Shown here: piece after piece, positions 1-64,000 of the stretch | Layout: each line of letters opens with the position of its first letter | Numbering within the stretch: position 1 is the first letter of the stretch | Assembly (NCBI GenBank): GCA_963664225.1 | Contig: OY760937.1 | Location: 5,440,001-5,504,000 of the forward strand | Origin: Verrucomicrobiia bacterium | Lineage (GTDB): Bacteria; Verrucomicrobiota; Verrucomicrobiia; Limisphaerales; UBA1319 | Reading direction: 5' to 3' | Length of the DNA: 64,000 nt | The notes under the pieces: generated by a model | What the model was told of the DNA's origin: nothing | Databases searched by the model: none | Seen by the model: only the letters and a program-made list of their open reading frames with translations | Program-made: the position numbers and the translations under genes

Positions 1-1308
1 GGGACGGCTGATTCCCAATTCCGTGGCCGCCTTGCTGATGTTGCCATTGTTCCGGCGCAGGGCTTGTTGGATCATGGTTAATTCCAATCCTTCCCGCGCT
101 TCCTTGAGGCTGCGGGCCATGCTGTTTTCCACAGAATCGGTTAATTCAAGATTGGCGGCTGTGACCCATTTTCCATCGGACATGATGACGGCGCGTTTGA
201 CGCGATTCTCAAGCTCCCTGACGTTTCCCGGCCAGTGGTAACATTGAAGAGCGCGCAGGGCGTCCTGGCTGAATTTTTGGTTTTCCTTCTTACTTTGCGC
301 GGCAAAGGCTTGCAGGAAGGTCTGCGCCAGAATGAGCACATCGTTCTTGCGTTCCCGCAACGGAGGTAATTTCAGGACGACGACCGCGAGCCTGTAATAG
401 AGATCCTCCCTGAATCTGGCTTCCTGCATGGCGCGTTTGAGGTCGGTATTGGTGGCGGCGATGACACGGGCATCCACGGGGATTTTTTCACGGCCACCGA
501 CGCGTTCGATGTATAGTTCCTGAAGGTAGCGCAGGATTTTGACCTGGAGATGGGAGGGCAGTTCGCCGATTTCATCCAGGAAGAGTGTGCCGCCCGAGGC
601 GGTTTCAATGCGTCCGCGACGTTGCACATGCGCGCCCGTGAAGGAGCCTTTTTCGTGTCCAAACAACTCGCTTTCCAGAAGGTTTTCCGGAATGGCCCCG
701 CAATTGATGGCTACAAACGGGCCGTCTTTGCGCGGGCTGGAACGGTGAATGGCCTGGGCCGCCATTTCCTTTCCGGTGCCGCTCTCTCCCAGGATCAGGA
801 CCGGCGCGTCTGTCGTGGCGACTTTGCGAATCTGGGCGAAAACCTCCTGCATCAGGGGGCCGGCGCCAAGCATCCCTTCAAAGGAGTCCGGTCCGAGCCG
901 CTGCTCCATTTCGTGGAAATCCTTTTCGAGACGGGCGACATGGATGGCCCGTTTAAGAATGACGGCCAGTTCGGTCATATCCACCGGTTTGCAAAGAAAA
1001 TCATAGGCCCCATGCCCGATGGCCTGGAGGGCGTTATCTTTTTCGGACTGGCCGGTGATCATGATGATTTTGGCGCGAGAATCCCGGGCGAGCAGATCGG
1101 CGAGGGTGTTGAATCCCTCCTTGCCGTCGGCGGGATTGGGAGGCAGGCCCAGGTCCAGCAGAACGACGATGGGGTGATGTTCCTGATATCTGGCCAGGGC
1201 GGAGGCGCGGTCTTCAGCGAGCGAAACATCGTAATTCTCAGCGAGGGCCCACTTCATTTGCGAGCGTATGTCTTCATCATCATCCACGATGAGCAGGTGC
1301 GGTTTCAT
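1..1308 (-). CDS. prsR: PEP-CTERM-box sigma-54-dependent response regulator (receiver + AAA+ + Fis HTH), 3' end truncated by window edge
   Basis: Absent from the ORF track because it runs off the edge. Manual translation from ATG 1308 gives MKPHLLIVDDDEDIRSQMKWAL, then GESGTGKE, GSFTGA, WPGNVRELEN and NISKAATELGISRP. Lies directly after prsK. Confidence 0.9.
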   Translation of the reverse strand, partial: MKPHLLIVDDDEDIRSQMKWALAENYDVSLAEDRASALARYQEHHPIVVLLDLGLPPNPADGKEGFNTLADLLARDSRAKIIMITGQSEKDNALQAIGHGAYDFLCKPVDMTELAVILKRAIHVARLEKDFHEMEQRLGPDSFEGMLGAGPLMQEVFAQIRKVATTDAPVLILGESGTGKEMAAQAIHRSSPRKDGPFVAINCGAIPENLLESELFGHEKGSFTGAHVQRRGRIETASGGTLFLDEIGELPSHLQVKILRYLQELYIERVGGREKIPVDARVIAATNTDLKRAMQEARFREDLYYRLAVVVLKLPPLRERKNDVLILAQTFLQAFAAQSKKENQKFSQDALRALQCYHWPGNVRELENRVKRAVIMSDGKWVTAANLELTDSVENSMARSLKEAREGLELTMIQQALRRNNGNISKAATELGISRP

Positions 1309-1309
1309 G

Positions 1310-3421
1310 TTAGTTGTGATGGAGTGGAAGCATTATTTTAAACGTGGTTCCCCGGTCTGGTTCGCTTTGCACCTCAATTTTTCCCTGATGCGCGTCGAGG
1401 ATCATTTTGCTATGGAACATGCCGATTCCAATTCCTTTTTTCTTGGTGGTTTGAAAAGGGCGAAAGAGCGAATTGCGCATGAACTCCGCGCTCATGCCGC
1501 AGCCGTTGTCGCTGACGGATACAATGGCCCATCCGTTCTGGCGCCCGGTTTCGACATGGATCTCTCCTCCTTTTCCCAAGGCGTCGCGGGCGTTAAGAAT
1601 CAGATTGGTAATCACGCTTTGAATCTGGCCGGGATCGATCATGACAGGCGGCGTTGGAGACAGGTTTTTAACGAGAGTGATTCCAGGCATTTCATGCAAA
1701 CCAGCCAGGGCGGCGTTTGCGATCAGGCCAAGGTCGGTTTCCACGGGGTGAAGCTTTAGTTCCTTGCGCAACAAACTCAGGCGCTCAATCAGCTCATTGA
1801 TATGGTTGACACTGCGACCGACCGCCCTTAGCGCGTCCGCCCGGAATTCGGGATCGTCAAAATGCAGCGGAAGGTTTTGGAGCATCAAGGAAAGAGTGGC
1901 GGCGGTGTTCTTGAGGTCATGGACAAAGAAAGCCGACATGGTCTGAAAGGCCTCCATCTCCCGGGCCTGCAGGAGACGGTGCGAAAGATGGATGTTTAAT
2001 AAATTACTGGCGATCTGGTCTCCCAGGCATTTGAGGAGATCGAGGTCTTCCGTCGAATAGGCAAGCCCGCCAACCCGGTCCCAGACGGTCATGATTCCAA
2101 GCAGTTGTCCCCCCGCCGAAAGGGCCGCGCACAGATGTCCACCGCCTTTGCCGTAAATATCCGGATTAATTTTATTCAACAGGGCATAACGCGCGTCATT
2201 TCCCTGGGCAATGTCGATTGGATGGGACTGCCTGGAAGCAGCCTGGAGAAGGGTGGCGACCTTCTCCAGAGGCAGGTGAAATTCCAGCGCGGCGGCTTCG
2301 GTGATCGAGGTTGACGCGCCGAAAACAAGGCGCTGATTCTGCGAATCGACGAGCCAAATTGTCACTGAGAGGGCATGGAATGTTTCGGAAACCAACTGCG
2401 TGGTGGTTCGACAGAGGGACGGGCTGTCCATGATGGTGGCGGTTCGTCCGGTGAAGGCGCGCCAAATCTGCCTGTAATCATAAATTGAGCGTTTAAAATG
2501 GCGGCTGACGAAGCGTTTGGTTTGTTGTTGGAAACGGTCGGAAAGGAGAAGCAGGCCGCAAAGAACGACCGCCAATAACATGATGAATGCCTCGATCGGG
2601 AATGATGCGCTGCCGCCCCAATGGGCGACTACTTTGGCGAAGACTCCAACGATCAGCAAATAAAGACCGGCAAAAATGACCGTCAACGACCGGTGCAGAA
2701 CGCTTAATGAGGGATACAGATCGAGCGTGATGGCTTGGGTGCGCAGGAGCGCCACGGTGATCAATCCCGAGGCGAGGACCACGGAGACGGCCTGCGCCGA
2801 TTTGATTGAGAGGCCATAGGAAGAAAACAAGACGACCTGACTGCTGACATAAAACCTAAAAATAAACAGCACTCCCAAGCCCAGCATCATGAATTTGATG
2901 CGCCAGCGCATGGTGCCGACAGCGGCCTGAAACGTGCGCTCCAGGTTCATGAGAATCAGGACCGAGGCGACCAGAAAAATGAAATGGAGGGCGACTCCCG
3001 TGGAACTTAGATTCAAATTCAATTCCCCCGAAGGCATTGTCCGCAGATCGCGAAACAAGGGGTGGAACGGCAGGGATAGAACGATGGCCAGGGGCAACGC
3101 GAAGGCCAGGATCAGCGGCAGTCTCCATTTTTTGATGAAATCAAGGTGGTTTCCCCGGGAATAACTCAAGCTGAACAGCAGCCACAATCCCGGTTGGAGG
3201 GCCATTGCGGTCAGATTTAACTTTTGCCACGAAAGGACTGTATCAGGAGAAAGGGCCATCAGGCTCATGGCATCGAAACACGATTCGGAAGCCAGCAGAA
3301 ACATGCCGCCGGCGAAAGTCAAATTGGCCAGGGAACGCATGCCAGGCCGGAGAGCTGCAACGGCCAGGGCAAGCGCGCAACAGGCTGCCGCCACGACAAG
3401 TATAACGGAAATGGCTGTCAT
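1310..3421 (-). CDS. prsK: PEP-CTERM system histidine kinase (multi-TM N-terminus, GAF-like, HisKA, HATPase)
   Basis: 703 aa with about 8 TM segments, AFFVHDLKN H-box, NLILNARDA, DNGCGM, LFRPFQTTKKKGIGIG. Paired with a sigma-54 response regulator next to EPS export genes. Confidence 0.9.
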   Translation of the reverse strand: MTAISVILVVAAACCALALAVAALRPGMRSLANLTFAGGMFLLASESCFDAMSLMALSPDTVLSWQKLNLTAMALQPGLWLLFSLSYSRGNHLDFIKKWRLPLILAFALPLAIVLSLPFHPLFRDLRTMPSGELNLNLSSTGVALHFIFLVASVLILMNLERTFQAAVGTMRWRIKFMMLGLGVLFIFRFYVSSQVVLFSSYGLSIKSAQAVSVVLASGLITVALLRTQAITLDLYPSLSVLHRSLTVIFAGLYLLIVGVFAKVVAHWGGSASFPIEAFIMLLAVVLCGLLLLSDRFQQQTKRFVSRHFKRSIYDYRQIWRAFTGRTATIMDSPSLCRTTTQLVSETFHALSVTIWLVDSQNQRLVFGASTSITEAAALEFHLPLEKVATLLQAASRQSHPIDIAQGNDARYALLNKINPDIYGKGGGHLCAALSAGGQLLGIMTVWDRVGGLAYSTEDLDLLKCLGDQIASNLLNIHLSHRLLQAREMEAFQTMSAFFVHDLKNTAATLSLMLQNLPLHFDDPEFRADALRAVGRSVNHINELIERLSLLRKELKLHPVETDLGLIANAALAGLHEMPGITLVKNLSPTPPVMIDPGQIQSVITNLILNARDALGKGGEIHVETGRQNGWAIVSVSDNGCGMSAEFMRNSLFRPFQTTKKKGIGIGMFHSKMILDAHQGKIEVQSEPDRGTTFKIMLPLHHN

Positions 3422-3503
3422 TATCTGGACAAAACTCCCACCGGGCCGCTCCGGTTCCTGATTGACTTTCCTGGTTGGCGAATAGCGCGCCTGAGTGCGG
3501 TTT

Positions 3504-4634
3504 TTATCGCGTCGGCGGGGTGAAACTCACGCTGGTGCCCACAGGGGCCGCCCCTTTAATAACCGCATTGCGGCCTTCATTGACGGCGATCGTGCTGACA
3601 AATTGGTTCAGGATCTGATCGCCAAAGATACCCAGTTTGCGATATGGCGCGAAGGGCACATAGACGATGTCGCCGGGTTCCAGACGGACATCCCTGGCCT
3701 GGCCCCGGAAAACGCGTCCAAAATCAACAATGGCGATTCGTGGATTGGCCAGAGAGCCGCGAAGAACCGCGACATGGCTCACATAAGCGTAGGGAATGGT
3801 ACCGCCGACGCTGCTGATGGCGCCCACCAGCGAGGTTGGCTCGGTATAGGGGATCGCATTGGGCATGGCCACCGCGCCCATGACATAAACGGTGCGCGCC
3901 ACCGCCGAGCGCAGATAGACAAAGTCGTCCGGCTGCAAATAAATATTCTGGGAGAGGTCGCCCATGCGCAGTAAACGATGGAAATTGACTTTCAACATCT
4001 GGCCGCCCCGCATGACGAAACTGTTCTGCAGGTCTGCGGTTTCCTCGGAGGAACCCGGTATGCCGGAAATGCCGCCGGCCAGGGCGATGGCTTCGAGGAC
4101 GGTTGTTGGAGTGGCCAGGGAATAGACTCCTGGAGTTTGAACATTGCCCAGAATCCAAAGTCGGCGGCTGCCCACCGCTTTGAGGGTCAAGACGACTTCT
4201 GGCTGCATCCGGACGTATTTGGTCATCTCCTTCTCGAGCATTTGCTTGGTTTCGGCAAGGGTGAGTCCCCATGCGAACATTCCCGGAAGAAGGTTGAAAT
4301 AAATTTTACCATCAGGCCCCACGGTTGTGGTGGTGCGCGACAGCGGATCGCCCAGAAGTTCAATTTCGACGATGTCGCTGGGACCAAGCCGGAATAGATC
4401 GGAGGGTGGCTTGAGCCATTCCGCATGCACCATGTTGGTGGAATCGACGGTGGTGAATGCCTGCTCGTCCAGGGTGGTCATTTTGGGTGGCCGACCAGGA
4501 TCAGCGAGGGCCGCAACCGGTTTGCCATCGGGCGGAGTGGATTGATGAGGGTCAAACCGGGGTCCGTAACTTTGGCATCCAGCAAACAGAGCGAGACCCA
4601 GAAATCCGATGGCCAGGTGTGTGAAGTTTTTCAT
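3504..4634 (-). CDS. Polysaccharide export (OPX/Wza-like) lipoprotein with SLBB domains
   Basis: Lipobox LFAGC; Poly_export motif FRLGPSDIVEI...VGPDGKI; SLBB repeats (ILGNVQTPG, VMGAVAMP, LEPGDIVYVP). Confidence 0.88.
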   Translation of the reverse strand: MKNFTHLAIGFLGLALFAGCQSYGPRFDPHQSTPPDGKPVAALADPGRPPKMTTLDEQAFTTVDSTNMVHAEWLKPPSDLFRLGPSDIVEIELLGDPLSRTTTTVGPDGKIYFNLLPGMFAWGLTLAETKQMLEKEMTKYVRMQPEVVLTLKAVGSRRLWILGNVQTPGVYSLATPTTVLEAIALAGGISGIPGSSEETADLQNSFVMRGGQMLKVNFHRLLRMGDLSQNIYLQPDDFVYLRSAVARTVYVMGAVAMPNAIPYTEPTSLVGAISSVGGTIPYAYVSHVAVLRGSLANPRIAIVDFGRVFRGQARDVRLEPGDIVYVPFAPYRKLGIFGDQILNQFVSTIAVNEGRNAVIKGAAPVGTSVSFTPPTR

Positions 4635-4637
4635 GGG

Positions 4638-7637
4638 CTATTTGAGAAAAGGATCCGCAATCAAAGGCCCGATATTCGCGCCAGTCCAGGTGATGACAGC
4701 GCTCCGGGTAAAGTCTGAGATAACCGATTCGAGTAATTCCGAGGCCTTGGACCACGGCTGCCGATACACATATACGATGTCGCGGGGTTTGAGTTGGAAA
4801 TCGGGTTGTCTGGCATTGTAAATCTTGGAGGCGCTGACCACGAAGGTTTCCGGGTTCTTGAGCGAACCGCGGACAATCAATAGATTGCTCTTGTAGGCCC
4901 TTTCCGTAAAGCCACCGCGGGTAATGATCGCTTTCAGGGCGGTCATATCCGAGGAGTAGGGCGCCACACCGGGGGTTCGCACTTCTCCAAGGACATAGAC
5001 CTCCTGCAAATCCGCAGGAGGGAAGAACAGGTAATCGTCGGGGGCGATGGTTTGATTTTGATTCAAATCGCCCCTCAAAAACAAGGCTTCAAAGTCGATG
5101 TTGACCCTTTGAAACGCGCCATCCGGATTGCGGCGGATCATGAAGCTGCGGGAAAGGTCGGCCAATTGGACCGAGGTGCGTTGTTGGAGAACGCTAGTGA
5201 AGCCGCGGGCGCGGGCGATGGCTTCGACAATCGTTGTGGGGCGGTCGAGCGGAAACACGCCTTTCTGATTCACGTTGCCGAGGATGAAATATTTTTTGCT
5301 GTTGTAGGCGGTGGGTATGATGATGACCCGCACGGAACGATAGAATTTGGACAGGACTTTCTCGAGTTCCACACGCAATTCGTCCACGGTGAGACCCGCT
5401 GCCTGAACATCCTGCGCTTGTAGATAGGTCAGCCGCCCGTCGGGCCCGATAAAAACGCCCAGCTTGGCTGAGTCAGGTTGCTCATAGAGGGAAATGTTCA
5501 AGACATCCCCGGGACCGAGAGTGAGGTGTTTTTGCCAATCCGCCAATTTGTCGGGTCCGGCGGCTGAAAAAGAAATGGTGTTGGTGGGAGCTGTTTCGAC
5601 CGCTGCAACCGGTGCGTTATCCTGGGCGTGAATCCGCATTGGCGTCACCAGACACGCAAGGAGCATTGCGGCCATGCTGGCGGTCGCGCTGAAGCCTTTA
5701 CGCCAGGCAGGCGTTTTTGCATGGTTCAAAACACTACCCACCACGTTGCTGCGCGAAAGACGCAGGGTCTCCAGTTGGGCGCGGGTTTCATCGATGTTGG
5801 CCATATCTTGTCCACATAACCAGATCACCTGGGGCACTTTTTCGGCCAGGAGAACCGATTCGGCTCTGGACGCTGGCGGCAGCTCCACAAAGACGATCAG
5901 GTTTTCCGTTGCGTTCCATTGTTGAAGGGTCGTCCGCCATTGTTCACGACGCTCCAGATTCCATGCCCAGGCAGGCACAGGAATGCGAACCACGGATTTT
6001 TGAGTGGGAGTCATAAGAGCATTGTTGGCTTCAGAGGTGTTTTCCAGTGTGGCAATGGGGCTGTTTTCAACCGGCGCGGCCGGATCGGCATCGAAATCGG
6101 CGCCGTCGGATTGGGGGGCGGCGTCAACGGTGAGCACGCGGTAGCCTTGTTTTCGGGCCGCTTCGGCAAGGAGTTTGATCCAGGTGGAGCGGCCCTCTCC
6201 ATGCGATGAGGAAGTGAATCCGCATACGAGCGCTTCTTCAGTGGTTTTTTTCAAGGTCCCTTTCAGCATCGCAAGGGTTCTGAAGGCCCATTGTTCCCGG
6301 GCATCCTTATTCATTTCCCGCAAATCTCCCAAGGCCGCCAGCACGGGCAAAGGAATGGCCCGCATTAAATCGACTTTGGATCGTATCCGGCGGTCTTTCG
6401 TTTCGACCCAGAGGATCGACAGGATCGCCAAAAGCAGGCCAATCGCCGCCGCCAGCACACTTCCTATTATGGCAGGATTCAGTTTCTGAGACCAGTTTAA
6501 ATCTTCGATTTTGGCCGGTTCAAACAGCCTGTAATAACCCGAGATGGCGGTCTCGAGGAGCTGGATTTCCTGCTGGCGCGTGGAGAGTAAATCCCGATTG
6601 GCTATGAGGGATTGGTAGCGGGATTTTATTTTGGTGTATTCGAGACGCTTTTCGGGCAATCCAGCCAGTTCCTCGCGCAGTTGTTTGATTTCCGCGGTTG
6701 CTTTCTCAAGTTCCCGATTCAATCCGATTTTCTGGCTTCGAAGTTCCACCACGCGCATGTAAAGCGTCCCTGCCATGGTGTTGCTCCAATTCATGCTTCC
6801 AGAAGTGAATTGCGGACCCCGCTCGGCAATCTGACGCTGGATGGCTGTCACGGACGCCCGGAGTTCCTTGATCCTGGGGTGTTCCTCGGTGAACCGTAAA
6901 AGCGCGCTATCCAACGCCTCCTGCGCCGCGAGCAGGGCGGGGGATTGCCGCGTGATTTCCTGCATCAGGTTCGTGATTTGCAGGTCGGTGGTATCGATTT
7001 GAGAGCGGAGTTTATCTGTCTGCATCTCCAAATCGGCCCGATGTTGCAGTCGCGCGGGAGTCTCTTTTTCCAGGTCCACAAAACCAGTTTCTTTTTGATA
7101 CTGGGTCAGTTCCCGATCCGTTGCCGCGAGTTTGGAGTCCATGGCTGAAAGCCTTTGTTTGAGGGCAACGTTGAGGGACTGGACTTCGTTGGATTGAAGA
7201 TTCTGGGCGAGCCTGATCGCCTCGTTCGCGTAGGTGTTGGCCAGTTGGACGGTTTGATCGGGATTCTTTCCCTTCAGACTCAGGGCGATCAGCTCGGTAT
7301 TGGGGACTGCGGTGACCCGGGAGCACGCCTCGATTTCTTCGGGCGTGATCCGCATTCCCGCCTTCGCGGACACATCGCGCAGCAGTCCGGGCGACCTCAT
7401 CAGGTCAATGAGCGTGGGAACTGAGAACTCGCGTAATTTAAAGACTTCACCCTCGTAATTGTAGGTGGTAAAAGCCGGGGGAGCGTTGCGAACCAGTTTG
7501 ACGGTCGCAGTGTGATTGGCCAGGTCAAAACCAGCCACGAATCCGGCAAACGCGGCGAAGCCGGCGACAATAAGAAGCACATGCCATCGTTGCAGGAGGG
7601 CATCGACAAAACGTGCCAAATCCATGCGGTGTTTCAT
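4638..7637 (-). CDS. Fused polysaccharide co-polymerase (Wzc-like, degenerate kinase) + OPX/Wza-like Poly_export/SLBB protein
   Basis: 999 aa. TM1, coiled coil, TM2 followed by DRRIRS, Walker-A-like TSSSHGEGRST, VVGSVLN, a hydrophobic segment, then LGPGDVLNI..IGPDGRL and SLBB repeats. Confidence 0.85.
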   Translation of the reverse strand: MKHRMDLARFVDALLQRWHVLLIVAGFAAFAGFVAGFDLANHTATVKLVRNAPPAFTTYNYEGEVFKLREFSVPTLIDLMRSPGLLRDVSAKAGMRITPEEIEACSRVTAVPNTELIALSLKGKNPDQTVQLANTYANEAIRLAQNLQSNEVQSLNVALKQRLSAMDSKLAATDRELTQYQKETGFVDLEKETPARLQHRADLEMQTDKLRSQIDTTDLQITNLMQEITRQSPALLAAQEALDSALLRFTEEHPRIKELRASVTAIQRQIAERGPQFTSGSMNWSNTMAGTLYMRVVELRSQKIGLNRELEKATAEIKQLREELAGLPEKRLEYTKIKSRYQSLIANRDLLSTRQQEIQLLETAISGYYRLFEPAKIEDLNWSQKLNPAIIGSVLAAAIGLLLAILSILWVETKDRRIRSKVDLMRAIPLPVLAALGDLREMNKDAREQWAFRTLAMLKGTLKKTTEEALVCGFTSSSHGEGRSTWIKLLAEAARKQGYRVLTVDAAPQSDGADFDADPAAPVENSPIATLENTSEANNALMTPTQKSVVRIPVPAWAWNLERREQWRTTLQQWNATENLIVFVELPPASRAESVLLAEKVPQVIWLCGQDMANIDETRAQLETLRLSRSNVVGSVLNHAKTPAWRKGFSATASMAAMLLACLVTPMRIHAQDNAPVAAVETAPTNTISFSAAGPDKLADWQKHLTLGPGDVLNISLYEQPDSAKLGVFIGPDGRLTYLQAQDVQAAGLTVDELRVELEKVLSKFYRSVRVIIIPTAYNSKKYFILGNVNQKGVFPLDRPTTIVEAIARARGFTSVLQQRTSVQLADLSRSFMIRRNPDGAFQRVNIDFEALFLRGDLNQNQTIAPDDYLFFPPADLQEVYVLGEVRTPGVAPYSSDMTALKAIITRGGFTERAYKSNLLIVRGSLKNPETFVVSASKIYNARQPDFQLKPRDIVYVYRQPWSKASELLESVISDFTRSAVITWTGANIGPLIADPFLK

Positions 7638-7767
7638 CCGGTTGATGGAGTGCTTACGAGGTCATTCCCATGGTAATGCATTGAAACAGGCCCCTTCTGG
7701 TCGAGTTCCTTCTAATGGGATTTCTCGAATCCGATAACTCATTGCGATCGTTGGTGATGCAAATTAT

Positions 7768-7795
7768 ATTATATATCAATGCCACATCATTTCAA
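7768..7795 (-). promoter_or_regulatory. Possible sigma-70 promoter for the EPS/prsKR operon
   Basis: Minus strand TTGAAA-N16-TATAAT about 130 nt upstream of ATG 7637. The region is AT-rich, so a chance match is possible. Confidence 0.45.
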
Positions 7796-8036
7796 TCTGT
7801 CAATTTTGAAATCAAATATTATTGCGAATACATGCTATTTCGAGATACGCACCAGATGGTTGGGGAACGGCAAAGCCAAACAAAGGTTGATCACGGGCGC
7901 CTTTCCGTTGGAAACCGAGAGGCCGATAGAAATCGGCCCTTCGGTACATCCCCGCAGGCAGGTTAGAAAAAACAACTTCAACTGGAATAGCAAGTCAAGT
8001 AATATATCAAAGACCCAGTTGGCCGTAATCAACATT

Positions 8037-8052
8037 AGCAATATGTGTGCCA
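8037..8052 (-). promoter_or_regulatory. Sigma-54 (-24/-12) promoter
   Basis: Minus strand TGGCAC-ACATA-TTGCT matches the TGGCAC-N5-TTGCW consensus and points at the operon encoding a sigma-54 activator. Confidence 0.85.
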
Positions 8053-8151
8053 TTACCAAAAAAAACGGTTAATAATAACGCAACATGTTAATGATTAGGC
8101 ACAAGAAACACAACCATAACGGTGTTAAGAATGCTCATGACAATATTATAA

Positions 8152-8168
8152 TGTAAAAAAAACTTACA
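8152..8168. promoter_or_regulatory. Putative enhancer (UAS) box 1, candidate PrsR site
   Basis: TGTAA-aaaaaac-TTACA palindrome 100 bp upstream of the sigma-54 site. Confidence 0.65.
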
Positions 8169-8265
8169 TCAATAGATTGGCAGGATTTCCGAAATCGGCT
8201 AAAAATATTACGTAAATAACTGGTTATGAATAGGATGTGACTAATTGATTCAGGAGTGGGTAGTT

Positions 8266-8282
8266 TGTAAAACATCCTTACA
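8266..8282. promoter_or_regulatory. Putative enhancer (UAS) box 2, candidate PrsR site
   Basis: TGTAA-aacatcc-TTACA with the same spacing as box 1, followed by an extra TTTACA half-site. Confidence 0.65.
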
Positions 8283-8460
8283 CATTTACATTAACTGAAG
8301 TGCCCGTTTCATAATTGCGCGACCCCATTCTCATTGGAGTATTGCAACCATGATTTCTTCAAGGGATTCGTTCAAAATAACCAGTATTTACGGATTCCGT
8401 TTTCGATGGTAGTCTGAGTGCCGAATCCCAATATCAGCAAACACGCAATCGGCCAAACAT

Positions 8461-9429
8461 ATGAAGAGTCTTACGATGAATCGGCGTTCCTTTGTCTCGG
8501 CTGTGGCTGGACTGGGTGGCATGCTCGGACTGAGCGCCACCGATCTACCTGCCATTCAACAGCCTCAGGTGAAACGACGCATCAAGCTGGGAATCGCCAC
8601 CTATTCCTACTGGCATTTTCGAACGGACCGGGTTCCAATCGAGACTGTGATCGAGAAATCGGCCGATCTGGGAGTGGAGGGGGTGGATATTTTGCATCGG
8701 CAGATGGACATCCCGGAGAAAGCGCCGCTGGACGAAGCCGGACGGAGTTATTTGCGCAAGCTCAAGCGGCACGCTTTTCGGAACGGGGTTTCATTGGTTA
8801 ATTTTTCAATTCACCAGAACTTTGTTTCACCGGATGCATCAGTGCGCCAGGAGCACATCGATCACACCATCAAGTGCATTGAGATCGCGTATGAACTGGG
8901 GATACCGTGCATCCGTCTGAATTCAGGGCGGTGGAATACGATCAAGGATTTTGATGAATTGATGAAGAATCGGGGCGAGGAACCAATCATGGAAGGATAC
9001 AAGGAGGACGATGGTTTCAAGTGGTGCATTGAATGTACTGAGAAATGCCTGGCCAAGGCCGAACAATGCGGTGTGGTGCTTGCCTTGGAGAATCACTGGG
9101 GATTGTCGCGCACGCCTGCCGGGCAATTGCGCATTATCAACTCAATCAATTCGCCCTGGCTGGGGGCATTGATGGATACGGGTAATTTCCTGGAAAGCCC
9201 CTATGACAAGCTCGCGACTATCGCCCCCAAAACGGTCTATGTGCAGGCCAAAACCTATTACGGCGGCGGCGAATGGTACACGCTGGATCTGGATTACAAA
9301 CGCATTGCGCGCATTCTCGCCGATGCCAATTATACCGGTTTTGTCTCGCTTGAGTATGAGGGAAAAGAGGATCCGGACAAAGCAGTTCCCAAGAGTATCG
9401 CCCTATTGCGCAAGGCGTTTGGCGTGTGA
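8461..9429 (+). CDS. Tat-exported sugar phosphate isomerase/epimerase (xylose isomerase-like TIM barrel)
   Basis: NRRSFV twin-arginine signal; metal-binding motifs LALENHW, DTGNF, QAK and SLEYEG. Confidence 0.85.
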   Translation: MKSLTMNRRSFVSAVAGLGGMLGLSATDLPAIQQPQVKRRIKLGIATYSYWHFRTDRVPIETVIEKSADLGVEGVDILHRQMDIPEKAPLDEAGRSYLRKLKRHAFRNGVSLVNFSIHQNFVSPDASVRQEHIDHTIKCIEIAYELGIPCIRLNSGRWNTIKDFDELMKNRGEEPIMEGYKEDDGFKWCIECTEKCLAKAEQCGVVLALENHWGLSRTPAGQLRIINSINSPWLGALMDTGNFLESPYDKLATIAPKTVYVQAKTYYGGGEWYTLDLDYKRIARILADANYTGFVSLEYEGKEDPDKAVPKSIALLRKAFGV

Positions 9430-9456
9430 TTTGCGTGTGGAACGGGCTGACGATTT

Positions 9457-10425
9457 TCAAAGCCCGATCCAATACGTGCCCAGGCGGATCCAAAGGGGTG
9501 TGGTCACCAGGCTTGCGGCTGACGAGGTGATGACGATGCGCAAGGCGGTGGCGGTGTCGCCACCGTAATGTCGCGCCATGACGATTGGGAAGACTGCTGA
9601 TGGCATGGCTGCCTGAAGGAGGATCACACGCTTTAATTCAACCGATACGGGCAGGTAACGGGCCAGGGCGACAAATCCCGCGGGTAATACCACCAATCGA
9701 AGGAGGTTGGCGGTGCTGATCAGCCGCCAGGCGGATTTGGAATGAAATTCATGGAATTTATCGGCGATGGTGGCGCCGATGAGCAGGATTCCCAATGGGA
9801 TGGCGCATTGGCCGAGCATCTTAATTGCGGAGAAAGCGAAGCCAGGGACCCATTTTGCTCCACCCAACAGGTTGACGATCAGTCCAAGAATGATGGCCAC
9901 CAGGGGCGGATTGATGGCTTTGCGCCATTCTTTGCCCAAGGGCGCGCCTGTCAGGAGAAATAATCCAACGGTCCAAAGTGCGATTTCCACTCCGACGTTG
10001 TGGACGAAAAGCACGCCAAGAGTGTTGTCACCGTATAAGAGAATCGCCAGGGGTATTGGAACGTAACCATAGTTATAGATGCCGGTGCTGACGGCAAAGG
10101 TTCTTTGCTCGTGAACGGTGCGCAATCCGGTGAATCTGCGGCAAGTCCACGACAAAAGAAGACCTCCCGCAACCGTGCCAAAGCCGACCAGGGGCGCCGC
10201 CAATAGGTTGCCCATATCGTGCAGGGCGGTGTTGCCGAGAATGGTGGTCAGGATCAGGCACGGGGAAAACACGTTGATGACCAGCCGCAGCAGGCTGGCG
10301 TCGGCCTCTTCCGTAAGCCAATCCAGGCGGCGCAATGCGGCACCGGCTCCCACGACGCAAAAGACGGGAAGCACGGCACCAAGAACTACCCAGAATTCAT
10401 TCACAACCAATTCAATCCACTCCAT
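9457..10425 (-). CDS. AEC (auxin efflux carrier) family transporter
   Basis: About 10 TM segments; VLPVF, NYGYVPIP, NPPL, AAMPSA motifs. Start taken at ATG 10425; a slightly later GTG is possible. Confidence 0.88.
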   Translation of the reverse strand: MEWIELVVNEFWVVLGAVLPVFCVVGAGAALRRLDWLTEEADASLLRLVINVFSPCLILTTILGNTALHDMGNLLAAPLVGFGTVAGGLLLSWTCRRFTGLRTVHEQRTFAVSTGIYNYGYVPIPLAILLYGDNTLGVLFVHNVGVEIALWTVGLFLLTGAPLGKEWRKAINPPLVAIILGLIVNLLGGAKWVPGFAFSAIKMLGQCAIPLGILLIGATIADKFHEFHSKSAWRLISTANLLRLVVLPAGFVALARYLPVSVELKRVILLQAAMPSAVFPIVMARHYGGDTATALRIVITSSAASLVTTPLWIRLGTYWIGL

Positions 10426-10445
10426 GACATGGAATTTCCATGTCA
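10425..10445. promoter_or_regulatory. Perfect 21-bp palindrome, putative operator
   Basis: TGACATGGAA-T-TTCCATGTCA between the divergent AEC and SDR genes. Confidence 0.5.
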
Positions 10446-10540
10446 GCGAGGGCAAAGTGGATGGAGGGCGCGATCCAGGCAAGATTATTCCCGACTGTTT
10501 TTGCTTTTAGAGTGGGATGGGGATGATCAAGATGCAGCCC

Positions 10541-11347
10541 ATGAAGCTATTCGATCTCACGGGAGAAGTGGCTGTGGTAATCGGCGCCACCGGGGTTTTG
10601 GGGGGCGCGATGGCCCAGGGGTTGGCCGAGGCGGGCGCGGCTGTTGCAGTTCTGGGGCGCAATGAGGTGCGAGGCCTGGAACGTGTCACCCATATCCAAA
10701 AACAGGGAGGCATCGCCGCTTTTTTTGTGGCGGACGCCATGCAGCGATCCAGTTTGAGCCAGGCCCATGACGCGCTCGAAAAAGCCCTGGGCGCGCCGAC
10801 GATTTTGGTTAATGCCGCAGGCGGCAATGATCCCAAGGTTACCGTAACCGTGGAGCGTTCCTTTGAGAGTATCGATCTTGAGGATTGGCGCGCCAATTTC
10901 GACTTGAACCTCGCAGGTGGAGTATTACTGCCATGCCAGGAATTTGGTCCGGGAATGCTCAAGCGGGCGCGGGGCAGTGTCATCAATATCGCAAGTGTCT
11001 CGGCGCACATTCCACTGTCGCGCGTGGTGGCCTATTCGGCGTCCAAGGCGGCGGTGTTGAGTCTGACGCGGTTTCTTGCGCGGGAATGGGCTCCCAAGGG
11101 AGTGCGGGTCAATTCGGTCACGCCCGGCTTTTTCCCGGCGGAGCAGAATCGCAAATTGTTGTTCAACGCGGATGGCTCGCCGACGGAGCGTTCGAAATCC
11201 ATCCTCGGGCATACGCCGATGGGGCGGTTCGGCTCCGCTGAGGAATTGATTGGGGCGGTGTTGTTTCTGGCAAGCCAGCGCGCCAGCAGCTTTGTCACAG
11301 GCACGGATATTTGTGTGGATGGCGGATTTCTGGCACAAACCATATAG
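10541..11347 (+). CDS. SDR oxidoreductase, D-mannonate oxidoreductase-like
   Basis: GATGVLG, NAAGGN, YSASK, and PGFFPAEQNRKLL..DG...ER...ILGHTPMGRFG, which I recognise from SDR-type mannonate oxidoreductases. The start may be up to 24 nt earlier (10517). Confidence 0.82.
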   Translation: MKLFDLTGEVAVVIGATGVLGGAMAQGLAEAGAAVAVLGRNEVRGLERVTHIQKQGGIAAFFVADAMQRSSLSQAHDALEKALGAPTILVNAAGGNDPKVTVTVERSFESIDLEDWRANFDLNLAGGVLLPCQEFGPGMLKRARGSVINIASVSAHIPLSRVVAYSASKAAVLSLTRFLAREWAPKGVRVNSVTPGFFPAEQNRKLLFNADGSPTERSKSILGHTPMGRFGSAEELIGAVLFLASQRASSFVTGTDICVDGGFLAQTI

Positions 11348-11354
11348 TAATCCC

Positions 11355-12647
11355 ATGAGTGGTGAATTAGACAAGCGACCGGTTATTGGCAGAGCGGCTC
11401 CTTCGGGCGAGGGTTTGACGGCGATGGATGTGGCGGAAGTTGTCGGCCAGGCCTGTCCGGCAAACCGTTATAGAGGTCAGAAAGTTCTGGTTATTATTCC
11501 AGATGGCACGCGGACCGCGCCCGTCGGCCTGATGTTTAAAACACTGCATCAGCAGATCGGTTTTGTTTCCAAGGCGTTCGATATCATGGTGGCGTTGGGA
11601 ACTCACCAGGCGATGACCGAGGAGGCGATTTGTCGGCGTTTGGAAATATCGAAGGAGGAAAGGCAATCGGTTTTCGGAAGGGTGCAATTTTTCAATCACC
11701 AGTGGGATCATCCGGAGGCACTGCGCCGCGTGGGAACCATTCCCGTCAGCGATATCCAGGAGTTGTCGGGCGGGTTGTTCTCGATGGAAGTGCCGGTGGA
11801 AATCAATACGCTACTCTTCGCGTATGACGAGGTGATTATTGTCGGGCCGGTATTTCCACACGAAGTCGTCGGGTTTTCCGGGGGCAACAAGTATCTCTTT
11901 CCCGGAGTGGCGGGACCAGGCATTTTGAATTTTTTTCATTGGCTCGGCGCTGTCGTCATGAACGTCAACATCATCGGGTACAAATGGACGCCGGTGCGCA
12001 AGGTGGTGGATCTAGCGGGCGCGATGGTTCCCATCCCGAAGCTCTGCTTTTGTCTTGTTGTGGAAGGGGAGACGTTGGCTGGATTGTATGCGGGAACGCC
12101 GGAACAGGCGTGGGACAAGGCCAGTGATTTGTCCAACGAGCGCCATATCATTTACAAAGATCGACCTTACCACACCATTTTGTCATGCGCTCCGGCCATG
12201 TATGACGAATTATGGACCGGCGGCAAGTGCATGTACAAGCTTGAACCGGTTCTGGCGGAGGGCGGGGAATTGATAATTTACGCGCCTCATATTTCTGAAA
12301 TCAGCGTGACGCACGGCAAATTGATCGAGGAAGTGGGATATCATTGCCGGGATTATTTTCTGAAGCAATGGGACCGTTTCAAAGATTATCCGTGGGGCGT
12401 TCTCGCGCACTCCACGCATGTGCGGGGCCAGGGCCGGTTTGAGGGTGGCGTGGAAATTCCGCGCGCCCGCGTGACGCTGGCAACAAAAATCAGCACGGAA
12501 ACCTGTCGGAAGATAAACCTGGGGTATCGCGATCCGGCGAGCATTCGTGTGGAGGAATATGCCAACCGGGAGTCGGAAGGGATTCTTCTGGTGCCAAAAG
12601 CGGGCGAAATGCTGTATCGGTTGCGCGGGCCTCAGAAGAACGGATAA
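11355..12647 (+). CDS. LarA-family (lactate racemase domain, DUF2088) alpha-hydroxy-acid racemase/epimerase
   Basis: PDGTR, ALGTH, NHQW and PHEVVGFSGGNKYLFPG motifs. ATG lies 8 nt after the SDR stop. Confidence 0.85.
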   Translation: MSGELDKRPVIGRAAPSGEGLTAMDVAEVVGQACPANRYRGQKVLVIIPDGTRTAPVGLMFKTLHQQIGFVSKAFDIMVALGTHQAMTEEAICRRLEISKEERQSVFGRVQFFNHQWDHPEALRRVGTIPVSDIQELSGGLFSMEVPVEINTLLFAYDEVIIVGPVFPHEVVGFSGGNKYLFPGVAGPGILNFFHWLGAVVMNVNIIGYKWTPVRKVVDLAGAMVPIPKLCFCLVVEGETLAGLYAGTPEQAWDKASDLSNERHIIYKDRPYHTILSCAPAMYDELWTGGKCMYKLEPVLAEGGELIIYAPHISEISVTHGKLIEEVGYHCRDYFLKQWDRFKDYPWGVLAHSTHVRGQGRFEGGVEIPRARVTLATKISTETCRKINLGYRDPASIRVEEYANRESEGILLVPKAGEMLYRLRGPQKNG

Positions 12648-12720
12648 GCCTGCGCAGTGATCAGCCGCGTCAATGGAGCAGATTGTAGAGACTCAAACGG
12701 AGTCGCCCACTGAATGTCCT

Positions 12721-13272
12721 CTATTTAACCAGGTTGAGTATTTGTTTGAATGCAGGCGAGTCGGCCCGTTGCAGGAGTTCAAACAAGACCATTTCAGTGG
12801 AGACAGGGACAGCTCCAGCCTGGCGCATTCTGTTGATTCCAATGAGGCAATTCTCAGAGGTGCGGGAGGATACGGCATCGGCCACCACAAAGAGGTTAAA
12901 ACCTTGCGCGATCAAATCCAGACAAGTCATGCAGATGCAGACATGACATTCGATGCCGCAGAGGATTACGTTTTCAATTCCATCGGTTCGCAGCGCTTCC
13001 AATAAACCCTGAGCCTGACAGGCGCTAAAGGCCATTTTTTCAATCGGCTTGAAATTGGGTATTGCGGAGGCGAGTTCGGGAATCGTTCCGCCGAGTCCCT
13101 TGCGATATTGCTCGGTAACCCATGCGGGCAGGCCAAGAACGTTTGCGCCTTTGACCAGGCGAATGGCGTTTAGGGCCACGCGCTCTTTTTCGTGGATCGT
13201 GGGAAGGAGACGTTCCTGGATATCGACGACGAGCAGACCCGTTTTTTCGATTGTCAGGCGGGGAGTATTCAT
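12721..13272 (-). CDS. Isochorismatase family hydrolase (YcaC-related)
   Basis: VVDIQERL, TEQY..GLG.T, EK.AFSA, GIECHVC and DAVSSR motifs. Confidence 0.9.
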   Translation of the reverse strand: MNTPRLTIEKTGLLVVDIQERLLPTIHEKERVALNAIRLVKGANVLGLPAWVTEQYRKGLGGTIPELASAIPNFKPIEKMAFSACQAQGLLEALRTDGIENVILCGIECHVCICMTCLDLIAQGFNLFVVADAVSSRTSENCLIGINRMRQAGAVPVSTEMVLFELLQRADSPAFKQILNLVK

Positions 13273-13330
13273 GATGAAGGCTGGGGTGTTTGAGTGGGAT
13301 TTGGAATGCGTTGCGAAAAATTAGTTTAAT

Positions 13331-13367
13331 AAAAACCCGTCCCCTCCGGATTGGTGGGGACGGGTTT
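13331..13367 (-). terminator. Rho-independent terminator of the rhamnosidase gene
   Basis: Stem AAACCCGTCCCC/GGGGACGGGTTT with a U-tract on the minus strand, 15 nt after the stop. Confidence 0.75.
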
Positions 13368-13382
13368 GAATCTCATCGGACT

Positions 13383-16274
13383 TTACTCCAGAATTGGCGA
13401 AGTGAACTTATAGATTCCGGAGCCGATGCCATAGACGCAACAGCCATCTTCAAGGCGCAGGTATTTGACGCCTTTTGAATTATCCGCGGGATCGAAGCCT
13501 TCTCGAACCTGATCGCGCATGGTTGTGGGAATATAGACCTGGGCGGTGGTGTTCGCGGGGATGGTCAGGTCCAGCATGAAGACGCCATTGGCCACCTTCC
13601 AATCGCTGGTGATCAGACCGTGCATGGATGTGTAATCGCCATGTGCAGAAGTAATGCCGCCGCCGGGCTGTGGACGGATGATGATCCGTTTGTAGCCGGG
13701 CAAGGTCGGATCGACGCCGATGCCTGCGATGGTGGAATACATCCAATCACCGACCGAACCGAGCGAATAATGATTGAAGGAATTCATGCCAGGGTCCTGG
13801 AAACCTTTTTCCCTGGTCCAGCCGTCCCAGCGTTCCCAAATCGTGGTTGCGCCCTGACGGACGGAATAGAGCCATGAGGGGAAGGTGTCGTTGTTAAGAA
13901 GTTTGTAGGCCACACCGAGATAGCCGGCCTGGGTGAGTGTGGGCATGAGGTGGCCCACACCGACAAAGCCCGTGGAGAGATGGCCTTTTTTGGTCCCGAT
14001 ATCTTCGACCAGGTATTTGGCCGCAGCAGCTCGTTTGTCTTGTGGCAATAAGTCGAAGTCCAACGCCAGCACGTAGCAGGTTTGGGTGTTGCCTTTGATG
14101 CGACCGTCAGGCGAGACATAGGCTTTGTTGAAGGCGTCTTTGATTTCTCCAAACAGGGCTTGGTATTTTTTGGCGTCTTCTGTTTTTCCAAGAACAACGG
14201 CCATTTTTCCCATAATACTCGTGCTCAGCGCAAAATAAGCGGTGGCCAGGACATCCTTGGGTGTATCGGCTTGTATGGAGAGCCAATCGCCATAACCATC
14301 GGCAGGTCTCAGCAAATCCTTGCTGTGGGATTTTAAATATTCGATCCATTTGGCTCCGGACGCATAGCTGTGTTCGAGAATGCGGGTGTCACCATAGCGT
14401 TGGTAAATGACCCACGGGCAAATGACACCGGCATCGCCCCAGGCGGCGACTCCTGCGCCCACGGCAACGTAGGGAGAGACATCCGTGAACGCGCCATCCG
14501 GTTTCTGCGCGTCATCCACGTCCACCATCCATTTGGTGAAAAAGCTGGCCACATCCATGTTGCAGGTGGCTGTGCCGACAAAGATCTGCGCGTCGCCCAT
14601 CCATCCGAGGCGTTCGTCACGCTGCGGGCAGTCGGTGGGGATGCTTACGAAATTGCCGCGCTGACCCCAATTGATGTTGCTTTGCAGGCGGTTGATCATG
14701 GGATCCGAGCAGGCGAAGTGGCCGGAGGGTGGGGTATCGGAGTGAATGACCACGCCCGTGATGGCGTCAGCGGTCGGAACGCCAGGAAAGCCGGTCAACT
14801 CCACATATCGAAAACCATGGAACGTGAAGCGTGGCTCGTAGGTCTCGGGACCGCCGCCTTTGAGGAAGTAATGGTCCGTGGCTTTGGCACCGCGCAGGTT
14901 CGTGGTATAAAGCGTGCCGTCCGGATTCAATATTTCAGCAAAACGAAGCGTGACCTGGGAGCCGCGCAGTCCCTGGGTGTTGAGACGCACCCAGCCCACC
15001 ATGTTCTGGCCCAGATCGAAAACAAAATGGCCCACTCTTGGTTCGGCGACGCTGATGGGTTTGAGTTCCTGTGTGGCGCGCACCGGCGCATCGCAGGATG
15101 CAACGAGCGCAACCGTGGGGGTGGTCACCAACACCGATTTCCAGGAGGAATCCATACAGGTCACCGTATCCCAGCCGGGGATTTCAAGCCGGGCATCATA
15201 GGTTTCTCCCATCAGCAGGTCACCTTGAAGCAGGGGACCAGTCGAGGCTTTCCAGGAGGCATCGGAGACAATGGTTTCGACGGTTCCATCGGTGTAATGG
15301 ATTTCGATCTGACAAAGTCCCTGGGGCTGTTTGCCATAGACGTTGCGGCCCGTCAGACCGACGTAGCCGGAGTACCAGCCGTCCGCGAGGATCATCCCAA
15401 AAGCATTGGCGCCGTACTGTAAAAGGGATGTAATGTCGTAGGTCTGATATTGAACGCGTTTTTTGTAATCAGTCCATCCGGGCGTGAAAATGTCACGTCC
15501 GACGCGTTGACCGTTTACATGAAATTCATAAAGTCCCAGTGCGCTGGAGTAGAGGCGGGCCTGTTTGATGGGCTTCGAAAGGGTTGCTGTTTTGCGCAAA
15601 TAAGCCGGTGGCACATTGGTTTGATTGGTGGCTTCAGGGGGGTAGGCGATCCATTGCGCTTTCCAATCAGTAGATTGGTTCAAACCCATTTCCCAGGAGG
15701 CGGGCGCGCTGAAAGCGGTTTCGGCTCCGTCCTGATCCCAAACACGGACTTTCCAGAAGCATTGCTGGCGCGAGACGAGGGGGTGACCGGTATAAACCAC
15801 TTGTATGGATTGGTCGGAAACGACTTTGCCGCTGTTCCAGAGGTCAGCGCGATTCGCATTCAGGCTCTCCAGGCTGCTGGAGACGACCACCTGGTAGGCT
15901 GTCTGGCGGGCTCCACGAACAGGCGAATTCAAAACCCAACTCAAGCGGGGCTGGAGAACGTCAATGCCCAGAGGATTGACGGCGTATTCGCTGCGTAGAT
16001 TGGCGATCGCCATTTTGGAGGCGACCTTTGCGGTGGTGGCGGCGGTCATTGCAAAGGCCCAGGTCAGGAGGATGGCGGCGTATGCGATGATCCAGAAAGT
16101 GCGGCCCAATCGGACCGAATGCAGGAAACGGGATGGGTTTGAATAATCAGGCGCAGTGATCGGATCGCACTTCCAGCTTTTATGGATTTGCGTTTGCTCT
16201 TTCATATGGTTCATAGGCAGCAATAATTCTCGTTCAGGTTTTTTAGCGTAATGCGAACAGGTTAGTAGCAACAC
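13383..16274 (-). CDS. Alpha-L-rhamnosidase (GH78), secreted; true start probably downstream of 16274
   Basis: PRLSW, DLGQNMVG, FTFHGFRY, PTDCPQRDERLGWMGD, GATTIWERW and MNSFNHY motifs. Confidence 0.92.
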   Translation of the reverse strand: MLLLTCSHYAKKPERELLLPMNHMKEQTQIHKSWKCDPITAPDYSNPSRFLHSVRLGRTFWIIAYAAILLTWAFAMTAATTAKVASKMAIANLRSEYAVNPLGIDVLQPRLSWVLNSPVRGARQTAYQVVVSSSLESLNANRADLWNSGKVVSDQSIQVVYTGHPLVSRQQCFWKVRVWDQDGAETAFSAPASWEMGLNQSTDWKAQWIAYPPEATNQTNVPPAYLRKTATLSKPIKQARLYSSALGLYEFHVNGQRVGRDIFTPGWTDYKKRVQYQTYDITSLLQYGANAFGMILADGWYSGYVGLTGRNVYGKQPQGLCQIEIHYTDGTVETIVSDASWKASTGPLLQGDLLMGETYDARLEIPGWDTVTCMDSSWKSVLVTTPTVALVASCDAPVRATQELKPISVAEPRVGHFVFDLGQNMVGWVRLNTQGLRGSQVTLRFAEILNPDGTLYTTNLRGAKATDHYFLKGGGPETYEPRFTFHGFRYVELTGFPGVPTADAITGVVIHSDTPPSGHFACSDPMINRLQSNINWGQRGNFVSIPTDCPQRDERLGWMGDAQIFVGTATCNMDVASFFTKWMVDVDDAQKPDGAFTDVSPYVAVGAGVAAWGDAGVICPWVIYQRYGDTRILEHSYASGAKWIEYLKSHSKDLLRPADGYGDWLSIQADTPKDVLATAYFALSTSIMGKMAVVLGKTEDAKKYQALFGEIKDAFNKAYVSPDGRIKGNTQTCYVLALDFDLLPQDKRAAAAKYLVEDIGTKKGHLSTGFVGVGHLMPTLTQAGYLGVAYKLLNNDTFPSWLYSVRQGATTIWERWDGWTREKGFQDPGMNSFNHYSLGSVGDWMYSTIAGIGVDPTLPGYKRIIIRPQPGGGITSAHGDYTSMHGLITSDWKVANGVFMLDLTIPANTTAQVYIPTTMRDQVREGFDPADNSKGVKYLRLEDGCCVYGIGSGIYKFTSPILE

Positions 16275-16374
16275 TTTCCAAGCGCAATCCTTTAGATGCG
16301 CAAAGAGCCTCTCCGGAAACTTTTTCGAAGTCTCCGTGATGGCTTAAAGGAAACGAGTGGGATTGGCGGTGTCG

Positions 16375-16998
16375 CTATTTGTCAGCGAGGCTGGCTAAAT
16401 TGCGTTCGAGACTGTGCAGCTTGCGCCTGTTTTCAAGCAGGTGGATGACATGCCTTCCAAGAATGCGCAGGGCCTCGGCCTGCTCCGGGGTCAAGTCGCG
16501 CGGCACCTGATCGACGACACACAAGGTGCCCAAAGCGAAATCATCGGATGCGATGAGGGGCGCCCCGGCATAAAAACGTATTTTGGGATCGGCGGTTACA
16601 AGAGGGTTCTGGGCGAAACGGGCATCCTTGGAAGCATCGCGAATGATGAACAGTTCGCGCTCCATGATGGCATGAGCGCAAAAGGCGATTCCACGGGCGG
16701 TCTCGGTGGCGGAAACGCCAATTTTCGATTTGAACCATTGGCGGTCTGAATCGACGAGGGAGATCATGGCGATGGGCGTTCCGCAGATACACGCGGCCAG
16801 AGCGGTGATGTCGTCGAATTCCTTTTCCGGAGGGGTGTCTAGTATTCGAAAAGCTTTTAATGCCGCGAGCCGTTCTTTTTCATTCTTTGGGATCGGCATG
16901 CGAAAACTGGTTGAGGAGGCCCAGCCAATGGGAATGTTTTTGGGTTTGTCGGCATCCGCTCCGGCCCGCGTTGTTTGGGTATTATTGGCTTTGTCCAT
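16375..16998 (-). CDS. Stand-alone GAF domain protein
   Basis: [34 protein letters not shown]...[17 protein letters not shown]; no output domain. Alternative start at 16899. Confidence 0.88.
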
Positions 16999-17002
16999 AC
17001 AG

Positions 17003-18754
17003 TTATTTAATCTCAGATTTCAGCAGCAGCAACCAATCTCCAGGACCCGGTGTTGTAAATTGAACATTTTCTCCGTTGAGCACCGCAATGACCGGCCGCC
17101 TCAAGCCGTTTCGCGGGTCTGTCCAGCTCGTTTCAACAGAGGGCGGAAGATCCTTAAACCGTATTTCAAGGGACCGATCTTCCGGGACATAAACCACCGC
17201 CAAATCCCCTTCCTGCGTTCGCGCCGCGGCAATGTGACGCCGGGGTTCCGTCAAGCCCGGGTCCTTTGCCAACATATCTTGCGCCGGGCGCAAATGCGAG
17301 TATTGAATGTTCGTAAAGAATTTGACCAGATGGGCCATCTGTTCAGCAGCGGGAGCGCTCAGGTTCGTTGTCCATTTTTGTGGAATGGAATGACCACTTT
17401 GATTTGTTTCGGACGAAGCACTGGCAAACCAGTCCAGCAGGGCGTGATTTCCATAGGTCACACCGGCGGTGAGACCGCTCAGGAGGCTCCAATACATGGC
17501 CCTGCGAATGACAAAAGCTGCGTCCTGGTTGTCGGGCGCATCAAATGGAGCGCTTTCGAGCACCGGGCCAAGATTGATGACAGGCCGGGTGGGTTGATTG
17601 GTCCAGAAACGCGTCTGCGGCCCAGAGAAGTACCCGATTAATGAGGCGTCATTTGTTCCCGCCTGGATTTCGCAGCCAATAATATCCATCCACTTTTCGC
17701 TAAGGAGTGCCTGCGATGTTCCAATCAGCACGGCAATCGGCGCATGCGCGCGGTCACCGAAAGTTGCCCGGCCGATGTTTTGGAAGAAGGATGCGCTGGA
17801 AATCGGATCGGCGCCGTTGCCGTCGAGAATCCAAACCACCGAGTTTGCCCCCCAACGCGCAACCATGTAACGGGTCAGGAGGACAGCCTGGTCTTCCGGG
17901 AGGTTTAGGCCGGAATGTGTGTCAGGGGCATTTGGCTCCTTGTTTGAATAACTGATCCCTAACAGCGCAGGGGCAGCCAACAGTCCTGCGGCGTTTATCT
18001 CATCCATCCTGCCGTCCAATTGCTTAAAATACTCTGGGTTGATGGATTTTTTGTCTCGACCGGAAAACCCGGTAAAATCGGTGTGGTCGGGTGACGGTGA
18101 ATTGGACCATGGCGCTGCGGACCATTGAATCGCGGTAAAACTTTGGCGGGCGCGTTCTTTCAAGTAGGCCTTCCAGTCGGCGGCCTTGGATGTGGTAGGG
18201 GCGTCCCATACCGCATCCGCCATCCAAAAGAAAGGGGCGCCATCTTCATGAGCCAATGCCCGGCCATGATCGGCCACTCTGACAGGACCATGAATTGCAA
18301 AACGATTCTGATTGGTGTTTGGAATGCAGCGGAAGGAACCGCCGTGTTTGTCCAGTTCCGGAGCGACCGGGCATTGTGTGGCAAACTGCCATTCGCCGAT
18401 TTCGCCGGGGGAGAAACGAATGCGCCAGACCAGGCCTCCATCCCAGAAACCATCGACCATGGAAGTTTTGCCGGATGGGGATTTAAACTCGGCGCACAAT
18501 TGAACCTCCTGCGCGGGACGGTCCAACGCGGTGCTATTCGTAAGAGCGATTTCGATGCGGCTCCATTTAGGAATACTTTCCGATGCTTTGGTGGAGGAAA
18601 CCATGCACAGAAACAAGCAAACGACGCACACGAATCCAAACGAAACAGCCCGGATGAGGCGATAGAGAATCATTGCGTGAAATTGCAGGCGCTTCAGCTT
18701 CATGAGGCATGTGGCTCGTCCGGCCTTCGTTTCCATTTGATAACCATAGTACAA
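17003..18754 (-). CDS. DUF5060/DUF4038 (GH140 apiosidase-like) protein with C-terminal collagen-binding-like domain; start uncertain
   Basis: GFWDGG..WRIRFSP...[45 protein letters not shown] and DWLLLL motifs. Confidence 0.78.
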
Positions 18755-18783
18755 ACAGCCAAGGTTCTCAGTGCCGCGGACAT

Positions 18784-19491
18784 TTAATCTTCAGTGATGG
18801 ATTGCATTTGCTGTTCCAACCGCTGGCGCAAGAGTTCGCGCCCGGCTTCATCGGCTTCCCGCGGCACGCGAATCGGCTCACCCAAAGTGACCTTGCAGCG
18901 TGTAAAAGGCACGGGAATTTGAAAACGATCCCAACTTTTCAGGTGGATTTTCCAGTTCAAATGATAGACTATGGGATAGACAGACAGTCCGGTGATTTGA
19001 GCCAGGGCAATAGCCCCATCCTGGACATGGTAGCAGGGTCCTCGAGGGCCGTCAGGCGTGATCGCCACATTCAGCCCCTGTTCAGCCCAGGACGTTAATT
19101 CACGCAAGGCTTGCGGTCCGCGCCGACTGCTGCTGCCGCGCACAGGTTGAACGTCAAACAATTCGAGGATTCTGGCCAGCAAACCACCGTCGCGGCTTGC
19201 GCTGACGATGGCAGCCATCCGACGTTTTTTTGCGCTATTTCTGCTTTGCTGGCGGTCAATGTGCCGTTGAACGGCAAAACACAGTGCAAGTCGATTATGC
19301 CAGGTGCAGTAAATGACCGGCTCTGGAGAAGTGGACGAAAAAAGACCGGCCCGGTCGTTCCACGAGAAACGAATCGTGCATGTCACAAGCCTGATGAGGC
19401 TGTAAATGAGAAAAGCGAGCAATCGGCCATGCCAGGAGACGCCGTGAACTTTTACGACTTTGGATGATTTTAAAACGGTTGCGGACATCAA
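18784..19491 (-). CDS. DUF374 lysophospholipid acyltransferase family protein (LpxJ-like)
   Basis: WHNR, SASRDG, VRGSSSRRG, ITPDGPRGP and SWDRFQIP.PF motifs; 4-nt overlap with ruvA. Confidence 0.85.
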   Translation of the reverse strand: MMSATVLKSSKVVKVHGVSWHGRLLAFLIYSLIRLVTCTIRFSWNDRAGLFSSTSPEPVIYCTWHNRLALCFAVQRHIDRQQSRNSAKKRRMAAIVSASRDGGLLARILELFDVQPVRGSSSRRGPQALRELTSWAEQGLNVAITPDGPRGPCYHVQDGAIALAQITGLSVYPIVYHLNWKIHLKSWDRFQIPVPFTRCKVTLGEPIRVPREADEAGRELLRQRLEQQMQSITED

Positions 19492-20093
19492 GCTCCTTTG
19501 CGCAAACCTGCCCGGACCAGGGCATCGACACCGGCCTGCGGTCCAAGAACGGCAGCGGCTCCACGCACGGCGTCGTGCGCTTCGGCGGGTTTGAAACCCA
19601 AGGCGACCAGGGCGAGTGTGGCGTCATTGATCTTCTGGTCTTCCGGCGATAAATCCTTCAGCGCGCTGGCCGCTTCCCATGCGCCCGAAGCGCCGACCTT
19701 TTCCCTGAGTTCAACGACGATGCGTTCGGCGGTTTTTTTGCCAACACCGGATATTTGCGATAGTGATTTCACGTCGCTTTGAGAGACAGCACCGCGAAAG
19801 GCGGTGACGGACATGCCACTCAGGACATTGAGGGCGATTTTAGGGCCGACTCCGCTGACGGTGTTGATGAGGAGGCGAAACATTGCCCGTTCGGCTGCGG
19901 TTAAGAAACCGTAAAGGACATGGGCATCCTCACGAATGACCAGATGGGTCAAAAGCTTTACCTCGTTGCCCGGAGCCGGCAGTTTGTCGAAAGAGGACAG
20001 GGGAATGAGCAGTTCGTAGCCCACCCCGTGAACATCCACTGTGACCTGGGTCGGCAGGGCTTCAACAATCTTTCCGTGGAGAAAAGCGATCAT
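19488..20093 (-). CDS. ruvA: Holliday junction branch migration protein RuvA
   Basis: MIAFLHG, GVGYE, REDA..LYGF, VSGVGPK and GVGKKTAERIVVEL motifs. Confidence 0.96.
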   Translation of the reverse strand: MIAFLHGKIVEALPTQVTVDVHGVGYELLIPLSSFDKLPAPGNEVKLLTHLVIREDAHVLYGFLTAAERAMFRLLINTVSGVGPKIALNVLSGMSVTAFRGAVSQSDVKSLSQISGVGKKTAERIVVELREKVGASGAWEAASALKDLSPEDQKINDATLALVALGFKPAEAHDAVRGAAAVLGPQAGVDALVRAGLRKGA

Positions 20094-20097
20094 GGCG

Positions 20098-20706
20098 TCA
20101 GATTTGTTTGGGTCCGATCAACGAATACCCCCGTGATTCCTGGATCAAAGTCAGGGCCAATGCCAGCGCGTCGGCATCGTCAGGGGCGGGCAGTTCGGTC
20201 ATGTGCAGCATGCGTTGAATCATTTTTGCGACAGCCAGCTTTTGAGCAGCGCCATAGCCGACGATGGCTTGTTTGACCTTCCGGGGCGCAATTTCAAAAA
20301 TATCTATGCCGGTTTCGGCAACGGCCGTCAGGCAGGCGCCCCTGGCTTCACCCATGATCAAGGCAGTCTGGAGATTTTGGGCGTAAAAAAGTCCTTCGAT
20401 GGCGCAAACAGTGGGTTTGTGCTCCTTGAGAACATCCCGCAAGGTTTGGAGGATTTGAACAAGACACCTTGAGCGTTGCCAACTTGCAGGGCAGGAGATT
20501 GTTCCGTGGGCCAGTGCCATTGGCCCACTGGAACCCTGGCGGATGACGCCGTAGCCTGTTCCGCGCAAGGAAGGATCAATTCCGAGAATGGTTTTGTGCG
20601 AAAACGAACGTGCGACCACGGTCTGGGCGATCAGCGGACCGGCAGCCGGCTTTCTCGCGCCCAAACGGGCCTTCATTTCAGAAAATTGTTTTGGGGTAAC
20701 ACCCAC
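20098..20706 (-). CDS. ruvC: Crossover junction endodeoxyribonuclease RuvC (N-terminally extended)
   Basis: ILGIDP...TGYGV, AIE, GEARG, VKQAIVGYGAA.K and DADALALA motifs. Confidence 0.95.
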   Translation of the reverse strand: MGVTPKQFSEMKARLGARKPAAGPLIAQTVVARSFSHKTILGIDPSLRGTGYGVIRQGSSGPMALAHGTISCPASWQRSRCLVQILQTLRDVLKEHKPTVCAIEGLFYAQNLQTALIMGEARGACLTAVAETGIDIFEIAPRKVKQAIVGYGAAQKLAVAKMIQRMLHMTELPAPDDADALALALTLIQESRGYSLIGPKQI

Positions 20707-20774
20707 GGCGCTTACTGTGCCAAAGCAATTGCCAATTCAAAAGCGCAAAATCCCGCGCCGCGATGGGCGCCTGA

Positions 20775-21938
20775 TCAGGTTGAAGGCGTTTTTTGGACGC
20801 AGACTTGGAACGAGCGCCCCAAGTGGTCTGGGTGGATCAGCGTCTTGAACTGGCTTGTCAAGGGGGGAGTCTTACGGAATTCGGCCTCAAATTCTGCTGA
20901 ATGGTTCGCCAGGATGGAGGTCAGGAACCTGGATTGCGATTGATATGCCACGGTTTCAAGCCCTGCTTTTTCACCGGCATGTCTTATCGCGGTAAAATTC
21001 ACCATGGCGGTGATGTCTTGTGCGCCTGGATTGGCCAAAACGTCTAACTGAAGCTCGTGGTTGCGGTAGCCACGCAAGGTGCCATGAGCGCGTTGTGGTT
21101 CGAATAATTGCTCCATTTCCATGCCATAATCGACAGTCATCAGGTATCCAAGACGCAGTTTGTTTGCCGCCTTGCTCCACCATTGACGCGCGTCAGGGCA
21201 GAGATCGAGTGAAAAACCGTCGGGCAACACCCCGAGAAGCTCTTGTGGGAGCGCAAAACCGCACGCCCGAGTCTCTGCTTCGATGATCGCTGCTGCAGAA
21301 TTGCGCGAGTGCGTCATTTTGGCCCATGTAAATTTTTCATCCACTATGGCTACTCCCCATTCAAACCAGGTCTTTTCAAAGGCGTCCCAACGAATTCTGT
21401 GGGCGGGAAAAGCATCGAGTAATTCATTTGAAAAAATAATACCATCGACGCTGTTTTCTTCGAATTGATTCCAATCCTCAAACCAGGTCACGGCATGGCC
21501 GGCAGGACCGATGTTTTTTCGCTGCCATGCGCGGCGTTGCGGGGAGGGTTCCAGAATGCAATATTCAATTATCTTATTTGCAAGATGTTTGTATTTAGAT
21601 AAATACGTTAGTATATCCAGCGCCAATCGTCCGTCGTGAGCGCCGGTTTCGATACATCGAACGGAGGCGGCGGGAAGTGAACCGAGCCAGTCACAAAACT
21701 GTCTGGCAAGAAGCGTTCCAAACAGATTTCCAACGCTAACACTGGTAAAGAAATCTCCGGATTTGCCGATGGATAAATTGTGCGCCTCATAATAACCCTG
21801 TTTTGGGTGGTACAGCGCTAGCTCCATGAAGCGATGAAATGACAGAATGCCGTGGCTGGCGATTTCTTGCTTGATGGTATTAATTAAATTATTCAAATGC
21901 TTGCTCGCGATGGAAGTTTGATGGAAAAGTAAGGGCAC
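20775..21938 (-). CDS. SAM-dependent methyltransferase, MidA/NDUFAF7 family; start probably 40-50 nt downstream
   Basis: FMELALYHP..GYY, GDFFTS, NELLDAFP, DYG and PG.QDITA.VNF motifs. Confidence 0.9.
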   Translation of the reverse strand: MPLLFHQTSIASKHLNNLINTIKQEIASHGILSFHRFMELALYHPKQGYYEAHNLSIGKSGDFFTSVSVGNLFGTLLARQFCDWLGSLPAASVRCIETGAHDGRLALDILTYLSKYKHLANKIIEYCILEPSPQRRAWQRKNIGPAGHAVTWFEDWNQFEENSVDGIIFSNELLDAFPAHRIRWDAFEKTWFEWGVAIVDEKFTWAKMTHSRNSAAAIIEAETRACGFALPQELLGVLPDGFSLDLCPDARQWWSKAANKLRLGYLMTVDYGMEMEQLFEPQRAHGTLRGYRNHELQLDVLANPGAQDITAMVNFTAIRHAGEKAGLETVAYQSQSRFLTSILANHSAEFEAEFRKTPPLTSQFKTLIHPDHLGRSFQVCVQKTPST

Positions 21939-21960
21939 ATCATAGGATTATCGCTAAATT

Positions 21961-23055
21961 ATGGCCAAAATCGACGCATTTTTTAACTTAATGTTCGAAC
22001 AAAAAGCTTCGGACTTGCATTTGGCGGCGGGCAATCCGCCCATGCTGCGCATCAACGGCGAACTTCACCGCGTGGAGTATCCCGTATTGGAAAACGATGC
22101 CTTGAAGGGGATGCTCTATGAAATCACTCCTGAATTCAAAATCAAAGTGTATGAGGAAACGGGCGATGTCGATTTTGGTTATGAGATTGAGGGCTTATCC
22201 CGTTTTCGCGTAAATTTTTTCAATCAAAAGAACGGGGTGGGGGCGGTATTCCGGCAAATTCCGTCCACAGTGCTCTCATTTGAGGATTTCGAAAAATTCG
22301 ATGCGCCATTGCCTGCGGTTTTTAAGAAATTTGCGATGTTGAACAAGGGGTTGGTGGTGGTGACCGGTCCGACCGGAAGCGGCAAATCCACCACGCTGGC
22401 TGCGATTGTCGATTACGCGAATAGAAACAGGCGTGACCACATCATCACGGTGGAGGACCCCATCGAGTTTGTTCATGCAAGCAAGGGGTGTCTCGTGAAC
22501 CATCGCGAAGTCGGGGTGCATACAAGAAGTTTTGCCGCGGCATTGCGCGGTTCGCTGCGAGAAGACCCGGACATCATTCTGGTGGGCGAAATGCGCGATT
22601 TGGAGACGATCGAACTGGCGTTGACGGCGGCCAGCACGGGGCATCTGGTTTTCGGCACGTTGCATACCCAGAGCGCGGCTAAAACGGTGGATCGTATCAT
22701 CGACGTCTTCCCCGCCGATCAGCAAAACAAAATCAGGGCGACGCTTTCGGAGTCTCTGAGAGGGATTGTGGCGCAATCCCTGTTCCGGCGAATCGACAAG
22801 AAAGGGCGTGTTGCCGCGTTCGAGATTCTGGTGTTTACGACGGCCATTGCCAACCTTGTGCGGGAGGGCAAAGTGCATCAAATTCCAGGCATGATTCAAG
22901 TGGGCAAAAAACTGGGAAACATGCCATTGGATGACAGCATCATGGAGCATCTGAAAATGCGGCGGATATCACCGGAAGAGGCGTATGACAAATGTTTGGA
23001 TAAAAAGAAATTCCGGCCCTTCCTGGCCAATCCGCCGATTGACGATGAGGTTTGA
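21961..23055 (+). CDS. pilT: Type IV pilus retraction ATPase PilT
   Basis: ASDLHL, GPTGSGKSTT, TVEDPIE, LREDPDIILVGEMRD, TGHLVFGTLHT and AIANLVRE motifs. Confidence 0.93.
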   Translation: MAKIDAFFNLMFEQKASDLHLAAGNPPMLRINGELHRVEYPVLENDALKGMLYEITPEFKIKVYEETGDVDFGYEIEGLSRFRVNFFNQKNGVGAVFRQIPSTVLSFEDFEKFDAPLPAVFKKFAMLNKGLVVVTGPTGSGKSTTLAAIVDYANRNRRDHIITVEDPIEFVHASKGCLVNHREVGVHTRSFAAALRGSLREDPDIILVGEMRDLETIELALTAASTGHLVFGTLHTQSAAKTVDRIIDVFPADQQNKIRATLSESLRGIVAQSLFRRIDKKGRVAAFEILVFTTAIANLVREGKVHQIPGMIQVGKKLGNMPLDDSIMEHLKMRRISPEEAYDKCLDKKKFRPFLANPPIDDEV

Positions 23056-23095
23056 GGTGTCACTGCGGATGCGTTCTTAAACCACGGAGATTTTA

Positions 23096-24304
23096 ATGCG
23101 GAGAAACGAACTGGATCATTTGCTGGCGGCGATGTTGGACTCTCATCCCGATGTTTCTGACATAAACTTTACGGTCGATAAACCGCCTCAAGTGGAGTCG
23201 GGCGGCCAATTGGTGCCCATCACGCTGGATGGCGCCCTGCCCAAGCTTACCGCCTACCAAACCGAGATGCTGGCGCTGAATTTGATCGGCGGAAACCGGC
23301 GGTTGACTGAAACATTGATCCGCACCGGTTCCTGCGATGCTTCGTACGCATTGATGGATCAGGTGCGATTCCGCGTGAATATTTTTTCCCAACGGGGCCA
23401 GTTTTCCATCGTCATGCGGAAATTAAACACCCGCATTCCGACGATTGTGGAGTTAAAGCTGCCGGAGATATTCCATCAGGTGGCCCGCGAGAAAACCGGT
23501 TTGGTGCTGATTACCGGGGCCACCGGTTCGGGCAAATCGACCACGCTTGCTGCGTTGCTTGACCAGGTCAATGAGACACGGCCGGTGCATGTGATCACGC
23601 TCGAAGATCCGGTGGAATTCGTGCATTCGCAAAAAACTGCGACATTCAATCACCGGGAATTGGGGACGGATTTCGATGTTTTCGCCAACGGACTGCGAGC
23701 GGCGTTGCGCCAGGCGCCCAAGATCATTCTGGTGGGTGAAATGCGTGACCGCGAAACGGTGGAAATAGGCTTGTCGGCGGCGGAAACCGGACATTTGGTG
23801 TTGAGCACCCTGCATACGATCGATGCGGGACAGACCATCAACCGCATTCTGGGCATGTTCGACCAGGAGGAGCAAAAGCAGGTGCGGCTTCGGCTTGCGG
23901 ATACGCTGCGATGGGTCATCAGCCAGCGGCTGGCTCCGGCGATTCAAGGCGGAAGGGCGGCGTTATTCGAAATTATGGGAGCGAACCTGCGCACGCAGGA
24001 AAGCATCGTGTTGGGGGAGAGCGAGGGAAAGACATTTTACGAAATCATTGAGGCAAGTCATACTTTTGGCTGGAAGACCTTCGATCACTCTGTGATGGAA
24101 TTTTACGAGCAGGGAGCGATTTCAGAGGAGACGGCCCTACTGTACTGCACCAAGCGCGGACCGGTGACCCGCGCCATCGATCAGCTTAAGAAAGTGCGCG
24201 GGGAATTTGCCAGTTCCGTCAATCGCCTGCAGATGAAACCCGACGCCGCAGGCAAAGGCGGCGGCGCCCAGACGGCCGTGCCGCCCACATTAAAACTAAA
24301 GTAA
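23096..24304 (+). CDS. PilT/PilU family ATPase (second paralog)
   Basis: GATGSGKST, TLEDPVE, LRQAPKIILVGEMRD and ETGHLVLSTLHT motifs; lacks the AIRNLIRE motif. Confidence 0.9.
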   Translation: MRRNELDHLLAAMLDSHPDVSDINFTVDKPPQVESGGQLVPITLDGALPKLTAYQTEMLALNLIGGNRRLTETLIRTGSCDASYALMDQVRFRVNIFSQRGQFSIVMRKLNTRIPTIVELKLPEIFHQVAREKTGLVLITGATGSGKSTTLAALLDQVNETRPVHVITLEDPVEFVHSQKTATFNHRELGTDFDVFANGLRAALRQAPKIILVGEMRDRETVEIGLSAAETGHLVLSTLHTIDAGQTINRILGMFDQEEQKQVRLRLADTLRWVISQRLAPAIQGGRAALFEIMGANLRTQESIVLGESEGKTFYEIIEASHTFGWKTFDHSVMEFYEQGAISEETALLYCTKRGPVTRAIDQLKKVRGEFASSVNRLQMKPDAAGKGGGAQTAVPPTLKLK

Positions 24305-24308
24305 AGTC

Positions 24309-24776
24309 ATGACCGATTCCTTCGAATTCATCAGCCCCAGCGACAAACCCGCATTGCTTGGCTTAAGCACGATGGAGTGGCTGGTCAAGTGCAGGACCGA
24401 TCTGACGGATCTGGGTTACAAGGTGCATGTCGCGGTGGACCATGAGGATTTCCTGAGCCGGTTTAACCGCGCCCAATATCAGGTGGTGGTTCTCGAACGA
24501 CTGTTCGCATCCCCGACCCAGGAGGATAACCAATCACTGGGATCGCTTCAGCGATTAAGCGCAGCCCAGCGGCGGCATTCGGTCATCGTCCTGCTGGGCG
24601 ACGGGCTGCAAAGTCTGAATCCTTTTCAAGCTTTCCAATTCAGCGTTCATGCCGTGATCAACCGTTCGGAGCTGGATAGTTTCAAGCCGATCGTCCAGCA
24701 GATCGTTGCGGAAAACGATTTGTTTTTGCAGGTGTTCCGCGATGCCATGCAACAAATCAGCGCCTGGGGTAAATAG
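24309..24776 (+). CDS. Hypothetical protein, possible receiver-like (CheY-fold) domain, coupled to the pilT pair
   Basis: 155 aa starting 5 nt after the pilU-like stop; alternating beta/alpha pattern (LGYKVHVA, YQVVVL, VIVLLG). Confidence 0.7.
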   Translation: MTDSFEFISPSDKPALLGLSTMEWLVKCRTDLTDLGYKVHVAVDHEDFLSRFNRAQYQVVVLERLFASPTQEDNQSLGSLQRLSAAQRRHSVIVLLGDGLQSLNPFQAFQFSVHAVINRSELDSFKPIVQQIVAENDLFLQVFRDAMQQISAWGK

Positions 24777-24917
24777 CCGCGGCGCGCGCGATTTTCAGCC
24801 AGGCGGAAATATTGGCCTCCTTCAAATGTTCGCAGTTGCGCCGTTATTCTCGAGCGCAATTGTGTGGTTGCGGTTGATGCAGCCGTTGGATGATGGAAAG
24901 AGTTCCACCAGCCTGCA

Positions 24918-27900
24918 CTACAGTTTGGAACCGCCCAGGATTTGCCGCGCTTCCGTGGCGAAGGAGGCGTTTGGATCGATGGCCAGGGCTTTCCGCAAGG
25001 ATTCAGCGCTTTCCTTTTTCTGCTTGAGCTGGTTCTGAGCCAGCCCGAGGTTGAAAAAGACTTCGGCATCGTTGGTGCGCTTGCGGGCGCTATCCTGGAG
25101 CAGCCTTGCGGCATAACCATAGTCACCGTGGCGATAAGCGATGATTCCAATGGCCTTGGCCACCTCGGGATCGTCTGGATAGGCATCGCGAATGCGACCG
25201 GCCAGTTCAAAACCTTTTCCTGTATCGGCCGGGTTTTGAGCATAAATGAGAATGAGGCTGCGGGCCGCAGGGGTGAAGAGGGGGAATTTTGACGTTATGC
25301 GCTCGTAAATGGACCGAGCGACTGCGGCTTGTCCCTGGGCATCGGCGATGACGGCCGACGCCATGAGGGCAGGAAGATCGTCGGGACTGGCTTTGAGAAC
25401 ATCCTGCACCCAGGCTGAATATTGGGCAGCCTCGGCGGGATGAGCGACCACATTCAACGCGGAGAGGAATTGTTTGGCCCCGTCGAGATGGCCGGAAGCG
25501 GCGCCGGATTGGGCCACGGCCTGCATGAGAGCCAGCGCATCGGCTACGCGTCCCAGATGGTAAGTGGCCAGCGCCAGATAGTAGTTGATCCCGGGATTAT
25601 TGGGACGCTGACGGGCGCTTTCAGAAAGCAGGCTGAAGGCCCATTTGGCATCGCCGGTTTCATAAGCCAAAATGCCAAGGGCGAGTGTGATCTCCTGATT
25701 ATTGGGATCGATATTGCGGGCATTTTTGGCCAGTTCCATCGCCCTGGCCGGATTATTCAAATGATCGGCGTAAAGGTGGGCCAGACGAATCATCGGCGCA
25801 GCGTCTTTGGGGTTTTCCTGAATTGCGGCTTCGTACGTCGATTGGGCGCTGGAATTGTTGGTGTTCCGTTCGTAAAGTTGACCCAATTGAAGAGAGGCGG
25901 CGACCGCCTTTGGGTTTAGTTTAATAATGCGTCGATATGCGTCCTCAGCCTTGTCCATGGCCCCTTTTCTCTCGTAGGCCAGGCCGATCTGGATGAGGTT
26001 GGTCACGGCATTTGGTTTCGTGGCCAGCATCTTTTCATAAGCGGCTTGCGATTTGTCCAAGGCTCCGGAACGTTCGTAGAGGTCGGCAAGCCTGGTCAGA
26101 ACGATGGGATCGGAGCGTTGCCCGGCGTATCGTTTCTCGAGTTCCGCAATGGCTTGATCCACGTTTTGCGCAGGATCGAATGTCAGCAATGCCAGGCGTT
26201 GGCGGGTCTCTTCCCGACCGGGAAACTCCCGATTTTCCTTGAGGGCACGCTCGAAAGCGGTGCGGGCGGGGATTTCTTCTCCCATCATATAATGAGCCAT
26301 TCCGTTGTGGTATTGGACTTCCGGCTCGTTGACCAGCCTGGGCGCGCTTTCGTCCAGCAGTGCAGCGGCCTGCACATAGTCGCCTTTCTTAAACAGAATC
26401 CATCCCAAAGTATCCGCTGTGTAAGGGTCCGTGGGAAGCAATGCGCGGGCCCTGGCGGCCAGCGAGAGTGCTTTTTCGGGTTGAGTGAATTTTTCGGAAT
26501 ACAAATAGGCAAGGTTGTTAAGGGCAGGGGTGAAACCGGGATTGATGTTCAGGATGGTTTCATACATGTCCCGTGCCTGGTCGGGGTGTGCCATGGTTTC
26601 GTGAATCATGGCGATTTGCAGCATGGCCGAGAGATCGTTGGTCCTGCGGGCCAGGATGATTTGAAGCTTTTCGAGGGCCAGTTGCGGTTTGTGCTGCGAA
26701 ATGAACAACTGCGAGAGGGCCATGTAAGCCGGGCGATAATTGGGCTGGTTGTCGATGATCTTCAGCAACAGGGCTTCGGCTTGTGCGTTCGCGCCCTGGG
26801 CCAACTGGATTTGCGCCAGCAGGAACTGAGGCTCCGGCGCGGCGGGATTGGCGGCGATTTCCTTTTGCACCCTTTGGCTGGCTGCGGCATGTTGCTTATC
26901 CTGGATGTCCAATTCCACCAGTTTTTCGAGCGTGCGAATGTAGTGGGGATCGCGCGCGAGGCTCGATTCATATTGCTGGCGCGCTTCGGCGAATTTGCCC
27001 GATTTTTGCAGGGCGATTCCCGCCAGAAATCCCGGTTCAGGATTTTTTGGGAACGCGGCAGCCATTTGACGGAAGAGAGCTAAAACGTCATCGCTTGCGC
27101 CGCGCATGTTATAGGCGTCTGCGAGCAAGAGGTAGGCGCGAGGGATCTGATCGTTTTTCTTGAGCAGGGCGCGCAATGAGGCAATGGCGGATGCGGAATC
27201 CCCTCGTTCCATGGCAATTTGAGCCATTAGGATGGTTACATCGGCGTAGTTTGGATCCAGGTTCAAGGCCTGGGTCAGGCTGGTTTGGGCCCTTGCGCGG
27301 TCATTGTTTCGGCGGTATGCCGCCGCGAGTTCAAACCGCACTTGGGGAGTTTGCGGATAAAGGGCGGCCATTTTTTCAAATTCCTCGATGGCTCTGGCCG
27401 GTTCGTTTTGGGCGGTTTTCAGGCGTCCCTTCAACAGCATGGCATCATAATTCATTCCGTCGCGAGTGAGGATCTTTTGCAGCAACGCGGCGCAGGAATC
27501 ATAATGGCGCTCCACAAACGAAATTTCCGCCAGGAAATTCATGGCGGGAAGATAATCCGGGGCTTTGTCGGTGATTTCCCGTAGAATTCTTTTGGCCTCG
27601 TCAATATACCCGGTGCGCAATTTAAATTCAGCGTATTTGAGGCGTCTGGCGGATTTGAGGGGTGAGAGGTCCGCCGCGGTTTTGAATGAACGGTCCGCGT
27701 TGGTGAGATCCTCGCGCATCCAGTATAAGTTGCCCAAGGCCGCATGCACGGCTGCGTTTTTTGGCTCCATTGCCAGAGCCTGGTTAAATGACGCCTCGGC
27801 GGATTTTACGTCCTGCTGCCGGAGGCTCAGGTTGCCCATGGCCAGGAGGAAGGCGGCCTGTTTGCCAGCCTGCGGAGCCAGCTTAAGCAGGCTTTGGCGT

Positions 27901-28343
27901 GTCTCTTCCAATTCTTTTGGAGTGACTGCGGCATCGACCAGCATGAGGATGGCTTCCTGATTGGCGGGCTCTTTGGATAATACAAAGGATGCATCCTCCC
28001 GGGCTTCCTTGAATTTGCGCGCGGCAAAATAGACAAGCCCCCGGCGGAGACGGGCTTCGACGTTATTTGTGTTTTGCCTGAGCAGTTCGCCGTAGAAGGC
28101 GAAGGCACGGGGCATGTCGCCGCGTTCGAAGTAAATCCGGCCCAGTTGTCGAACCGCCAATGGATCCGCTCCCGCAAGCTGGATCACGGATAAATACTCG
28201 ATTTCCGCCTTGTCCAATTCATTGACTTGAAAATATTTGTCTGCGTTTCGAAGATGGCGCTCCTTTTTGGCTGATTTGGAACAGCCCATCCCTGATGACA
28301 ACAAGCCAACGATTAATAGGAAGGTGAACAGTCGGGATCCCAT
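24918..28343 (-). CDS. Large TPR-repeat lipoprotein, PrsT-like (PEP-CTERM/EPS-associated)
   Basis: Signal peptide ending GMGC; many TPRs; ALNNLAYLY...ADTLGWIL module typical of the PrsT C-terminus. Confidence 0.82.
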   Translation of the reverse strand: MGSRLFTFLLIVGLLSSGMGCSKSAKKERHLRNADKYFQVNELDKAEIEYLSVIQLAGADPLAVRQLGRIYFERGDMPRAFAFYGELLRQNTNNVEARLRRGLVYFAARKFKEAREDASFVLSKEPANQEAILMLVDAAVTPKELEETRQSLLKLAPQAGKQAAFLLAMGNLSLRQQDVKSAEASFNQALAMEPKNAAVHAALGNLYWMREDLTNADRSFKTAADLSPLKSARRLKYAEFKLRTGYIDEAKRILREITDKAPDYLPAMNFLAEISFVERHYDSCAALLQKILTRDGMNYDAMLLKGRLKTAQNEPARAIEEFEKMAALYPQTPQVRFELAAAYRRNNDRARAQTSLTQALNLDPNYADVTILMAQIAMERGDSASAIASLRALLKKNDQIPRAYLLLADAYNMRGASDDVLALFRQMAAAFPKNPEPGFLAGIALQKSGKFAEARQQYESSLARDPHYIRTLEKLVELDIQDKQHAAASQRVQKEIAANPAAPEPQFLLAQIQLAQGANAQAEALLLKIIDNQPNYRPAYMALSQLFISQHKPQLALEKLQIILARRTNDLSAMLQIAMIHETMAHPDQARDMYETILNINPGFTPALNNLAYLYSEKFTQPEKALSLAARARALLPTDPYTADTLGWILFKKGDYVQAAALLDESAPRLVNEPEVQYHNGMAHYMMGEEIPARTAFERALKENREFPGREETRQRLALLTFDPAQNVDQAIAELEKRYAGQRSDPIVLTRLADLYERSGALDKSQAAYEKMLATKPNAVTNLIQIGLAYERKGAMDKAEDAYRRIIKLNPKAVAASLQLGQLYERNTNNSSAQSTYEAAIQENPKDAAPMIRLAHLYADHLNNPARAMELAKNARNIDPNNQEITLALGILAYETGDAKWAFSLLSESARQRPNNPGINYYLALATYHLGRVADALALMQAVAQSGAASGHLDGAKQFLSALNVVAHPAEAAQYSAWVQDVLKASPDDLPALMASAVIADAQGQAAVARSIYERITSKFPLFTPAARSLILIYAQNPADTGKGFELAGRIRDAYPDDPEVAKAIGIIAYRHGDYGYAARLLQDSARKRTNDAEVFFNLGLAQNQLKQKKESAESLRKALAIDPNASFATEARQILGGSKL

Positions 28344-28349
28344 GCCTGG

Positions 28350-28378
28350 ATTCTATCGGAAATCGTGGATCGGGTCAA
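28350..28378 (-). promoter_or_regulatory. Sigma-70 promoter predicting a leaderless mRNA for the TPR gene
   Basis: TTGACC-N17-TAGAAT followed by 6 nt and then the ATG. Confidence 0.7.
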
Positions 28379-28492
28379 AAAAAATGCGAGTTACCGCACC
28401 GAACGAGCGCCGCAGTTTTTCCGGGGGTTCTGATTTTTTTGACTTGCGCCGAAAATAGGGGGCTGTCAGATTATGCGCGTTGGCAGCGAAGT

Positions 28493-28567
28493 GCGCGCTT
28501 AGCTCAGTGGTAGAGCATTACCTTCACACGGTAGGGGTCGCAGGTTCAAGCCCTGCAGTGCGCACCA
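28493..28567 (+). tRNA. tRNA-Val (anticodon CAC)
   Basis: Cloverleaf with acceptor GCGCGCT/AGTGCGC, D-arm AGCTCAGTGGTAGAGC, anticodon loop TT-CAC-AC, T-loop GGTTCAAGCC and encoded CCA. Confidence 0.97.
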
Positions 28568-28578
28568 TTTCTCCCGGA

Positions 28579-30276
28579 TCAGCGTTTTTCTTTTCCAATC
28601 AGATCCCCGAAGTCCGGCAGCAAATCGTATTTTTTCAACCAGGGCGTGTACATGAATCCGCGCACTCCGGGAATGTCTTTGGACTGTTCCAGCCAACCCT
28701 TTACGTCGTTCAGGTTGTCCGCGTCGTAGTAGCAGGCGGCCAGCGTGGAGAAGCCCTGTTCGGCAAAGAATTTGAGGCTCTTGGGACGCGGTTCACCGCT
28801 CCATACCGCCATCACCAGGTCTTTTGGGATATGGTTCCATGAACCGGTGAAATCGCCGGACACCAGGTAGTAATTTCGGTGGGCGTTATGGCCGGGATCG
28901 AACATGTCCGACCAGACATAAATTTGAGCGCCCGGGAAATGGCGCTTGAGGATTTCGCACTGTCGAGTCAAACATTGCCCCAAGAGTTCTCCCATATTTT
29001 TGCCCGCGCAGACCTGACAGGTTCCGCCCATGCGGATTTCGTCCATATTCAGTAGGAAACGGTGTGGCTTGAGATGTTTTGCCATGAGCGCGGCCTCGTG
29101 GTCGAATATTTCAAAAAGCTCAGGTTCGGCCATGCATACGGTGATCTGGCCGTCGTAAATAATTTCTGGATGATACCAGCTTATTTTCAGGTTTTGATTG
29201 TTGGTAATGCGGCTTCCCGACGGTATCTGGAGCGAGGCAGGTTCGTGGTTGGGGCGATAGAGGCTGAAATTCCGATCTTTCAATGGCGCATAATCCTTAC
29301 CCACGGTGTAAGTGACCGTGCCGTCTTCATTGCGCACGGTAACGGGCGTGCCCGGGCGGTTGAGGACATTGACAGGTCCAACCTCTTCAAGAGACCAATC
29401 GTCCAGCCAGAGTCGGCCAGATTTCGCGCCCCAGACGCCCGCATAGAGATTGGCCCGGTCAAATTCGAGGGTGTTAAAAACGGTCGTTATCTCGCGCCAT
29501 GCGGTCGTGGCGGGAAGATTGAAGCTGCGCGGCGCGATTTCCCGGTCCTTTGCCAGGAGGGTCATCTGGAAGGCGTTGGCAGGGGTCAACCCGTCCGTTT
29601 TCACCCAAAGGCGCAATCGATAACAACGATGCGGGATTAATTTGATTTCCTGCATCACCCGGCCGTGGCCGTGGGGGTTGGCGGTGAAATTTTCGAGCCG
29701 CAACGAGGCGCTGCCGCCATGGACGGTTTGGGTGTCGATAAAGCTCACCGTGCCGGGTTGATCGTGAAAATTGAAGCTTTTGAGACTTTGTGCTGTGTAA
29801 GATTCAAAGCCGCCATTGGCGATTTTAATCGATTCAGCAGGTTGAAAGAGCGCCACGCCATTGGAGACGACGAATGGGGCGTTCTCGACGGCCAACCCTT
29901 CTGCCAGGTGTGGATTATGGGCCAGGGCCCCACCGCCATAACCGACGGAGAACAGGCTGGGAATAAGTTCCAAGTGGTTCTGATCGCATGCTTTTTGAAG
30001 GGCCTCCAACCGTGTGAAATATTCCGGCGACTTTTTGCACAATGTGTCCATGTCCGCCGAAAGCACCGCGCCATTAAGGCCATGGGCTGCAGCAGTTTTG
30101 ATAAGGTTGGTCATGGATGCGAGATCGGCATCGCCATCCAGACTCCAGCCAAACACCCAGACAAAGCGGTCGGCGTAGGGTCGGCTTGTATTCAGTGTTT
30201 GGGCTTCCAGCGTGAATCCGGCCAATAAAAGAAAAGCAAGAGGAGACGCAAGCCGGGTCAGGAATGGTGTCTTCAT
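28579..30276 (-). CDS. Secreted putative glycoside hydrolase (GH20-like TIM barrel) with inserted CBM4/9-like domain
   Basis: Signal peptide ending LEA-Q; ELIP, C..EPE, NMDEIR, VWSDMF and GFMYTPW motifs; insert runs from IANGGFE to LWLDDWSL. Confidence 0.65.
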   Translation of the reverse strand: MKTPFLTRLASPLAFLLLAGFTLEAQTLNTSRPYADRFVWVFGWSLDGDADLASMTNLIKTAAAHGLNGAVLSADMDTLCKKSPEYFTRLEALQKACDQNHLELIPSLFSVGYGGGALAHNPHLAEGLAVENAPFVVSNGVALFQPAESIKIANGGFESYTAQSLKSFNFHDQPGTVSFIDTQTVHGGSASLRLENFTANPHGHGRVMQEIKLIPHRCYRLRLWVKTDGLTPANAFQMTLLAKDREIAPRSFNLPATTAWREITTVFNTLEFDRANLYAGVWGAKSGRLWLDDWSLEEVGPVNVLNRPGTPVTVRNEDGTVTYTVGKDYAPLKDRNFSLYRPNHEPASLQIPSGSRITNNQNLKISWYHPEIIYDGQITVCMAEPELFEIFDHEAALMAKHLKPHRFLLNMDEIRMGGTCQVCAGKNMGELLGQCLTRQCEILKRHFPGAQIYVWSDMFDPGHNAHRNYYLVSGDFTGSWNHIPKDLVMAVWSGEPRPKSLKFFAEQGFSTLAACYYDADNLNDVKGWLEQSKDIPGVRGFMYTPWLKKYDLLPDFGDLIGKEKR

Positions 30277-30314
30277 GTTCCGAACATAGCTGAATGGCCG
30301 ACTGTAATGGAAAT

Positions 30315-30342
30315 AAAAAAAAGGCCCACTCGAAAGTGGGCC
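30315..30342 (-). terminator. Rho-independent terminator of the pilin-like gene
   Basis: GGCCCACT-cgaa-AGTGGGCC stem with an 8-nt U-tract on the minus strand. Confidence 0.85.
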
Positions 30343-30368
30343 GCTGTTGTTAAAAATTAATCAAACGA

Positions 30369-31232
30369 TTATTGCCGTTCGCTCGTGCGATCCACCACCC
30401 ACCTCCAATCCCGCTGAATGCCTTGGGTGATTCTGGCCGGGGAGTAGTCTGCATATTTAACCGGTTCTGCGGTTCCCGGGTCCAACCACTTGTGAATTTC
30501 CGCATGACCGTCTGCAAAGACAAAGAATCCAGCCCGATTGTGGAATGATCCGGGCAAGTCAACAAACTGAGTGGTTGTAACATTCACAAAGAAACAACCA
30601 TCATTAATGCTATCGCTTTGCTCATCAAGGAAAACCCACGCTTTGACGGGAGCCAGTTTCTTCATGTCTGTCATTTTCTTATATATGGTGTGGGAGGTTC
30701 CATACCAATTTTTGTCGTTGCCGTCTCCCATGCAGGAATTCATGGAAATACTACGCACACGTTGCGACCAACCCAAAGTGCGCTGAGCCTGTGATACAAA
30801 TTTGTCAGCGGGGCATTTGTAAATCTGTTTGGATTTAGCAGAGTATTTGGAGAGCTTGCCCCATCTTTCATTGATGAGAAAATTGTAATTCGTGTTGTCC
30901 TGACGCGCTGTCCAATCCATCCATCCAGAGCACCAGCTAGTGTTGTTGACACCACCTTGGGCATCGCCGCCGTGATGGTTTTCAACCAGCATGCCGTTAT
31001 AATCGTCGGAATACATCATCCACGCCAGTCCGAGCTGCTTGCCGTTGTTCATGCAGAACACGCCCTGAGTCTTGGATTTGGCTTTGGAGAGCGCTGGCAA
31101 AAGCATGCCCGCCAGAATGGCGATGATGGCAATGACCACCAGTAGTTCGATTAGGGTGAATCCTTTCACCGCCATCCTCCGGGCGGCTCTGGGACTCCAC
31201 TGTTTGACTTCAGATACTTTCATACTCAGCAA
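30369..31232 (-). CDS. Prepilin-type N-terminal cleavage/methylation protein with H-X9-DG motif (PVC-type pilin-like)
   Basis: [35 protein letters not shown] and [13 protein letters not shown] motifs. Confidence 0.92.
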
Positions 31233-31266
31233 TGGTTAATCTGTTGGTTGTTATGGCTTCGACCCC

Positions 31267-31295
31267 AAATTAAGAAAATTCAGCCAAGTCGTCAA
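31267..31295 (-). promoter_or_regulatory. Sigma-70 promoter of the pilin-like gene
   Basis: TTGACG-N17-TAATTT about 35 nt upstream of the start. Confidence 0.55.
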
Positions 31296-31649
31296 TACCC
31301 TTAACGGCTGCGCTTCTCAGCTTGGTGGCCTCATTCCTACATAATCTCGACAAATCGCGGCATTTGAGAAGTGTGTGTCTGATGGCACACCCAGCGAGGT
31401 TTTTGGGTATTTATAAGGCGGGTCCAGTGGGGGATCAAAACAGCGAGTCCCCGGCTTTCTGAGATATTGCGAACGCGCGGATTCAGATGGGGGCGGTTCT
31501 GTGGGGCGAAAAGGGGCCGTCCGGCGATGTGCTTGGGGGCCTGCAATGGATTGCGGGGCCATTTTATGTTTGTTTTTTGTTCCGCCAATCGACATAAAAC
31601 CCCCGCCCACAGCACCAATCGGCTGGGGGAGACAACTTTTCGAGGTGGA

Positions 31650-32753
31650 ATGCGGTTTTTAATGCTCAATTGGCGGGATCCGGTGAATCCACGCTCCGGC
31701 GGGGCGGAGCGGGTGACGCACGCGTATTTATCCGATCTGGCGCGACGCGGGCATGAAGTCTATTGGTTTGCGCCGATGTTTCCCGATGGACAGGCGGAAG
31801 AGGATCTGGATGGGATTCGGATCGTGCGTGAGGGCCAGATTGGGTGGTCGATTGCCGCTGCCCGGCGTTGGTGCCAGGCGCAGGCGCCTTTCGATCTGGT
31901 GATGGATCAGCATCATGGCATCCCGTGGTATGCCCCATGGTGGTGCAAGACCCGCTGCGTGGCGTATATCCACGAGGTGCTTGGGCCGATCTGGAACGCC
32001 TTCTATAAATGGCCTTACAGCATGATTGGCCGCCATCAGGAACGGTTGACCCAAAAGCTCTATCGCAATGTGCCTTTTTGGACGGCTTCGAGTTTCACTC
32101 GGGACAAGCTTTTGGAAGTCGGGGTCAAAGAGGTCACCCTCATACCCTACGGAGTCGATACTCAGGCCATCGAGCGTCTGGAGGTCAAACACTTAAGACC
32201 GCCACTGCGGTTGGTGACGGTGTCCCGTCTTGCGCCCAACAAGCGCGTGGATCACGCGATTCGCACGATGGACTGGCTTTTGAAGAACGATGTGGATTGC
32301 GAGATGACCGTGGTGGGCACGGGTGAGGTGGAAGGGGCCATGCGAACGTTGGCGGCGGATTTGGGATTGGAGGACAAGGTGCGATTCACGGGGGCGGTTT
32401 CCGAGGAGGCGAAGGATAAAATCCTGCGCGAATCTCATTGGCTGCTGCATACTTCGATGCGTGAAGGGTGGGGGTTGAATGTGATCGAGGCCAATGCGAT
32501 GGGCACACCGGCGGCGGTGTATCCGGTGGCTGGTCTGGTCGAATCCACACTTCATGACCAAACGGGACTCATTTCAAGCGCGGAAACGCCTGAGGCTCTG
32601 GGAACGTGCATCCGGAATACCATGCGCACGCCTGAGAAATATCAGCGTTACCGCGTGGCGGCCTGGGAACGGGCCAAGACCTATCATTGGAGCCAGGTTC
32701 TGCCGATTGCGAGCGCCTGGCTGGAAGAGCAGGCCCAAGTTCCCAGGGAATAA
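31650..32753 (+). CDS. Glycosyltransferase family 4
   Basis: MRFLMLNWRD...GGAE, SRLAPNKR and S.REGWGLNVIEANAMGTP motifs; GAGG upstream of ATG 31650. Confidence 0.9.
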   Translation: MRFLMLNWRDPVNPRSGGAERVTHAYLSDLARRGHEVYWFAPMFPDGQAEEDLDGIRIVREGQIGWSIAAARRWCQAQAPFDLVMDQHHGIPWYAPWWCKTRCVAYIHEVLGPIWNAFYKWPYSMIGRHQERLTQKLYRNVPFWTASSFTRDKLLEVGVKEVTLIPYGVDTQAIERLEVKHLRPPLRLVTVSRLAPNKRVDHAIRTMDWLLKNDVDCEMTVVGTGEVEGAMRTLAADLGLEDKVRFTGAVSEEAKDKILRESHWLLHTSMREGWGLNVIEANAMGTPAAVYPVAGLVESTLHDQTGLISSAETPEALGTCIRNTMRTPEKYQRYRVAAWERAKTYHWSQVLPIASAWLEEQAQVPRE

Positions 32754-32785
32754 GCCTGGCAGGCTTCCCACCGGAGGACCCATTT

Positions 32786-33247
32786 ATGCCAATCATGCCA
32801 ATCGGATCGAAAGATTCCACCAACTGGATTCAAAGCGTATCTGAAATCCATGTGGAAACCAGAGGCCGCGGTTTTTACGAAATCACGGCACCGGTGGAAT
32901 CCCTGGTGCGCGAGACGGGAATTACGACCGGCCTGGCGACTTTGCTGGTTCGGCACACCTCGGCGTCGCTTCTGATTCAGGAGAACGCCGATCCCGAAGT
33001 GCGCCGGGATTTGGAGCGTTTTTTTGCCCGACTCGCGCCGGACGGCGACGCGTTGTTCCGGCACACCTCTGAGGGTGAGGACGATATGCCCGCTCATATC
33101 CGGACGGCGTTAACCTGCGTTAATCTGGGCATTCCCATCTTCGAAGGGGGGCTTGCATTGGGCACGTGGCAGGGGATTTATTTGTGGGAACACCGCAAAG
33201 TGCCGCATACTCGCAGCGTGGTGGTGCATATCTTTGGAGCCTGTTGA
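32786..33247 (+). CDS. yjbQ: YjbQ (UPF0047) family protein
   Basis: HTSASLLIQENADP.V..D, H..EG.DDMPAHI and LGTWQGIYLWEHR motifs; GGAGG RBS. Confidence 0.92.
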   Translation: MPIMPIGSKDSTNWIQSVSEIHVETRGRGFYEITAPVESLVRETGITTGLATLLVRHTSASLLIQENADPEVRRDLERFFARLAPDGDALFRHTSEGEDDMPAHIRTALTCVNLGIPIFEGGLALGTWQGIYLWEHRKVPHTRSVVVHIFGAC

Positions 33248-33374
33248 AATTTGGGTCTTCGAACGGACACCACAAAACTGAGTGGGTGTGCTGTGTTTCT
33301 GGCAGGGAGAATTCGTCCCCGGGATTGAGCCTTTTTGACTTTTGTTTTTTGAAGAATTTGCGCTTACTCAAAGC

Positions 33375-34430
33375 GTGATCGATCAACAGGCCAATTTGGA
33401 AAGTATTTTGCCTTCGCTGCGTGCGGCGACGTGGATTGCCGTGGATACGGAGGCGGACAGCCTGCATTCCTATCCCGAGAAGCTTTGTCTGCTTCAATTA
33501 AGCACTCCGGCCGGGGATATTCTGATCGATCCACTGGCTGGCCTCGATCTGGCGCCGCTGATCGATATCCTGCGTCCCCATGAGCTGATTTTGCATGGAG
33601 CGGATTACGATTTGCGATTGTTGTGGCGGACTTTTGGTTTCTCACCGGGGGCGGTTTTCGACACGATGCTGGCCGCGCGTTTTTTGGGGATGCAGGAATT
33701 TGGATTGCATCACCTGGTTCAAAAATACATGGGTGTCGAACTGGAGAAAGGGCCGCAGAAAGCCAATTGGAGCCGTCGTCCGCTTACAGAGAAAATGACG
33801 TTCTACGCGATGTGCGACACGAAGTATCTAAAGCCGATGGCGGATATCCTGCGGGAAGAATTGGCTCAAAAGGGCCGGTTAGCATGGCACCAGGAGGCGT
33901 GCGCCCGATTGATCGTGGAATGTGCCCAGCCTCGATCGAAGGATCCCGATCTGGCATGGCGCATCAAGGGGAACGAAAGATTGTCACGCAAAGGATTGGC
34001 GGTGCTCCGCGCGTTGTGGCATTGGCGCGAAATGGAGGCGGTGGAGGCGAATAAACCACCTTATTTCGTGCTCAGTCATGAATTAATGGTACAAATTGCC
34101 GATGCCCCGTCCCTGGATGCCCTGGAGGGTTTGTTGCCGCCCCATATGAGTGCGCGGCGGTGTGAGGGGATTGTCCAGGCGTTTAAGAAAGGCCATGCGG
34201 TGGAGTTGCGCGCACTACCGGATAGAATCCACAATCACGCCCCGCGCGTCACGATCGCGCAGAATCGCAAGTTCGAGATTTTGCGCGCGCGCCGGGACCA
34301 GAAGGCGACAGAGCTGAACCTGGACCCTTCGTTTCTGGCCAGTCGGGCGATGCTGTTGGAAACCGCGTGCGACGGCGAGGTGGCCGCGAGCGCGATGATG
34401 GCCTGGCAACGCGACTTGTTATTGTCGTAG
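33375..34430 (+). CDS. rnd: Ribonuclease D
   Basis: AVDTEADSLHSY, HGADYD, FDT.LAA, W..RPL and YA..D motifs, then an HRDC domain. GTG start assumed. Confidence 0.9.
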   Translation: MIDQQANLESILPSLRAATWIAVDTEADSLHSYPEKLCLLQLSTPAGDILIDPLAGLDLAPLIDILRPHELILHGADYDLRLLWRTFGFSPGAVFDTMLAARFLGMQEFGLHHLVQKYMGVELEKGPQKANWSRRPLTEKMTFYAMCDTKYLKPMADILREELAQKGRLAWHQEACARLIVECAQPRSKDPDLAWRIKGNERLSRKGLAVLRALWHWREMEAVEANKPPYFVLSHELMVQIADAPSLDALEGLLPPHMSARRCEGIVQAFKKGHAVELRALPDRIHNHAPRVTIAQNRKFEILRARRDQKATELNLDPSFLASRAMLLETACDGEVAASAMMAWQRDLLLS

Positions 34431-35672
34431 GATTTTGGCTGCATCAGCGGCCGGGATCACACTTTCCGCGCGGTCGGACAGTTTTTTCACGCGCAACATC
34501 CACGCACTGTCTTCGCCTTTTTCGAGGCGGATCGTGCGCGCGGCTTTGCAATCGAGGGCGCGCTTGAATTGTTTGTCGGATTTCGCGGGAGTCAATGGAT
34601 AGTCCACGGACAGACCGGCGACACGCAGGTCATGAATCAGGCGCAGAGACTCGGTGCGGAGCGATTCGTCCTCGATCAGACAAAAGGCGTCGAGGCGGGC
34701 ATTGAACTGGGGAAGCAATCCGCGCTTTTTGAGCAATTCGGTCAGCACCACGTCACCCATGCCGAAGCCGATGGCCGAGACTTGGACTTTGCCGCCGGTG
34801 ATGAGACTGACGAGGTGGTCATAACGGCCTCCTCCGGCTATGGCGCGGAACTCGCCTTTCTTATCGAAGGCTTCAAACACGGCTCCGGTATAATAGGCCA
34901 GCCCGCGAATGATGTTATAGTCGATTTTAACAAAATCAGACAAACCACAGGCCCGGAGGTGGTCCAACACAGATTGCAGGGCCGGTGTAGGCTCGGCGGC
35001 GTGAATGAATTTCTGAATGTCCTCCATCGTGAACCCGAGAGCCGCGAGTTTTTCGGCGCTTTCGGCCGGATCGTCGCGTTCGAGTTTGTCGATGATTTGA
35101 TAAAACTCGTATTCCCTGGCCGTATCGGTGCAGCGAAGGGCAAAAAAATCGTGCCAAGCATGGCGACTGCTGAGGCGAATGACAAAATCATCGGACGTGA
35201 GACCGAAGGAGCGGAGGACGTCGATCAACAGACAAATCAACTCGGCATCCGCAGAGGGATCGGTTTCGCCAAGAAGGTCCGCATTGAATTGAAAGTGCTC
35301 GCGCAAACGTCCCGCCTGCTGGCGCTCGTATCGGAAGAGTTGTGGAATGGCGAACCACTTGACAGGTTTTTTATAGTTGCGTTCGTGAGCGCCGATCATG
35401 CGGGCGAGGGTGGGGGTCATTTCCGGCCGGAGCGCGATTTCCCTATTGCCTTTGTCGGAAAAGTTGTAAAGCTGCCCAACGATTTCGGCGCCGCTTTTTA
35501 ATGTGTAAAGTTCAAGAGATTCCAGCGGAGGGCCATCATATTCCCTGAAACCATAACCGCAGGCGGTCGCACGCCATTTGTCGAAGATAAAATTGCGAAC
35601 ATCGGCGCTCCATACGTCCTGATTGGGGAGAGGCTCCGGGTAAAAATCACGAAAACCACGTAATCGTTCCAT
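34419..35672 (-). CDS. hisS: Histidine--tRNA ligase
   Basis: GFRDFYP, LRPEMTP, FRYERQQAGRLREH.QF, RGLAYYTG and GGGRYD motifs. Start at ATG 35672; convergent 12-nt overlap with rnd. Confidence 0.95.
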   Translation of the reverse strand: MERLRGFRDFYPEPLPNQDVWSADVRNFIFDKWRATACGYGFREYDGPPLESLELYTLKSGAEIVGQLYNFSDKGNREIALRPEMTPTLARMIGAHERNYKKPVKWFAIPQLFRYERQQAGRLREHFQFNADLLGETDPSADAELICLLIDVLRSFGLTSDDFVIRLSSRHAWHDFFALRCTDTAREYEFYQIIDKLERDDPAESAEKLAALGFTMEDIQKFIHAAEPTPALQSVLDHLRACGLSDFVKIDYNIIRGLAYYTGAVFEAFDKKGEFRAIAGGGRYDHLVSLITGGKVQVSAIGFGMGDVVLTELLKKRGLLPQFNARLDAFCLIEDESLRTESLRLIHDLRVAGLSVDYPLTPAKSDKQFKRALDCKAARTIRLEKGEDSAWMLRVKKLSDRAESVIPAADAAKILRQ

Positions 35673-35754
35673 TTTTAGAATCTCTTTCGGGCAATAAAAA
35701 AGGCGCCCATCGGATATTTCCACCGCGACCTGGAGCGCCTTTGAAAATCAAAAA

Positions 35755-36069
35755 TCAATCAGCCTTGTTTTTTTCTATCTCTTCGGGAGTCAATTTGATG
35801 ACGGTTTCCCGCATTTCCTTCCCCGCCTTGAATTTGACGACGGAGCGGGGTGGTATCCGCACGTCATTGGTCGGGGCGTTGGGATTGCGGCCCACGCGGG
35901 CTTTTCGCAATTTAACCTCAAACACACCGAAATTCCGTAGTTCCACTTTCTTTCCCTGGGCGAGGGCCTCGGAAATATAATCAAAAGTTTTTTGAATGAC
36001 GGCCAGTACCTTTTGTTGTACCTCGCCGGTTTCTTCACTAATCCGCACAACCAAGTCGCGTTTTGTCAT
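35755..36069 (-). CDS. HU/IHF family DNA-binding protein
   Basis: MTKRDLV, VELRNFGVF, RKARVGRNP and VKFKAGK motifs. Confidence 0.95.
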   Translation of the reverse strand: MTKRDLVVRISEETGEVQQKVLAVIQKTFDYISEALAQGKKVELRNFGVFEVKLRKARVGRNPNAPTNDVRIPPRSVVKFKAGKEMRETVIKLTPEEIEKNKAD

Positions 36070-36275
36070 AAGCCGTTTAGTTTGGGTTAGACGAATAGCT
36101 GCATATCTACTCCTCCAATTAACTACACTCCAAAACCATTGCGGTCAAGCAAGTAATGAAAATATTTCAGAGGACAACCTGACGGACGGAGACCGGGATC
36201 GTCCGGCGACAGGAAAACCTGGTTCCATTTGCTTGTTCCTGGTGATCAACGGCCTGGAGTCGAACCGCAATTCAA

Positions 36276-36662
36276 TCAGCCGCCAATTAATGCAGCATAG
36301 GCTTCGGGTGTCAGTAAAGATTCAGTCTCGCCGGGGTGTGACATCTTGACCTTGATAAGCCAGCCTTGCTCATAAGGGGAGGTGTTGACCAGAGCGGGAT
36401 TGGCTGAGAGTTGGTCATTTACTGCGATTATTTCACCGTTGACCGGCGCATAAATGTCGCTTGCCGTTTTTACCGACTCCACGACGGCAAAGGTCTCGCC
36501 GGCTTTCACGATACGGCCTTTTGCGGGGAGTTCGATGAACACCACATCGGTGAGTTCGTGTTGAGCGTGGTCTGTGATTCCGATGGTGGCGATACCGTCG
36601 GCTGCTTGAAGCCATTCGTGGGATTTGGCGAAGCGCAAATTCTTGGGAATATTAGATGCCAT
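36276..36662 (-). CDS. gcvH: Glycine cleavage system H protein
   Basis: SHEW, GITDHAQ, VESVK (lipoyl Lys) and N..PY..GW motifs. Confidence 0.96.
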
Positions 36663-36722
36663 AAACGCGTTTTGGATGTTCTTGGGGATTCAGATTCGAT
36701 TTGAAATGATGGGGTGTGGGGA

Positions 36723-37868
36723 TCAAACCGGGTTTTTATAGATGGGTCTTTTGACAACGACAGCGGGAGCCATTTGACCTCGAATTTCCACAGCCAATGG
36801 CGTGCCTGGAGCCGCATGCGACGGCGGCACATAAGCCATGCCAATTCCAATGCCCAATGAAGGACTTTGGGTGCCGCTGACCACCCGGCCAATTTGTGCG
36901 GCTCCGGGACCAAGGGTCCATATGGCGTATTGCGGACGGGGCGGGGCGGATTTGCCGGTCATTTTAAAGCCGACCAGTTGTCTGGGAATGCCGGTTTCCT
37001 TCTGATGAACCAAGGCTTCGCGTCCGATAAACTCAGGTTTTTCAAGGGCGACGAACCGTCCCAGACACGCTTCCAAAGGAGAAGTGTTCTCGTCCAATTC
37101 ATGGCCGTAGAGAGGATAGCCCGCCTCCGTGCGAAGGGTATCCCTGGCACCGAGTCCGGCAGCTTTAAGGCCCAACGCGGTTCCTGCAGCCAGCAGATGA
37201 TTCCACAGAGATTCGATTTTTTCGGCTGGAGCGAATATTTCAAAGCCGTCCTCGCCTGTGTACCCCGTGGAGGCCACCCAAACGGAACTGCCGTCAAAGA
37301 GATAGCTGCCAATCTGATTTTTTGCGAGCCGACTGGCTGGGCCAGTGAGACATGGATTTGACGTGTTTGGGGTCAGGTCCGTATCGATAAAATCTCTGGA
37401 TCGGGGCCCCTGCAAGGCGATGGCTCCGAATTTACGGCAGAAATCTTCCAAAAGCACACCGTTGCCCCCTGAAAAAGCAACAAGTTGAGCGCGGATCCAC
37501 GCCATGTCTGTTTCTGCACGGGAGGCATTGATAATCAACCAATAGCGATCAGGAGCGACGCAATAAACGATGAGATCGTCGATGGTGCCGCCTTGAGGAT
37601 TGCAGAGCAAGGTATATTGCCCATGGCCCACGGTCAGTTTACAGATGTCGTTGGTGAGGAGTTTATTGAGAAAGGATTTGCCTTGCGGGCCGCTGACGCA
37701 TGCCTGGCCCATGTGTGAAATGTCAAAAAGCCCGGCGGCTGTTCGAACGGCCTGATGTTCGTCGATGATGCCGGAATATTGCACCGGCATTTCCCAGCCG
37801 CCAAAATCGACCATGCGACCTCCCAGGCGAAGGTGCGCGGCATGGAGTGGTGTTCGTTTCAACGACAT
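36723..37868 (-). CDS. gcvT: Glycine cleavage system aminomethyltransferase T
   Basis: [28 protein letters not shown] and [13 protein letters not shown] motifs. Confidence 0.96.
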
Positions 37869-37896
37869 AAAATATAAATTCGACGGTCAATAATCG

Positions 37897-37931
37897 AAAA
37901 GGGGCGCCATTTAAACTCTGGATGGCACCCC
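37897..37931 (-). terminator. Probable terminator downstream of the PQQ-repeat gene
   Basis: Minus strand GGGGTGCCAT...ATGGCGCCCC followed by TTTT. Confidence 0.55.
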
Positions 37932-37967
37932 CCGTAAAGCACTAAAAATCGCAGTGTCGCGGTCGTC

Positions 37968-39251
37968 TTATTTTGCCCCAACTTCAAAGCAGCCGCCCTC
38001 AGCGGTGCTGCGCGTATAGATTCGACCGTTGCTCAATGCCGGGGTGCTCCAGCATTTGCCGGTGACCGCTTTGAAACGCGCAACTTCGCTGTAGGCAGCC
38101 GAATCTGCTTTGACGAGCACGAGCTCGCCCTGGTCATTCAAGACGATGAGATGGCCCTCTGCCAGGATCACACCGCCGGGGCCGAAGCCTTCTTTGGACC
38201 ACACTTCGTTGCCTGTGGCGATATCGATGCATTTGAGGGCGCCTTTGCCAAATTCCTTAAAGCTAATCAGCCCGTAAAGATAGCCATTGGAATAGAGTGG
38301 GGTGCTCCAGTGGCTGATGATCTTGTTGGGTTTGCGCCATATTTCGGTGGCGGTGAAGGCGTCACCCGATTTGGTGATTTTCGCAGCGCCAGCGCCCACG
38401 CCATAACCGGCGGAGCAGTAAACGATGTCGCCGCCCACAACGGGGGATGCAGCGGTCGAGACGTTATAGGGGAATTTATACCGCCAGAGAACTTTGCCCG
38501 TGGCCGGTTCCACAGAAACCAATCCGGACTGGGAGAAGAAGATGACCTGCCGAGTGCCAAGAATGGTTGCAGCAATCGGATTGGCATGGGTCATTTTATC
38601 ATCTTCCGCAGCCCAAGCCAGGGCGCCATCTTTTTTGTTAAAGGCCATGAGGCACTTGCCGGGCGCAGTGCTGTTGACGAAAACCAGGTCGCCCTCGATT
38701 AACGGGGAGGCGGCGCTTTGCCACTGAATCATTTTGCCGCCGTATTCTTTCTGGATGTCCTTGGACCAAATGGTTTTGCCCGAGGCGATGTCAAAACAAA
38801 ACAGACCTTGTTGAGCGCTCAAAACATAGACCCGGTCACCGTCCACCGAGGGCGTGGAACGGGGGCCGTCACCGCCCCTGTTTTCCTTGGTGCCGTCATC
38901 GCCGCCGCCATCGTATTTGGCAGCTCCGACAGTGGCGGCCCAAAGTTCCTTTCCCGAATCCGCGTCCAAGGCGACGCAAACTTCCTGATCGGCTCCGTCG
39001 ATATTGCGGCGCACGAGAGTGAAAGCCTTGCCCTGGCCGACGGTGAAGGAGCTGAAACCCGTTGGGGTGGGTGTTTTCCAGACGGTCTTCAGTCCGTCTG
39101 CAGGCCATTGGGTGAGGATTTTTTCCGAAGATACGGCATCATGGTTTGATCCGCGGTATTGAGTCCAATCGGCGGCATTTACCAGGCTTGCTTGCACGAG
39201 AATTCCGGCGGCAAGCAAACCGGTAAATCTAAATTTTGAGTCGAATATCAT
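37968..39251 (-). CDS. Secreted PQQ-binding-like beta-propeller repeat protein
   Basis: Signal peptide, DWTQYRG and repeated LD..SGK.LW motifs. Confidence 0.9.
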   Translation of the reverse strand: MIFDSKFRFTGLLAAGILVQASLVNAADWTQYRGSNHDAVSSEKILTQWPADGLKTVWKTPTPTGFSSFTVGQGKAFTLVRRNIDGADQEVCVALDADSGKELWAATVGAAKYDGGGDDGTKENRGGDGPRSTPSVDGDRVYVLSAQQGLFCFDIASGKTIWSKDIQKEYGGKMIQWQSAASPLIEGDLVFVNSTAPGKCLMAFNKKDGALAWAAEDDKMTHANPIAATILGTRQVIFFSQSGLVSVEPATGKVLWRYKFPYNVSTAASPVVGGDIVYCSAGYGVGAGAAKITKSGDAFTATEIWRKPNKIISHWSTPLYSNGYLYGLISFKEFGKGALKCIDIATGNEVWSKEGFGPGGVILAEGHLIVLNDQGELVLVKADSAAYSEVARFKAVTGKCWSTPALSNGRIYTRSTAEGGCFEVGAK

Positions 39252-39378
39252 GGGTTCTTTTTACCGCCAAATCTCCGGTGGTGTAAAGAGTGGATATTCT
39301 GGCGTAGGCTGCTGCGCGGCTCGAAGGGTTGGTGGGGATGCTGATGCCAAGGGTGCGGTCGCGCGCGATCGGGGCAAA

Positions 39379-39864
39379 TTACTGCGCCATTTTAGCGATC
39401 AGACTGGTGGTCGATTTGCCTGGCACCAAGGGCAGGATGACAATGCGTCCCCCGGCGGCTTCAACGGTGCGGCGCTCGGTTTGATCCAAGGTGTCCAGAG
39501 TGTAATCTCCGCCCTTCACGTAGATATCTGGTTGAACGAGTTGGAGAAATTGATCGGCGCGCGTTTCGGAGAAAATGGCGACTCCATCGACGCATTCGAG
39601 GGCTGCGATGACGGTTGCGCGGTCCTGTTCCGAGTTGAGGGGGCGTGTTGGACCTTTAAGGGAGCGGACCGAGGTGTCGCTGTTGAGACCGATTAAAAGC
39701 GCTCCACCCAGATTGCGGGCTGCTTCCAGATAAGTGACATGACCGGCATGGAGGAGGTCGAAGCATCCATTGGTGACGACCAGAGGAGTTCCGCGTTTGC
39801 GCAAAGAGTCCCTCCAATGGGGCAGGTCAGCCAAAGACAGAATCTTTCGGGTTGGATTTAACAT
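39379..39864 (-). CDS. rfaE2: Heptose-1-phosphate adenylyltransferase (RfaE/HldE domain II, stand-alone)
   Basis: TNGCFDLLHAGH, GLNSD.SVR.LKG..RP, VKGGDY and STT motifs; start at ATG 39864. Confidence 0.9.
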   Translation of the reverse strand: MLNPTRKILSLADLPHWRDSLRKRGTPLVVTNGCFDLLHAGHVTYLEAARNLGGALLIGLNSDTSVRSLKGPTRPLNSEQDRATVIAALECVDGVAIFSETRADQFLQLVQPDIYVKGGDYTLDTLDQTERRTVEAAGGRIVILPLVPGKSTTSLIAKMAQ

Positions 39865-39972
39865 GGTACAACCGGTCAAGACTGAAGAATCTCGTAATCG
39901 GAGGTTCTCAAACGACCCAATTAAAACGCCCATCCGCCTGGATGGGCGCCGCTTCAAAACCAAAAATGCAGG

Positions 39973-40071
39973 CTAGGCCTTCGCAGGCTTGGCCTTGGCG
40001 CCTTCCTTCTTGCGCTTCAGATAGGCTTCACGACGACGGCGTTTAATCGTTTTATTACTTTGTTTGCTCAT
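39973..40071 (-). CDS. 32-aa highly basic small protein (below the ORF-track cutoff)
   Basis: ATG..TAG gives MSKQSNKTIKRRRREAYLKRKKEGAKAKPAKA. It fills an intergenic gap and has protein-like codon usage (CGT/CGC, AAG, GCC). Confidence 0.7.
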   Translation of the reverse strand: MSKQSNKTIKRRRREAYLKRKKEGAKAKPAKA

Positions 40072-40119
40072 ATCGATCTTTACTTTGCTGACACTATTCT
40101 TTTGTCTAGTGGGAAAAGT

Positions 40120-40650
40120 ATGAAGATTTGGTTTTTACGTTACAACATCTTTTTTTTGGTGGCTATGGCCCTGTTTATGGGCTGCAAGTCCGATTCCCCC
40201 GAAAAAACTGAAAAAAAGAAGCAGGAAAAGGAGCTTTCCACGATTCGCCTGCACATGGAGGTGAATCCAGATGGCACTGATCGGACAACGACCGTCACAG
40301 TGTACCGGGCCAATCCGATGCTTGTGGGAATGTGGCGTGAGGCGTTTCTTGATCAAAGTTATCTGGAGGAGGCGACTGTGGTGGAGGATCCGGGTGGTTA
40401 TTCGATCCGGCTTAAATTCGATTACCCGCGAGGCGCCCGGTTTCTGGAAATGGCCACAACCTCCTATAAAGGCCAGCGCATCATCGTGGAAAGCGCGTTT
40501 CCCGAATTTCGCTGCCTTGCCGCCCCGGTGATCACGCGTCGCATTGTGGATGGGATTTTTGAATTCACGCCCGACGCTTCCCGTGAAGAAACGGAGAGGA
40601 TCGTGCGCGGGTTGAATAATCTTGTTAAGAAAATGAAGAAGGACAAGTAA
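40120..40650 (+). CDS. Lipoprotein resembling an isolated SecD/SecF P1-head subdomain
   Basis: Lipobox LFMGC; pattern A.V.....SIRLKF...GA..L...T....G.RI.......LAAPVI...I..G. Start at ATG 40120. Confidence 0.6.
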   Translation: MKIWFLRYNIFFLVAMALFMGCKSDSPEKTEKKKQEKELSTIRLHMEVNPDGTDRTTTVTVYRANPMLVGMWREAFLDQSYLEEATVVEDPGGYSIRLKFDYPRGARFLEMATTSYKGQRIIVESAFPEFRCLAAPVITRRIVDGIFEFTPDASREETERIVRGLNNLVKKMKKDK

Positions 40651-40760
40651 TTCGAACTATCGTGCAGATTCAGGTCGTGCTGGCGACCGTAGATGATTCA
40701 AGGGGTCCTGTCTGATGTTTCAAAATATAATTAACCAATGAGCGTCCCTGTACGCATAGA

Positions 40761-41783
40761 ATGAGACTTTTAAATTTCAATTGGCTGGCTGGGATATTTT
40801 CCATGGCCCTTCTGTTGTGCGGTGTGAATGGCCAGTCTTTGCGGTTGCCCACCGCCAACACGGCCCTTTACGAATCAGGTGGTGAAGAGCGGTATTTCGT
40901 GGGGACTGTGGGAAAAACCTGGGTCAGCGGGACATTCGGCTGTGTACGATCCAACGGCCAGCAATTGCACGAGGGCATCGATATTCGTTGCATGCAAAGG
41001 GATCGCCGGGGCGAACCAGTGGATCCTGTTTTGGCGACGGCTGGAGGCGAAGTGGCTTATATGAATTTGAAGCAGGGCCTTTCAAATTACGGGAGATATC
41101 TGGTGCTGCGACACCGGATTGACGGTGTAGAGGTGTATTCACTTTATGCGCACTTGAAGGAATTTCGTTCTGGTCTGGCCATGGGCCAGAGAGTGCAAGC
41201 AGGGGAGGTGGTTGCCACGATGGGACGCACGGCCAACACCCAGCAAGGGATTGCCAAGGATCGTGCTCATTTACATTTTGAGCTCAACCTTTTTGTCAAT
41301 GACCGGTTTGCCTCCTGGTTTAAGGGTGCGAATCCCGGCCAACGAAATGATCATGGCCTCTGGAATGGTCAAAACCTGGCTGGCTTGGATCCCCGGTTGG
41401 TTCTGTTGGCCGAAAAAGAGCAGGGCGGTGGATTCAATCTGCTTCAATTTACCCGGAATCAGACGGAGTTGTGCCGGGTTTATGTGCGCAGCACGCACTT
41501 TCCGTGGCTGCGGCGCTATCCGGCGCTCATTCGGCGCAATCCAGTTGCTGAAAAAGAGGGGATTGCCGGATATGAGATCGCTCTGAATTACGCAGGCCTG
41601 CCGTATGAACTCATTCCCAGATCGGCATCGGAGATCAAACCCGGTGGCTCCAAATATCAGCTCCTTGGCGTTAATGAATCCGAGGTGTCGAAAAATCCCG
41701 CGCGCCATCTGGTGGCGCTCCAAGGCGGTCATTGGATTCTGACGACGCACGGACGAAAATTGCTCGATTTGCTGACCTATTGA
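40761..41783 (+). CDS. M23 family metallopeptidase
   Basis: HEGID, YG.Y.VL.H, YAHL and HLHFE motifs; signal peptide. Confidence 0.9.
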   Translation: MRLLNFNWLAGIFSMALLLCGVNGQSLRLPTANTALYESGGEERYFVGTVGKTWVSGTFGCVRSNGQQLHEGIDIRCMQRDRRGEPVDPVLATAGGEVAYMNLKQGLSNYGRYLVLRHRIDGVEVYSLYAHLKEFRSGLAMGQRVQAGEVVATMGRTANTQQGIAKDRAHLHFELNLFVNDRFASWFKGANPGQRNDHGLWNGQNLAGLDPRLVLLAEKEQGGGFNLLQFTRNQTELCRVYVRSTHFPWLRRYPALIRRNPVAEKEGIAGYEIALNYAGLPYELIPRSASEIKPGGSKYQLLGVNESEVSKNPARHLVALQGGHWILTTHGRKLLDLLTY

Positions 41784-41888
41784 AGAGCCACGAGCAATGA
41801 GTAATGTGCAATGGGACGTGGCTAAAGGATCCCGAAGGTGAAGAAAGCCCAAGACGACGGCAAGGCCGCCGTCCTGGGATGAATTAGT

Positions 41889-42313
41889 GGCTCCGAAAGG
41901 GCTATAAGCCGAGTTCTGTCTTCGTTCCACAAGGGAAACGGAGAGGATCATTTATCTAAGCAGCCGTACCCGGGACTCCGGCTTTCGCCTTGAAACGGGC
42001 CGCTTCAAGAGTCCCCTATTTGGCCTTGCACCCGATGGGGTTTTCCGTGCCCCTACAATTACTTGCAGAGCGGTGGGCTTTTACCCCGCCTTTTCACCCT
42101 TACCGATTTGGCAGACGCAGACTCCTGGTTTCCCAGGAACCGCGAAGCCTTGTCGGCGGTTTAATTTTCTGTGGCACTTTCCATCGACGCGCTTTTCAGC
42201 GCAGCCTTCCGCCTGTATCCCTTTTGACAGGGTTAAGCGGCATCGTGCCCTATGGTGTTCGGACTTTCCTCCCCCGGTTTGCACCGGAAGCGATCCTCCA
42301 TCCTTTCGAAGCC
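41889..42313 (-). ncRNA. rnpB: RNase P RNA (bacterial type A)
   Basis: Minus strand has GAGGAAAGTCC near the 5' end, AGTGCCACAGAAA, and ACAGAACTCGGCTTA near the 3' end. The termini GGCTTCGAAAGG and CCTTTCGGAGCC pair as P1. Confidence 0.96.
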
Positions 42314-42319
42314 GGGTGC

Positions 42320-42348
42320 AAGCTAGGCGCTCCGCGCGTGTAAAGCAA
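42320..42348 (-). promoter_or_regulatory. Sigma-70 promoter of rnpB
   Basis: TTGCTT-N17-TAGCTT, 6 nt before the predicted P1 5' end. Confidence 0.7.
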
Positions 42349-42423
42349 GCAGGGTGAATAGCAAATGCGATATGAAATTGGTAATACCCTGGCTTTCAGC
42401 GAGGAAACGCAGGGATTGAATTC

Positions 42424-44376
42424 TCACCAATCCTTGAATCCTGCAGACTTGGGCTTTTGTTGAGGAACAAAATTCATCGCTTTCTCCCCTTCTTTCTGGG
42501 AATCCAAAAGCTGGCGCGCTTGCTGGGGCGTCATTTTTCCATCAGGTTTCGGGCTTTGGGCTTGGGCGGTCTGGTTGGTCGGGGCTGTTTGATCCGGTTG
42601 CGCTGACTTTTGCTCGGCGTTTTCTTTTTTTTCCGAATTCTGCTTCTGGTCCTTTGCGGCTTGTTCGTCTTTTTTGGAATTTTGCTCCTGAGATTGTTTT
42701 TTGTCTGAATCTTGCTGGGATTTCTGGTCTTTGTCAGGCTGTGGCTGCTTTTGGTCCTGTTTTTTGGAATCGGACGGTTTTTGATCTTTGGAATCGTCTT
42801 TTTTGTTCTGGTCTTTGTTTTCTTTATTCTGGTCTGGAGACTGTTGTGGAGGTTGTTTTTTTAATTCCTCCAGCGCCTTTTTGACGAATTCCGAGTTGTT
42901 TTTCGCATCTTTATCCTTTGGATTTAATTTCAGAGCGGACTCGTAATTCTTCATCGCTTGTTCCCAAGCCCCCATTTTTTCTTTAGCCTCCGGCGCTTTC
43001 TCGCCGAGGCGATAATAGGCATTGCCCAGGTTGTAATAGGCATTTTCCTGAAGAGAGAGGTTCTGTGATAAGGTCGCCTGCTCGAGCTCGGACACGGCGC
43101 GTTCATATTCCCTGGCCTGATAGGCGGCGGTTCCTGCGTTGAATGGCAATCGCTCGTCCTTGGGATTGTTTTTCTGAAGCCGCTCGTATTCCTTGAGGGC
43201 CTCGGGATAGTTTCCCTTGTTATAGAGATCCAAGGCCTTATCTGAGGAAGCCGTTGTCGTGGTTGCGCTCAAGATGAAGGCCAGCGCACCCGCAATGGTA
43301 GCGCTTTGCGAGACTTTGGCGCCTAAAGTCGATTTGGACCGACGCTTGATCCGTAGTCGGACCGGCAGGAATATCTCGACAATCAACAATGCGATAGCAG
43401 CACCGAGGGGCCACTGGAAACGCTCCTGGTAATGTTTAAGAATGCGCGGCGGACGTTTTTCAGTTGTTGGAATGCCACCGACTCTGATTTGGCCCAATAG
43501 CGGAGCCAAACCACGCTCGTAAAGCACGTCCATCGTGTTTGCGCCCCTCAAGGGAAGATAAAAACCGTGTGTTCCTTTGGCCACGTTCTGAAGTAAAGCC
43601 TCGTTTAAATGGGATTTGACCATGTTCCCTTCCTCGTCCTTAACGAACGGTCCGCTGTCCTTTTCGTCCTTGATGGGGATCAGCTCACCTTGGGAAGTTC
43701 CCACTCCGATTGTGAAAATGCGAACACCCGCTTTTTCCGCGGCCTCCACTGCGCCAGTGACTCCTTCCTCGTGATCTTCGCCGTCGGTGATCAAAATAAT
43801 CGCTTTTTCGTTGTTCTCATCCTCTTTGAAAGCTTTGAGGGCGATGCGAATGGCTTCGGCAATGGACGTGCCTCCCTGCGGAATGAAACCGACATCGATG
43901 AGATTCAGACTCTGACGATAGGCCTCATCATCCACAGTGAGCGGGCATTGCAGAAAGGCCGTTCCAGCAAAGGCGACCAGACCGAGACGATCTGTCTTTG
44001 CCAGAGGCATCAATTCGAGAGCAGCCAATTTGGCGCGTGCCATTCGATTAGGAGCAACGTCCTGTGTGGACATGCTGCGCGAAGTGTCCAAGGCGACTAC
44101 AATATCCAGCCCGCTCTGTTTGAGTTCCTCCAGTGTAAATCCCCATTGTGGACGTGCGAGCGCAAGCATGAGGAACGCAACGCTCGCAAGGATCAGAATC
44201 ATCCGCAGTTTTTGAATGGCTGGCTTAAGGCCGACGGTCAGGTTGGCCAGCAATCGCGAGCGAACAAACAAGCCCATGTCTCTCTGCCGCTTGCGCCAGG
44301 CAAAGAACATAAAGACAGACAGCAATCCAACCACCGCAAGCAGGATGAGGAGCATGGGAGGGTTTCCAAATTTCAT
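42424..44376 (-). CDS. BatB-like VWA domain fused to BatC-like TPR region and Q/K/D-rich tail
   Basis: LARPQWG, DTSRSM (MIDAS), P.R...AK, TDGEDH, YNLGNAYY TPRs, low-complexity tail ending KDW; ATGA overlap with batA. Confidence 0.88.
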   Translation of the reverse strand: MKFGNPPMLLILLAVVGLLSVFMFFAWRKRQRDMGLFVRSRLLANLTVGLKPAIQKLRMILILASVAFLMLALARPQWGFTLEELKQSGLDIVVALDTSRSMSTQDVAPNRMARAKLAALELMPLAKTDRLGLVAFAGTAFLQCPLTVDDEAYRQSLNLIDVGFIPQGGTSIAEAIRIALKAFKEDENNEKAIILITDGEDHEEGVTGAVEAAEKAGVRIFTIGVGTSQGELIPIKDEKDSGPFVKDEEGNMVKSHLNEALLQNVAKGTHGFYLPLRGANTMDVLYERGLAPLLGQIRVGGIPTTEKRPPRILKHYQERFQWPLGAAIALLIVEIFLPVRLRIKRRSKSTLGAKVSQSATIAGALAFILSATTTTASSDKALDLYNKGNYPEALKEYERLQKNNPKDERLPFNAGTAAYQAREYERAVSELEQATLSQNLSLQENAYYNLGNAYYRLGEKAPEAKEKMGAWEQAMKNYESALKLNPKDKDAKNNSEFVKKALEELKKQPPQQSPDQNKENKDQNKKDDSKDQKPSDSKKQDQKQPQPDKDQKSQQDSDKKQSQEQNSKKDEQAAKDQKQNSEKKENAEQKSAQPDQTAPTNQTAQAQSPKPDGKMTPQQARQLLDSQKEGEKAMNFVPQQKPKSAGFKDW

Positions 44377-45368
44377 GGCAGTTTCCTCCAAACGGTATGG
44401 CCTAGAATAATTTCCAGGAGCAGCAGGAACAAGCCTGGTACGACCGCATAATCGAAGACGTCGTTGTAACGCTGGAATTTTTTGACTGTGGCCTCGGTTT
44501 TTTCCAGACGATCAATTTCCGCATAAACGCGGCGCAGGGTGTCCGAACTATCCGCGCGGTAATATTTTCCCCCTGTCTTTTCCGCGATCTGTTTAAGAGT
44601 GTCCTCGTCGATATCCACCTTTATTTGCACGTAAACCTTGCGCCCGAACATGTCGGTTTGGGGGTAGGGGGCGACGCCGCGGGTGCCAACGCCGATGGTA
44701 TAAACCTTCACCCCCAAAGCTTGGGCGGCTTCGGCAGCGGTCAAGGGGGGCACCTGTCCGGCGTTGTTTTGGCCATCAGTCATCAGAATTATGATTTTGC
44801 TTTTCGAGGGGATGTCCTTGAGGCGGTTAAGAGAGGCTGTAAGCGCCGCGCCTATCGCTGTTCGATCCTCAATAGTGCCAATGTCCAGGCGCTCGAGGTT
44901 GTTTAAAAAGAAATCATGATCCAGCGTCAGCGGCGCTGCAATGTAAGCCCGTCCGGCGAAGGCGACCAGACCAATGCGGTCGTTTTCACGTTTGAGGACG
45001 AACTTTTGTAGAACTTCTTTTGCTACTTCGAGGCGGTTTGCACGCTGCCCCTGCAGTTCAAAGTCCTCAGAAGCCATGCTGCTGGACAAATCCAAAGCAA
45101 CCACAATGTCGATGCCGCTTGCGGTGATTTTTGCATGGCCTTCACCCAATTGGGGGCGGGCAAAACCAATAATGAACAAGGCCAGAGCGAGCCAACGCAT
45201 TCGGGGCAGGATGGCTCCGGCCTTCGAACGTGTGATGCCCGTGATACCTTTAACCAATTGAACCGAAGAATAAAGAAAAGCGGATTCGCGACCGTAACGC
45301 CCCCGCAGCCAGGCTAAAAACAGCAAGGTTGGCAATAAAAGTAAAAACCAGGGATGGGCGAAGGTCAT
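44373..45368 (-). CDS. batA: BatA-like VWA domain membrane protein
   Basis: FAHPW, ARPQ, DLSSSM, DRIGLVAF, TAIG.A, TDGQNNAG and IA..TGG.YYRA motifs. Confidence 0.9.
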   Translation of the reverse strand: MTFAHPWFLLLLPTLLFLAWLRGRYGRESAFLYSSVQLVKGITGITRSKAGAILPRMRWLALALFIIGFARPQLGEGHAKITASGIDIVVALDLSSSMASEDFELQGQRANRLEVAKEVLQKFVLKRENDRIGLVAFAGRAYIAAPLTLDHDFFLNNLERLDIGTIEDRTAIGAALTASLNRLKDIPSKSKIIILMTDGQNNAGQVPPLTAAEAAQALGVKVYTIGVGTRGVAPYPQTDMFGRKVYVQIKVDIDEDTLKQIAEKTGGKYYRADSSDTLRRVYAEIDRLEKTEATVKKFQRYNDVFDYAVVPGLFLLLLEIILGHTVWRKLP

Positions 45369-45958
45369 GCGATGACGGGGGGGTCCGAGTTTTTCGCGAG
45401 TTCCGCCTGGGCATCGGACTGTGGGTGCGGGCAGGTTTCATCTACCAGTCGGAGGGCCGCATCGTAAAGAGCCTGCAACTCGTTTTGGCCTGGCTCGTAG
45501 CGTGCGAATTTCACCATGTCACACTGGCGCAGAAAGTCGGCGAGCAGCGTTTTGTGAGGGCCGGAGAGTTTGTGACTGGACTGCAACTCAGAAAGGAACT
45601 CTTCTGTGGTACGCTCCGGGGCTCTCAAATCAAAGCGTTCCTCAAGATAGACTCGCGCGGCATCGCTGACGAAGATCGTGAACGGTTTGGGTTGCCCCAT
45701 GAGCGCTAATGCTTGCTGGAGTTTCTCCCGGGCGCGCACTTCGGGGGGAATCGGCGCCTCTGGTGCTTCCAACACTTTGTTGCGCCTGCGTTTCCACCAC
45801 CACCAGGCTGCAGCACCGAGTATCAGCAGCAGCAACAACACCCATAACCAACCCCATCCTGAAGGAATGAAGACCGGTGGGCGAATGGGTTGGATATCCA
45901 TTGTCGCCGCTGGAACGGCAGGGGCTGCCTTAACGATATATCGCCGTTGCAATTTCAT
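45365..45958 (-). CDS. Bat-cluster single-TM protein (DUF4381-like)
   Basis: DI.PI, one TM, R.YLE.RF...A.E.TT.E and D.VKFA motifs; overlaps both neighbours by 4 nt. Confidence 0.82.
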   Translation of the reverse strand: MKLQRRYIVKAAPAVPAATMDIQPIRPPVFIPSGWGWLWVLLLLLILGAAAWWWWKRRRNKVLEAPEAPIPPEVRAREKLQQALALMGQPKPFTIFVSDAARVYLEERFDLRAPERTTEEFLSELQSSHKLSGPHKTLLADFLRQCDMVKFARYEPGQNELQALYDAALRLVDETCPHPQSDAQAELAKNSDPPVIA

Positions 45959-46911
45959 CCTCTTCGCCGCCTTTTCTCACGTGTCTCAAAAAAGCGCCCA
46001 AGCGCCGCCACGTACGATTCATCTGTGCGCAGTTGGATGGAATCAATTTTAGCAGAGCGAAACAGGCGAATTAGATCTTCCTGGGCTTGGGTTTGACGTT
46101 GGGCAAAGGTGCGACGTTTACGTTCATCGCCTGTGTTGACTTCAACGACCTCACCGGTTTCCGCGTCTTTAAGGATCAACCTTCCCAGGGCGGGAAGCTC
46201 CATTTCATAGCGGTCCACCACATGCACAGCCACCACATCATGGCGCCGATTGGCCTGGCGCAGAGAGGTGAGGGAGGCTTGAGCCAGCGTTTCGGAGAGC
46301 ACCACTTTGCGGCGCAAGTGGGCTGTAATTTCGGCCCGCGTTGGGAACGTTTGTCCCAGGAAATCGGAGATTACGACGGCGATGGCCCGGTGCGGCGTGA
46401 CTCGAACCAGAAACTCCAGGGCACAATTTAAATCAGTGCCGCGGTGTTTGGATTCGTGATATAAAATCTCACGAATTACGCGCAGGACGTGACGGCGTCC
46501 TTTGCGGGGAGGGATGAATTTCTCAACTGTTTCGGTAAAAATAATCAAACCGACCTTGTCGTTGTTGCGGATTGCTGAGAATGCCAGCACAGAAGCGATT
46601 TCCGCAGCCAGTTCCCGTTTCGTTTGTTCGCCGGAGCCGAACAGTCCCGAACCGCTTAAATCGACAATCAGCATCAGGGTCAATTCGCGCTCTTCCACGA
46701 ATTTTTTTACGAATGGATGGTTCATTCGGGCCGTCACGTTCCAATCGATGGAACGGACCTCGTCGCCAGGCTGGTATTCGCGCACCTCCTCAAAATTCAT
46801 GCCCTGACCCTTGAATACACTATGGTAATGCCCGGCAAGCGATTCGCTGACCAAACGGGTGGTCCGCAACTCGATGGCGCGTATTTTTTTGAGCAGTTCG
46901 CGTGGAATCAT
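45955..46911 (-). CDS. DUF58 domain protein
   Basis: SVFKGQGMNFEEVREYQPGDEVRSIDWNVTAR, EERE and ISDF motifs. Confidence 0.92.
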   Translation of the reverse strand: MIPRELLKKIRAIELRTTRLVSESLAGHYHSVFKGQGMNFEEVREYQPGDEVRSIDWNVTARMNHPFVKKFVEERELTLMLIVDLSGSGLFGSGEQTKRELAAEIASVLAFSAIRNNDKVGLIIFTETVEKFIPPRKGRRHVLRVIREILYHESKHRGTDLNCALEFLVRVTPHRAIAVVISDFLGQTFPTRAEITAHLRRKVVLSETLAQASLTSLRQANRRHDVVAVHVVDRYEMELPALGRLILKDAETGEVVEVNTGDERKRRTFAQRQTQAQEDLIRLFRSAKIDSIQLRTDESYVAALGRFFETREKRRRRG

Positions 46912-46966
46912 GGTGTGTTTTTATCCGGACAGGTACAAGTGGCCTGTAACCATTACCTTGTATGCA

Positions 46967-47956
46967 TCAGGGAACTGGCAATTCGTCGAAGATTTTTTGA
47001 ATGACCGTTTCGCTGGTTTTTTCTTCGGCCTCCGCTTCATAGGTCACCGCGACGCGGTGACGGAGCACATCCATGCCGATGGATTTGACATCCTGTGGGA
47101 TGACGTAACCACGGCCCTGGAGGAACGCATAAGCCTTGGCTGCGAGAGTGAGCGAAATTGTGGCACGCGGTGAAGCCCCCAATTGAATAAGGGACTTGAG
47201 ATCGATTTTATAGAATTCTGGTTCGCGGGTGGCGCAGACGATGTCCACGATGTAATCCTTGACTTTGTCATCGATGTAAATGTCATTGATGACCCGACGC
47301 GCCTCAAGGATCTGGCTGGCCTGGACCACCGGCTGGGTTTCCGGTGGATTGTTGGTTCGGGCCATCAACTCCAATATCTGACGTTCTTCCGCCCGTGATG
47401 GGTATCCGATTTTCAATTTCAACATGAAGCGGTCAACTTGGGCTTCGGGAAGAGGATAAGTGCCTTCCTGTTCGATAGGATTCTGAGTGGCAAGGACCAG
47501 GAAAGGTTCTTCCAAAGGAAAGGTATGGTCGCCAATGGTCACCTGTTTTTCCTGCATGGCTTCCAGAAGGGCGCTCTGGACTTTGGCCGGTGCGCGGTTG
47601 ATTTCATCGGCAAGCACCAGATGAGCAAAGACGGGTCCCTTGCGCGTCGTAAAACCACCGGAACCGGGGTTGTATATCTGGGTGCCCACAATGTCTGCGG
47701 GAAGCATATCCGGTGTGAATTGGAGACGCGAAAACTTCAGATGGATGCAATGGGCCAGGGATTTGACCGAGAGCGTTTTGGCCAATCCAGGCACGCCTTC
47801 CAGCAGAAGGTGCCCATTGGCCAAAAGACCGATGACCAGACGCTCCACGAGGTATTTCTGGCCAATGACCACTTTGTTCATCTCACTGTACAAGGGCTGC
47901 AAAAATGCACCGGCCCGTTGCACTTCCTCATTAATGGCACTGATACCCGCATTCAT
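46967..47956 (-). CDS. moxR: MoxR family AAA+ ATPase
   Basis: LLEGVPGLAKT, QFTPDMLPAD, DEINRAPAKVQSALLEAM and ATQNPIEQEGTYPLPEAQ.DRF motifs. Confidence 0.95.
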   Translation of the reverse strand: MNAGISAINEEVQRAGAFLQPLYSEMNKVVIGQKYLVERLVIGLLANGHLLLEGVPGLAKTLSVKSLAHCIHLKFSRLQFTPDMLPADIVGTQIYNPGSGGFTTRKGPVFAHLVLADEINRAPAKVQSALLEAMQEKQVTIGDHTFPLEEPFLVLATQNPIEQEGTYPLPEAQVDRFMLKLKIGYPSRAEERQILELMARTNNPPETQPVVQASQILEARRVINDIYIDDKVKDYIVDIVCATREPEFYKIDLKSLIQLGASPRATISLTLAAKAYAFLQGRGYVIPQDVKSIGMDVLRHRVAVTYEAEAEEKTSETVIQKIFDELPVP

Positions 47957-48184
47957 AATGTAATCTTAACAACAGTTGACCACTTAGCCGCCGATTTGTT
48001 CAGAACCGGCTCCTTCCAAAGGAGTTGGCCGGGAGTCAGGCAGCGACGCGTTAAAAAGGTCCCGCGCCATTTTTCTGCCTGATTGAGCTTAATGCGTCAA
48101 TCGCCTTGTCAATCGGGGATGACACAGTTTATTAATAGGCTTGGAAAGGCTGTGGCGGAAAACCAGCCATTACACTAAAACCGC

Positions 48185-49324
48185 ATGATCGGTGCATTAT
48201 TGACAATTAACGACAGCGTCCGCGAATTCATTCGACGGATACCCATGGCTGCGTCTGGAATGGACTCTGAATCCCAGACGTCACAAGAAGCGGATTTCAA
48301 CGAGATGGCCCTTGCCATTGCGAAGGTGCAAATACAGCTAAACCCTTTGCTCAAGGCGCTTTGCCAAAAAAGGAAGATCGATTCATCGGGACTCAAACAC
48401 TGGATGGAAATTCCGGCTGTGCCCACCACAGCTTTCAAAACGTCCGGGTGTAGTTGCCTGCCTGCGAAGGACTTGACCACCATATTTCATTCGAGTGGCA
48501 CCACTTGTCAAAACGCCAGTTGCCATGGGCATAGCGAGAAAACGCTCGCCATTTATGAGGCATCTGTAGTGCCATGGTTTAATTACCATTTGTGCGGTGA
48601 CGACAACAAGAAATTGAGTTTCCTGTCCCTGACGCCTTCGTTTCTGAATGCGCCACATTCCTCACTGGCGCACATGATGACCACAGTCATGAACCATTGG
48701 GGTGGGGGAACGGGTCAGTTCACGGGGGTGGTGGATGCCGACCTGGGATGGATTTTGGATACTCAAAAAACAGTAAAGGCACTTGAGGAGGCAGTGAATG
48801 GAAAACAACCGATGATGGTTTTAGGAACGGCCTTTTCATTTGTGCATCTTCTGGATCACTTGCATAAGTGCAATAGGCAGTTTGCACTGCCTGCAGGTTC
48901 TCGCGTGATGGAAACAGGCGGTTACAAAGGACGCTCTCGCACAATGCCCAAGGTTGAATTGCACCGGATTATATCCCGTTGGTTGGGAGTTCGGAGATCA
49001 GACATCGTTTGCGAATATGGCATGTGCGAGTTGAGTTCGCAGGCCTACGATTGCCGTTACTCTTCAATACCGGGAATAGAGCCTGACGAGAAGGAGCGAG
49101 TGTTTCATTTTCCGCCGTGGGCGAGGATGTGCGTCGTTTCCCCTGAAAATGGTCAAGAGGTCAAGGAAGGAGAAACAGGTTTGATTCGTGTATGCGATAT
49201 CGCCAATATTGGCTCCAGTATTATGGTGCAAACGGAAGATTTGGGAATCAAGCGTGGCAACGGTTTTGAGCTGGTCGGGCGAGCGGTGGAGTCCGAACCT
49301 CGTGGCTGTTCCTTGATGTCATAA
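48185..49324 (+). CDS. LuxE-like acyl-protein synthetase
   Basis: IPAVP..AFK, SSGTT, METGGYKG, EYGMCELSSQAY, TEDLG, GR and C-terminal PRGCSL. Confidence 0.85.
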   Translation: MIGALLTINDSVREFIRRIPMAASGMDSESQTSQEADFNEMALAIAKVQIQLNPLLKALCQKRKIDSSGLKHWMEIPAVPTTAFKTSGCSCLPAKDLTTIFHSSGTTCQNASCHGHSEKTLAIYEASVVPWFNYHLCGDDNKKLSFLSLTPSFLNAPHSSLAHMMTTVMNHWGGGTGQFTGVVDADLGWILDTQKTVKALEEAVNGKQPMMVLGTAFSFVHLLDHLHKCNRQFALPAGSRVMETGGYKGRSRTMPKVELHRIISRWLGVRRSDIVCEYGMCELSSQAYDCRYSSIPGIEPDEKERVFHFPPWARMCVVSPENGQEVKEGETGLIRVCDIANIGSSIMVQTEDLGIKRGNGFELVGRAVESEPRGCSLMS

Positions 49325-49350
49325 TCTGAATCGCATCCGGACAAAGATTT

Positions 49351-50586
49351 GTGAACACCCCAAAGCGCCAACATAAGACCGTCACTCTCTGGCTTAGCGG
49401 GATTTTGCATGCCTTTACGCATCTTTATACAACGGCGCTGATACCGCTGTATCTGCTCATTCAGAAGGATTTCCAGCTTTCAGGCGATGGGCAGGCTGCG
49501 TTAATGGTCACCGTCCAGACGGTGGCTTACGTACTTCCCAGCTATTGGCTGGGGGTATTGGCCGACAAATACAGTCGGAAAACCATCATGGCCGTCGGTT
49601 TGATTCTCAATGGTCTGGCGTTCATTGCGCTGGCTTTCGCGCCAAGCTACGGATGGGCGATGGTTTGCCTGGTGATTGCGGGATTTGGAGGCAGTTTTTA
49701 TCATCCGGCGGCTTCGGCAATGGTTGTTCGTTTGTTTCCCTCAAATCCCGGACATGCGCTCGGGCGGGTTGGCATTGGAGCGGGGGCCGGTTTTTTTGTA
49801 GGACCTGTCTATGCGGGTTGGCGAGCTTCGACCGCTGGCTGGAGAGCGCCCTTGTTGGAACTGGGGCTGTTTGGCGTTTTAGCGGCCGTGGCATTCTATT
49901 GGTTCGCCCAGGAAGAGATCGCGGAAGCCGTACCGCAACGAGAACAAGTTGTTCGGGACACGTGGAAATTTGAACCACGGTGGCTCTGGGTGTTTTTTGG
50001 CGTTTGCGTGGCGTTCAGCCTGAGGGATTTTGCTGGAGGCGGGATGTCCACCCTCAGTTCGCTTTTCCTGCAAAGGGCCTGGGGTTATGATTCTGCCTGG
50101 GCGGGCATTGCGCTGGGCTCGCTTTCGCTCATGGCCATGATCAGCAATCCTCTTTTTGGAAGTCTGAGCGATCGGAATCGCGAGGGATCGATCCGGACGG
50201 TGCTGTTCATAGCTGCAGGCCTGGCCACGCTCATGCCGTGGCTACCCAGGCATTTTCTTTTACCCGCATTGCTGGCCTATGGATTCTTTTTCATGGCCAG
50301 TTTCCCGATGGTCGAGGCAGCGGTGATGAGTTCGGTGCCCGATCATGTTCGGGGACGGGTCATGGGTTTTCTTGTCATGTTTTGCGGCGGAGCCAGCAGC
50401 ATATCCCACTGGATCATGGGTGAAAGCGTCAAAGGGTTGGGTTCCCGCTCTGGCACCCCTTCGGCATTTGTTCCTGTTTTTGCGACATTGGGTGTCTTGA
50501 TTGTCAGCGCGCTACTCGGGTTGCGGGGCTTGCGCGCGTTGCGACGTTCGTCACCGTTGCCAGTTCATGCTAACGCCAATTTATGA
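49351..50586 (+). CDS. MFS transporter (Fsr-like)
   Basis: About 12 TM segments; H...H in TM1, G.LADKYSRK, G..FYHP and RGRVMG motifs. Confidence 0.9.
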   Translation: MNTPKRQHKTVTLWLSGILHAFTHLYTTALIPLYLLIQKDFQLSGDGQAALMVTVQTVAYVLPSYWLGVLADKYSRKTIMAVGLILNGLAFIALAFAPSYGWAMVCLVIAGFGGSFYHPAASAMVVRLFPSNPGHALGRVGIGAGAGFFVGPVYAGWRASTAGWRAPLLELGLFGVLAAVAFYWFAQEEIAEAVPQREQVVRDTWKFEPRWLWVFFGVCVAFSLRDFAGGGMSTLSSLFLQRAWGYDSAWAGIALGSLSLMAMISNPLFGSLSDRNREGSIRTVLFIAAGLATLMPWLPRHFLLPALLAYGFFFMASFPMVEAAVMSSVPDHVRGRVMGFLVMFCGGASSISHWIMGESVKGLGSRSGTPSAFVPVFATLGVLIVSALLGLRGLRALRRSSPLPVHANANL

Positions 50587-51950
50587 ACCTGCCTAATTAT
50601 TTTCTGGCTGATCTTCCTCCCGAGGCCGTGCTCAATCCGGTGATGATCACCGAGGCGTGCCAGACGCTGAAGAGAAACCGTGCCCGTTTTTTGGAGGAAC
50701 GGACGACAGACAGGATCATTCATATTCTTGCGGACAACGCCCGCCGCTGGATGGATCCCAGCGATTCTTTCCGTCAATTGGCGCTGGCTCAAGGCCCGGC
50801 GGAACTCGGCTGTTCGGTCCAGACATTGGAGCGTGGAATTGACGCTTTCTTTTCTGAAATGACCCGGGAAAATCTCGAAGCGATGGTCGCCCAGGATTTG
50901 GGCCATCACCACCGGCTCGACAGGCCGGTTTCCTCGCCTGAAGAGCGCGAGACGCACCGTGCATCAATTGCGCGTGGACCGGAATTATTGGTGCATATTG
51001 CATCGGGAAATATTCCCGCACCCGCATGGATGAGCATTGCCTTGGGACTGCTGGCGCGGTCGGCTCAATTCATGAAATGCGCCACCAATGCCACGCTTCT
51101 GCCCAGGTTATACGCCCATTCTCTTTACGATGCCGAGCCCAAGTTGGGGGCCTGTCTGGAAATTGCCTGCTGGCCGGGTGGGAGCAGAGAATTGGAAGAA
51201 GCCCTGTTTGCCGAGGCCGATTGTGTGACCGCTACTGGTTCGGATGATGCCCTGACCTCGATTCGTCAATGTCTGCCCATACGATGCCGGTTTATCGGCT
51301 ATGGTCATAAGGTCAGCTTTGGTTACATAAGCCACAAAGCACTATTGCACGACACCATTGAAGGAGTCGTGGAAAGGGCCGCCACAGATGTTGTCGCGTG
51401 GAACCAGCTCGGATGTCTTTCCCCGCATGTCTTTTATGTCGAGGATGGGCGTGAGCACATGGGTGAAAAATTTTCGGAAAAACTCGCGGTTGCATTGGCC
51501 AGGCGCGAGGAAATCGAGCCGCGCGGCCAGATACCCATTCAGGCTTCGGCGGCCATCGCCTCGCGCCGGGCATTTTATGAAATTCGTGCCGCGCATTCCC
51601 CTGAAACGCGCCACTGGTTCAGTCCTGAGAGCACCGCCTGGTCGGTAATTTACGAGGCGGACCCGCAATTCCAAAAATCGTGTCTTAACCGGTTCATTTA
51701 TGTGAAAGGGGTGACGGACTTGATCGAAGCGCTTAAAGGAGCAGAATTAGTGCGCGAATATGTTTCGACTGTGGGACTTGGCGTGGCTGAGGAAGAGATT
51801 AAAGAAATCGTGCCGCAATTGGCTCGATGGGGCGTTCCGCGCATTTGTCCACTGGGTCGGATGCAGCGGCCTCCCTTGGGATGGCGGCATGATGGACGTC
51901 CGCCTTTGGCTGATTTGATAACCTGGACTGACTGGGAACATGAGACTTGA
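50583..51950 (+). CDS. LuxC-like acyl-CoA/acyl-protein reductase
   Basis: HIASGNIP, ATGSD, YGHKVSF, NQLGCLSPH (catalytic Cys) and RICPLGRMQRPPLGWRHDG motifs. Confidence 0.88.
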   Translation: MNLPNYFLADLPPEAVLNPVMITEACQTLKRNRARFLEERTTDRIIHILADNARRWMDPSDSFRQLALAQGPAELGCSVQTLERGIDAFFSEMTRENLEAMVAQDLGHHHRLDRPVSSPEERETHRASIARGPELLVHIASGNIPAPAWMSIALGLLARSAQFMKCATNATLLPRLYAHSLYDAEPKLGACLEIACWPGGSRELEEALFAEADCVTATGSDDALTSIRQCLPIRCRFIGYGHKVSFGYISHKALLHDTIEGVVERAATDVVAWNQLGCLSPHVFYVEDGREHMGEKFSEKLAVALARREEIEPRGQIPIQASAAIASRRAFYEIRAAHSPETRHWFSPESTAWSVIYEADPQFQKSCLNRFIYVKGVTDLIEALKGAELVREYVSTVGLGVAEEEIKEIVPQLARWGVPRICPLGRMQRPPLGWRHDGRPPLADLITWTDWEHET

Positions 51951-52308
51951 ACTACGCAAAACCTTTCAATTTGAATCCGCCCATTTTCTTCCGTTTGTAG
52001 GCGAGACACATAAATGCCGACGTCTCCACGGTCACAGCTTTGTCGTGGAAATTGCCGTGCGCGGTGAGTGCGATCCCCAATTGGGCTGGGTGATGGACTA
52101 TGCGGACATGACAAGCGCCTTTCGTCCAATATTGGAAGAACTTGACCATCATTACTTGAACGCAATTCCGGGCTTGAGCAATCCAACGAGCGAAAACCTG
52201 GCGGTCTGGATTTGGGATCGGCTGCAGTCCCAGTTGCCACTTCTTTCAGAGATTAGGGTGGCTGAAACATGCACAGCGCGTTGTGTTTACAACGGAAACA
52301 AGCGATAG
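51940..52308 (+). CDS. queD: 6-carboxytetrahydropterin synthase QueD
   Basis: FESAH.LP, HKCRRLHGHS (CX3HGH), LDHHYLN, NPTSENLA and ET motifs. Confidence 0.93.
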   Translation: MRLELRKTFQFESAHFLPFVGETHKCRRLHGHSFVVEIAVRGECDPQLGWVMDYADMTSAFRPILEELDHHYLNAIPGLSNPTSENLAVWIWDRLQSQLPLLSEIRVAETCTARCVYNGNKR

Positions 52309-52393
52309 CGCCTCCCGGCGGTCCGAGTTTGCAGACTACAGGGTTCATCGGGGAAAAGATTATTCCATTCTGGTAGTTGTGAACAATCAGAGC

Positions 52394-52408
52394 TGGCACG
52401 GAAACTGC
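52394..52408 (+). promoter_or_regulatory. Possible sigma-54 promoter upstream of the giant CotH gene
   Basis: TGGCACG-GAAA-CTGC keeps the GG-N10-GC spacing; about 410 nt upstream of ATG 52816. Confidence 0.4.
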
Positions 52409-52815
52409 CCTTAAAGGACCATTAGCAAAATTACGAATTGGATTGGAATTCGGAATTTTTCTGAACATTTTGCGGGAAACTTAGCGGCTGCAAATTGACA
52501 ACTTGTTGGTTTCAAACGAGAAAGCGGTAAACTTGTGGTTGAAACAAACTGGTATTCAGGCAAACATCGCTGAAATCCGAGTCATGCATTGTTAAGAGTT
52601 TATTGGGATACCGGTTTGGTCGATTGTTGATATTTAGTCATAACATGTTTGTGGTAAGCATATTGAATCAGAATTGCATGTGGGAACGCGTGCGATCTGT
52701 ATTAAAATTTTCCAATATACATCCCTGTATCCATCATTGTTTAAGCTTCAGTTCGTTTGAAGAACTGACGAGCACTCAGGTAGTTTTTTAAAGAATTCAT
52801 CGTCCCAAGATCCCC

Positions 52816-55800
52816 ATGATAAGCGCTAAAAATATTCGTGTAATCTGTTGGACTGCATTGGTTTTTCTGGTCGCATGGTTGTCGCCGTCAGGTTCGGTTG
52901 GAGCACAAACCCTGCCGTTCTGGATGGATCGTGATATTGGCGGCGTCAATATCGCAGGTAGCGCAACCTATTCATCTGGAGTCTATACCGTCAAAGGCAG
53001 CGGCAGCGACATCTGGGATATAACCGATGCATTCCATTTTGTTTATTATCCGATGAACGGTGACGGGGAAATGGTTTTGCATGTGCTTTCACAGGATAGC
53101 ACGGACTCCTGGGCCAAGGTTGGGCCGATGATTCGTGAGACACTCGATGCGGGTTCCAAGCATGCAATTATGTGCGTAACTCCCGGCAATGGAACATCTT
53201 TCCAACGTCGCCGGGAGACTGGTCAGGCCAGTGATTACAGCGGTTCCGGGGATGGAATTACGGCGCCGTACTATTTAAAACTGACGCGGGAGGGCACGAC
53301 ATTTACGGGGTATAAATCGGTGGATGGTGTTGATTGGGTGATGGTTGGATCGGATGTGATCGTGATGCAGTCGGCGGTCTATGTTGGATTTGCGGTGACG
53401 TCCCATAACAATAACATGCTCTGCACCAGCACTTTGGAAATACCGCAGACGCCGCCATCGATTCTCCTGAATCCCCAAAGCCAGACCGTCAGTGACGGAG
53501 GGGCGACCTACTTTAACGTAAAAGCGACGGGTGCAATGCCTCTTTTTTATCAATGGCGACGTAATGGCGCCAATTTGACATCGGCAACGAATTTAAACCT
53601 GACTCTCGATCCGACGACAGTCACCATGGCGGGGAATTACAGCGTTGTTATCACGAACGCCGTCGGAAGGGCAACCAGCAGTGATGCATTGCTGACGGTG
53701 ACAGTGGACTCAGTGCCCCCGACCCTTTTGGCAGTCACCAACACAGCGGCCACAAACGTGGTAATCACTTTTTCGGAAGCGGTCGAAGCGGCCAGCGGCA
53801 CGAACGCAGCCAATTATTCGTTGAACAATGGGGCGGCCATTCTTGGGGCAAGATTTGGAACAAACCAACAAACCATCCTTTTACAGACCACGGTTTTGAC
53901 CGTGGGTGGGTCCTACACGCTGACGGTGAATAATGTGCGCGACCGGTCGTCGTCGGGAAACCTTATTGCGGCGAACAGTCAGAAATCATTTGTGGTGGCC
54001 GATACGATGGTTTTTGGGTTGTGGCGCGAGGTGTATTTGAATGCCGCGGACGGAGCGGGAACGTTAAGCTCATTGACCAACAATCCCGTTTTTCCAGACA
54101 GCCCGAGCACGAGCGAGCTTTGGACCAATAGTTTTGAAGCTCCGAGCAACACCGGAATCAATAGTTACGGACAGCGGCTGCGTGGATACATCGTCCCCCC
54201 GGTTTCCGGCAATTACGTGTTTTGGATTTCAAGCGATGACAATGGAACATTGTTTGTCAGCACGGATGATACCCCCGCCAACAAAAGAGTTGTGGCGTGG
54301 GTGGCGTCGTGGACCGGTTCGCGGGAATGGACGAGGGAGGCAAACCAGCAATCCCTGCCCATCACGCTGGAGGCGGGGAAAGTCTATTACACGGAGGCCT
54401 TGATGGCCCAGGGAGGCGGCGGGGATAATCTGGCAGTGCGCTGGCAGTTGCCTAATGCAACCATCGAGGAACCGATGCCCGCAAATCGTTTGATTCCCTG
54501 GGGCACCGTTTTTGGGCCGCCCGCGATTCGCACGCAACCAGCCAACACCAATGCGGTGGAAGGGGGGGCGGCGGTATTTTCCATCGCCTTGAGCAGCATC
54601 GGCCCGGTGTCCTACCAATGGCAGCGCAACGGGGCGAATATTTCAGGAGCCAACCAAATCAACTATACCAACGATCCTGTGTCGCTCGGGGACAATGGCG
54701 CGACGTTCCGCTGCGTGGTATCCAATACCAAAGGCTCCACCAACTCATTGGAAGCCACCCTGACCGTGAGTCCGGATGTGACACGTCCGACGCTGGTTTC
54801 GGCGTATTCCCAGGGTAACCGGGGTGTGCTGGTGACTTTTAGCGAGCGTGTGGATGTCACCTCCGCCTCGCAGGCCCTTAATTATGGGATCAATAACGGG
54901 ATTTCCGTCACGCAGGCGACGCCGGATTCTTCTGGAAGAGTGGTGTTGTTGATGACCGGACCGATGACTTACGGGACCAGCTACGTGTTGACTGTGAATG
55001 GTGTGAAGGATCGGGCGACGACTCCCAATACCATTTTGTCAGGGTCGCAGATCGCCTTCACCGCATTGGAGTTGACGCCACAAAATGTTGGCAATCCAGC
55101 CCAGCCGTTTCAGATATCGGTGGTCGCGGGCGGCATCAATGTGACCGGAGGCGGCTCCGATATTGGCGGGGCATCGGATCAGTTTAACTTTAATTATCAG
55201 GTCAAGAGTGGTGATTTCGACGTCAAAGTGCGCATCGGCGCGCTGGGACTGAGCGATTCGTGGGCCAAAGCGGGGCTGATGGCGCGCGAAACACTGGATG
55301 GACAGAGCCGGTTTGCGGCGGCGATTGCAACGCCGTCGATCAGCGGCTGTTTTTTTGAGCAGCGTCAGAATCCGGGCGGGGCAGGGGAAAGCTCCGGAAC
55401 GTTTCCGGTTAATTATCCCAACACCTGGCTGCGGCTCCAGCGGAGCGGGAACCAGTTTACAGGTTACGCAAGTTATGACGGGCAGTTGTGGACGGTGCTG
55501 AATTTGGTCACCCTCTCGATGCCGACCCAGATTTATGTAGGCCTGGCGTTGTCGAGCCACGATCCGGCGGCGTCAACAATGGCGCAGTTTCGCGATTATG
55601 GCAGCGTCACGGGAGGGGTGGTGGGCAGTGCGTCATCGCCGTTTGAACCGCTGGGACCGAGCAGCCGGAAAACGGGACTGGTGATTTCGGAGATCATGTA
55701 CAAACCGGCGCCGCGGGCGGATGGCAAGGTGCTTGAGTATCTGGAGCTGTTTAATTCAAATCCTTATCCAGAAGACATCAGCGGGTATCGCATTAGCGGA

Positions 55801-58800
55801 AGCGTCGATTTCGAATTTCCCGCGAAGACGACATTGCCTGGAGGAGGATTCCTGGTTGTCGCCCGGTCGCCCATCGATATTCAGAGTGTTTATGCCCTGA
55901 CCAACGTGATGGGGCCCTACACGAACACATTGAAGAACAGCGGCACCCTGCGTTTGCGTAACAAGAGGGACGCCATATTTTTGGAAATCAATTATGCCAG
56001 CAAACCTCCCTGGCCGGTGGCTGCGGACGGCACAGGCCACTCGCTGGTTCTGGCCAGACCCTCTTACGGTGAAGATAATCCCCAAGCCTGGGATATCAGC
56101 GATGTGGTTGGCGGATCGCCCGGTTCGGTAAAGACCTATCGTCCAGGCCCGCAGAGATCGGTCCTGATCAACGAAATCCTCGCGCGCCCGGCAGTGCCAG
56201 GGGCGGGATTTGTGGAGCTATACAACCACAGCAATCAGCCGGTTGACCTCTCAGGCTGTATTTTGACCGATGATCCCATTACCAACAAATATGTGATGTC
56301 GTCGGGGACCAGTATTCCGGCGCGGGGTTTTCTATCGTTCACAGAGGCGCAGTTGGGTTTTGCATTCAATGGCGGGGGGGGGACATTGTTCTTCAGAAAT
56401 GCCAGCCTGGACCGGGTATTGGATTCGCTGCGTTACGAAGCACAAGGGCTTGGATCGGCCTTTGGCCGGTATCCGAATGGGGCTTCTGAATGGTATCCCT
56501 TGACCGTTGCCACACCCGGCGCGAGCAATCCAGCCATTCGCATTCAGGACATCGTCATCAACGAGATCATGTTCAATCCAATCTCCGGCAACGACGATGA
56601 CCAGTATGTTGAGTTGTACAATCAGGGATCCACTGCGGTGGATCTCTCGGGATGGAAATTAACGGCAGGGATCAGTTTTACATTTCCGACGAGCTTCACC
56701 ATAGCAACCAAGGGTTACGCGGTGGTGTCGTGCAATACCAGCAACCTGTTTGCGAAATATCCCAATCTCAATGCGGGTAATACCGTAGGAAATTTCTCGG
56801 GCAAACTATCCCATGGGGGCGAGCGGCTGGTTCTCACCATGCCGGATACCATTGTTTCCACGAACGCCCTGGGCGTTGCGAAAACCAATGCCGTCGATAT
56901 TGCCATCGACGAAGTCACGTATTGCAGCGGCGGGCGTTGGGGCCAATGGGCGGGTGGTGGAGGCAGCAGCATGGAGTTGCGGGATCCGCGATCCAATCGT
57001 CGGCTGGCGCAGAATTGGGCCGACAGCGATGAGAGCGGAAAATCGACCTGGAGCACCGTGGAAGTCACAGGCCTGCTGGACAACGGAAATGGAGCGGCTG
57101 ACAATCTGCAAATTACGATGCTGGGAGAAGGGGAATGCCTTGTGGACAATGTGGAAGTGTTGAAGCAAGGCACCGTGGCAAACCTGGTGGTCAATCCGAC
57201 ATTTGAAGCCGGCCTGGCGAACTGGACGATGCAGGGCGATCATGTCCGCTCAAGCCTCGAGAACAGCGGGTATGCGGGTTCCCGCTCACTGCATATCAGG
57301 GCCTCAGCGCGCGGAGATACGGGAGCCAACCGCATACGGGCCGACCTGACCGGACCGTTGCTGGAAGGGCAGACCGCGACATTGCGCGCGCATGTCCGCT
57401 GGCTGAAGGGGTGGCCTGAGATCATTTTACGGCTTCACGGAAATTATCTGGAAGCGTATGGGAAATTAAACGTTCCGACGAATCTGGGGACTCCTGGGGC
57501 GGCCAACAGCCGCTCCGTGGCGAATGCCGGTCCTGCGATTTACGAGGTGACACATGGCCCCGTTGTGCCGGTTGCGGGAGAAGCCGTGGTGGTCACCGCA
57601 CGGGCGCAGGATCCCGATGGACTTTCCGCGATGCGGCTTAATTATCGCATCGATCCGAGTGCCAGTTATACGACGGTCAACATGGTCGATGACGGAACGG
57701 GAGGCGATGCAGTGGCGGGGGATGGCCTGTTCAGCGCGACCATACCGGGGCAAGCGGCAAATCAACTGGTCGCTTTTTATGTGGAAGCGACTGACAAAGC
57801 CACGGCTGGAAGCAGGTTTCCCGCGGACGCGCCGACACGGGAATGCCTTGTCATGTTTGGCGACCCCGTTCCGACCACGAGTTTTGGCATTTATCGCTAT
57901 TGGCTCACGAGGGCCAATGTCAACACATGGAGCGCGCGGGAGAATCTGAGCAATGAATTGATCGATTGCACCTTTGTGTACGGCAATTCACGGGCTGTAT
58001 ACAATGTCGGCGGGCGTTATTCAGGCAGTCCCTATCACCAGGGTTTCGACTCGCCGGTGGGAAGCCTTTGCCACTATTCATTCGATCTGCCCACAGACGA
58101 TCAGGCGCTGGGAACCACATCGTTTAATAAAATTCACGCGCCCGGCAATGGTCCCTTCGACGACCTGACCCTTCAGCGGGAGCAAACCGCGTATCGCATG
58201 GCGCGCCAGCTAGACCTTCCATGGAATTACAAGCGTTATGTGGTGTGCTACGTCAACGGCAACCGCCGCGGGACGCTCATGGAGGATACGCAGGTTCCCA
58301 ATGGGGATATCGTGAACGAGTATTTCTCCAACGATCCCAATGGCCAGCTCTACAAGATTCAACCCTGGTTTGAGTTTGACGATGTCACATCGGGAGCGAT
58401 GGGCTTCGTCAATGTTTCCTGGTGCACCCTGAACAATTATACCACCACGGGCGGGGTCAAAAAACTGGCCCGCTACCGGTATAATTATCTGACACGGGCC
58501 GCAAACCAGACTGCCAATAACTATACAAACGTTTACAACCTGATCGACGCCGCGAATGTTCCCGCCGGGGCCGCATTTATGAAGAGCATGGAAGCGCAGG
58601 CGGACATGCCGCTATGGATGCGCACCTTTGCCGTCAATCATGCGGTGGGCAACTGGGACAGCTTTGGCTTTCAGAATGCGCAAAACATGTATGCCTATAA
58701 GCCCCTGAATGGGCTTTGGTCCCTGATGATATGGGATTTCAACATTGTTCTGGGCAACAGTAATTCCTACGGCCCCACAGGGGACGATTTGTTTGCCTAT

Positions 58801-61800
58801 AATGGCGCGGATGGCCCCATGGGGGTGATTTATTCGACGCCGAAATTCAGGAGACTCTATTGGCAGGCCCTGGAGGATATTGCGCGCGGGCCGATGGATG
58901 TGGCGCAGATGGGTCCCCTCATGGATGCCTGTTACGCGGCCTTTTCGGAAAATGGAATTTCTGTGGCGTCGCCCGCAGCGATTAAATCATGGATGACGGC
59001 CCGGCAGACTTACCTTCAGCAACAACTGGCCACGGTGGCGTCGGATTTTGCGATAGCGAGCAATAATGGCAATAATTTCAGCACGAACAACAGCCTGCTG
59101 ACCTTGAGCGGCAGGGCCCCGATGTCGGTGCGGGTCATCAAAGTCAACGGAGTGGAGTATTCCATCACCTGGAATACCGTTACCGGATGGACGATGAACC
59201 TGCCATTAAGCGCAGGCGCCAATACGCTTTTGGTGCAGGGGTTCGATGCCCAAGGGGCGCTGGTGGCGAATGCCTCCAAGACAATATCGGTCACCTACAC
59301 CGGCGCGAGCGAATCGCCGATTGGTCATGTGATCATCAACGAGATCATGTATCACCCGGCAGTGACGGACGCCGAATTCATTGAAATCTTCAACACCTCG
59401 GCCAGTTCGGTATTCGACCTGTCGCGCTGGCGTCTGGATGGCGCTGGATTCGTATTTCCTGACGGGACATTGATCAGGCCGCAGGGTTTTGTGGTGGTTC
59501 CCAAAAACCAACTGGCATTTGCCGCCGCCTATGGAACGGCGATTCCGTTGACGGGGCAATTCGGTGGAAACCTGAAGAATGGCGGGGAGACGCTGCGACT
59601 GGTCATTCCCGGAGCGACACCGGATCTGGATGTGATCGTGGATACCGTCGAATATCACAACACGCCGCCGTGGCCCGCGGCAGCGGATGGCGAAGGAAGT
59701 TCGCTGCAGTTGATCGATCCCAATCAGGACAATAAGAGGGTGGGCAACTGGACCGCCACGCCGCAATGGCAATTCGTTCAGGTGACAGGCACCGCGACGT
59801 CATCGCTTTTGTATGTGTATTTAACGAACGCGGGAGATGTATATATCGATGATTTGAAACTGGTGGCCGGTGCGGTGGCGGAAGCGGGAACGAATCTGAT
59901 CAATAATGGCGATTTCGAATCCAGCCTGAGCGGGCCGTGGACTTTATCGAGCAATGTTGGCACGAGCGTGCTGACCAGCGTGACCACGCACAGCGGCACG
60001 AATGCCCTGCACCTCATTGCCTCGACGGCAGGAAGCAGCAAGGCCGATTCCCTCTGGCAGGATACGCTGCCGCTGACCAACGGAGCGCAATATACATTGA
60101 GTTTCTGGTATCATCCTGGAACAAATGTCGGCGGCCTGGTCATGCGACTGTCCAACAGTTCATCCACGACTGGCCTGTATGCGGCTGTTGGGGTGAAACC
60201 GGCGGGAATCTCCTCCTACACGCCGGGAGCCGCCAACAGCGTGAAAGGGACTCTGCCGGTTTTCCCATCCTTGTATCTAAACGAAGTGGAACCCGAAAAC
60301 CTGAGCGGCCCGACCGATCAAAACGGGGAAAAGGATCCCTGGCTCGAGCTGTTCAATCCGGGCACAAACACCCTCAGCCTCGCCGGCTATTATCTGGCCG
60401 ACAACTATACGAACTTGACGCAATGGGCATTCCCGGCCGACGCACAGATTGGCCCCGGGCAATATCTGTTGGTCTGGCTGGATGGCCAGCCGGGTCAAAG
60501 CACCAGTGCGGAATTGCACACCAGTTTTCGCATTGTGCCCGTGAAGGGCGCAGTGGCCATGTCACGGATGCAAAGCGGTCAACCTGTCGTTTTCGATTAT
60601 GTGAATTATAAGAATGTTGTGGCCGGGCGCACATACGGTTTGTATCCGAACGGGACTCCGGGCAATCACGAGGCCTTCTATTATCCGACGCTTGGAGCCG
60701 CCAATAATTTCACCTATCCGCAGGTGAACCTCGTCATCAATGAATGGATGGCGGGAAACACCCACACCCTGTTCGATTCAACCAATGAGCCATGGGCGGA
60801 TTGGTTTGAGATTTATAACGGTGGAGACACGGCGGTCGATCTGACGGGTTACGGGCTGAGCGATACGGCCACCGACACCACGAAATTTGTCATTCCAATG
60901 GGAAGCGCGATTCAGCCTCACAGCTTCCTGCTCGTCTGGGCCGATAACGACACGAGTCTGAATACCAACGCGAGCCCTGATTTGCACGCGAATTTCCGAT
61001 TAGGCATTCATGGCGAATACATTGGACTGTTTGCGCCCAATCACCAGATTGTCGATCAGGTTTCGTTCGGTGAACAAACCAACGACGTCAGCCAGGGCCG
61101 GTGGCCGGACGGCAATACCAACAGCATGTATTACATGGCAACCCCGACGCCGCGCGGAGCCAACATCATCGCAAATGTGCCCGTCAATACGGCTCCCGTC
61201 CTTGGTGCCATTGCGGATCGCACCATCAACGAAGGTGAAATCTGTTTATTCACCATCACGGCGACGGATCCGGATCAACCCGCGCAATCCCTTGTATACG
61301 CCCTCGAGGCCGGAGCGCCTGAAGGCGCGACGATCAACGCGTCGAGTGGTGAGTTTTCCTGGACGCCGACAGAGGCGCAGGGGCCTTCGACCAATCTCAT
61401 CACGGTAATGGTCACAGACAATGGTTATCCGGCCAAGTCAGATGCGAAGACTTTCACCATCACGGTCAAAGAAGTGAATACGCCGCCCACGCTGGGCAGC
61501 CTGGGGGATCTTACCGTCAATGAAGGACAGTTGATTAATTTTTATGTCACTGCTTCGGATCTGGATATTCCCGCGCAAATGCTCACGTTCAGCCTGGATG
61601 CCGGGGCGCCCGGAGGCGCGGGTATCAATCCGACGACCGGCGAATTCACCTGGACGCCCAATGAGGCGCAAGGGCCGGGGATTTATCCCATCACCGTGCG
61701 CATCACCGATAACGGAATACCTATTCAGAGCAACAGCAAGCTGTTCACGATCCAAGTGAATGAAGTCAACCAGGCTCCGGTGCTGGAAGCGATTGCGAAC

Positions 61801-62286
61801 CAAACCGGGTCCATCGGGTCGGTTATCAGCTTTAAGACGGTAGCGCACGACGGCGATTTGCCGCCGCAAATCCTGACGTACTCATTGGGTGCAGGAGTGC
61901 CTGCAGGAGCCTCGATTGAATCATTGACTGGGAATTTCACCTGGACTCCGACATCGGCGGGAACGAACAGCATCGAAGTTCGTGCAACGGATAACGGCAG
62001 TCCTCAAATGGCTGCCACTCAGACCTTTCTGATCATAGTCAAAGGCACCGCAAAGGCGCCCAAGATTACAAAAATCACCGCGACGCAGACCGGGCTGATC
62101 ACTGTGTATTGGGATGCGGCAGTTGGGATTTCGTATCAGCTCCAATACAAGCCGCATGCGAATGACGCATTGTGGGAAAATGCCGGCGCACCCGTTAACG
62201 CAACGAGCGCACAGGCAGTGGCCACGGACACAAAAACCGGAGGGGTGCAGGGGTACTACCGGGTTTTGGTTGTCGGCCAACCGTAG
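52816..62286 (+). CDS. Giant secreted protein: 2 ConA-like domains, Ig/Big domains, PA14, 6 lamin-tail domains, 2 CBM4/9-like domains, CotH kinase, 3 cadherin-like repeats, C-terminal beta domain
   Basis: 3156 aa with a signal peptide; GSGSDIW twice; SSDD (PA14); six (V/L)INE-type starts; GNWDSFG..N..NMY.Y..WDFN (CotH); A.D.D.PAQ.L.YSL three times. Confidence 0.88.
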   Translation: MISAKNIRVICWTALVFLVAWLSPSGSVGAQTLPFWMDRDIGGVNIAGSATYSSGVYTVKGSGSDIWDITDAFHFVYYPMNGDGEMVLHVLSQDSTDSWAKVGPMIRETLDAGSKHAIMCVTPGNGTSFQRRRETGQASDYSGSGDGITAPYYLKLTREGTTFTGYKSVDGVDWVMVGSDVIVMQSAVYVGFAVTSHNNNMLCTSTLEIPQTPPSILLNPQSQTVSDGGATYFNVKATGAMPLFYQWRRNGANLTSATNLNLTLDPTTVTMAGNYSVVITNAVGRATSSDALLTVTVDSVPPTLLAVTNTAATNVVITFSEAVEAASGTNAANYSLNNGAAILGARFGTNQQTILLQTTVLTVGGSYTLTVNNVRDRSSSGNLIAANSQKSFVVADTMVFGLWREVYLNAADGAGTLSSLTNNPVFPDSPSTSELWTNSFEAPSNTGINSYGQRLRGYIVPPVSGNYVFWISSDDNGTLFVSTDDTPANKRVVAWVASWTGSREWTREANQQSLPITLEAGKVYYTEALMAQGGGGDNLAVRWQLPNATIEEPMPANRLIPWGTVFGPPAIRTQPANTNAVEGGAAVFSIALSSIGPVSYQWQRNGANISGANQINYTNDPVSLGDNGATFRCVVSNTKGSTNSLEATLTVSPDVTRPTLVSAYSQGNRGVLVTFSERVDVTSASQALNYGINNGISVTQATPDSSGRVVLLMTGPMTYGTSYVLTVNGVKDRATTPNTILSGSQIAFTALELTPQNVGNPAQPFQISVVAGGINVTGGGSDIGGASDQFNFNYQVKSGDFDVKVRIGALGLSDSWAKAGLMARETLDGQSRFAAAIATPSISGCFFEQRQNPGGAGESSGTFPVNYPNTWLRLQRSGNQFTGYASYDGQLWTVLNLVTLSMPTQIYVGLALSSHDPAASTMAQFRDYGSVTGGVVGSASSPFEPLGPSSRKTGLVISEIMYKPAPRADGKVLEYLELFNSNPYPEDISGYRISGSVDFEFPAKTTLPGGGFLVVARSPIDIQSVYALTNVMGPYTNTLKNSGTLRLRNKRDAIFLEINYASKPPWPVAADGTGHSLVLARPSYGEDNPQAWDISDVVGGSPGSVKTYRPGPQRSVLINEILARPAVPGAGFVELYNHSNQPVDLSGCILTDDPITNKYVMSSGTSIPARGFLSFTEAQLGFAFNGGGGTLFFRNASLDRVLDSLRYEAQGLGSAFGRYPNGASEWYPLTVATPGASNPAIRIQDIVINEIMFNPISGNDDDQYVELYNQGSTAVDLSGWKLTAGISFTFPTSFTIATKGYAVVSCNTSNLFAKYPNLNAGNTVGNFSGKLSHGGERLVLTMPDTIVSTNALGVAKTNAVDIAIDEVTYCSGGRWGQWAGGGGSSMELRDPRSNRRLAQNWADSDESGKSTWSTVEVTGLLDNGNGAADNLQITMLGEGECLVDNVEVLKQGTVANLVVNPTFEAGLANWTMQGDHVRSSLENSGYAGSRSLHIRASARGDTGANRIRADLTGPLLEGQTATLRAHVRWLKGWPEIILRLHGNYLEAYGKLNVPTNLGTPGAANSRSVANAGPAIYEVTHGPVVPVAGEAVVVTARAQDPDGLSAMRLNYRIDPSASYTTVNMVDDGTGGDAVAGDGLFSATIPGQAANQLVAFYVEATDKATAGSRFPADAPTRECLVMFGDPVPTTSFGIYRYWLTRANVNTWSARENLSNELIDCTFVYGNSRAVYNVGGRYSGSPYHQGFDSPVGSLCHYSFDLPTDDQALGTTSFNKIHAPGNGPFDDLTLQREQTAYRMARQLDLPWNYKRYVVCYVNGNRRGTLMEDTQVPNGDIVNEYFSNDPNGQLYKIQPWFEFDDVTSGAMGFVNVSWCTLNNYTTTGGVKKLARYRYNYLTRAANQTANNYTNVYNLIDAANVPAGAAFMKSMEAQADMPLWMRTFAVNHAVGNWDSFGFQNAQNMYAYKPLNGLWSLMIWDFNIVLGNSNSYGPTGDDLFAYNGADGPMGVIYSTPKFRRLYWQALEDIARGPMDVAQMGPLMDACYAAFSENGISVASPAAIKSWMTARQTYLQQQLATVASDFAIASNNGNNFSTNNSLLTLSGRAPMSVRVIKVNGVEYSITWNTVTGWTMNLPLSAGANTLLVQGFDAQGALVANASKTISVTYTGASESPIGHVIINEIMYHPAVTDAEFIEIFNTSASSVFDLSRWRLDGAGFVFPDGTLIRPQGFVVVPKNQLAFAAAYGTAIPLTGQFGGNLKNGGETLRLVIPGATPDLDVIVDTVEYHNTPPWPAAADGEGSSLQLIDPNQDNKRVGNWTATPQWQFVQVTGTATSSLLYVYLTNAGDVYIDDLKLVAGAVAEAGTNLINNGDFESSLSGPWTLSSNVGTSVLTSVTTHSGTNALHLIASTAGSSKADSLWQDTLPLTNGAQYTLSFWYHPGTNVGGLVMRLSNSSSTTGLYAAVGVKPAGISSYTPGAANSVKGTLPVFPSLYLNEVEPENLSGPTDQNGEKDPWLELFNPGTNTLSLAGYYLADNYTNLTQWAFPADAQIGPGQYLLVWLDGQPGQSTSAELHTSFRIVPVKGAVAMSRMQSGQPVVFDYVNYKNVVAGRTYGLYPNGTPGNHEAFYYPTLGAANNFTYPQVNLVINEWMAGNTHTLFDSTNEPWADWFEIYNGGDTAVDLTGYGLSDTATDTTKFVIPMGSAIQPHSFLLVWADNDTSLNTNASPDLHANFRLGIHGEYIGLFAPNHQIVDQVSFGEQTNDVSQGRWPDGNTNSMYYMATPTPRGANIIANVPVNTAPVLGAIADRTINEGEICLFTITATDPDQPAQSLVYALEAGAPEGATINASSGEFSWTPTEAQGPSTNLITVMVTDNGYPAKSDAKTFTITVKEVNTPPTLGSLGDLTVNEGQLINFYVTASDLDIPAQMLTFSLDAGAPGGAGINPTTGEFTWTPNEAQGPGIYPITVRITDNGIPIQSNSKLFTIQVNEVNQAPVLEAIANQTGSIGSVISFKTVAHDGDLPPQILTYSLGAGVPAGASIESLTGNFTWTPTSAGTNSIEVRATDNGSPQMAATQTFLIIVKGTAKAPKITKITATQTGLITVYWDAAVGISYQLQYKPHANDALWENAGAPVNATSAQAVATDTKTGGVQGYYRVLVVGQP

Positions 62287-62365
62287 AGAAAGACATTCAT
62301 GCGAATGGGATGCATTTGGGTTTGGCAAGCCGCCGTTCGGAGCTATTCCGGGGTGGCTTTGCCGC

Positions 62366-62393
62366 TTGCCAACATGGCGAGTCACCTTACAGT
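62366..62393 (+). promoter_or_regulatory. Sigma-70 promoter predicting a leaderless mRNA
   Basis: TTGCCA-N16-TACAGT followed by 7 nt and then ATG 62401. Confidence 0.5.
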
Positions 62394-62400
62394 GGTGCCG

Positions 62401-63333
62401 ATGAGACATTTCTATTTATTGTTGTGCGCGAGTCTCGCGATGGCCTTCTCCTGCCATGCCCAGGTGCAGGTGGAGTTGGAATTGGAAAAGCAGCAGTATC
62501 TTTCGAAGGAAGACCTCGTAGTGGGGGTCAAAATCACCAATCTATCAGGACAGACGCTGCATTTGGGGGAAGATGACGATTGGCTCAGTTTTCTTGTCGA
62601 TGACGAGCAAACCGGTCGCCCAGCGCCCCGGGAATCCGATGTTCCGGTAAAGAAACCTTTTGCGCTTGAATCATCGAAGGTTGGCACCCGGTATGTAAAT
62701 ATCGCCCCCTATTATCAATTGCAGCCTCAAGGGCGCTACAAAATCACCGCGATCGTAAAACTTAAGGAGTGGAGCGAACGTCTGGAAAGTCCAGGCAAAA
62801 CGATTGAGATCATCAAAGGATCGACATTGTGGACAACCACTTACGGAGTGCCACCGAAAGCCGGTCAGCAAGGAGCCGCGCCGGATATGCGCAAGTATCT
62901 CCTTCAGAAAGTGGTCACTTTGAAACAAATGCAGCTTTACGTGAGCATCACAGATGCAGAATCGGATTTGTCTTACAAAGTTCTCATGCTGGGGCCCATG
63001 GTTTCCTTCAGTCGTCCAGAAGCCCAGTTGGATAAACTGAGTAATTTACATGTCTTATGCCAATCCGGCTCCAAGTGGTTTTTTTATGCGGTGGTGAGTC
63101 CGGAAGGGAATCTGGCATTACGGCAAACTTATTATATGGGGAATTCCCGCCCTTTACTGAAGTCGGATGGAGAGGGTGGCATTCGCGTTTCAGGGGGGAA
63201 TTATCAGCCTGCCTCGTCGGATTATCCCGCACCTACGAATGCGGTGCCTGTGTACACGCTTCCATCGATCGGATCCACCAATACGGCTGCGGTGAAACCC
63301 GGAACGAAGGGGAGCAAGGGTTCCAAAAAGTAA
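62401..63333 (+). CDS. Secreted hypothetical protein (beta-rich, Ig-like N-terminal domain)
   Basis: Signal peptide MRHFYLLLCASLAMAFSCHA-Q from ATG 62401; no family recognised. Confidence 0.75.
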   Translation: MRHFYLLLCASLAMAFSCHAQVQVELELEKQQYLSKEDLVVGVKITNLSGQTLHLGEDDDWLSFLVDDEQTGRPAPRESDVPVKKPFALESSKVGTRYVNIAPYYQLQPQGRYKITAIVKLKEWSERLESPGKTIEIIKGSTLWTTTYGVPPKAGQQGAAPDMRKYLLQKVVTLKQMQLYVSITDAESDLSYKVLMLGPMVSFSRPEAQLDKLSNLHVLCQSGSKWFFYAVVSPEGNLALRQTYYMGNSRPLLKSDGEGGIRVSGGNYQPASSDYPAPTNAVPVYTLPSIGSTNTAAVKPGTKGSKGSKK

Positions 63334-63450
63334 GATGAAGATTCCAGGGAATCCGCCATTCGTCCGGACATGACAAATGGTTTGACTGTCGGAGCGTCGG
63401 CATGTTCGATGCGAGTATAACAGACAGCGCACCAACGCAATTAATTCATT

Positions 63451-64000
63451 ATGAACCAGGCGCAACCGATCCGCATCATTAACAGCGTGGCTCCCATTCG
63501 CATTTGCGACAACGGGGGTTGGACGGATACCTGGTTTGCCGGCCACGGCAAGATTTTTAACCTGGGCGTTTATCCCTATGCAGAGGTGCAGATTGAGGTG
63601 GTTCCATCGCATGGCCAAAAGGAGCGGATCACGATTCACGCTGAAAATTACGGCCAACGCTACACGCGGAATCCAGAAAAAAACGGATGGGATCGGCATC
63701 CCCTTTTGGAGGCAGCGATCGATTACATGAAGGTGCCGAAAAGCCTGGCATTTCAAGTGACGATTTATTCGGAGGCTCCGGCTGGCGCGGGGACCGGCAC
63801 ATCAGCGGCAGTCACGGTGGCATTAATCGGCGCGCTCGATCGGCTGACCCCGGGACGGCTGACACCCCATGAAGTCGCCTATGCAGCCCAATCGGTCGAG
63901 GTCGATTTGCTGCACCAACAATGCGGGATTCAAGACCAGCTCTGCTGCGCCTATGGGGGAATCAACTATATCGAAATGCATCGTTATCCCCACGCGTCTG
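63451..64000 (+). CDS. GHMP kinase, HddA-like sugar kinase; truncated by window edge
   Basis: Absent from the ORF track. Translation gives MNQAQPIRIINSVAPIRICDNGGWTDT, EAPAGAGTGTSAA and G.QDQ....YGGIN. Confidence 0.85.
   Translation, partial: MNQAQPIRIINSVAPIRICDNGGWTDTWFAGHGKIFNLGVYPYAEVQIEVVPSHGQKERITIHAENYGQRYTRNPEKNGWDRHPLLEAAIDYMKVPKSLAFQVTIYSEAPAGAGTGTSAAVTVALIGALDRLTPGRLTPHEVAYAAQSVEVDLLHQQCGIQDQLCCAYGGINYIEMHRYPHAS

Follow-up and report, generated by a model that had tools for sequence, protein, structure and literature searches.

A single gene in the window (the whole 64,000-nucleotide stretch of DNA that was analysed) was found to join an inner-membrane co-polymerase (PCP) to an OPX protein, and this fusion is a genuine conserved gene and not an assembly artefact. 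In the polypeptide, P0001, two components of a polysaccharide export machine of the Wzx/Wzy type appear to be combined. Its first two thirds would correspond to a PslE-like co-polymerase, consisting of a TM helix (TM1), a helical periplasmic domain, a second TM helix (TM2) and a tyrosine-kinase fold. Residues 645–671, where such PCPs normally end, resemble a Sec-type signal with a basic region, a short hydrophobic core and an IHA/Q motif (slashes mark predicted cuts). We propose that this segment inserts in an N-in/C-out orientation and carries the last third of the protein, i.e., a linker and the Poly_export/SLBB domains, into the periplasm, and that signal peptidase I (SPI) most likely cuts after A671. 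Cleavage would free a soluble, non-lipidated OPX protein (OPX1) beside the co-polymerase made with it, at a ratio of 1:1, and OPX1 would then probably assemble with OPX2, a paralogous lipoprotein whose gene comes next. For this explanation as a whole, we estimate a probability of about 0.6. Coordinates are compiled in Table 1.

Table 1. Positions of the fusion gene, its parts and neighbouring features in the window.
Feature	Coordinates	Strand	Evidence
PCP–OPX fusion gene P0001, 999 aa	4638..7637	(-)	Uninterrupted ORF; Pfam, profile and Foldseek matches
TM1, residues 20–37, N-in/C-out	7527..7580	(-)	Hydropathy; AF2 helix 18–39
Periplasmic PCP domain, residues 38–388, long helices	6474..7526	(-)	AF2; PslE and Wzc matches
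TM2, residues 389–411	6405..6473	(-)	Hydropathy, AF2
Cytoplasmic BY-kinase-like domain, residues 412–644, probably a pseudokinase	5706..6404	(-)	CapB alignment, Foldseek
Walker A-like GEGRST, residues 480–485	6183..6200	(-)	Alignment
Internal signal-peptide-like segment, residues 645–671 (WRK, hydrophobic run, IHA)	5625..5705	(-)	Hydropathy, alignment, AF2
Predicted SPI cleavage site (A671/Q672)	5622..5627	(-)	Conserved −3/−1/+1 pattern
Low-complexity linker, residues 672–700	5538..5624	(-)	AF2 pLDDT; length variable in relatives
OPX part (OPX1), residues 701–999	4641..5537	(-)	Pfam, AF2, profile, Foldseek
Second OPX gene OPX2, P0002, 376 aa, lipoprotein, lipobox LFAG-C20	3504..4634	(-)	Pfam
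PrsK, XrtA/PEP-CTERM histidine kinase	1310..3421	(-)	TIGR02916, 384.2 bits (cut-off 300)
PrsR, PEP-CTERM-box sigma-54 response regulator, running off the window	1..1308	(-)	TIGR02915, 596.9 bits (cut-off 502.6)
Sigma-54 −24/−12-like TGGCAC-N5-TTGC, ~400 nt upstream of the fusion gene	8038..8052	(-)	Sole exact match in the window

The preliminary description had claimed that one reading frame joins a co-polymerase to Poly_export/SLBB domains, and this was confirmed by the 999 open codons together with the Pfam and profile matches. Hydropathy peaks were located at residues ~19–32, 394–406 and 657–660. The PCP-2a hallmark, two TM helices on either side of a large helical periplasmic domain, was recognised from hydropathy, the AF2 model and the matches to Wzc and PslE, the periplasmic helices being modelled at residues 126–184, 193–229, 288–325 and 329–363. 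The OPX hallmark, a PES/Poly_export domain followed by SLBB domains, was present as well: Pfam placed Poly_export at residues 704–772 (50.9 bits vs. a cut-off of 28) and two SLBB stretches up to residue 957 (66.6 bits vs. a cut-off of 27). Pfam gave no Wza_C match in P0001; AF2 nonetheless modelled a C-terminal helix at residues 963–985. Searched against solved structures, the family profile matched Wza (E 1e-35), PslE (E 7e-28), Wzc (E 2e-15) and the CapB kinase (E 3e-8).

Of 80 related genome loci, 62 had the junction within a single reading frame, as did 51 of 56 aligned database homologs, so that both the fusion and its junction, whose conservation the preliminary description had left to be checked, are conserved. 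By state, the 80 loci comprised 56 complete fused forms, 6 fused forms that were shorter or cut by a contig end, 13 split forms and 5 others. Fused homologs spanned identities of 32% to 83%, at least 69 of 144 further representatives (50% clustering) carried the fusion, and the design is common to many Verrucomicrobiota relatives. Three homologs at 81–83% identity, from other assemblies, were likewise fused; the earlier concern that homologs are always two genes, with a stop lost only in this assembly, is thereby removed.

The 13 split loci were divided precisely at the junction, with a PCP C-terminus reading ...VLNHEPKPVFEL before the stop codon. PCP and OPX1 shared a stop/start overlap (ATGA) in 11 of these loci, and in the remaining two an in-frame stop was followed by an ATG. 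In all 13, OPX1 opened with an ordinary N-terminal signal peptide homologous to the internal segment of the fused form. Approximately unbiased (AU) tests rejected both the placement of all split rows in one clade (p 0.006) and that of all fused rows on one side of a branch (p 0.001), indicating that the fused and split states switched more than once. Such repeated switching suits a module that is functional either way.

In the preliminary description, a junction with basic, hydrophobic and cleavage-like regions had been delimited by WRKGF and RIHAQD, and these motifs were indeed located at residues 645–649 (nt 5705–5691) and 668–673 (nt 5636–5619), respectively. Signal-peptide calls were made with our own motif and hydropathy rules; by these rules the Sec/SPI features were present, namely a basic n-region (median net charge of +3 ahead of the hydrophobic run in the representative set), a short h-region and small residues at −3 and −1. 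The segment begins at residue 645 of 999; an N-terminal position was seen in the 13 split loci alone. Polar-free runs at the junction had a median length of 16 residues and those of stand-alone OPX1 (n = 17) one of 15, vs. 19.5 in TM1 and 23 in TM2, and the best 19-residue stretch reached a hydropathy of at least 1.6 in 28 of 100 junctions vs. 74 of 100 TM1 and 97 of 100 TM2 helices. A strict rule for A-x-A/Q-type sites (−3 small or aliphatic; −1 A, G or S; +1 Q, E or D) was satisfied by 86 of 104 junctions vs. 7 of 100 sequences after TM1; among stand-alone OPX1 proteins, 12 of 17 satisfied it. TM1 has the same membrane orientation as the junction segment. Since a relaxed −3/−1 rule was satisfied by 76 of 100 TM1 controls as well, the strict rule alone discriminates. 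Despite variable flanks, −1 was Ala in 74 and +1 was Gln in 75 of the 86 strict sites. The AF2 model showed a helix at residues 644–664, disorder at 665–687 (pLDDT <50) and then a confident OPX fold. Judged by these comparisons, the internal segment resembles the N-terminal signal peptides of split loci and differs from TM1 and TM2 of its own protein, and the alignments indicate that it is homologous to true N-terminal signal peptides. The export role first proposed for the junction is thus backed by its counterpart at the N-terminus of the separate OPX proteins.

The preliminary description had allowed for both a tether and release by SPI; the comparison data lean towards cleavage rather than towards a tether, in which the segment would be an uncleaved third TM anchor, with the exported OPX held at the inner membrane via the linker in a permanent PCP–OPX single chain. 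A tether accommodates the 21 residues of the AF2 helix, the classical hydropathy threshold reached in 28 of 100 junctions and the polar-free runs of at least 19 residues in 10 of 100, and it would suit the long linkers of some fused members (up to 116 and 233 residues). A mere anchor, however, needs no A-x-A/Q-type site, the hydrophobic run is short, and split PCPs were entirely without the segment. Linkers varied from 15 to 233 residues across relatives and from 21 to 47 in stand-alone OPX1, and those of fused forms went down to 15–16 residues, overlapping the stand-alone range. In the PslD–PslE structure, the OPX docks on the PCP tip ~120–156 Å above the inner membrane (PMC13434223), a distance that, by our own inference, a linker of 15–29 residues could hardly span. 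Taking both sides together, we regard a tether as rather unlikely.

Alternatively, P0001 and its three closest relatives could carry a lipoprotein signal cut by SPII before C661 (LLA-C), so that OPX1 would be lipidated as Wza is. Most OPX proteins are lipoproteins, the adjacent OPX2 is one, and LLAC or LIAC occupies residues 658–661 in P0001 and P0004–P0006. Yet the Cys was confined to the four closest sequences, and no conserved lipobox Cys was found at the junction in the homolog alignment. Moreover, C661 precedes a further hydrophobic stretch (LVTPM) and then the usual IHA/Q site of the family, and Cys is frequent elsewhere in these hydrophobic runs (e.g., in a WLGC motif), which leaves lipidation at this position quite improbable.

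Translation of the OPX part alone from an internal start (ATG 5675 or TTG 5729), with a fusion that is only nominal, deserves even less credence. The frame contains an ATG at 5675, another at 5666 and a TTG at 5729; from the TTG, a product opening with MNHAKTPAWRKGF..., a plausible signal peptide, would be obtained. But the three homologs of 81–83% identity have I, I or L in place of M655, which ATG 5675 encodes, and the 58 fused genes shared no fixed start-codon position near the junction; independent translation from this ATG, raised at the outset as a possible refutation, therefore fails. A product from M655 would also be without the basic region, and in just 15 of the 58 genes did any ATG occur in the stretch from the LN motif to the hydrophobic core. 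The TTG encodes the conserved Leu of VLN, was found in 18 of the 58 genes, and recurs in several split loci where OPX1 has its own ATG, while the frames were unbroken by a stop in 62 of 80 loci. The idea of a relic start at an out-of-frame ATG (~5722, MQKR...) was rejected, since it encodes a non-hydrophobic 25-aa peptide. That the fusion stems from an error of sequencing or assembly, or from two genes recently read through in a pseudogene-like manner, is a negligible possibility. Split forms do exist, many differing by a one-base frame relation (the ATGA overlap), but the fused state recurs in 62 of 80 independent loci at identities of 32% to 83% and the junction sequence pattern is conserved in its own right.

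Alignment of the cytoplasmic domain to CapB showed a Walker A motif with K replaced by R (GEGRST), a Walker A′ motif without DxD (VDAAP) and a Walker B motif with D replaced by E (VELPP). R483 was without variation in homolog alignment A1, and GEGKST was retained in 4 of 25 further relatives typed. The BY-kinase fold itself was present, with Foldseek matches to the kinase domains of CapAB, Wzc and Etk (E 4e-8 to 5e-7). A C-terminal tyrosine cluster was absent, the chain passing after the conserved VLN motif into the signal-like segment. The PCP half, labelled Wzc in the preliminary description, is not a true Wzc; with its changed Walker motifs and no Tyr tail, it is nearer to PslE-type pseudokinase PCPs. 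Its cytoplasmic domain probably acts as a scaffold and not as a kinase.

As for the proposed partner of OPX1, C20 of OPX2 was invariant in 48 orthologs, and an OPX2-like gene followed in 65 of 80 loci. A model of the OPX1–OPX2 complex scored 0.63 vs. 0.00 for the best control. This value was attained in 116 of 157 solved complexes, compared to 2 of 215 mismatched pairs; contact agreement between model runs was at least 32% and partner pLDDT at least 70. The model supports predicted OPX1–OPX2 binding, though, both chains being homologous to Wza, this result may only mirror their likeness to the solved homo-octamers of Wza. Past OPX2, when the 671 ORFs of the 80 loci were clustered, only small families emerged, each in at most 12 loci. 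These small families were regulators, glycosyltransferases, an AAA_22 ATPase and a sigma-70 factor. PrsK and PrsR are encoded directly downstream in the window, which also holds PrsT; among the 50 related loci that extended far enough, PrsK was adjacent in only one. Matches to the sigma-54-like element with up to one mismatch numbered six in the window, which is not above chance, and an Rfam scan of the 5′ region (7500–8500) gave no match at E up to 1. The window contained no identifiable gene for a porin partner; an ORF of 565 aa next to PrsT was rejected as a porin, since it resembles carbohydrate-binding-domain proteins and not a barrel.

How an inner-membrane co-polymerase and an OPX channel meet, and at what ratio, is an active question. 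The first structures of Wza–Wzc and PslD–PslE complexes reportedly date from 2026. A large natural family that hard-wires PCP and OPX in one chain amounts to an evolutionary statement in favour of 1:1 action and local assembly, and the fusion offers a simple test system for assembly in cis, with a pseudokinase, no phosphorylation cycle and two OPX paralogs. Tentatively, and with less confidence than in the explanation given at the outset, P0001 may be viewed as a natural envelope-export polyprotein cut internally by SPI, in which a soluble OPX delivered in cis at 1:1 would form, with its lipid-anchored paralog, a two-component periplasmic/outer-membrane channel; repeated fission at this very joint would then be explained by a second half that is by itself a full secretory precursor. 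To our knowledge, bacterial proteins naturally cut at an internal signal peptide are rare, and this family, if cleaved, would be a widespread addition to the very few known. It also carries a warning for annotation: predictors confined to N-termini miss the internal signal, and public records call these homologs merely 'polysaccharide biosynthesis/export family protein'. We found no published description of a natural PCP–OPX fusion, including in the passages on fusion in PMC12819527, PMC9603273, PMC9601211 and PMC7310880, and 'fusion' in PMC4971617 refers to membrane-fusion proteins only.

Compared to Wzc–Wza of E. coli, the fusion shares fold and domain order (Foldseek E 2e-20 to Wzc and 2e-19 to Wza), but these are two separate proteins in E. 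coli. Unlike in Wzc, Arg replaces the Lys of Walker A, the Walker A′ and B motifs are changed and the C-terminal Tyr cluster is absent; unlike Wza, the OPX half is without a conserved lipobox and without a Pfam Wza_C match. The best NCBIfam matches to the two halves belong to the XrtA/PEP-CTERM system, i.e., the chain-length determinant TIGR03007 and the export protein TIGR03027, although with scores of 46 and 111.6 vs. cut-offs of 278.85 and 180, respectively. With regard to processing, FbcH of Bradyrhizobium japonicum, the cytochrome b/c1 precursor, is said to be a membrane polypeptide from which two subunits of one complex arise by cleavage at an internal signal peptide. That protein belongs to an unrelated family, and its cleavage has reportedly been demonstrated experimentally, whereas that of P0001 is predicted.

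The kinase-like domain recalls the BY pseudokinases EcpK and HfsB, which have a tyrosine-kinase fold without consensus Walker motifs or a Tyr tail and are proposed by their authors to be scaffolds for a PCP (PMC12004946). According to the same text, EcpK differs in being a stand-alone protein without any of the motifs, whereas here the domain lies within the PCP chain and the motifs are recognisable but substituted. Close parallels are found with the Psl system of Pseudomonas aeruginosa, as described in PMC13434223: PslE has two TMs, a long helical periplasmic domain and a kinase-like domain without active site or Tyr tail, PslD is an OPX with a PES/Poly_export domain but without the Wza-type C-terminal helix, and the two form a complex at ~1:1 (8:8). 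In contrast to the present system, PslE and PslD are reported there as products of separate genes, PslD being a lipoprotein, whereas here a single ORF passes from PCP to OPX through a signal-like segment, and OPX1 of the fusion, without a conserved lipobox, is followed by a second, lipidated OPX.

Analysis of the fusion gene confirmed a single open frame joining a co-polymerase (PCP) to an OPX part (Poly_export/SLBB), as claimed in the preliminary description, and the junction quoted there was present between the two parts (Table). Hydropathy placed three hydrophobic segments in the protein, at residues ~19–32, 394–406, and 657–660. The top NCBIfam names, XrtA/PEP-CTERM chain-length determinant and export protein, were both far below their cut-offs. 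Against solved structures, the family profile matched Wza (E 1e-35), PslE (7e-28), Wzc (2e-15), and the CapB tyrosine kinase (3e-8), and Foldseek with the AlphaFold2 model (mean pLDDT 78.9) retrieved Wzc (E 2e-20), Wza (2e-19), and several kinase domains, including CapAB (4e-8). In the model, TM1 was followed by long periplasmic helices packed in a bundle, then by TM2 and a cytoplasmic domain of alpha/beta type; after these came a helix at 644–664, disorder at 665–687 (pLDDT <50), and a confident OPX fold with its terminal helix at 963–985.

Table. Features of the fusion protein and of the surrounding window.
Feature	Window position (strand)	Residues	Evidence
Fusion gene	4638–7637 (-)		open over 999 codons
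P-loop match		478–641	Pfam, sub-threshold
Junction, WRKGF	5705–5691	645–649	
Junction, RIHAQD	5636–5619	668–673	
Poly_export		704–772	Pfam, 50.9 bits (cut-off 28)
Two SLBB stretches		up to 957	Pfam
OPX2, second OPX, next gene downstream	3504–4634		classical lipobox LFAG-C20
PrsK, behind OPX2			384 bits (cut-off 300)
PrsR, behind OPX2			597 bits (cut-off 502.6)
AT-rich gap	7638–8460		GC ~0.42 vs ~0.55 elsewhere
TGGCAC-N5-TTGC	8038–8052 (-)		sigma-54 -24/-12-like
PrsT and adjoining 565-aa ORF	24918–28343 (-) and 28579–30276 (-)		PrsT, 372.7 bits (cut-off 312.2)
MoxR-type gene row	42424–47956 (-)		
LuxE/LuxC-like gene row	48185–51950 (+)		
3156-aa ORF	52816–62286 (+)		

The fusion proved genuine and widespread. 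Of 58 proteins retrieved by a word-indexed search, 56 were aligned after exclusion of the distant PCP kinases P0059 and P0060; 51 of these homologs (83% to 32% identity to the query) carried both the motif that ends the PCP and the motif that begins the OPX on one chain, and their public names indicate Verrucomicrobiota. In a scan of one genome for each species, 115 pattern matches and 100 relatives came up, and among the best 80 of these 100 the junction lay within a single ORF at 62 loci (56 complete; six shorter or cut by a contig end), while PCP and OPX were separate genes at 13; of the other five, three were contig ends, one was a run of N, and one had a PCP without an OPX behind it. HMMER, run exhaustively over 1.84 billion representatives, yielded 16,069 matches at E ≤1e-3 and 511 at E ≤1e-30, and at least 69 of the 144 new proteins within the best 150 were fusions with the same junction.

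At locus L057 (protein P0055, 784–806 aa), possibly a decaying copy, the fused gene stopped just past Poly_export (query residues 5–773) and was followed by an OPX2-like gene. Two HMMER matches, P0151 (1819 aa) and P0179 (2040 aa), matched the query's OPX part in 17 and 18 separate stretches, respectively, and look like Poly_export/SLBB units arrayed in tandem. Eleven loci (L008, L011, L016, L036, L038, L040, L021, L054, L053, L067, and L044) were labelled Bifidobacterium/Bifidobacteriaceae, Saccharimonadales, Methylomirabilota, Limnocylindrales, Baltobacteraceae, or Haliangiales; their genes nest among Verrucomicrobiota sequences, and the names probably stem from wrong labels or wrong binning of MAG contigs.

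At the 13 split loci, the PCP terminated shortly past a conserved VLN motif (e.g., VLNHEPKPVFEL and stop). Its stop codon overlapped the start of the stand-alone OPX gene (OPX1, the homolog of the fusion's OPX part) as ATGA in 11 of them; in the other two, L027 (7909) and L080 (7933), an in-frame stop (TAA and TGA) preceded an ATG by 6 or 2 codons. These OPX1 proteins opened with an ordinary N-terminal signal peptide, e.g., MKKRLMLSVAVASLVLIPTKHGRA/AEGE and MNTRLIPRAVVTGLILLVAAAPAPA/QPE (slash, cut). Because this peptide sits where fused proteins have their internal segment, the latter is a homolog of a working secretion signal.

The make-up of the junction was compared with TM1 and TM2 of the same proteins, TM1 sharing its N-in/C-out orientation, and with 17 stand-alone OPX1 N-termini, using home-made signal-peptide rules rather than SignalP. 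The median polar-free hydrophobic run was 16 residues at the junction (IQR 14–17) and 15 in stand-alone OPX1, vs. 19.5 in TM1 and 23 in TM2. Runs of at least 19 residues occurred in 10/100 junctions, 57/100 TM1, and 81/100 TM2, and a best 19-mer hydropathy ≥1.6 in 28, 74, and 97 of 100, respectively. A strict site (-3 A/V/S/T/I/L/G/C, -1 A/G/S, +1 Q/E/D, at most 14 residues past the hydrophobic core) was present in 86/104 junctions and 12/17 stand-alone OPX1 but only 7/100 TM1; Ala stood at -1 in 74 and Gln at +1 in 75 of these 86, and the 18 junctions lacking it mostly read A-x-A/A-E. A relaxed rule was non-discriminating (104/104 junctions, 76/100 TM1). In a less redundant representative set, 52/69 junctions had the strict site, the run median was again 16, and net charge ahead of the run was ≥+2 in 57/69. 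Linkers measured 15–233 residues in fused forms vs. 21–47 in stand-alone OPX1.

OPX domains act in the periplasm. Together with the positive-inside rule, this suggests that the internal segment would insert N-in/C-out and export the last third of the chain. The conserved A-x-A/Q, the short hydrophobic run, and linker lengths comparable with those of stand-alone OPX1 point to a cut by signal peptidase I past A671, and we assign such cleavage a probability of about 0.6. As a speculation relevant only if cleavage makes a free N-terminus, the +1 Gln could then cyclise to pyroglutamate.

An uncleaved segment permanently anchoring the OPX part is possible but rather unlikely: in PslD-PslE, according to PMC13434223, the OPX is docked on a PCP tip ~120–156 Å above the inner membrane, a distance that, if the geometry of this other system applied, a linker of 15–29 residues could hardly span. 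A lipoprotein route through LLAC, a motif of the query's subclade, seems improbable. To assess independent translation of the OPX part, 58 fused genes (57 loci and the window) were surveyed: 39 had some in-frame start codon between VLN and the hydrophobic core and 15 an ATG. The TTG at L637 encodes a conserved Leu, is found in 18 of the 58, and also occurs in several split loci, where OPX1 starts at its own ATG. Such translation is very improbable, as these starts hold no fixed position, and the ATG at 5675 considered in the preliminary description fails as a start for the second half: M655 is I, I, or L in three homologs (81–83% identity), and its product would miss the basic region.

In a FastTree of the PCP part (121 rows, two of them distant PCP kinases as outgroup), basal rows were fused, the main split group (11 rows, support 100) was nested among fused rows, and the state changed at least five times. 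An IQ-TREE quick tree of 62 rows spanning the clades (50 fused rows, two outgroups, and every split locus whose PCP sequence was full, 10 in number; 59 of the 121 rows left out) agreed, with three changes. AU tests rejected both a single clade of all split rows (p 0.006) and a tree that confines every fused row to one side of a branch (p 0.001); the state thus changed more than once. Judged from the distant outgroup and parsimony, the fused state is likely ancestral, with several fissions.

An OPX2-like gene came next in 65/80 loci, the rest mostly ending at a contig edge. Cys20 of OPX2 was invariant in 48 aligned orthologs, and 54/63 OPX2 candidates had a lipobox pattern. By these sequence features, every locus would combine a lipidated OPX2 with a non-lipidated OPX1 whose signal is of the signal peptidase I type. 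Modelled as a complex, OPX1 (residues 672–999) and OPX2 (residues 20–376) scored 0.63, vs. 0.00 for the best of three controls, a mark reached by 116/157 solved complexes and 2/215 mismatched pairs; runs shared at least 32% of contacts, and partner pLDDT was at least 70. The modelled contacts, Poly_export with Poly_export and SLBB with SLBB, can be read as side-by-side packing, as between neighbours in the Wza ring. Since both chains are Wza homologs, this result may only reflect Wza likeness.

The placement of PrsK and PrsR behind OPX2 recurred in only one of the 50 related loci with room for it. The sigma-54-like match, the window's only exact one, lies ~400 nt upstream of the fusion gene within the AT-rich gap, for which Rfam gave no match; the operon ends with PrsR, a sigma-54 activator. 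PrsT (XrtA/PEP-CTERM TPR lipoprotein) was 17 kb from this operon, and the ORF beside it, without Pfam or NCBIfam hits, resembled carbohydrate-binding-domain proteins in the ESM Atlas. Elsewhere lay a Bat/aerotolerance-type row (MoxR AAA ATPase, DUF58, DUF4381, BatA-VWA, VWA-TPR), a row of LuxE-like acyl-protein synthetase, MFS transporter, and LuxC-like acyl-CoA reductase, and the 3156-aa ORF, which contains six Lamin-tail domains and one CotH kinase domain, along with CBM, PA14, and numerous Ig-like domains.

The component parts are known families. Natural PCP-OPX fusions were not described in the literature searched, subscription journals and supplements lying outside it, nor did the "fused" or "fusion" passages of OPX papers mention any. 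New are the single-chain design with a putative secretion signal inside the chain, the spread of this design in Verrucomicrobiota, and its pairing with a predictedly lipidated paralog.

Aligned to CapB, the cytoplasmic kinase-like domain read GEGRST instead of GAGKST in Walker A, VDAAP instead of IDGDMR in Walker A', and VELPP instead of VDTPP in Walker B, and no tyrosine tail followed. R483 was invariant across the 56-sequence alignment, and GEGKST was present in 4 of 25 typed relatives from a wider set. The motifs suggest that the domain is probably not a kinase. In this it would resemble PslE, which, according to PMC13434223, likewise has neither an active site nor a Tyr cluster and is devoid of kinase activity, and EcpK and HfsB, BY pseudokinases for which PMC12004946 proposes a scaffold role.

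Follow-up and report, generated by a model that had tools for sequence, protein, structure and literature searches.

A luxE–luxC–queD operon of a Verrucomicrobiia bacterium as the probable half of a QueC/QueF-independent route to preQ1

The four genes considered here (Table 1) are plus-strand reading frames in the ORF list of the window, by which we mean the whole 64,000-nucleotide stretch of DNA that was analysed. Their common orientation and close spacing, as described in the initial annotation, were borne out by the letters at the junctions: the luxE-like and MFS genes are separated by a gap of 26 nt, the MFS and luxC-like genes share a 4-nt ATGA overlap, and luxC and queD overlap by 11 nt. 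As was also stated there, luxAB and luxD are missing from the window. A Pfam scan of its 43 ORFs detected neither the luciferase nor the LuxD family, and a Bac_luciferase gene had no match in the whole 5.78-Mb genome. No preQ1 riboswitch was found upstream of the operon.

Table 1. Genes of the operon, with positions counted from the first letter of the window
Gene	Product	Length (aa)	Position	Strand	Family match
luxE-like	acyl-adenylate/acyl-enzyme synthetase	379	48185..49324	+	Pfam LuxE
MFS	MFS transporter (GTG start)	411	49351..50586	+	Pfam MFS_1
luxC-like	acyl-thioester reductase	455	50583..51950	+	Pfam LuxC
queD	6-carboxy-5,6,7,8-tetrahydropterin synthase	122	51940..52308	+	TIGR03367, PTPS

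The LuxE-like protein scored 65.9 bits with Pfam LuxE (PF04443; cut-off 24.9) and the LuxC-like protein, encoded by a single-copy gene, 246.8 bits with Pfam LuxC (PF05893; cut-off 21). Both fell far below the NCBIfam equivalog cut-offs (LuxE NF052244, 47.9 against 550 bits; LuxC NF052251, 65.3 against 750 bits). They are nevertheless full-length homologues of the two chains of the LuxC-LuxE fatty acid reductase of luminous bacteria (structure 7XC6), albeit very distant ones (E values of 5e-8 and 3e-9), and in both systems the two genes are paired. The motifs reported as intact are present and align with this structure. In the LuxE-like protein these are the nucleotide (adenylation) motif SSGT and, with the acyl-acceptor cysteine, the C-terminal GCSL (chain E), which are conserved in at least 97% of 65 LuxE sequences; Cys375, near the C-terminus, would be the carrier of the activated substrate in the route proposed below. 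In the LuxC-like protein, Cys278 within QLGCLSP aligns with the active-site cysteine of chain A and is kept by at least 90% of 40 LuxC sequences. The resemblance does not extend to the genomic setting: luxAB is missing here, and the pair is associated with queuosine genes and an aminotransferase. Where 7XC6 reduces a fatty acid, a polar heterocyclic acid is the substrate proposed here. A multidomain carboxylic acid reductase was rejected as a description of the pair, which lacks the fused A-PCP-R architecture: LuxE and LuxC are separate proteins in which Pfam detected no carrier domain.

QueD is the sole PTPS/QueD-family protein of the genome (a single PF01242 match; Pfam PTPS, 124.8 bits). 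It exceeded the equivalog cut-off of TIGR03367 (105 against 89.25 bits) and was correctly described as of the CX3HGH type, the motif reading CRRLHGH. The MFS protein scored 151.6 bits with MFS_1 and matched no specific NCBIfam family. Only 24/64 informative loci have its gene in the space between luxE and luxC. The gene is a variable operon member, present in about a third of operons, and its product may move a queuosine precursor. An MFS protein of Bartonella henselae with the same Pfam domain (PF07690) is, according to the available text of PMC11130926, an experimentally established preQ0/preQ1 importer and likewise tied to queuosine metabolism. The two are likened by membership of a huge family, which implies neither direction nor substrate of transport here.

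The gene content of the genome frames the question of what these enzymes act on. The available text of PMC11130926 gives QueD, QueE, QueC and QueF the status of required steps to preQ1. The genome encodes FolE2 (312 bits), QueE (a QueE-family radical SAM enzyme, 253 bits on TIGR04349; the remaining top matches were also QueE models), Tgt (512 bits; the only TGT-family gene), QueA (435 bits) and QueG (390 bits; cut-off 200). As to the proposed check for folB and queCEF, FolB and QueE are present, and neither QueC nor QueF had a match in the genome. With QueD also present, the only gap in the pathway is the conversion of 7-carboxy-7-deazaguanine (CDG) to preQ1. Among 151 genomes sampled from the order, LuxC, QueE and the aminotransferase described below (AT) were each found in 141, full-length QueC in only 9 and QueF in 8.

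The recurrence of queD, on which the core idea of the initial annotation depended, was found: queD lies directly downstream of luxC in 29/29 related loci and in 70/74 informative loci of a wider set. LuxE is encoded upstream of luxC in 63/64 informative loci. The flanks are shuffled, no neighbour other than queD recurring in more than 17/80 loci. Since the linkage is kept while the flanks vary, luxC and queD are not chance neighbours. The arrangement is far beyond chance.

Other queuosine genes join the cluster elsewhere. In genus g190 the order is luxE-MFS-luxC-queD-queE2, where queE2 is a non-orthologous QueE. In locus L161, FolE2 is encoded downstream of luxC at a distance of 1 kb, and in locus L143 queE and the AT gene lie 3 kb upstream of luxE. 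Within clade B, the second LuxC clade, queE-AT-luxE-luxC is contiguous in 13/38 informative metagenomic loci and additionally in locus L226 (14 loci). A third clade (clade C, 48 rows) has no queuosine genes nearby, so the LuxC family as a whole is not CDG-specific.

The class-III aminotransferase beside queE is the third enzyme that we add to the luxE-luxC pair, and it lies outside the window. Its gene directly follows queE in 24/29 loci; the two are not adjacent in the f8 genomes, and in the present genome queE-AT lies 4.7 Mb from luxE-luxC. In QueC-positive genomes, QueE of the same type adjoins queC (41 genomes, counted by eye from coordinates), so AT occupies here the position that queC takes there. 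No model reached a curated cut-off with AT. An assignment as ArgD was rejected, as AT stayed below the curated ArgD cut-off (TIGR00707, 266.7 against 410 bits) while a separate gene, at 3624093-3625379 of the genome, exceeded it (418 bits) and is the true ArgD. AT is a paralogue of that protein (30% identity). Among relatives of known structure, those closest to AT are the GABA and putrescine aminotransferases, which act on aldehyde/amine pairs.

In a sample of 251 genomes of the phylum, QueC was present in 202 and LuxC in seven, six of which lacked QueC. At a threshold of E≤1e-70, an AT orthologue was found in six of the seven LuxC-positive genomes and in none of the 244 LuxC-negative ones. 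LuxC and AT share one phyletic profile, which excludes QueC. Among the 155 QueE-positive genomes, 147 had QueC, six had LuxC and two had neither (G008, where queE-AT is seen but cut by the contig end, and G064). The six distant LuxC-positive genomes all possess QueD and the same QueE type. Fisher values overstate the case, because related genomes are not independent and the sample holds about four independent LuxC-positive lineages. Several genomes depart from the pattern. G174 combines LuxC and AT with a weak QueC match (4.6e-31). Within the order, five genomes (G255, G269, G298, G315 and G369) have a close LuxC together with QueC, and four of them also QueF; G369 and G269 retain luxC-queD, with no luxE within 5 kb and no AT orthologue in the genome. 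G307 has QueC and QueF without LuxC, yet shows a partial AT match.

Taken together, the linkage and the phyletic patterns strongly support the suggestion that the substrate reduced by LuxE and LuxC is the carboxylate of a pterin or a deazapurine, with queD as a functional partner; of the two, the genomic context points to the deazapurine CDG. The checks by which the initial annotation could have been refuted also favour its core idea, the linkage to queD being conserved and luxAB missing from the genome. We propose, with a probability of roughly 0.7, that the operon encodes one half of a route leading from CDG to preQ1 independently of QueC and QueF, preQ1 being the base inserted into tRNA by Tgt toward queuosine. 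CDG would be made as usual by FolE2, QueD and QueE. The LuxE-like enzyme would adenylate its carboxylate with ATP, take the acyl group onto the C-terminal cysteine and hand it to Cys278 of the LuxC-like enzyme, where reduction by NAD(P)H would give free 7-formyl-7-deazaguanine. Transamination of this aldehyde by the PLP-dependent AT would then yield 7-aminomethyl-7-deazaguanine (preQ1), and Tgt, QueA and QueG would complete queuosine. The postulated aldehyde is a known releasable compound, as described in the available text of PMC13740343. An acid-aldehyde-amine route to preQ1 through LuxE-like, LuxC-like and AT enzymes was not described in the literature searched.

The proposed route shares its start (CDG), its presumed end (preQ1) and its surroundings (FolE/FolE2, QueD, QueE, Tgt, QueA and QueG, all found here) with the canonical one, in which QueC converts CDG to preQ0 with ATP and ammonia and QueF reduces preQ0 to preQ1 with 2 NADPH. 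It differs in the missing queC and queF genes and in the use of unrelated families (ANL/LuxE, ALDH/LuxC and class-III aminotransferase). Its intermediates would be a thioester and a free aldehyde instead of an amide and a nitrile, and it would draw its nitrogen from an amino donor via PLP instead of from ammonia.

The same three enzymes could act one step earlier, on 6-carboxytetrahydropterin, giving the 6-formyl and then the 6-aminomethyl pterin, from which QueE would make preQ1 directly or which would enter another pterin pathway. The product of QueD is also a carboxylic acid, and the tightest linkage of luxC in the order is to queD, not queE. We nevertheless regard this reading as improbable. 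QueE of LuxC-positive genomes (54-59% identity) is not more diverged than QueE of the same type from QueC-positive genomes (50-58%), which must make CDG, and genus g190 manages just as well with a non-orthologous QueE type. The gene contiguous with AT-luxE-luxC in clade B is queE and not queD. The presence of FolB removes the need for a folate bypass; the product would therefore not be the hydroxymethyl folate precursor of a FolB-independent route, as had been offered in the initial annotation.

Similarly unlikely, in our view, is the conversion of CDG or a related acid to another 7-deazapurine product, for example a secondary metabolite, a modification of DNA or a compound for which the MFS protein would be the exporter. 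Such a role would suit the MFS gene inside this operon, and 7-deazaguanines have uses in DNA and in natural products as well, as far as the available portions of PMC10516641 and PMC6884629 report. However, Tgt, QueA and QueG are all encoded, with no QueC or QueF to supply them with preQ1, and the TGT-family gene is the only one in the genome. The MFS gene is missing from most operons, and an exported metabolite, as first suggested, is not indicated. Moreover, the module occurs almost throughout the order, as a housekeeping function would, and is anticorrelated with QueC. It is very improbable that the enzymes supply lipids or wax esters with fatty or other aldehydes and that queD just happens to lie beside them: although long-chain fatty acids are what the sole characterised representatives of the two families reduce (7XC6; available text of PMC9157457), this reading is contradicted by the conserved queD linkage amid shuffled flanks, by the arrival of queE and FolE2 in the cluster in other lineages, by the co-occurrence of LuxC with a dedicated aminotransferase to the exclusion of QueC, and by scores that fall far short of the equivalog cut-offs for LuxC and LuxE.

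Returning to the synthesis of preQ1 from CDG, we also think it fairly likely that the three enzymes replace QueC and QueF across the whole order and also in three or more other lineages of Verrucomicrobia, with 7-formyl-7-deazaguanine as a natural intermediate. This would be the first nitrile-free preQ1 synthesis, and LuxE-LuxC-aminotransferase cassettes, those of clade C included, would form a general, unrecognised bacterial module converting acids to primary amines. Queuosine synthesis is treated as fully solved, and a second route would alter the way microbiome and tRNA-modification surveys class genomes as queuosine 'makers' or 'users'. If the proposal is true, a large order abundant in soil and freshwater would at present be miscalled auxotrophic. 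It would also give a function to widespread non-luminous LuxC/LuxE homologues and to an unnamed aminotransferase subfamily, add a further natural case of non-orthologous pathway displacement, and provide biocatalysis with enzymes that make amines from heteroaromatic acids with no nitrile in between. Three cloned genes and a single known substrate would suffice for a direct test of the prediction.

The three-step logic has precedents. In ArgB/ArgC/ArgD and LysZ/LysY/LysJ, a carboxylate is activated, reduced to a semialdehyde and transaminated by a class-III enzyme; there, a kinase activates the acid as an acyl phosphate and an ArgC-type enzyme carries out the reduction, and families and substrates differ from those here. 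In the biosynthesis of tambjamine BE-18591, the available text of bioRxiv 10.1101/2025.08.11.669332 describes a Streptomyces secondary-metabolite cluster, with no deazapurine link, that uses as substrate a C12 acyl-ACP supplied by its dedicated ACP, without LuxE-type activation. Its two enzymes resemble the proposed LuxC-like/AT pair: TabE, an ALDH-type reductase that clusters with LuxC, takes the thioester to the aldehyde, and TabA, a class-III omega-transaminase, then gives the primary amine.

Four co-oriented genes form the luxE-MFS-luxC-queD operon, in the span and with the families that the initial annotation had given (see table). In the sequence, a 26-nt gap separates luxE from the MFS gene, the MFS and luxC genes overlap by ATGA, and luxC and queD overlap by 11 nt. 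The queD product scores above the NCBIfam QueD equivalog cut-off (105 vs 89.25) and carries the motif CRRLHGH. The luxE-like and luxC-like products fall far below the LuxE and LuxC equivalog cut-offs (47.9 vs 550 and 65.3 vs 750, respectively), and their only solved relatives are the chains of 7XC6, a LuxC-LuxE fatty acid reductase, with matches that are end-to-end but weak. Alignment with 7XC6 placed the LuxC catalytic cysteine at Cys278 and matched the SSGT motif and C-terminal GCSL of LuxE. These residues, described earlier as intact, are also conserved among homologues, across 65 LuxE sequences for SSGT and GCSL and in 90% or more of 40 LuxC sequences for Cys278. As had been noted, no luciferase or LuxD family member occurs among the ORFs of the window; a luciferase-family gene was likewise not found in the whole genome. 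A protein atlas search returned generic LuxC clusters only.

Features of the window (coordinates are those of the window)
Feature	Coordinates	Strand	Description
tRNA gene	28493-28564	+	
RNase P RNA	41889-42309	-	bacterial class A, 216.5 bits
MoxR-DUF58-VWA cluster	42427-47956	-	five genes: MoxR-type AAA ATPase, DUF58, 197-aa ORF without family, two VWA proteins (one with TPR repeats)
luxE-like	48185-49324	+	379 aa; Pfam LuxE, 65.9 bits
MFS	49351-50586	+	411 aa, GTG start; Pfam MFS_1, 151.6 bits
luxC-like	50583-51950	+	455 aa; Pfam LuxC, 246.8 bits
queD	51940-52308	+	122 aa; Pfam PTPS, 124.8 bits
LTD/CotH protein	52816-62286	+	3156 aa; six Lamin Tail Domains plus CotH, PA14, He_PIG and Ig-like domains

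The genes flanking the operon are unrelated to it. The MoxR-DUF58-VWA cluster lies just upstream of luxE and is not kept beside the operon in relatives; the LTD/CotH protein follows queD after a gap of 507 nt. The sole matches in Rfam searches of the window and five loci at gathering thresholds were to RNase P RNA and a single tRNA, with no riboswitch; a permissive riboswitch scan of 47800-48400 was also without a match. Between 47900 and 52900, three promoter-like and four terminator-like sites were predicted, no more than in shuffled sequences.

The source genome is a single contig of 5.78 Mb (96% complete), in which luxC is single-copy and the operon queD is the only PTPS-family gene. Judged by the names of its homologues, it belongs to Verrucomicrobiota of the Pedosphaera/Limisphaerales type. 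FolE2, a QueE-family radical SAM enzyme, Tgt, QueA, QueG and FolB are encoded, and no match to QueC, QueF or type I FolE was obtained. Since QueC and QueF are missing and the other queuosine genes are encoded, the only gap in the pathway is the conversion of 7-carboxy-7-deazaguanine (CDG) via preQ0 to preQ1. The initial annotation had proposed that the operon may reduce a pterin or deazapurine carboxylate, for example in a FolB-independent route to a folate precursor. The folate version does not hold: FolB is present (88.9 bits), so that a folate bypass is not needed. The deazapurine version is supported by the pathway hole, the gene linkage and the phyletic pattern, and is extended here by an aminotransferase. 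We consider a bypass of QueC and QueF the most likely function of the operon and this aminotransferase, with a probability of about 0.7.

The aminotransferase, a class-III enzyme of 459 aa, is encoded by the gene that directly follows queE, at a distance of 4.7 Mb from the window. It scores below all curated cut-offs (best 290 vs 552), and the closest proteins of solved structure are GABA and putrescine aminotransferases, which interconvert aldehydes and primary amines. It is not the housekeeping ArgD, as a separate gene tops the ArgD cut-off (418 vs 410). Nor is it the housekeeping HemL or BioA: the genome holds three other paralogues, two of them HemL-like and BioA-like, as judged by eye only.

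We sampled 151 genomes of the order evenly. A LuxC orthologue (in 106 of the 110 high-quality genomes), QueE and the aminotransferase were each matched in 141/151. Full-length QueC occurred in nine, the other 55 matches being weak partial PP-loop hits (E ≥ 2.5e-8), and QueF in eight, each time adjoining QueC. The order luxC then queD was found in 29/29 loci. A contig scan with a diverse LuxC alignment added 80 further loci, all from the same order and hence giving depth rather than breadth; of these, 74 extended 500 nt or more past luxC, and in 70 of them queD came directly after luxC, at a median distance of 74 nt. Upstream of luxC, luxE was present in 63/64 informative loci and an MFS gene in only 24/64. 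Thus, of the two linkages that the initial annotation had suggested surveying, that to queD is kept and the MFS gene is an optional member. No other neighbour of luxC recurred in more than 17/80 loci, and the luxE-luxC-queD triad is therefore kept amid changing surroundings.

The aminotransferase gene lies downstream of queE in 24/29 loci of the order. The usual QueE type was not found in one genus (g190); here the operon reads luxE-MFS-luxC-queD-queE2, with a different QueE type inside that matches QueE models only. Between queD and queE2, one locus (L165:7682-8400, genome G380) has two opposite-strand ORFs (102 and 142 aa), toxin-antitoxin-like by eye. Elsewhere in the order, FolE2 is encoded just downstream of luxC (L161), and queE and the aminotransferase gene lie 3 kb upstream of luxE (L143). 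In the latter locus miaE, for a MiaE tRNA hydroxylase (139.5 bits), is located between the two gene pairs queE-aminotransferase and luxE-luxC (L143:6073-6660), a second tRNA-modification gene in the cluster.

An even draw of 251 genomes represented the phylum; because of this even sampling, the first phylum-wide LuxC search missed close relatives. LuxC relatives occurred in seven genomes (the source genome, four of family f8, G153 and G174) and QueC in 202. Six of the seven LuxC-positive genomes had no QueC, the exception being G174 with an atypically weak match, and all six distant ones encoded QueD and the same QueE type (54-59% identity). At E ≤ 1e-70, six of the LuxC-positive genomes and none of the remaining 244 had an orthologue of the aminotransferase; the seventh LuxC-positive genome (G039) has a fragment that is 53% identical. 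The LuxC-positive genomes represent about four lineages and kin are not independent, so Fisher values are descriptive only. In 41 of the QueC-positive genomes (counted by eye from coordinates), queC lay within 500 nt of the gene for this same type of QueE; this position beside queE is the one held by the aminotransferase gene in LuxC-positive genomes of the order.

We predicted that QueE-positive genomes should carry QueC or LuxC. Among 155 such genomes, 147 had QueC, six had LuxC and two had neither. In one of these two (G008), queE is followed by a class-III aminotransferase gene that is truncated where its 6.4-kb contig ends. The other, G064, has no aminotransferase gene beside queE (L287, queE at 8109-8774); it could have yet another solution or a queE relic.

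Starting from a distant LuxC representative, we scanned metagenomes and obtained 80 loci. Of these, 38 included 4 kb or more of sequence upstream of luxC, and 13 of the 38 had the arrangement queE-aminotransferase-luxE-luxC on one strand, which was additionally found in L226. The proteins are 48-53% (aminotransferase) and 46-52% (QueE) identical to those of the source genome, and in L214 and L229 the four families were borne out by Pfam and NCBIfam. In a FastTree tree of 103 LuxC sequences, built with no true LuxC outgroup and after a length filter had removed L175, L177 and L012, three clades were each supported at 100 (SH-like); the tree does not settle their branching order. Clade A (22 sequences) belongs to this order, with queD adjacent in 18. 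Clade B (30 sequences) holds all 14 queE-aminotransferase-luxE-luxC loci, which by source names are likewise from Verrucomicrobiia. Clade C (48 sequences) showed no queuosine genes nearby. In seven of its loci (L246, L254, L263, L267 at 4802-8548, L272, L284 and L285), luxE-luxC is directly followed by a different class-III aminotransferase gene, whose product is 35-37% identical to the queE-linked one. LuxE, LuxC and an aminotransferase may form a cassette of general use for turning acids into amines, acting on other substrates.

For the proposed bypass of QueC and QueF, the LuxE-like enzyme would adenylate CDG and carry the acyl group on Cys375. The LuxC-like enzyme would accept it on Cys278 and, using NAD(P)H, reduce it to 7-formyl-7-deazaguanine, which the aminotransferase would convert to preQ1, the substrate for queuosine formation by Tgt, QueA and QueG. 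This fits the chemistry of the 7XC6 enzymes, which convert an acid via a thioester to an aldehyde, and that of class-III aminotransferases, which convert aldehydes to amines and so fit the last step. We place the reduction after QueE, not before, because QueE is not specialized in LuxC-positive genomes, a foreign QueE type replaces the usual one in g190, and the clade B cluster is joined to queE rather than queD. The aldehyde 7-formyl-7-deazaguanine is already known, as a product that QueF variants release (PMC13740343). A preprint describes a LuxC-clustering reductase and a class-III transaminase that convert a thioester to an amine in tambjamine synthesis (bioRxiv 10.1101/2025.08.11.669332). 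A 2024 paper still gives QueD, QueE, QueC and QueF as required enzymes and reports an MFS protein as a proven preQ0/preQ1 importer (PMC11130926); we would guess at a role of the operon MFS protein in queuosine-precursor transport. Our literature search, mostly without subscription journals and supplements, found nothing linking LuxC/LuxE or an aminotransferase to queuosine or deazaguanine synthesis, and an earlier mention is possible. The feature is a known pathway in altered form, made of known enzyme families.

Several observations do not fit, the lack of a riboswitch match among them. Close LuxC relatives and QueC occur together in five genomes of the order, where some MAGs have 4-6% contamination. 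Two genomes, G369 (L170) and G269 (L171), have queF-queC plus luxC-queD; luxE was not found within 5 kb of luxC-queD, nor an aminotransferase orthologue in the genome. These genomes may be in transition, one pathway replacing the other with queF-queC acquired or kept; alternatively, LuxC may serve a different role. G307 encodes QueC and QueF without LuxC, yet has a partial match to the aminotransferase. In the f8 genomes, the aminotransferase gene does not adjoin queE. In these small genomes, luxE-luxC has a second link, possibly fortuitous, to genes of GTP-derived cofactors, as it lies beside genes for MoaC, a MogA-like protein and a HisI-like PRA-CH (L177:6995-8607, where the families were scanned, and L178:8404-8826).
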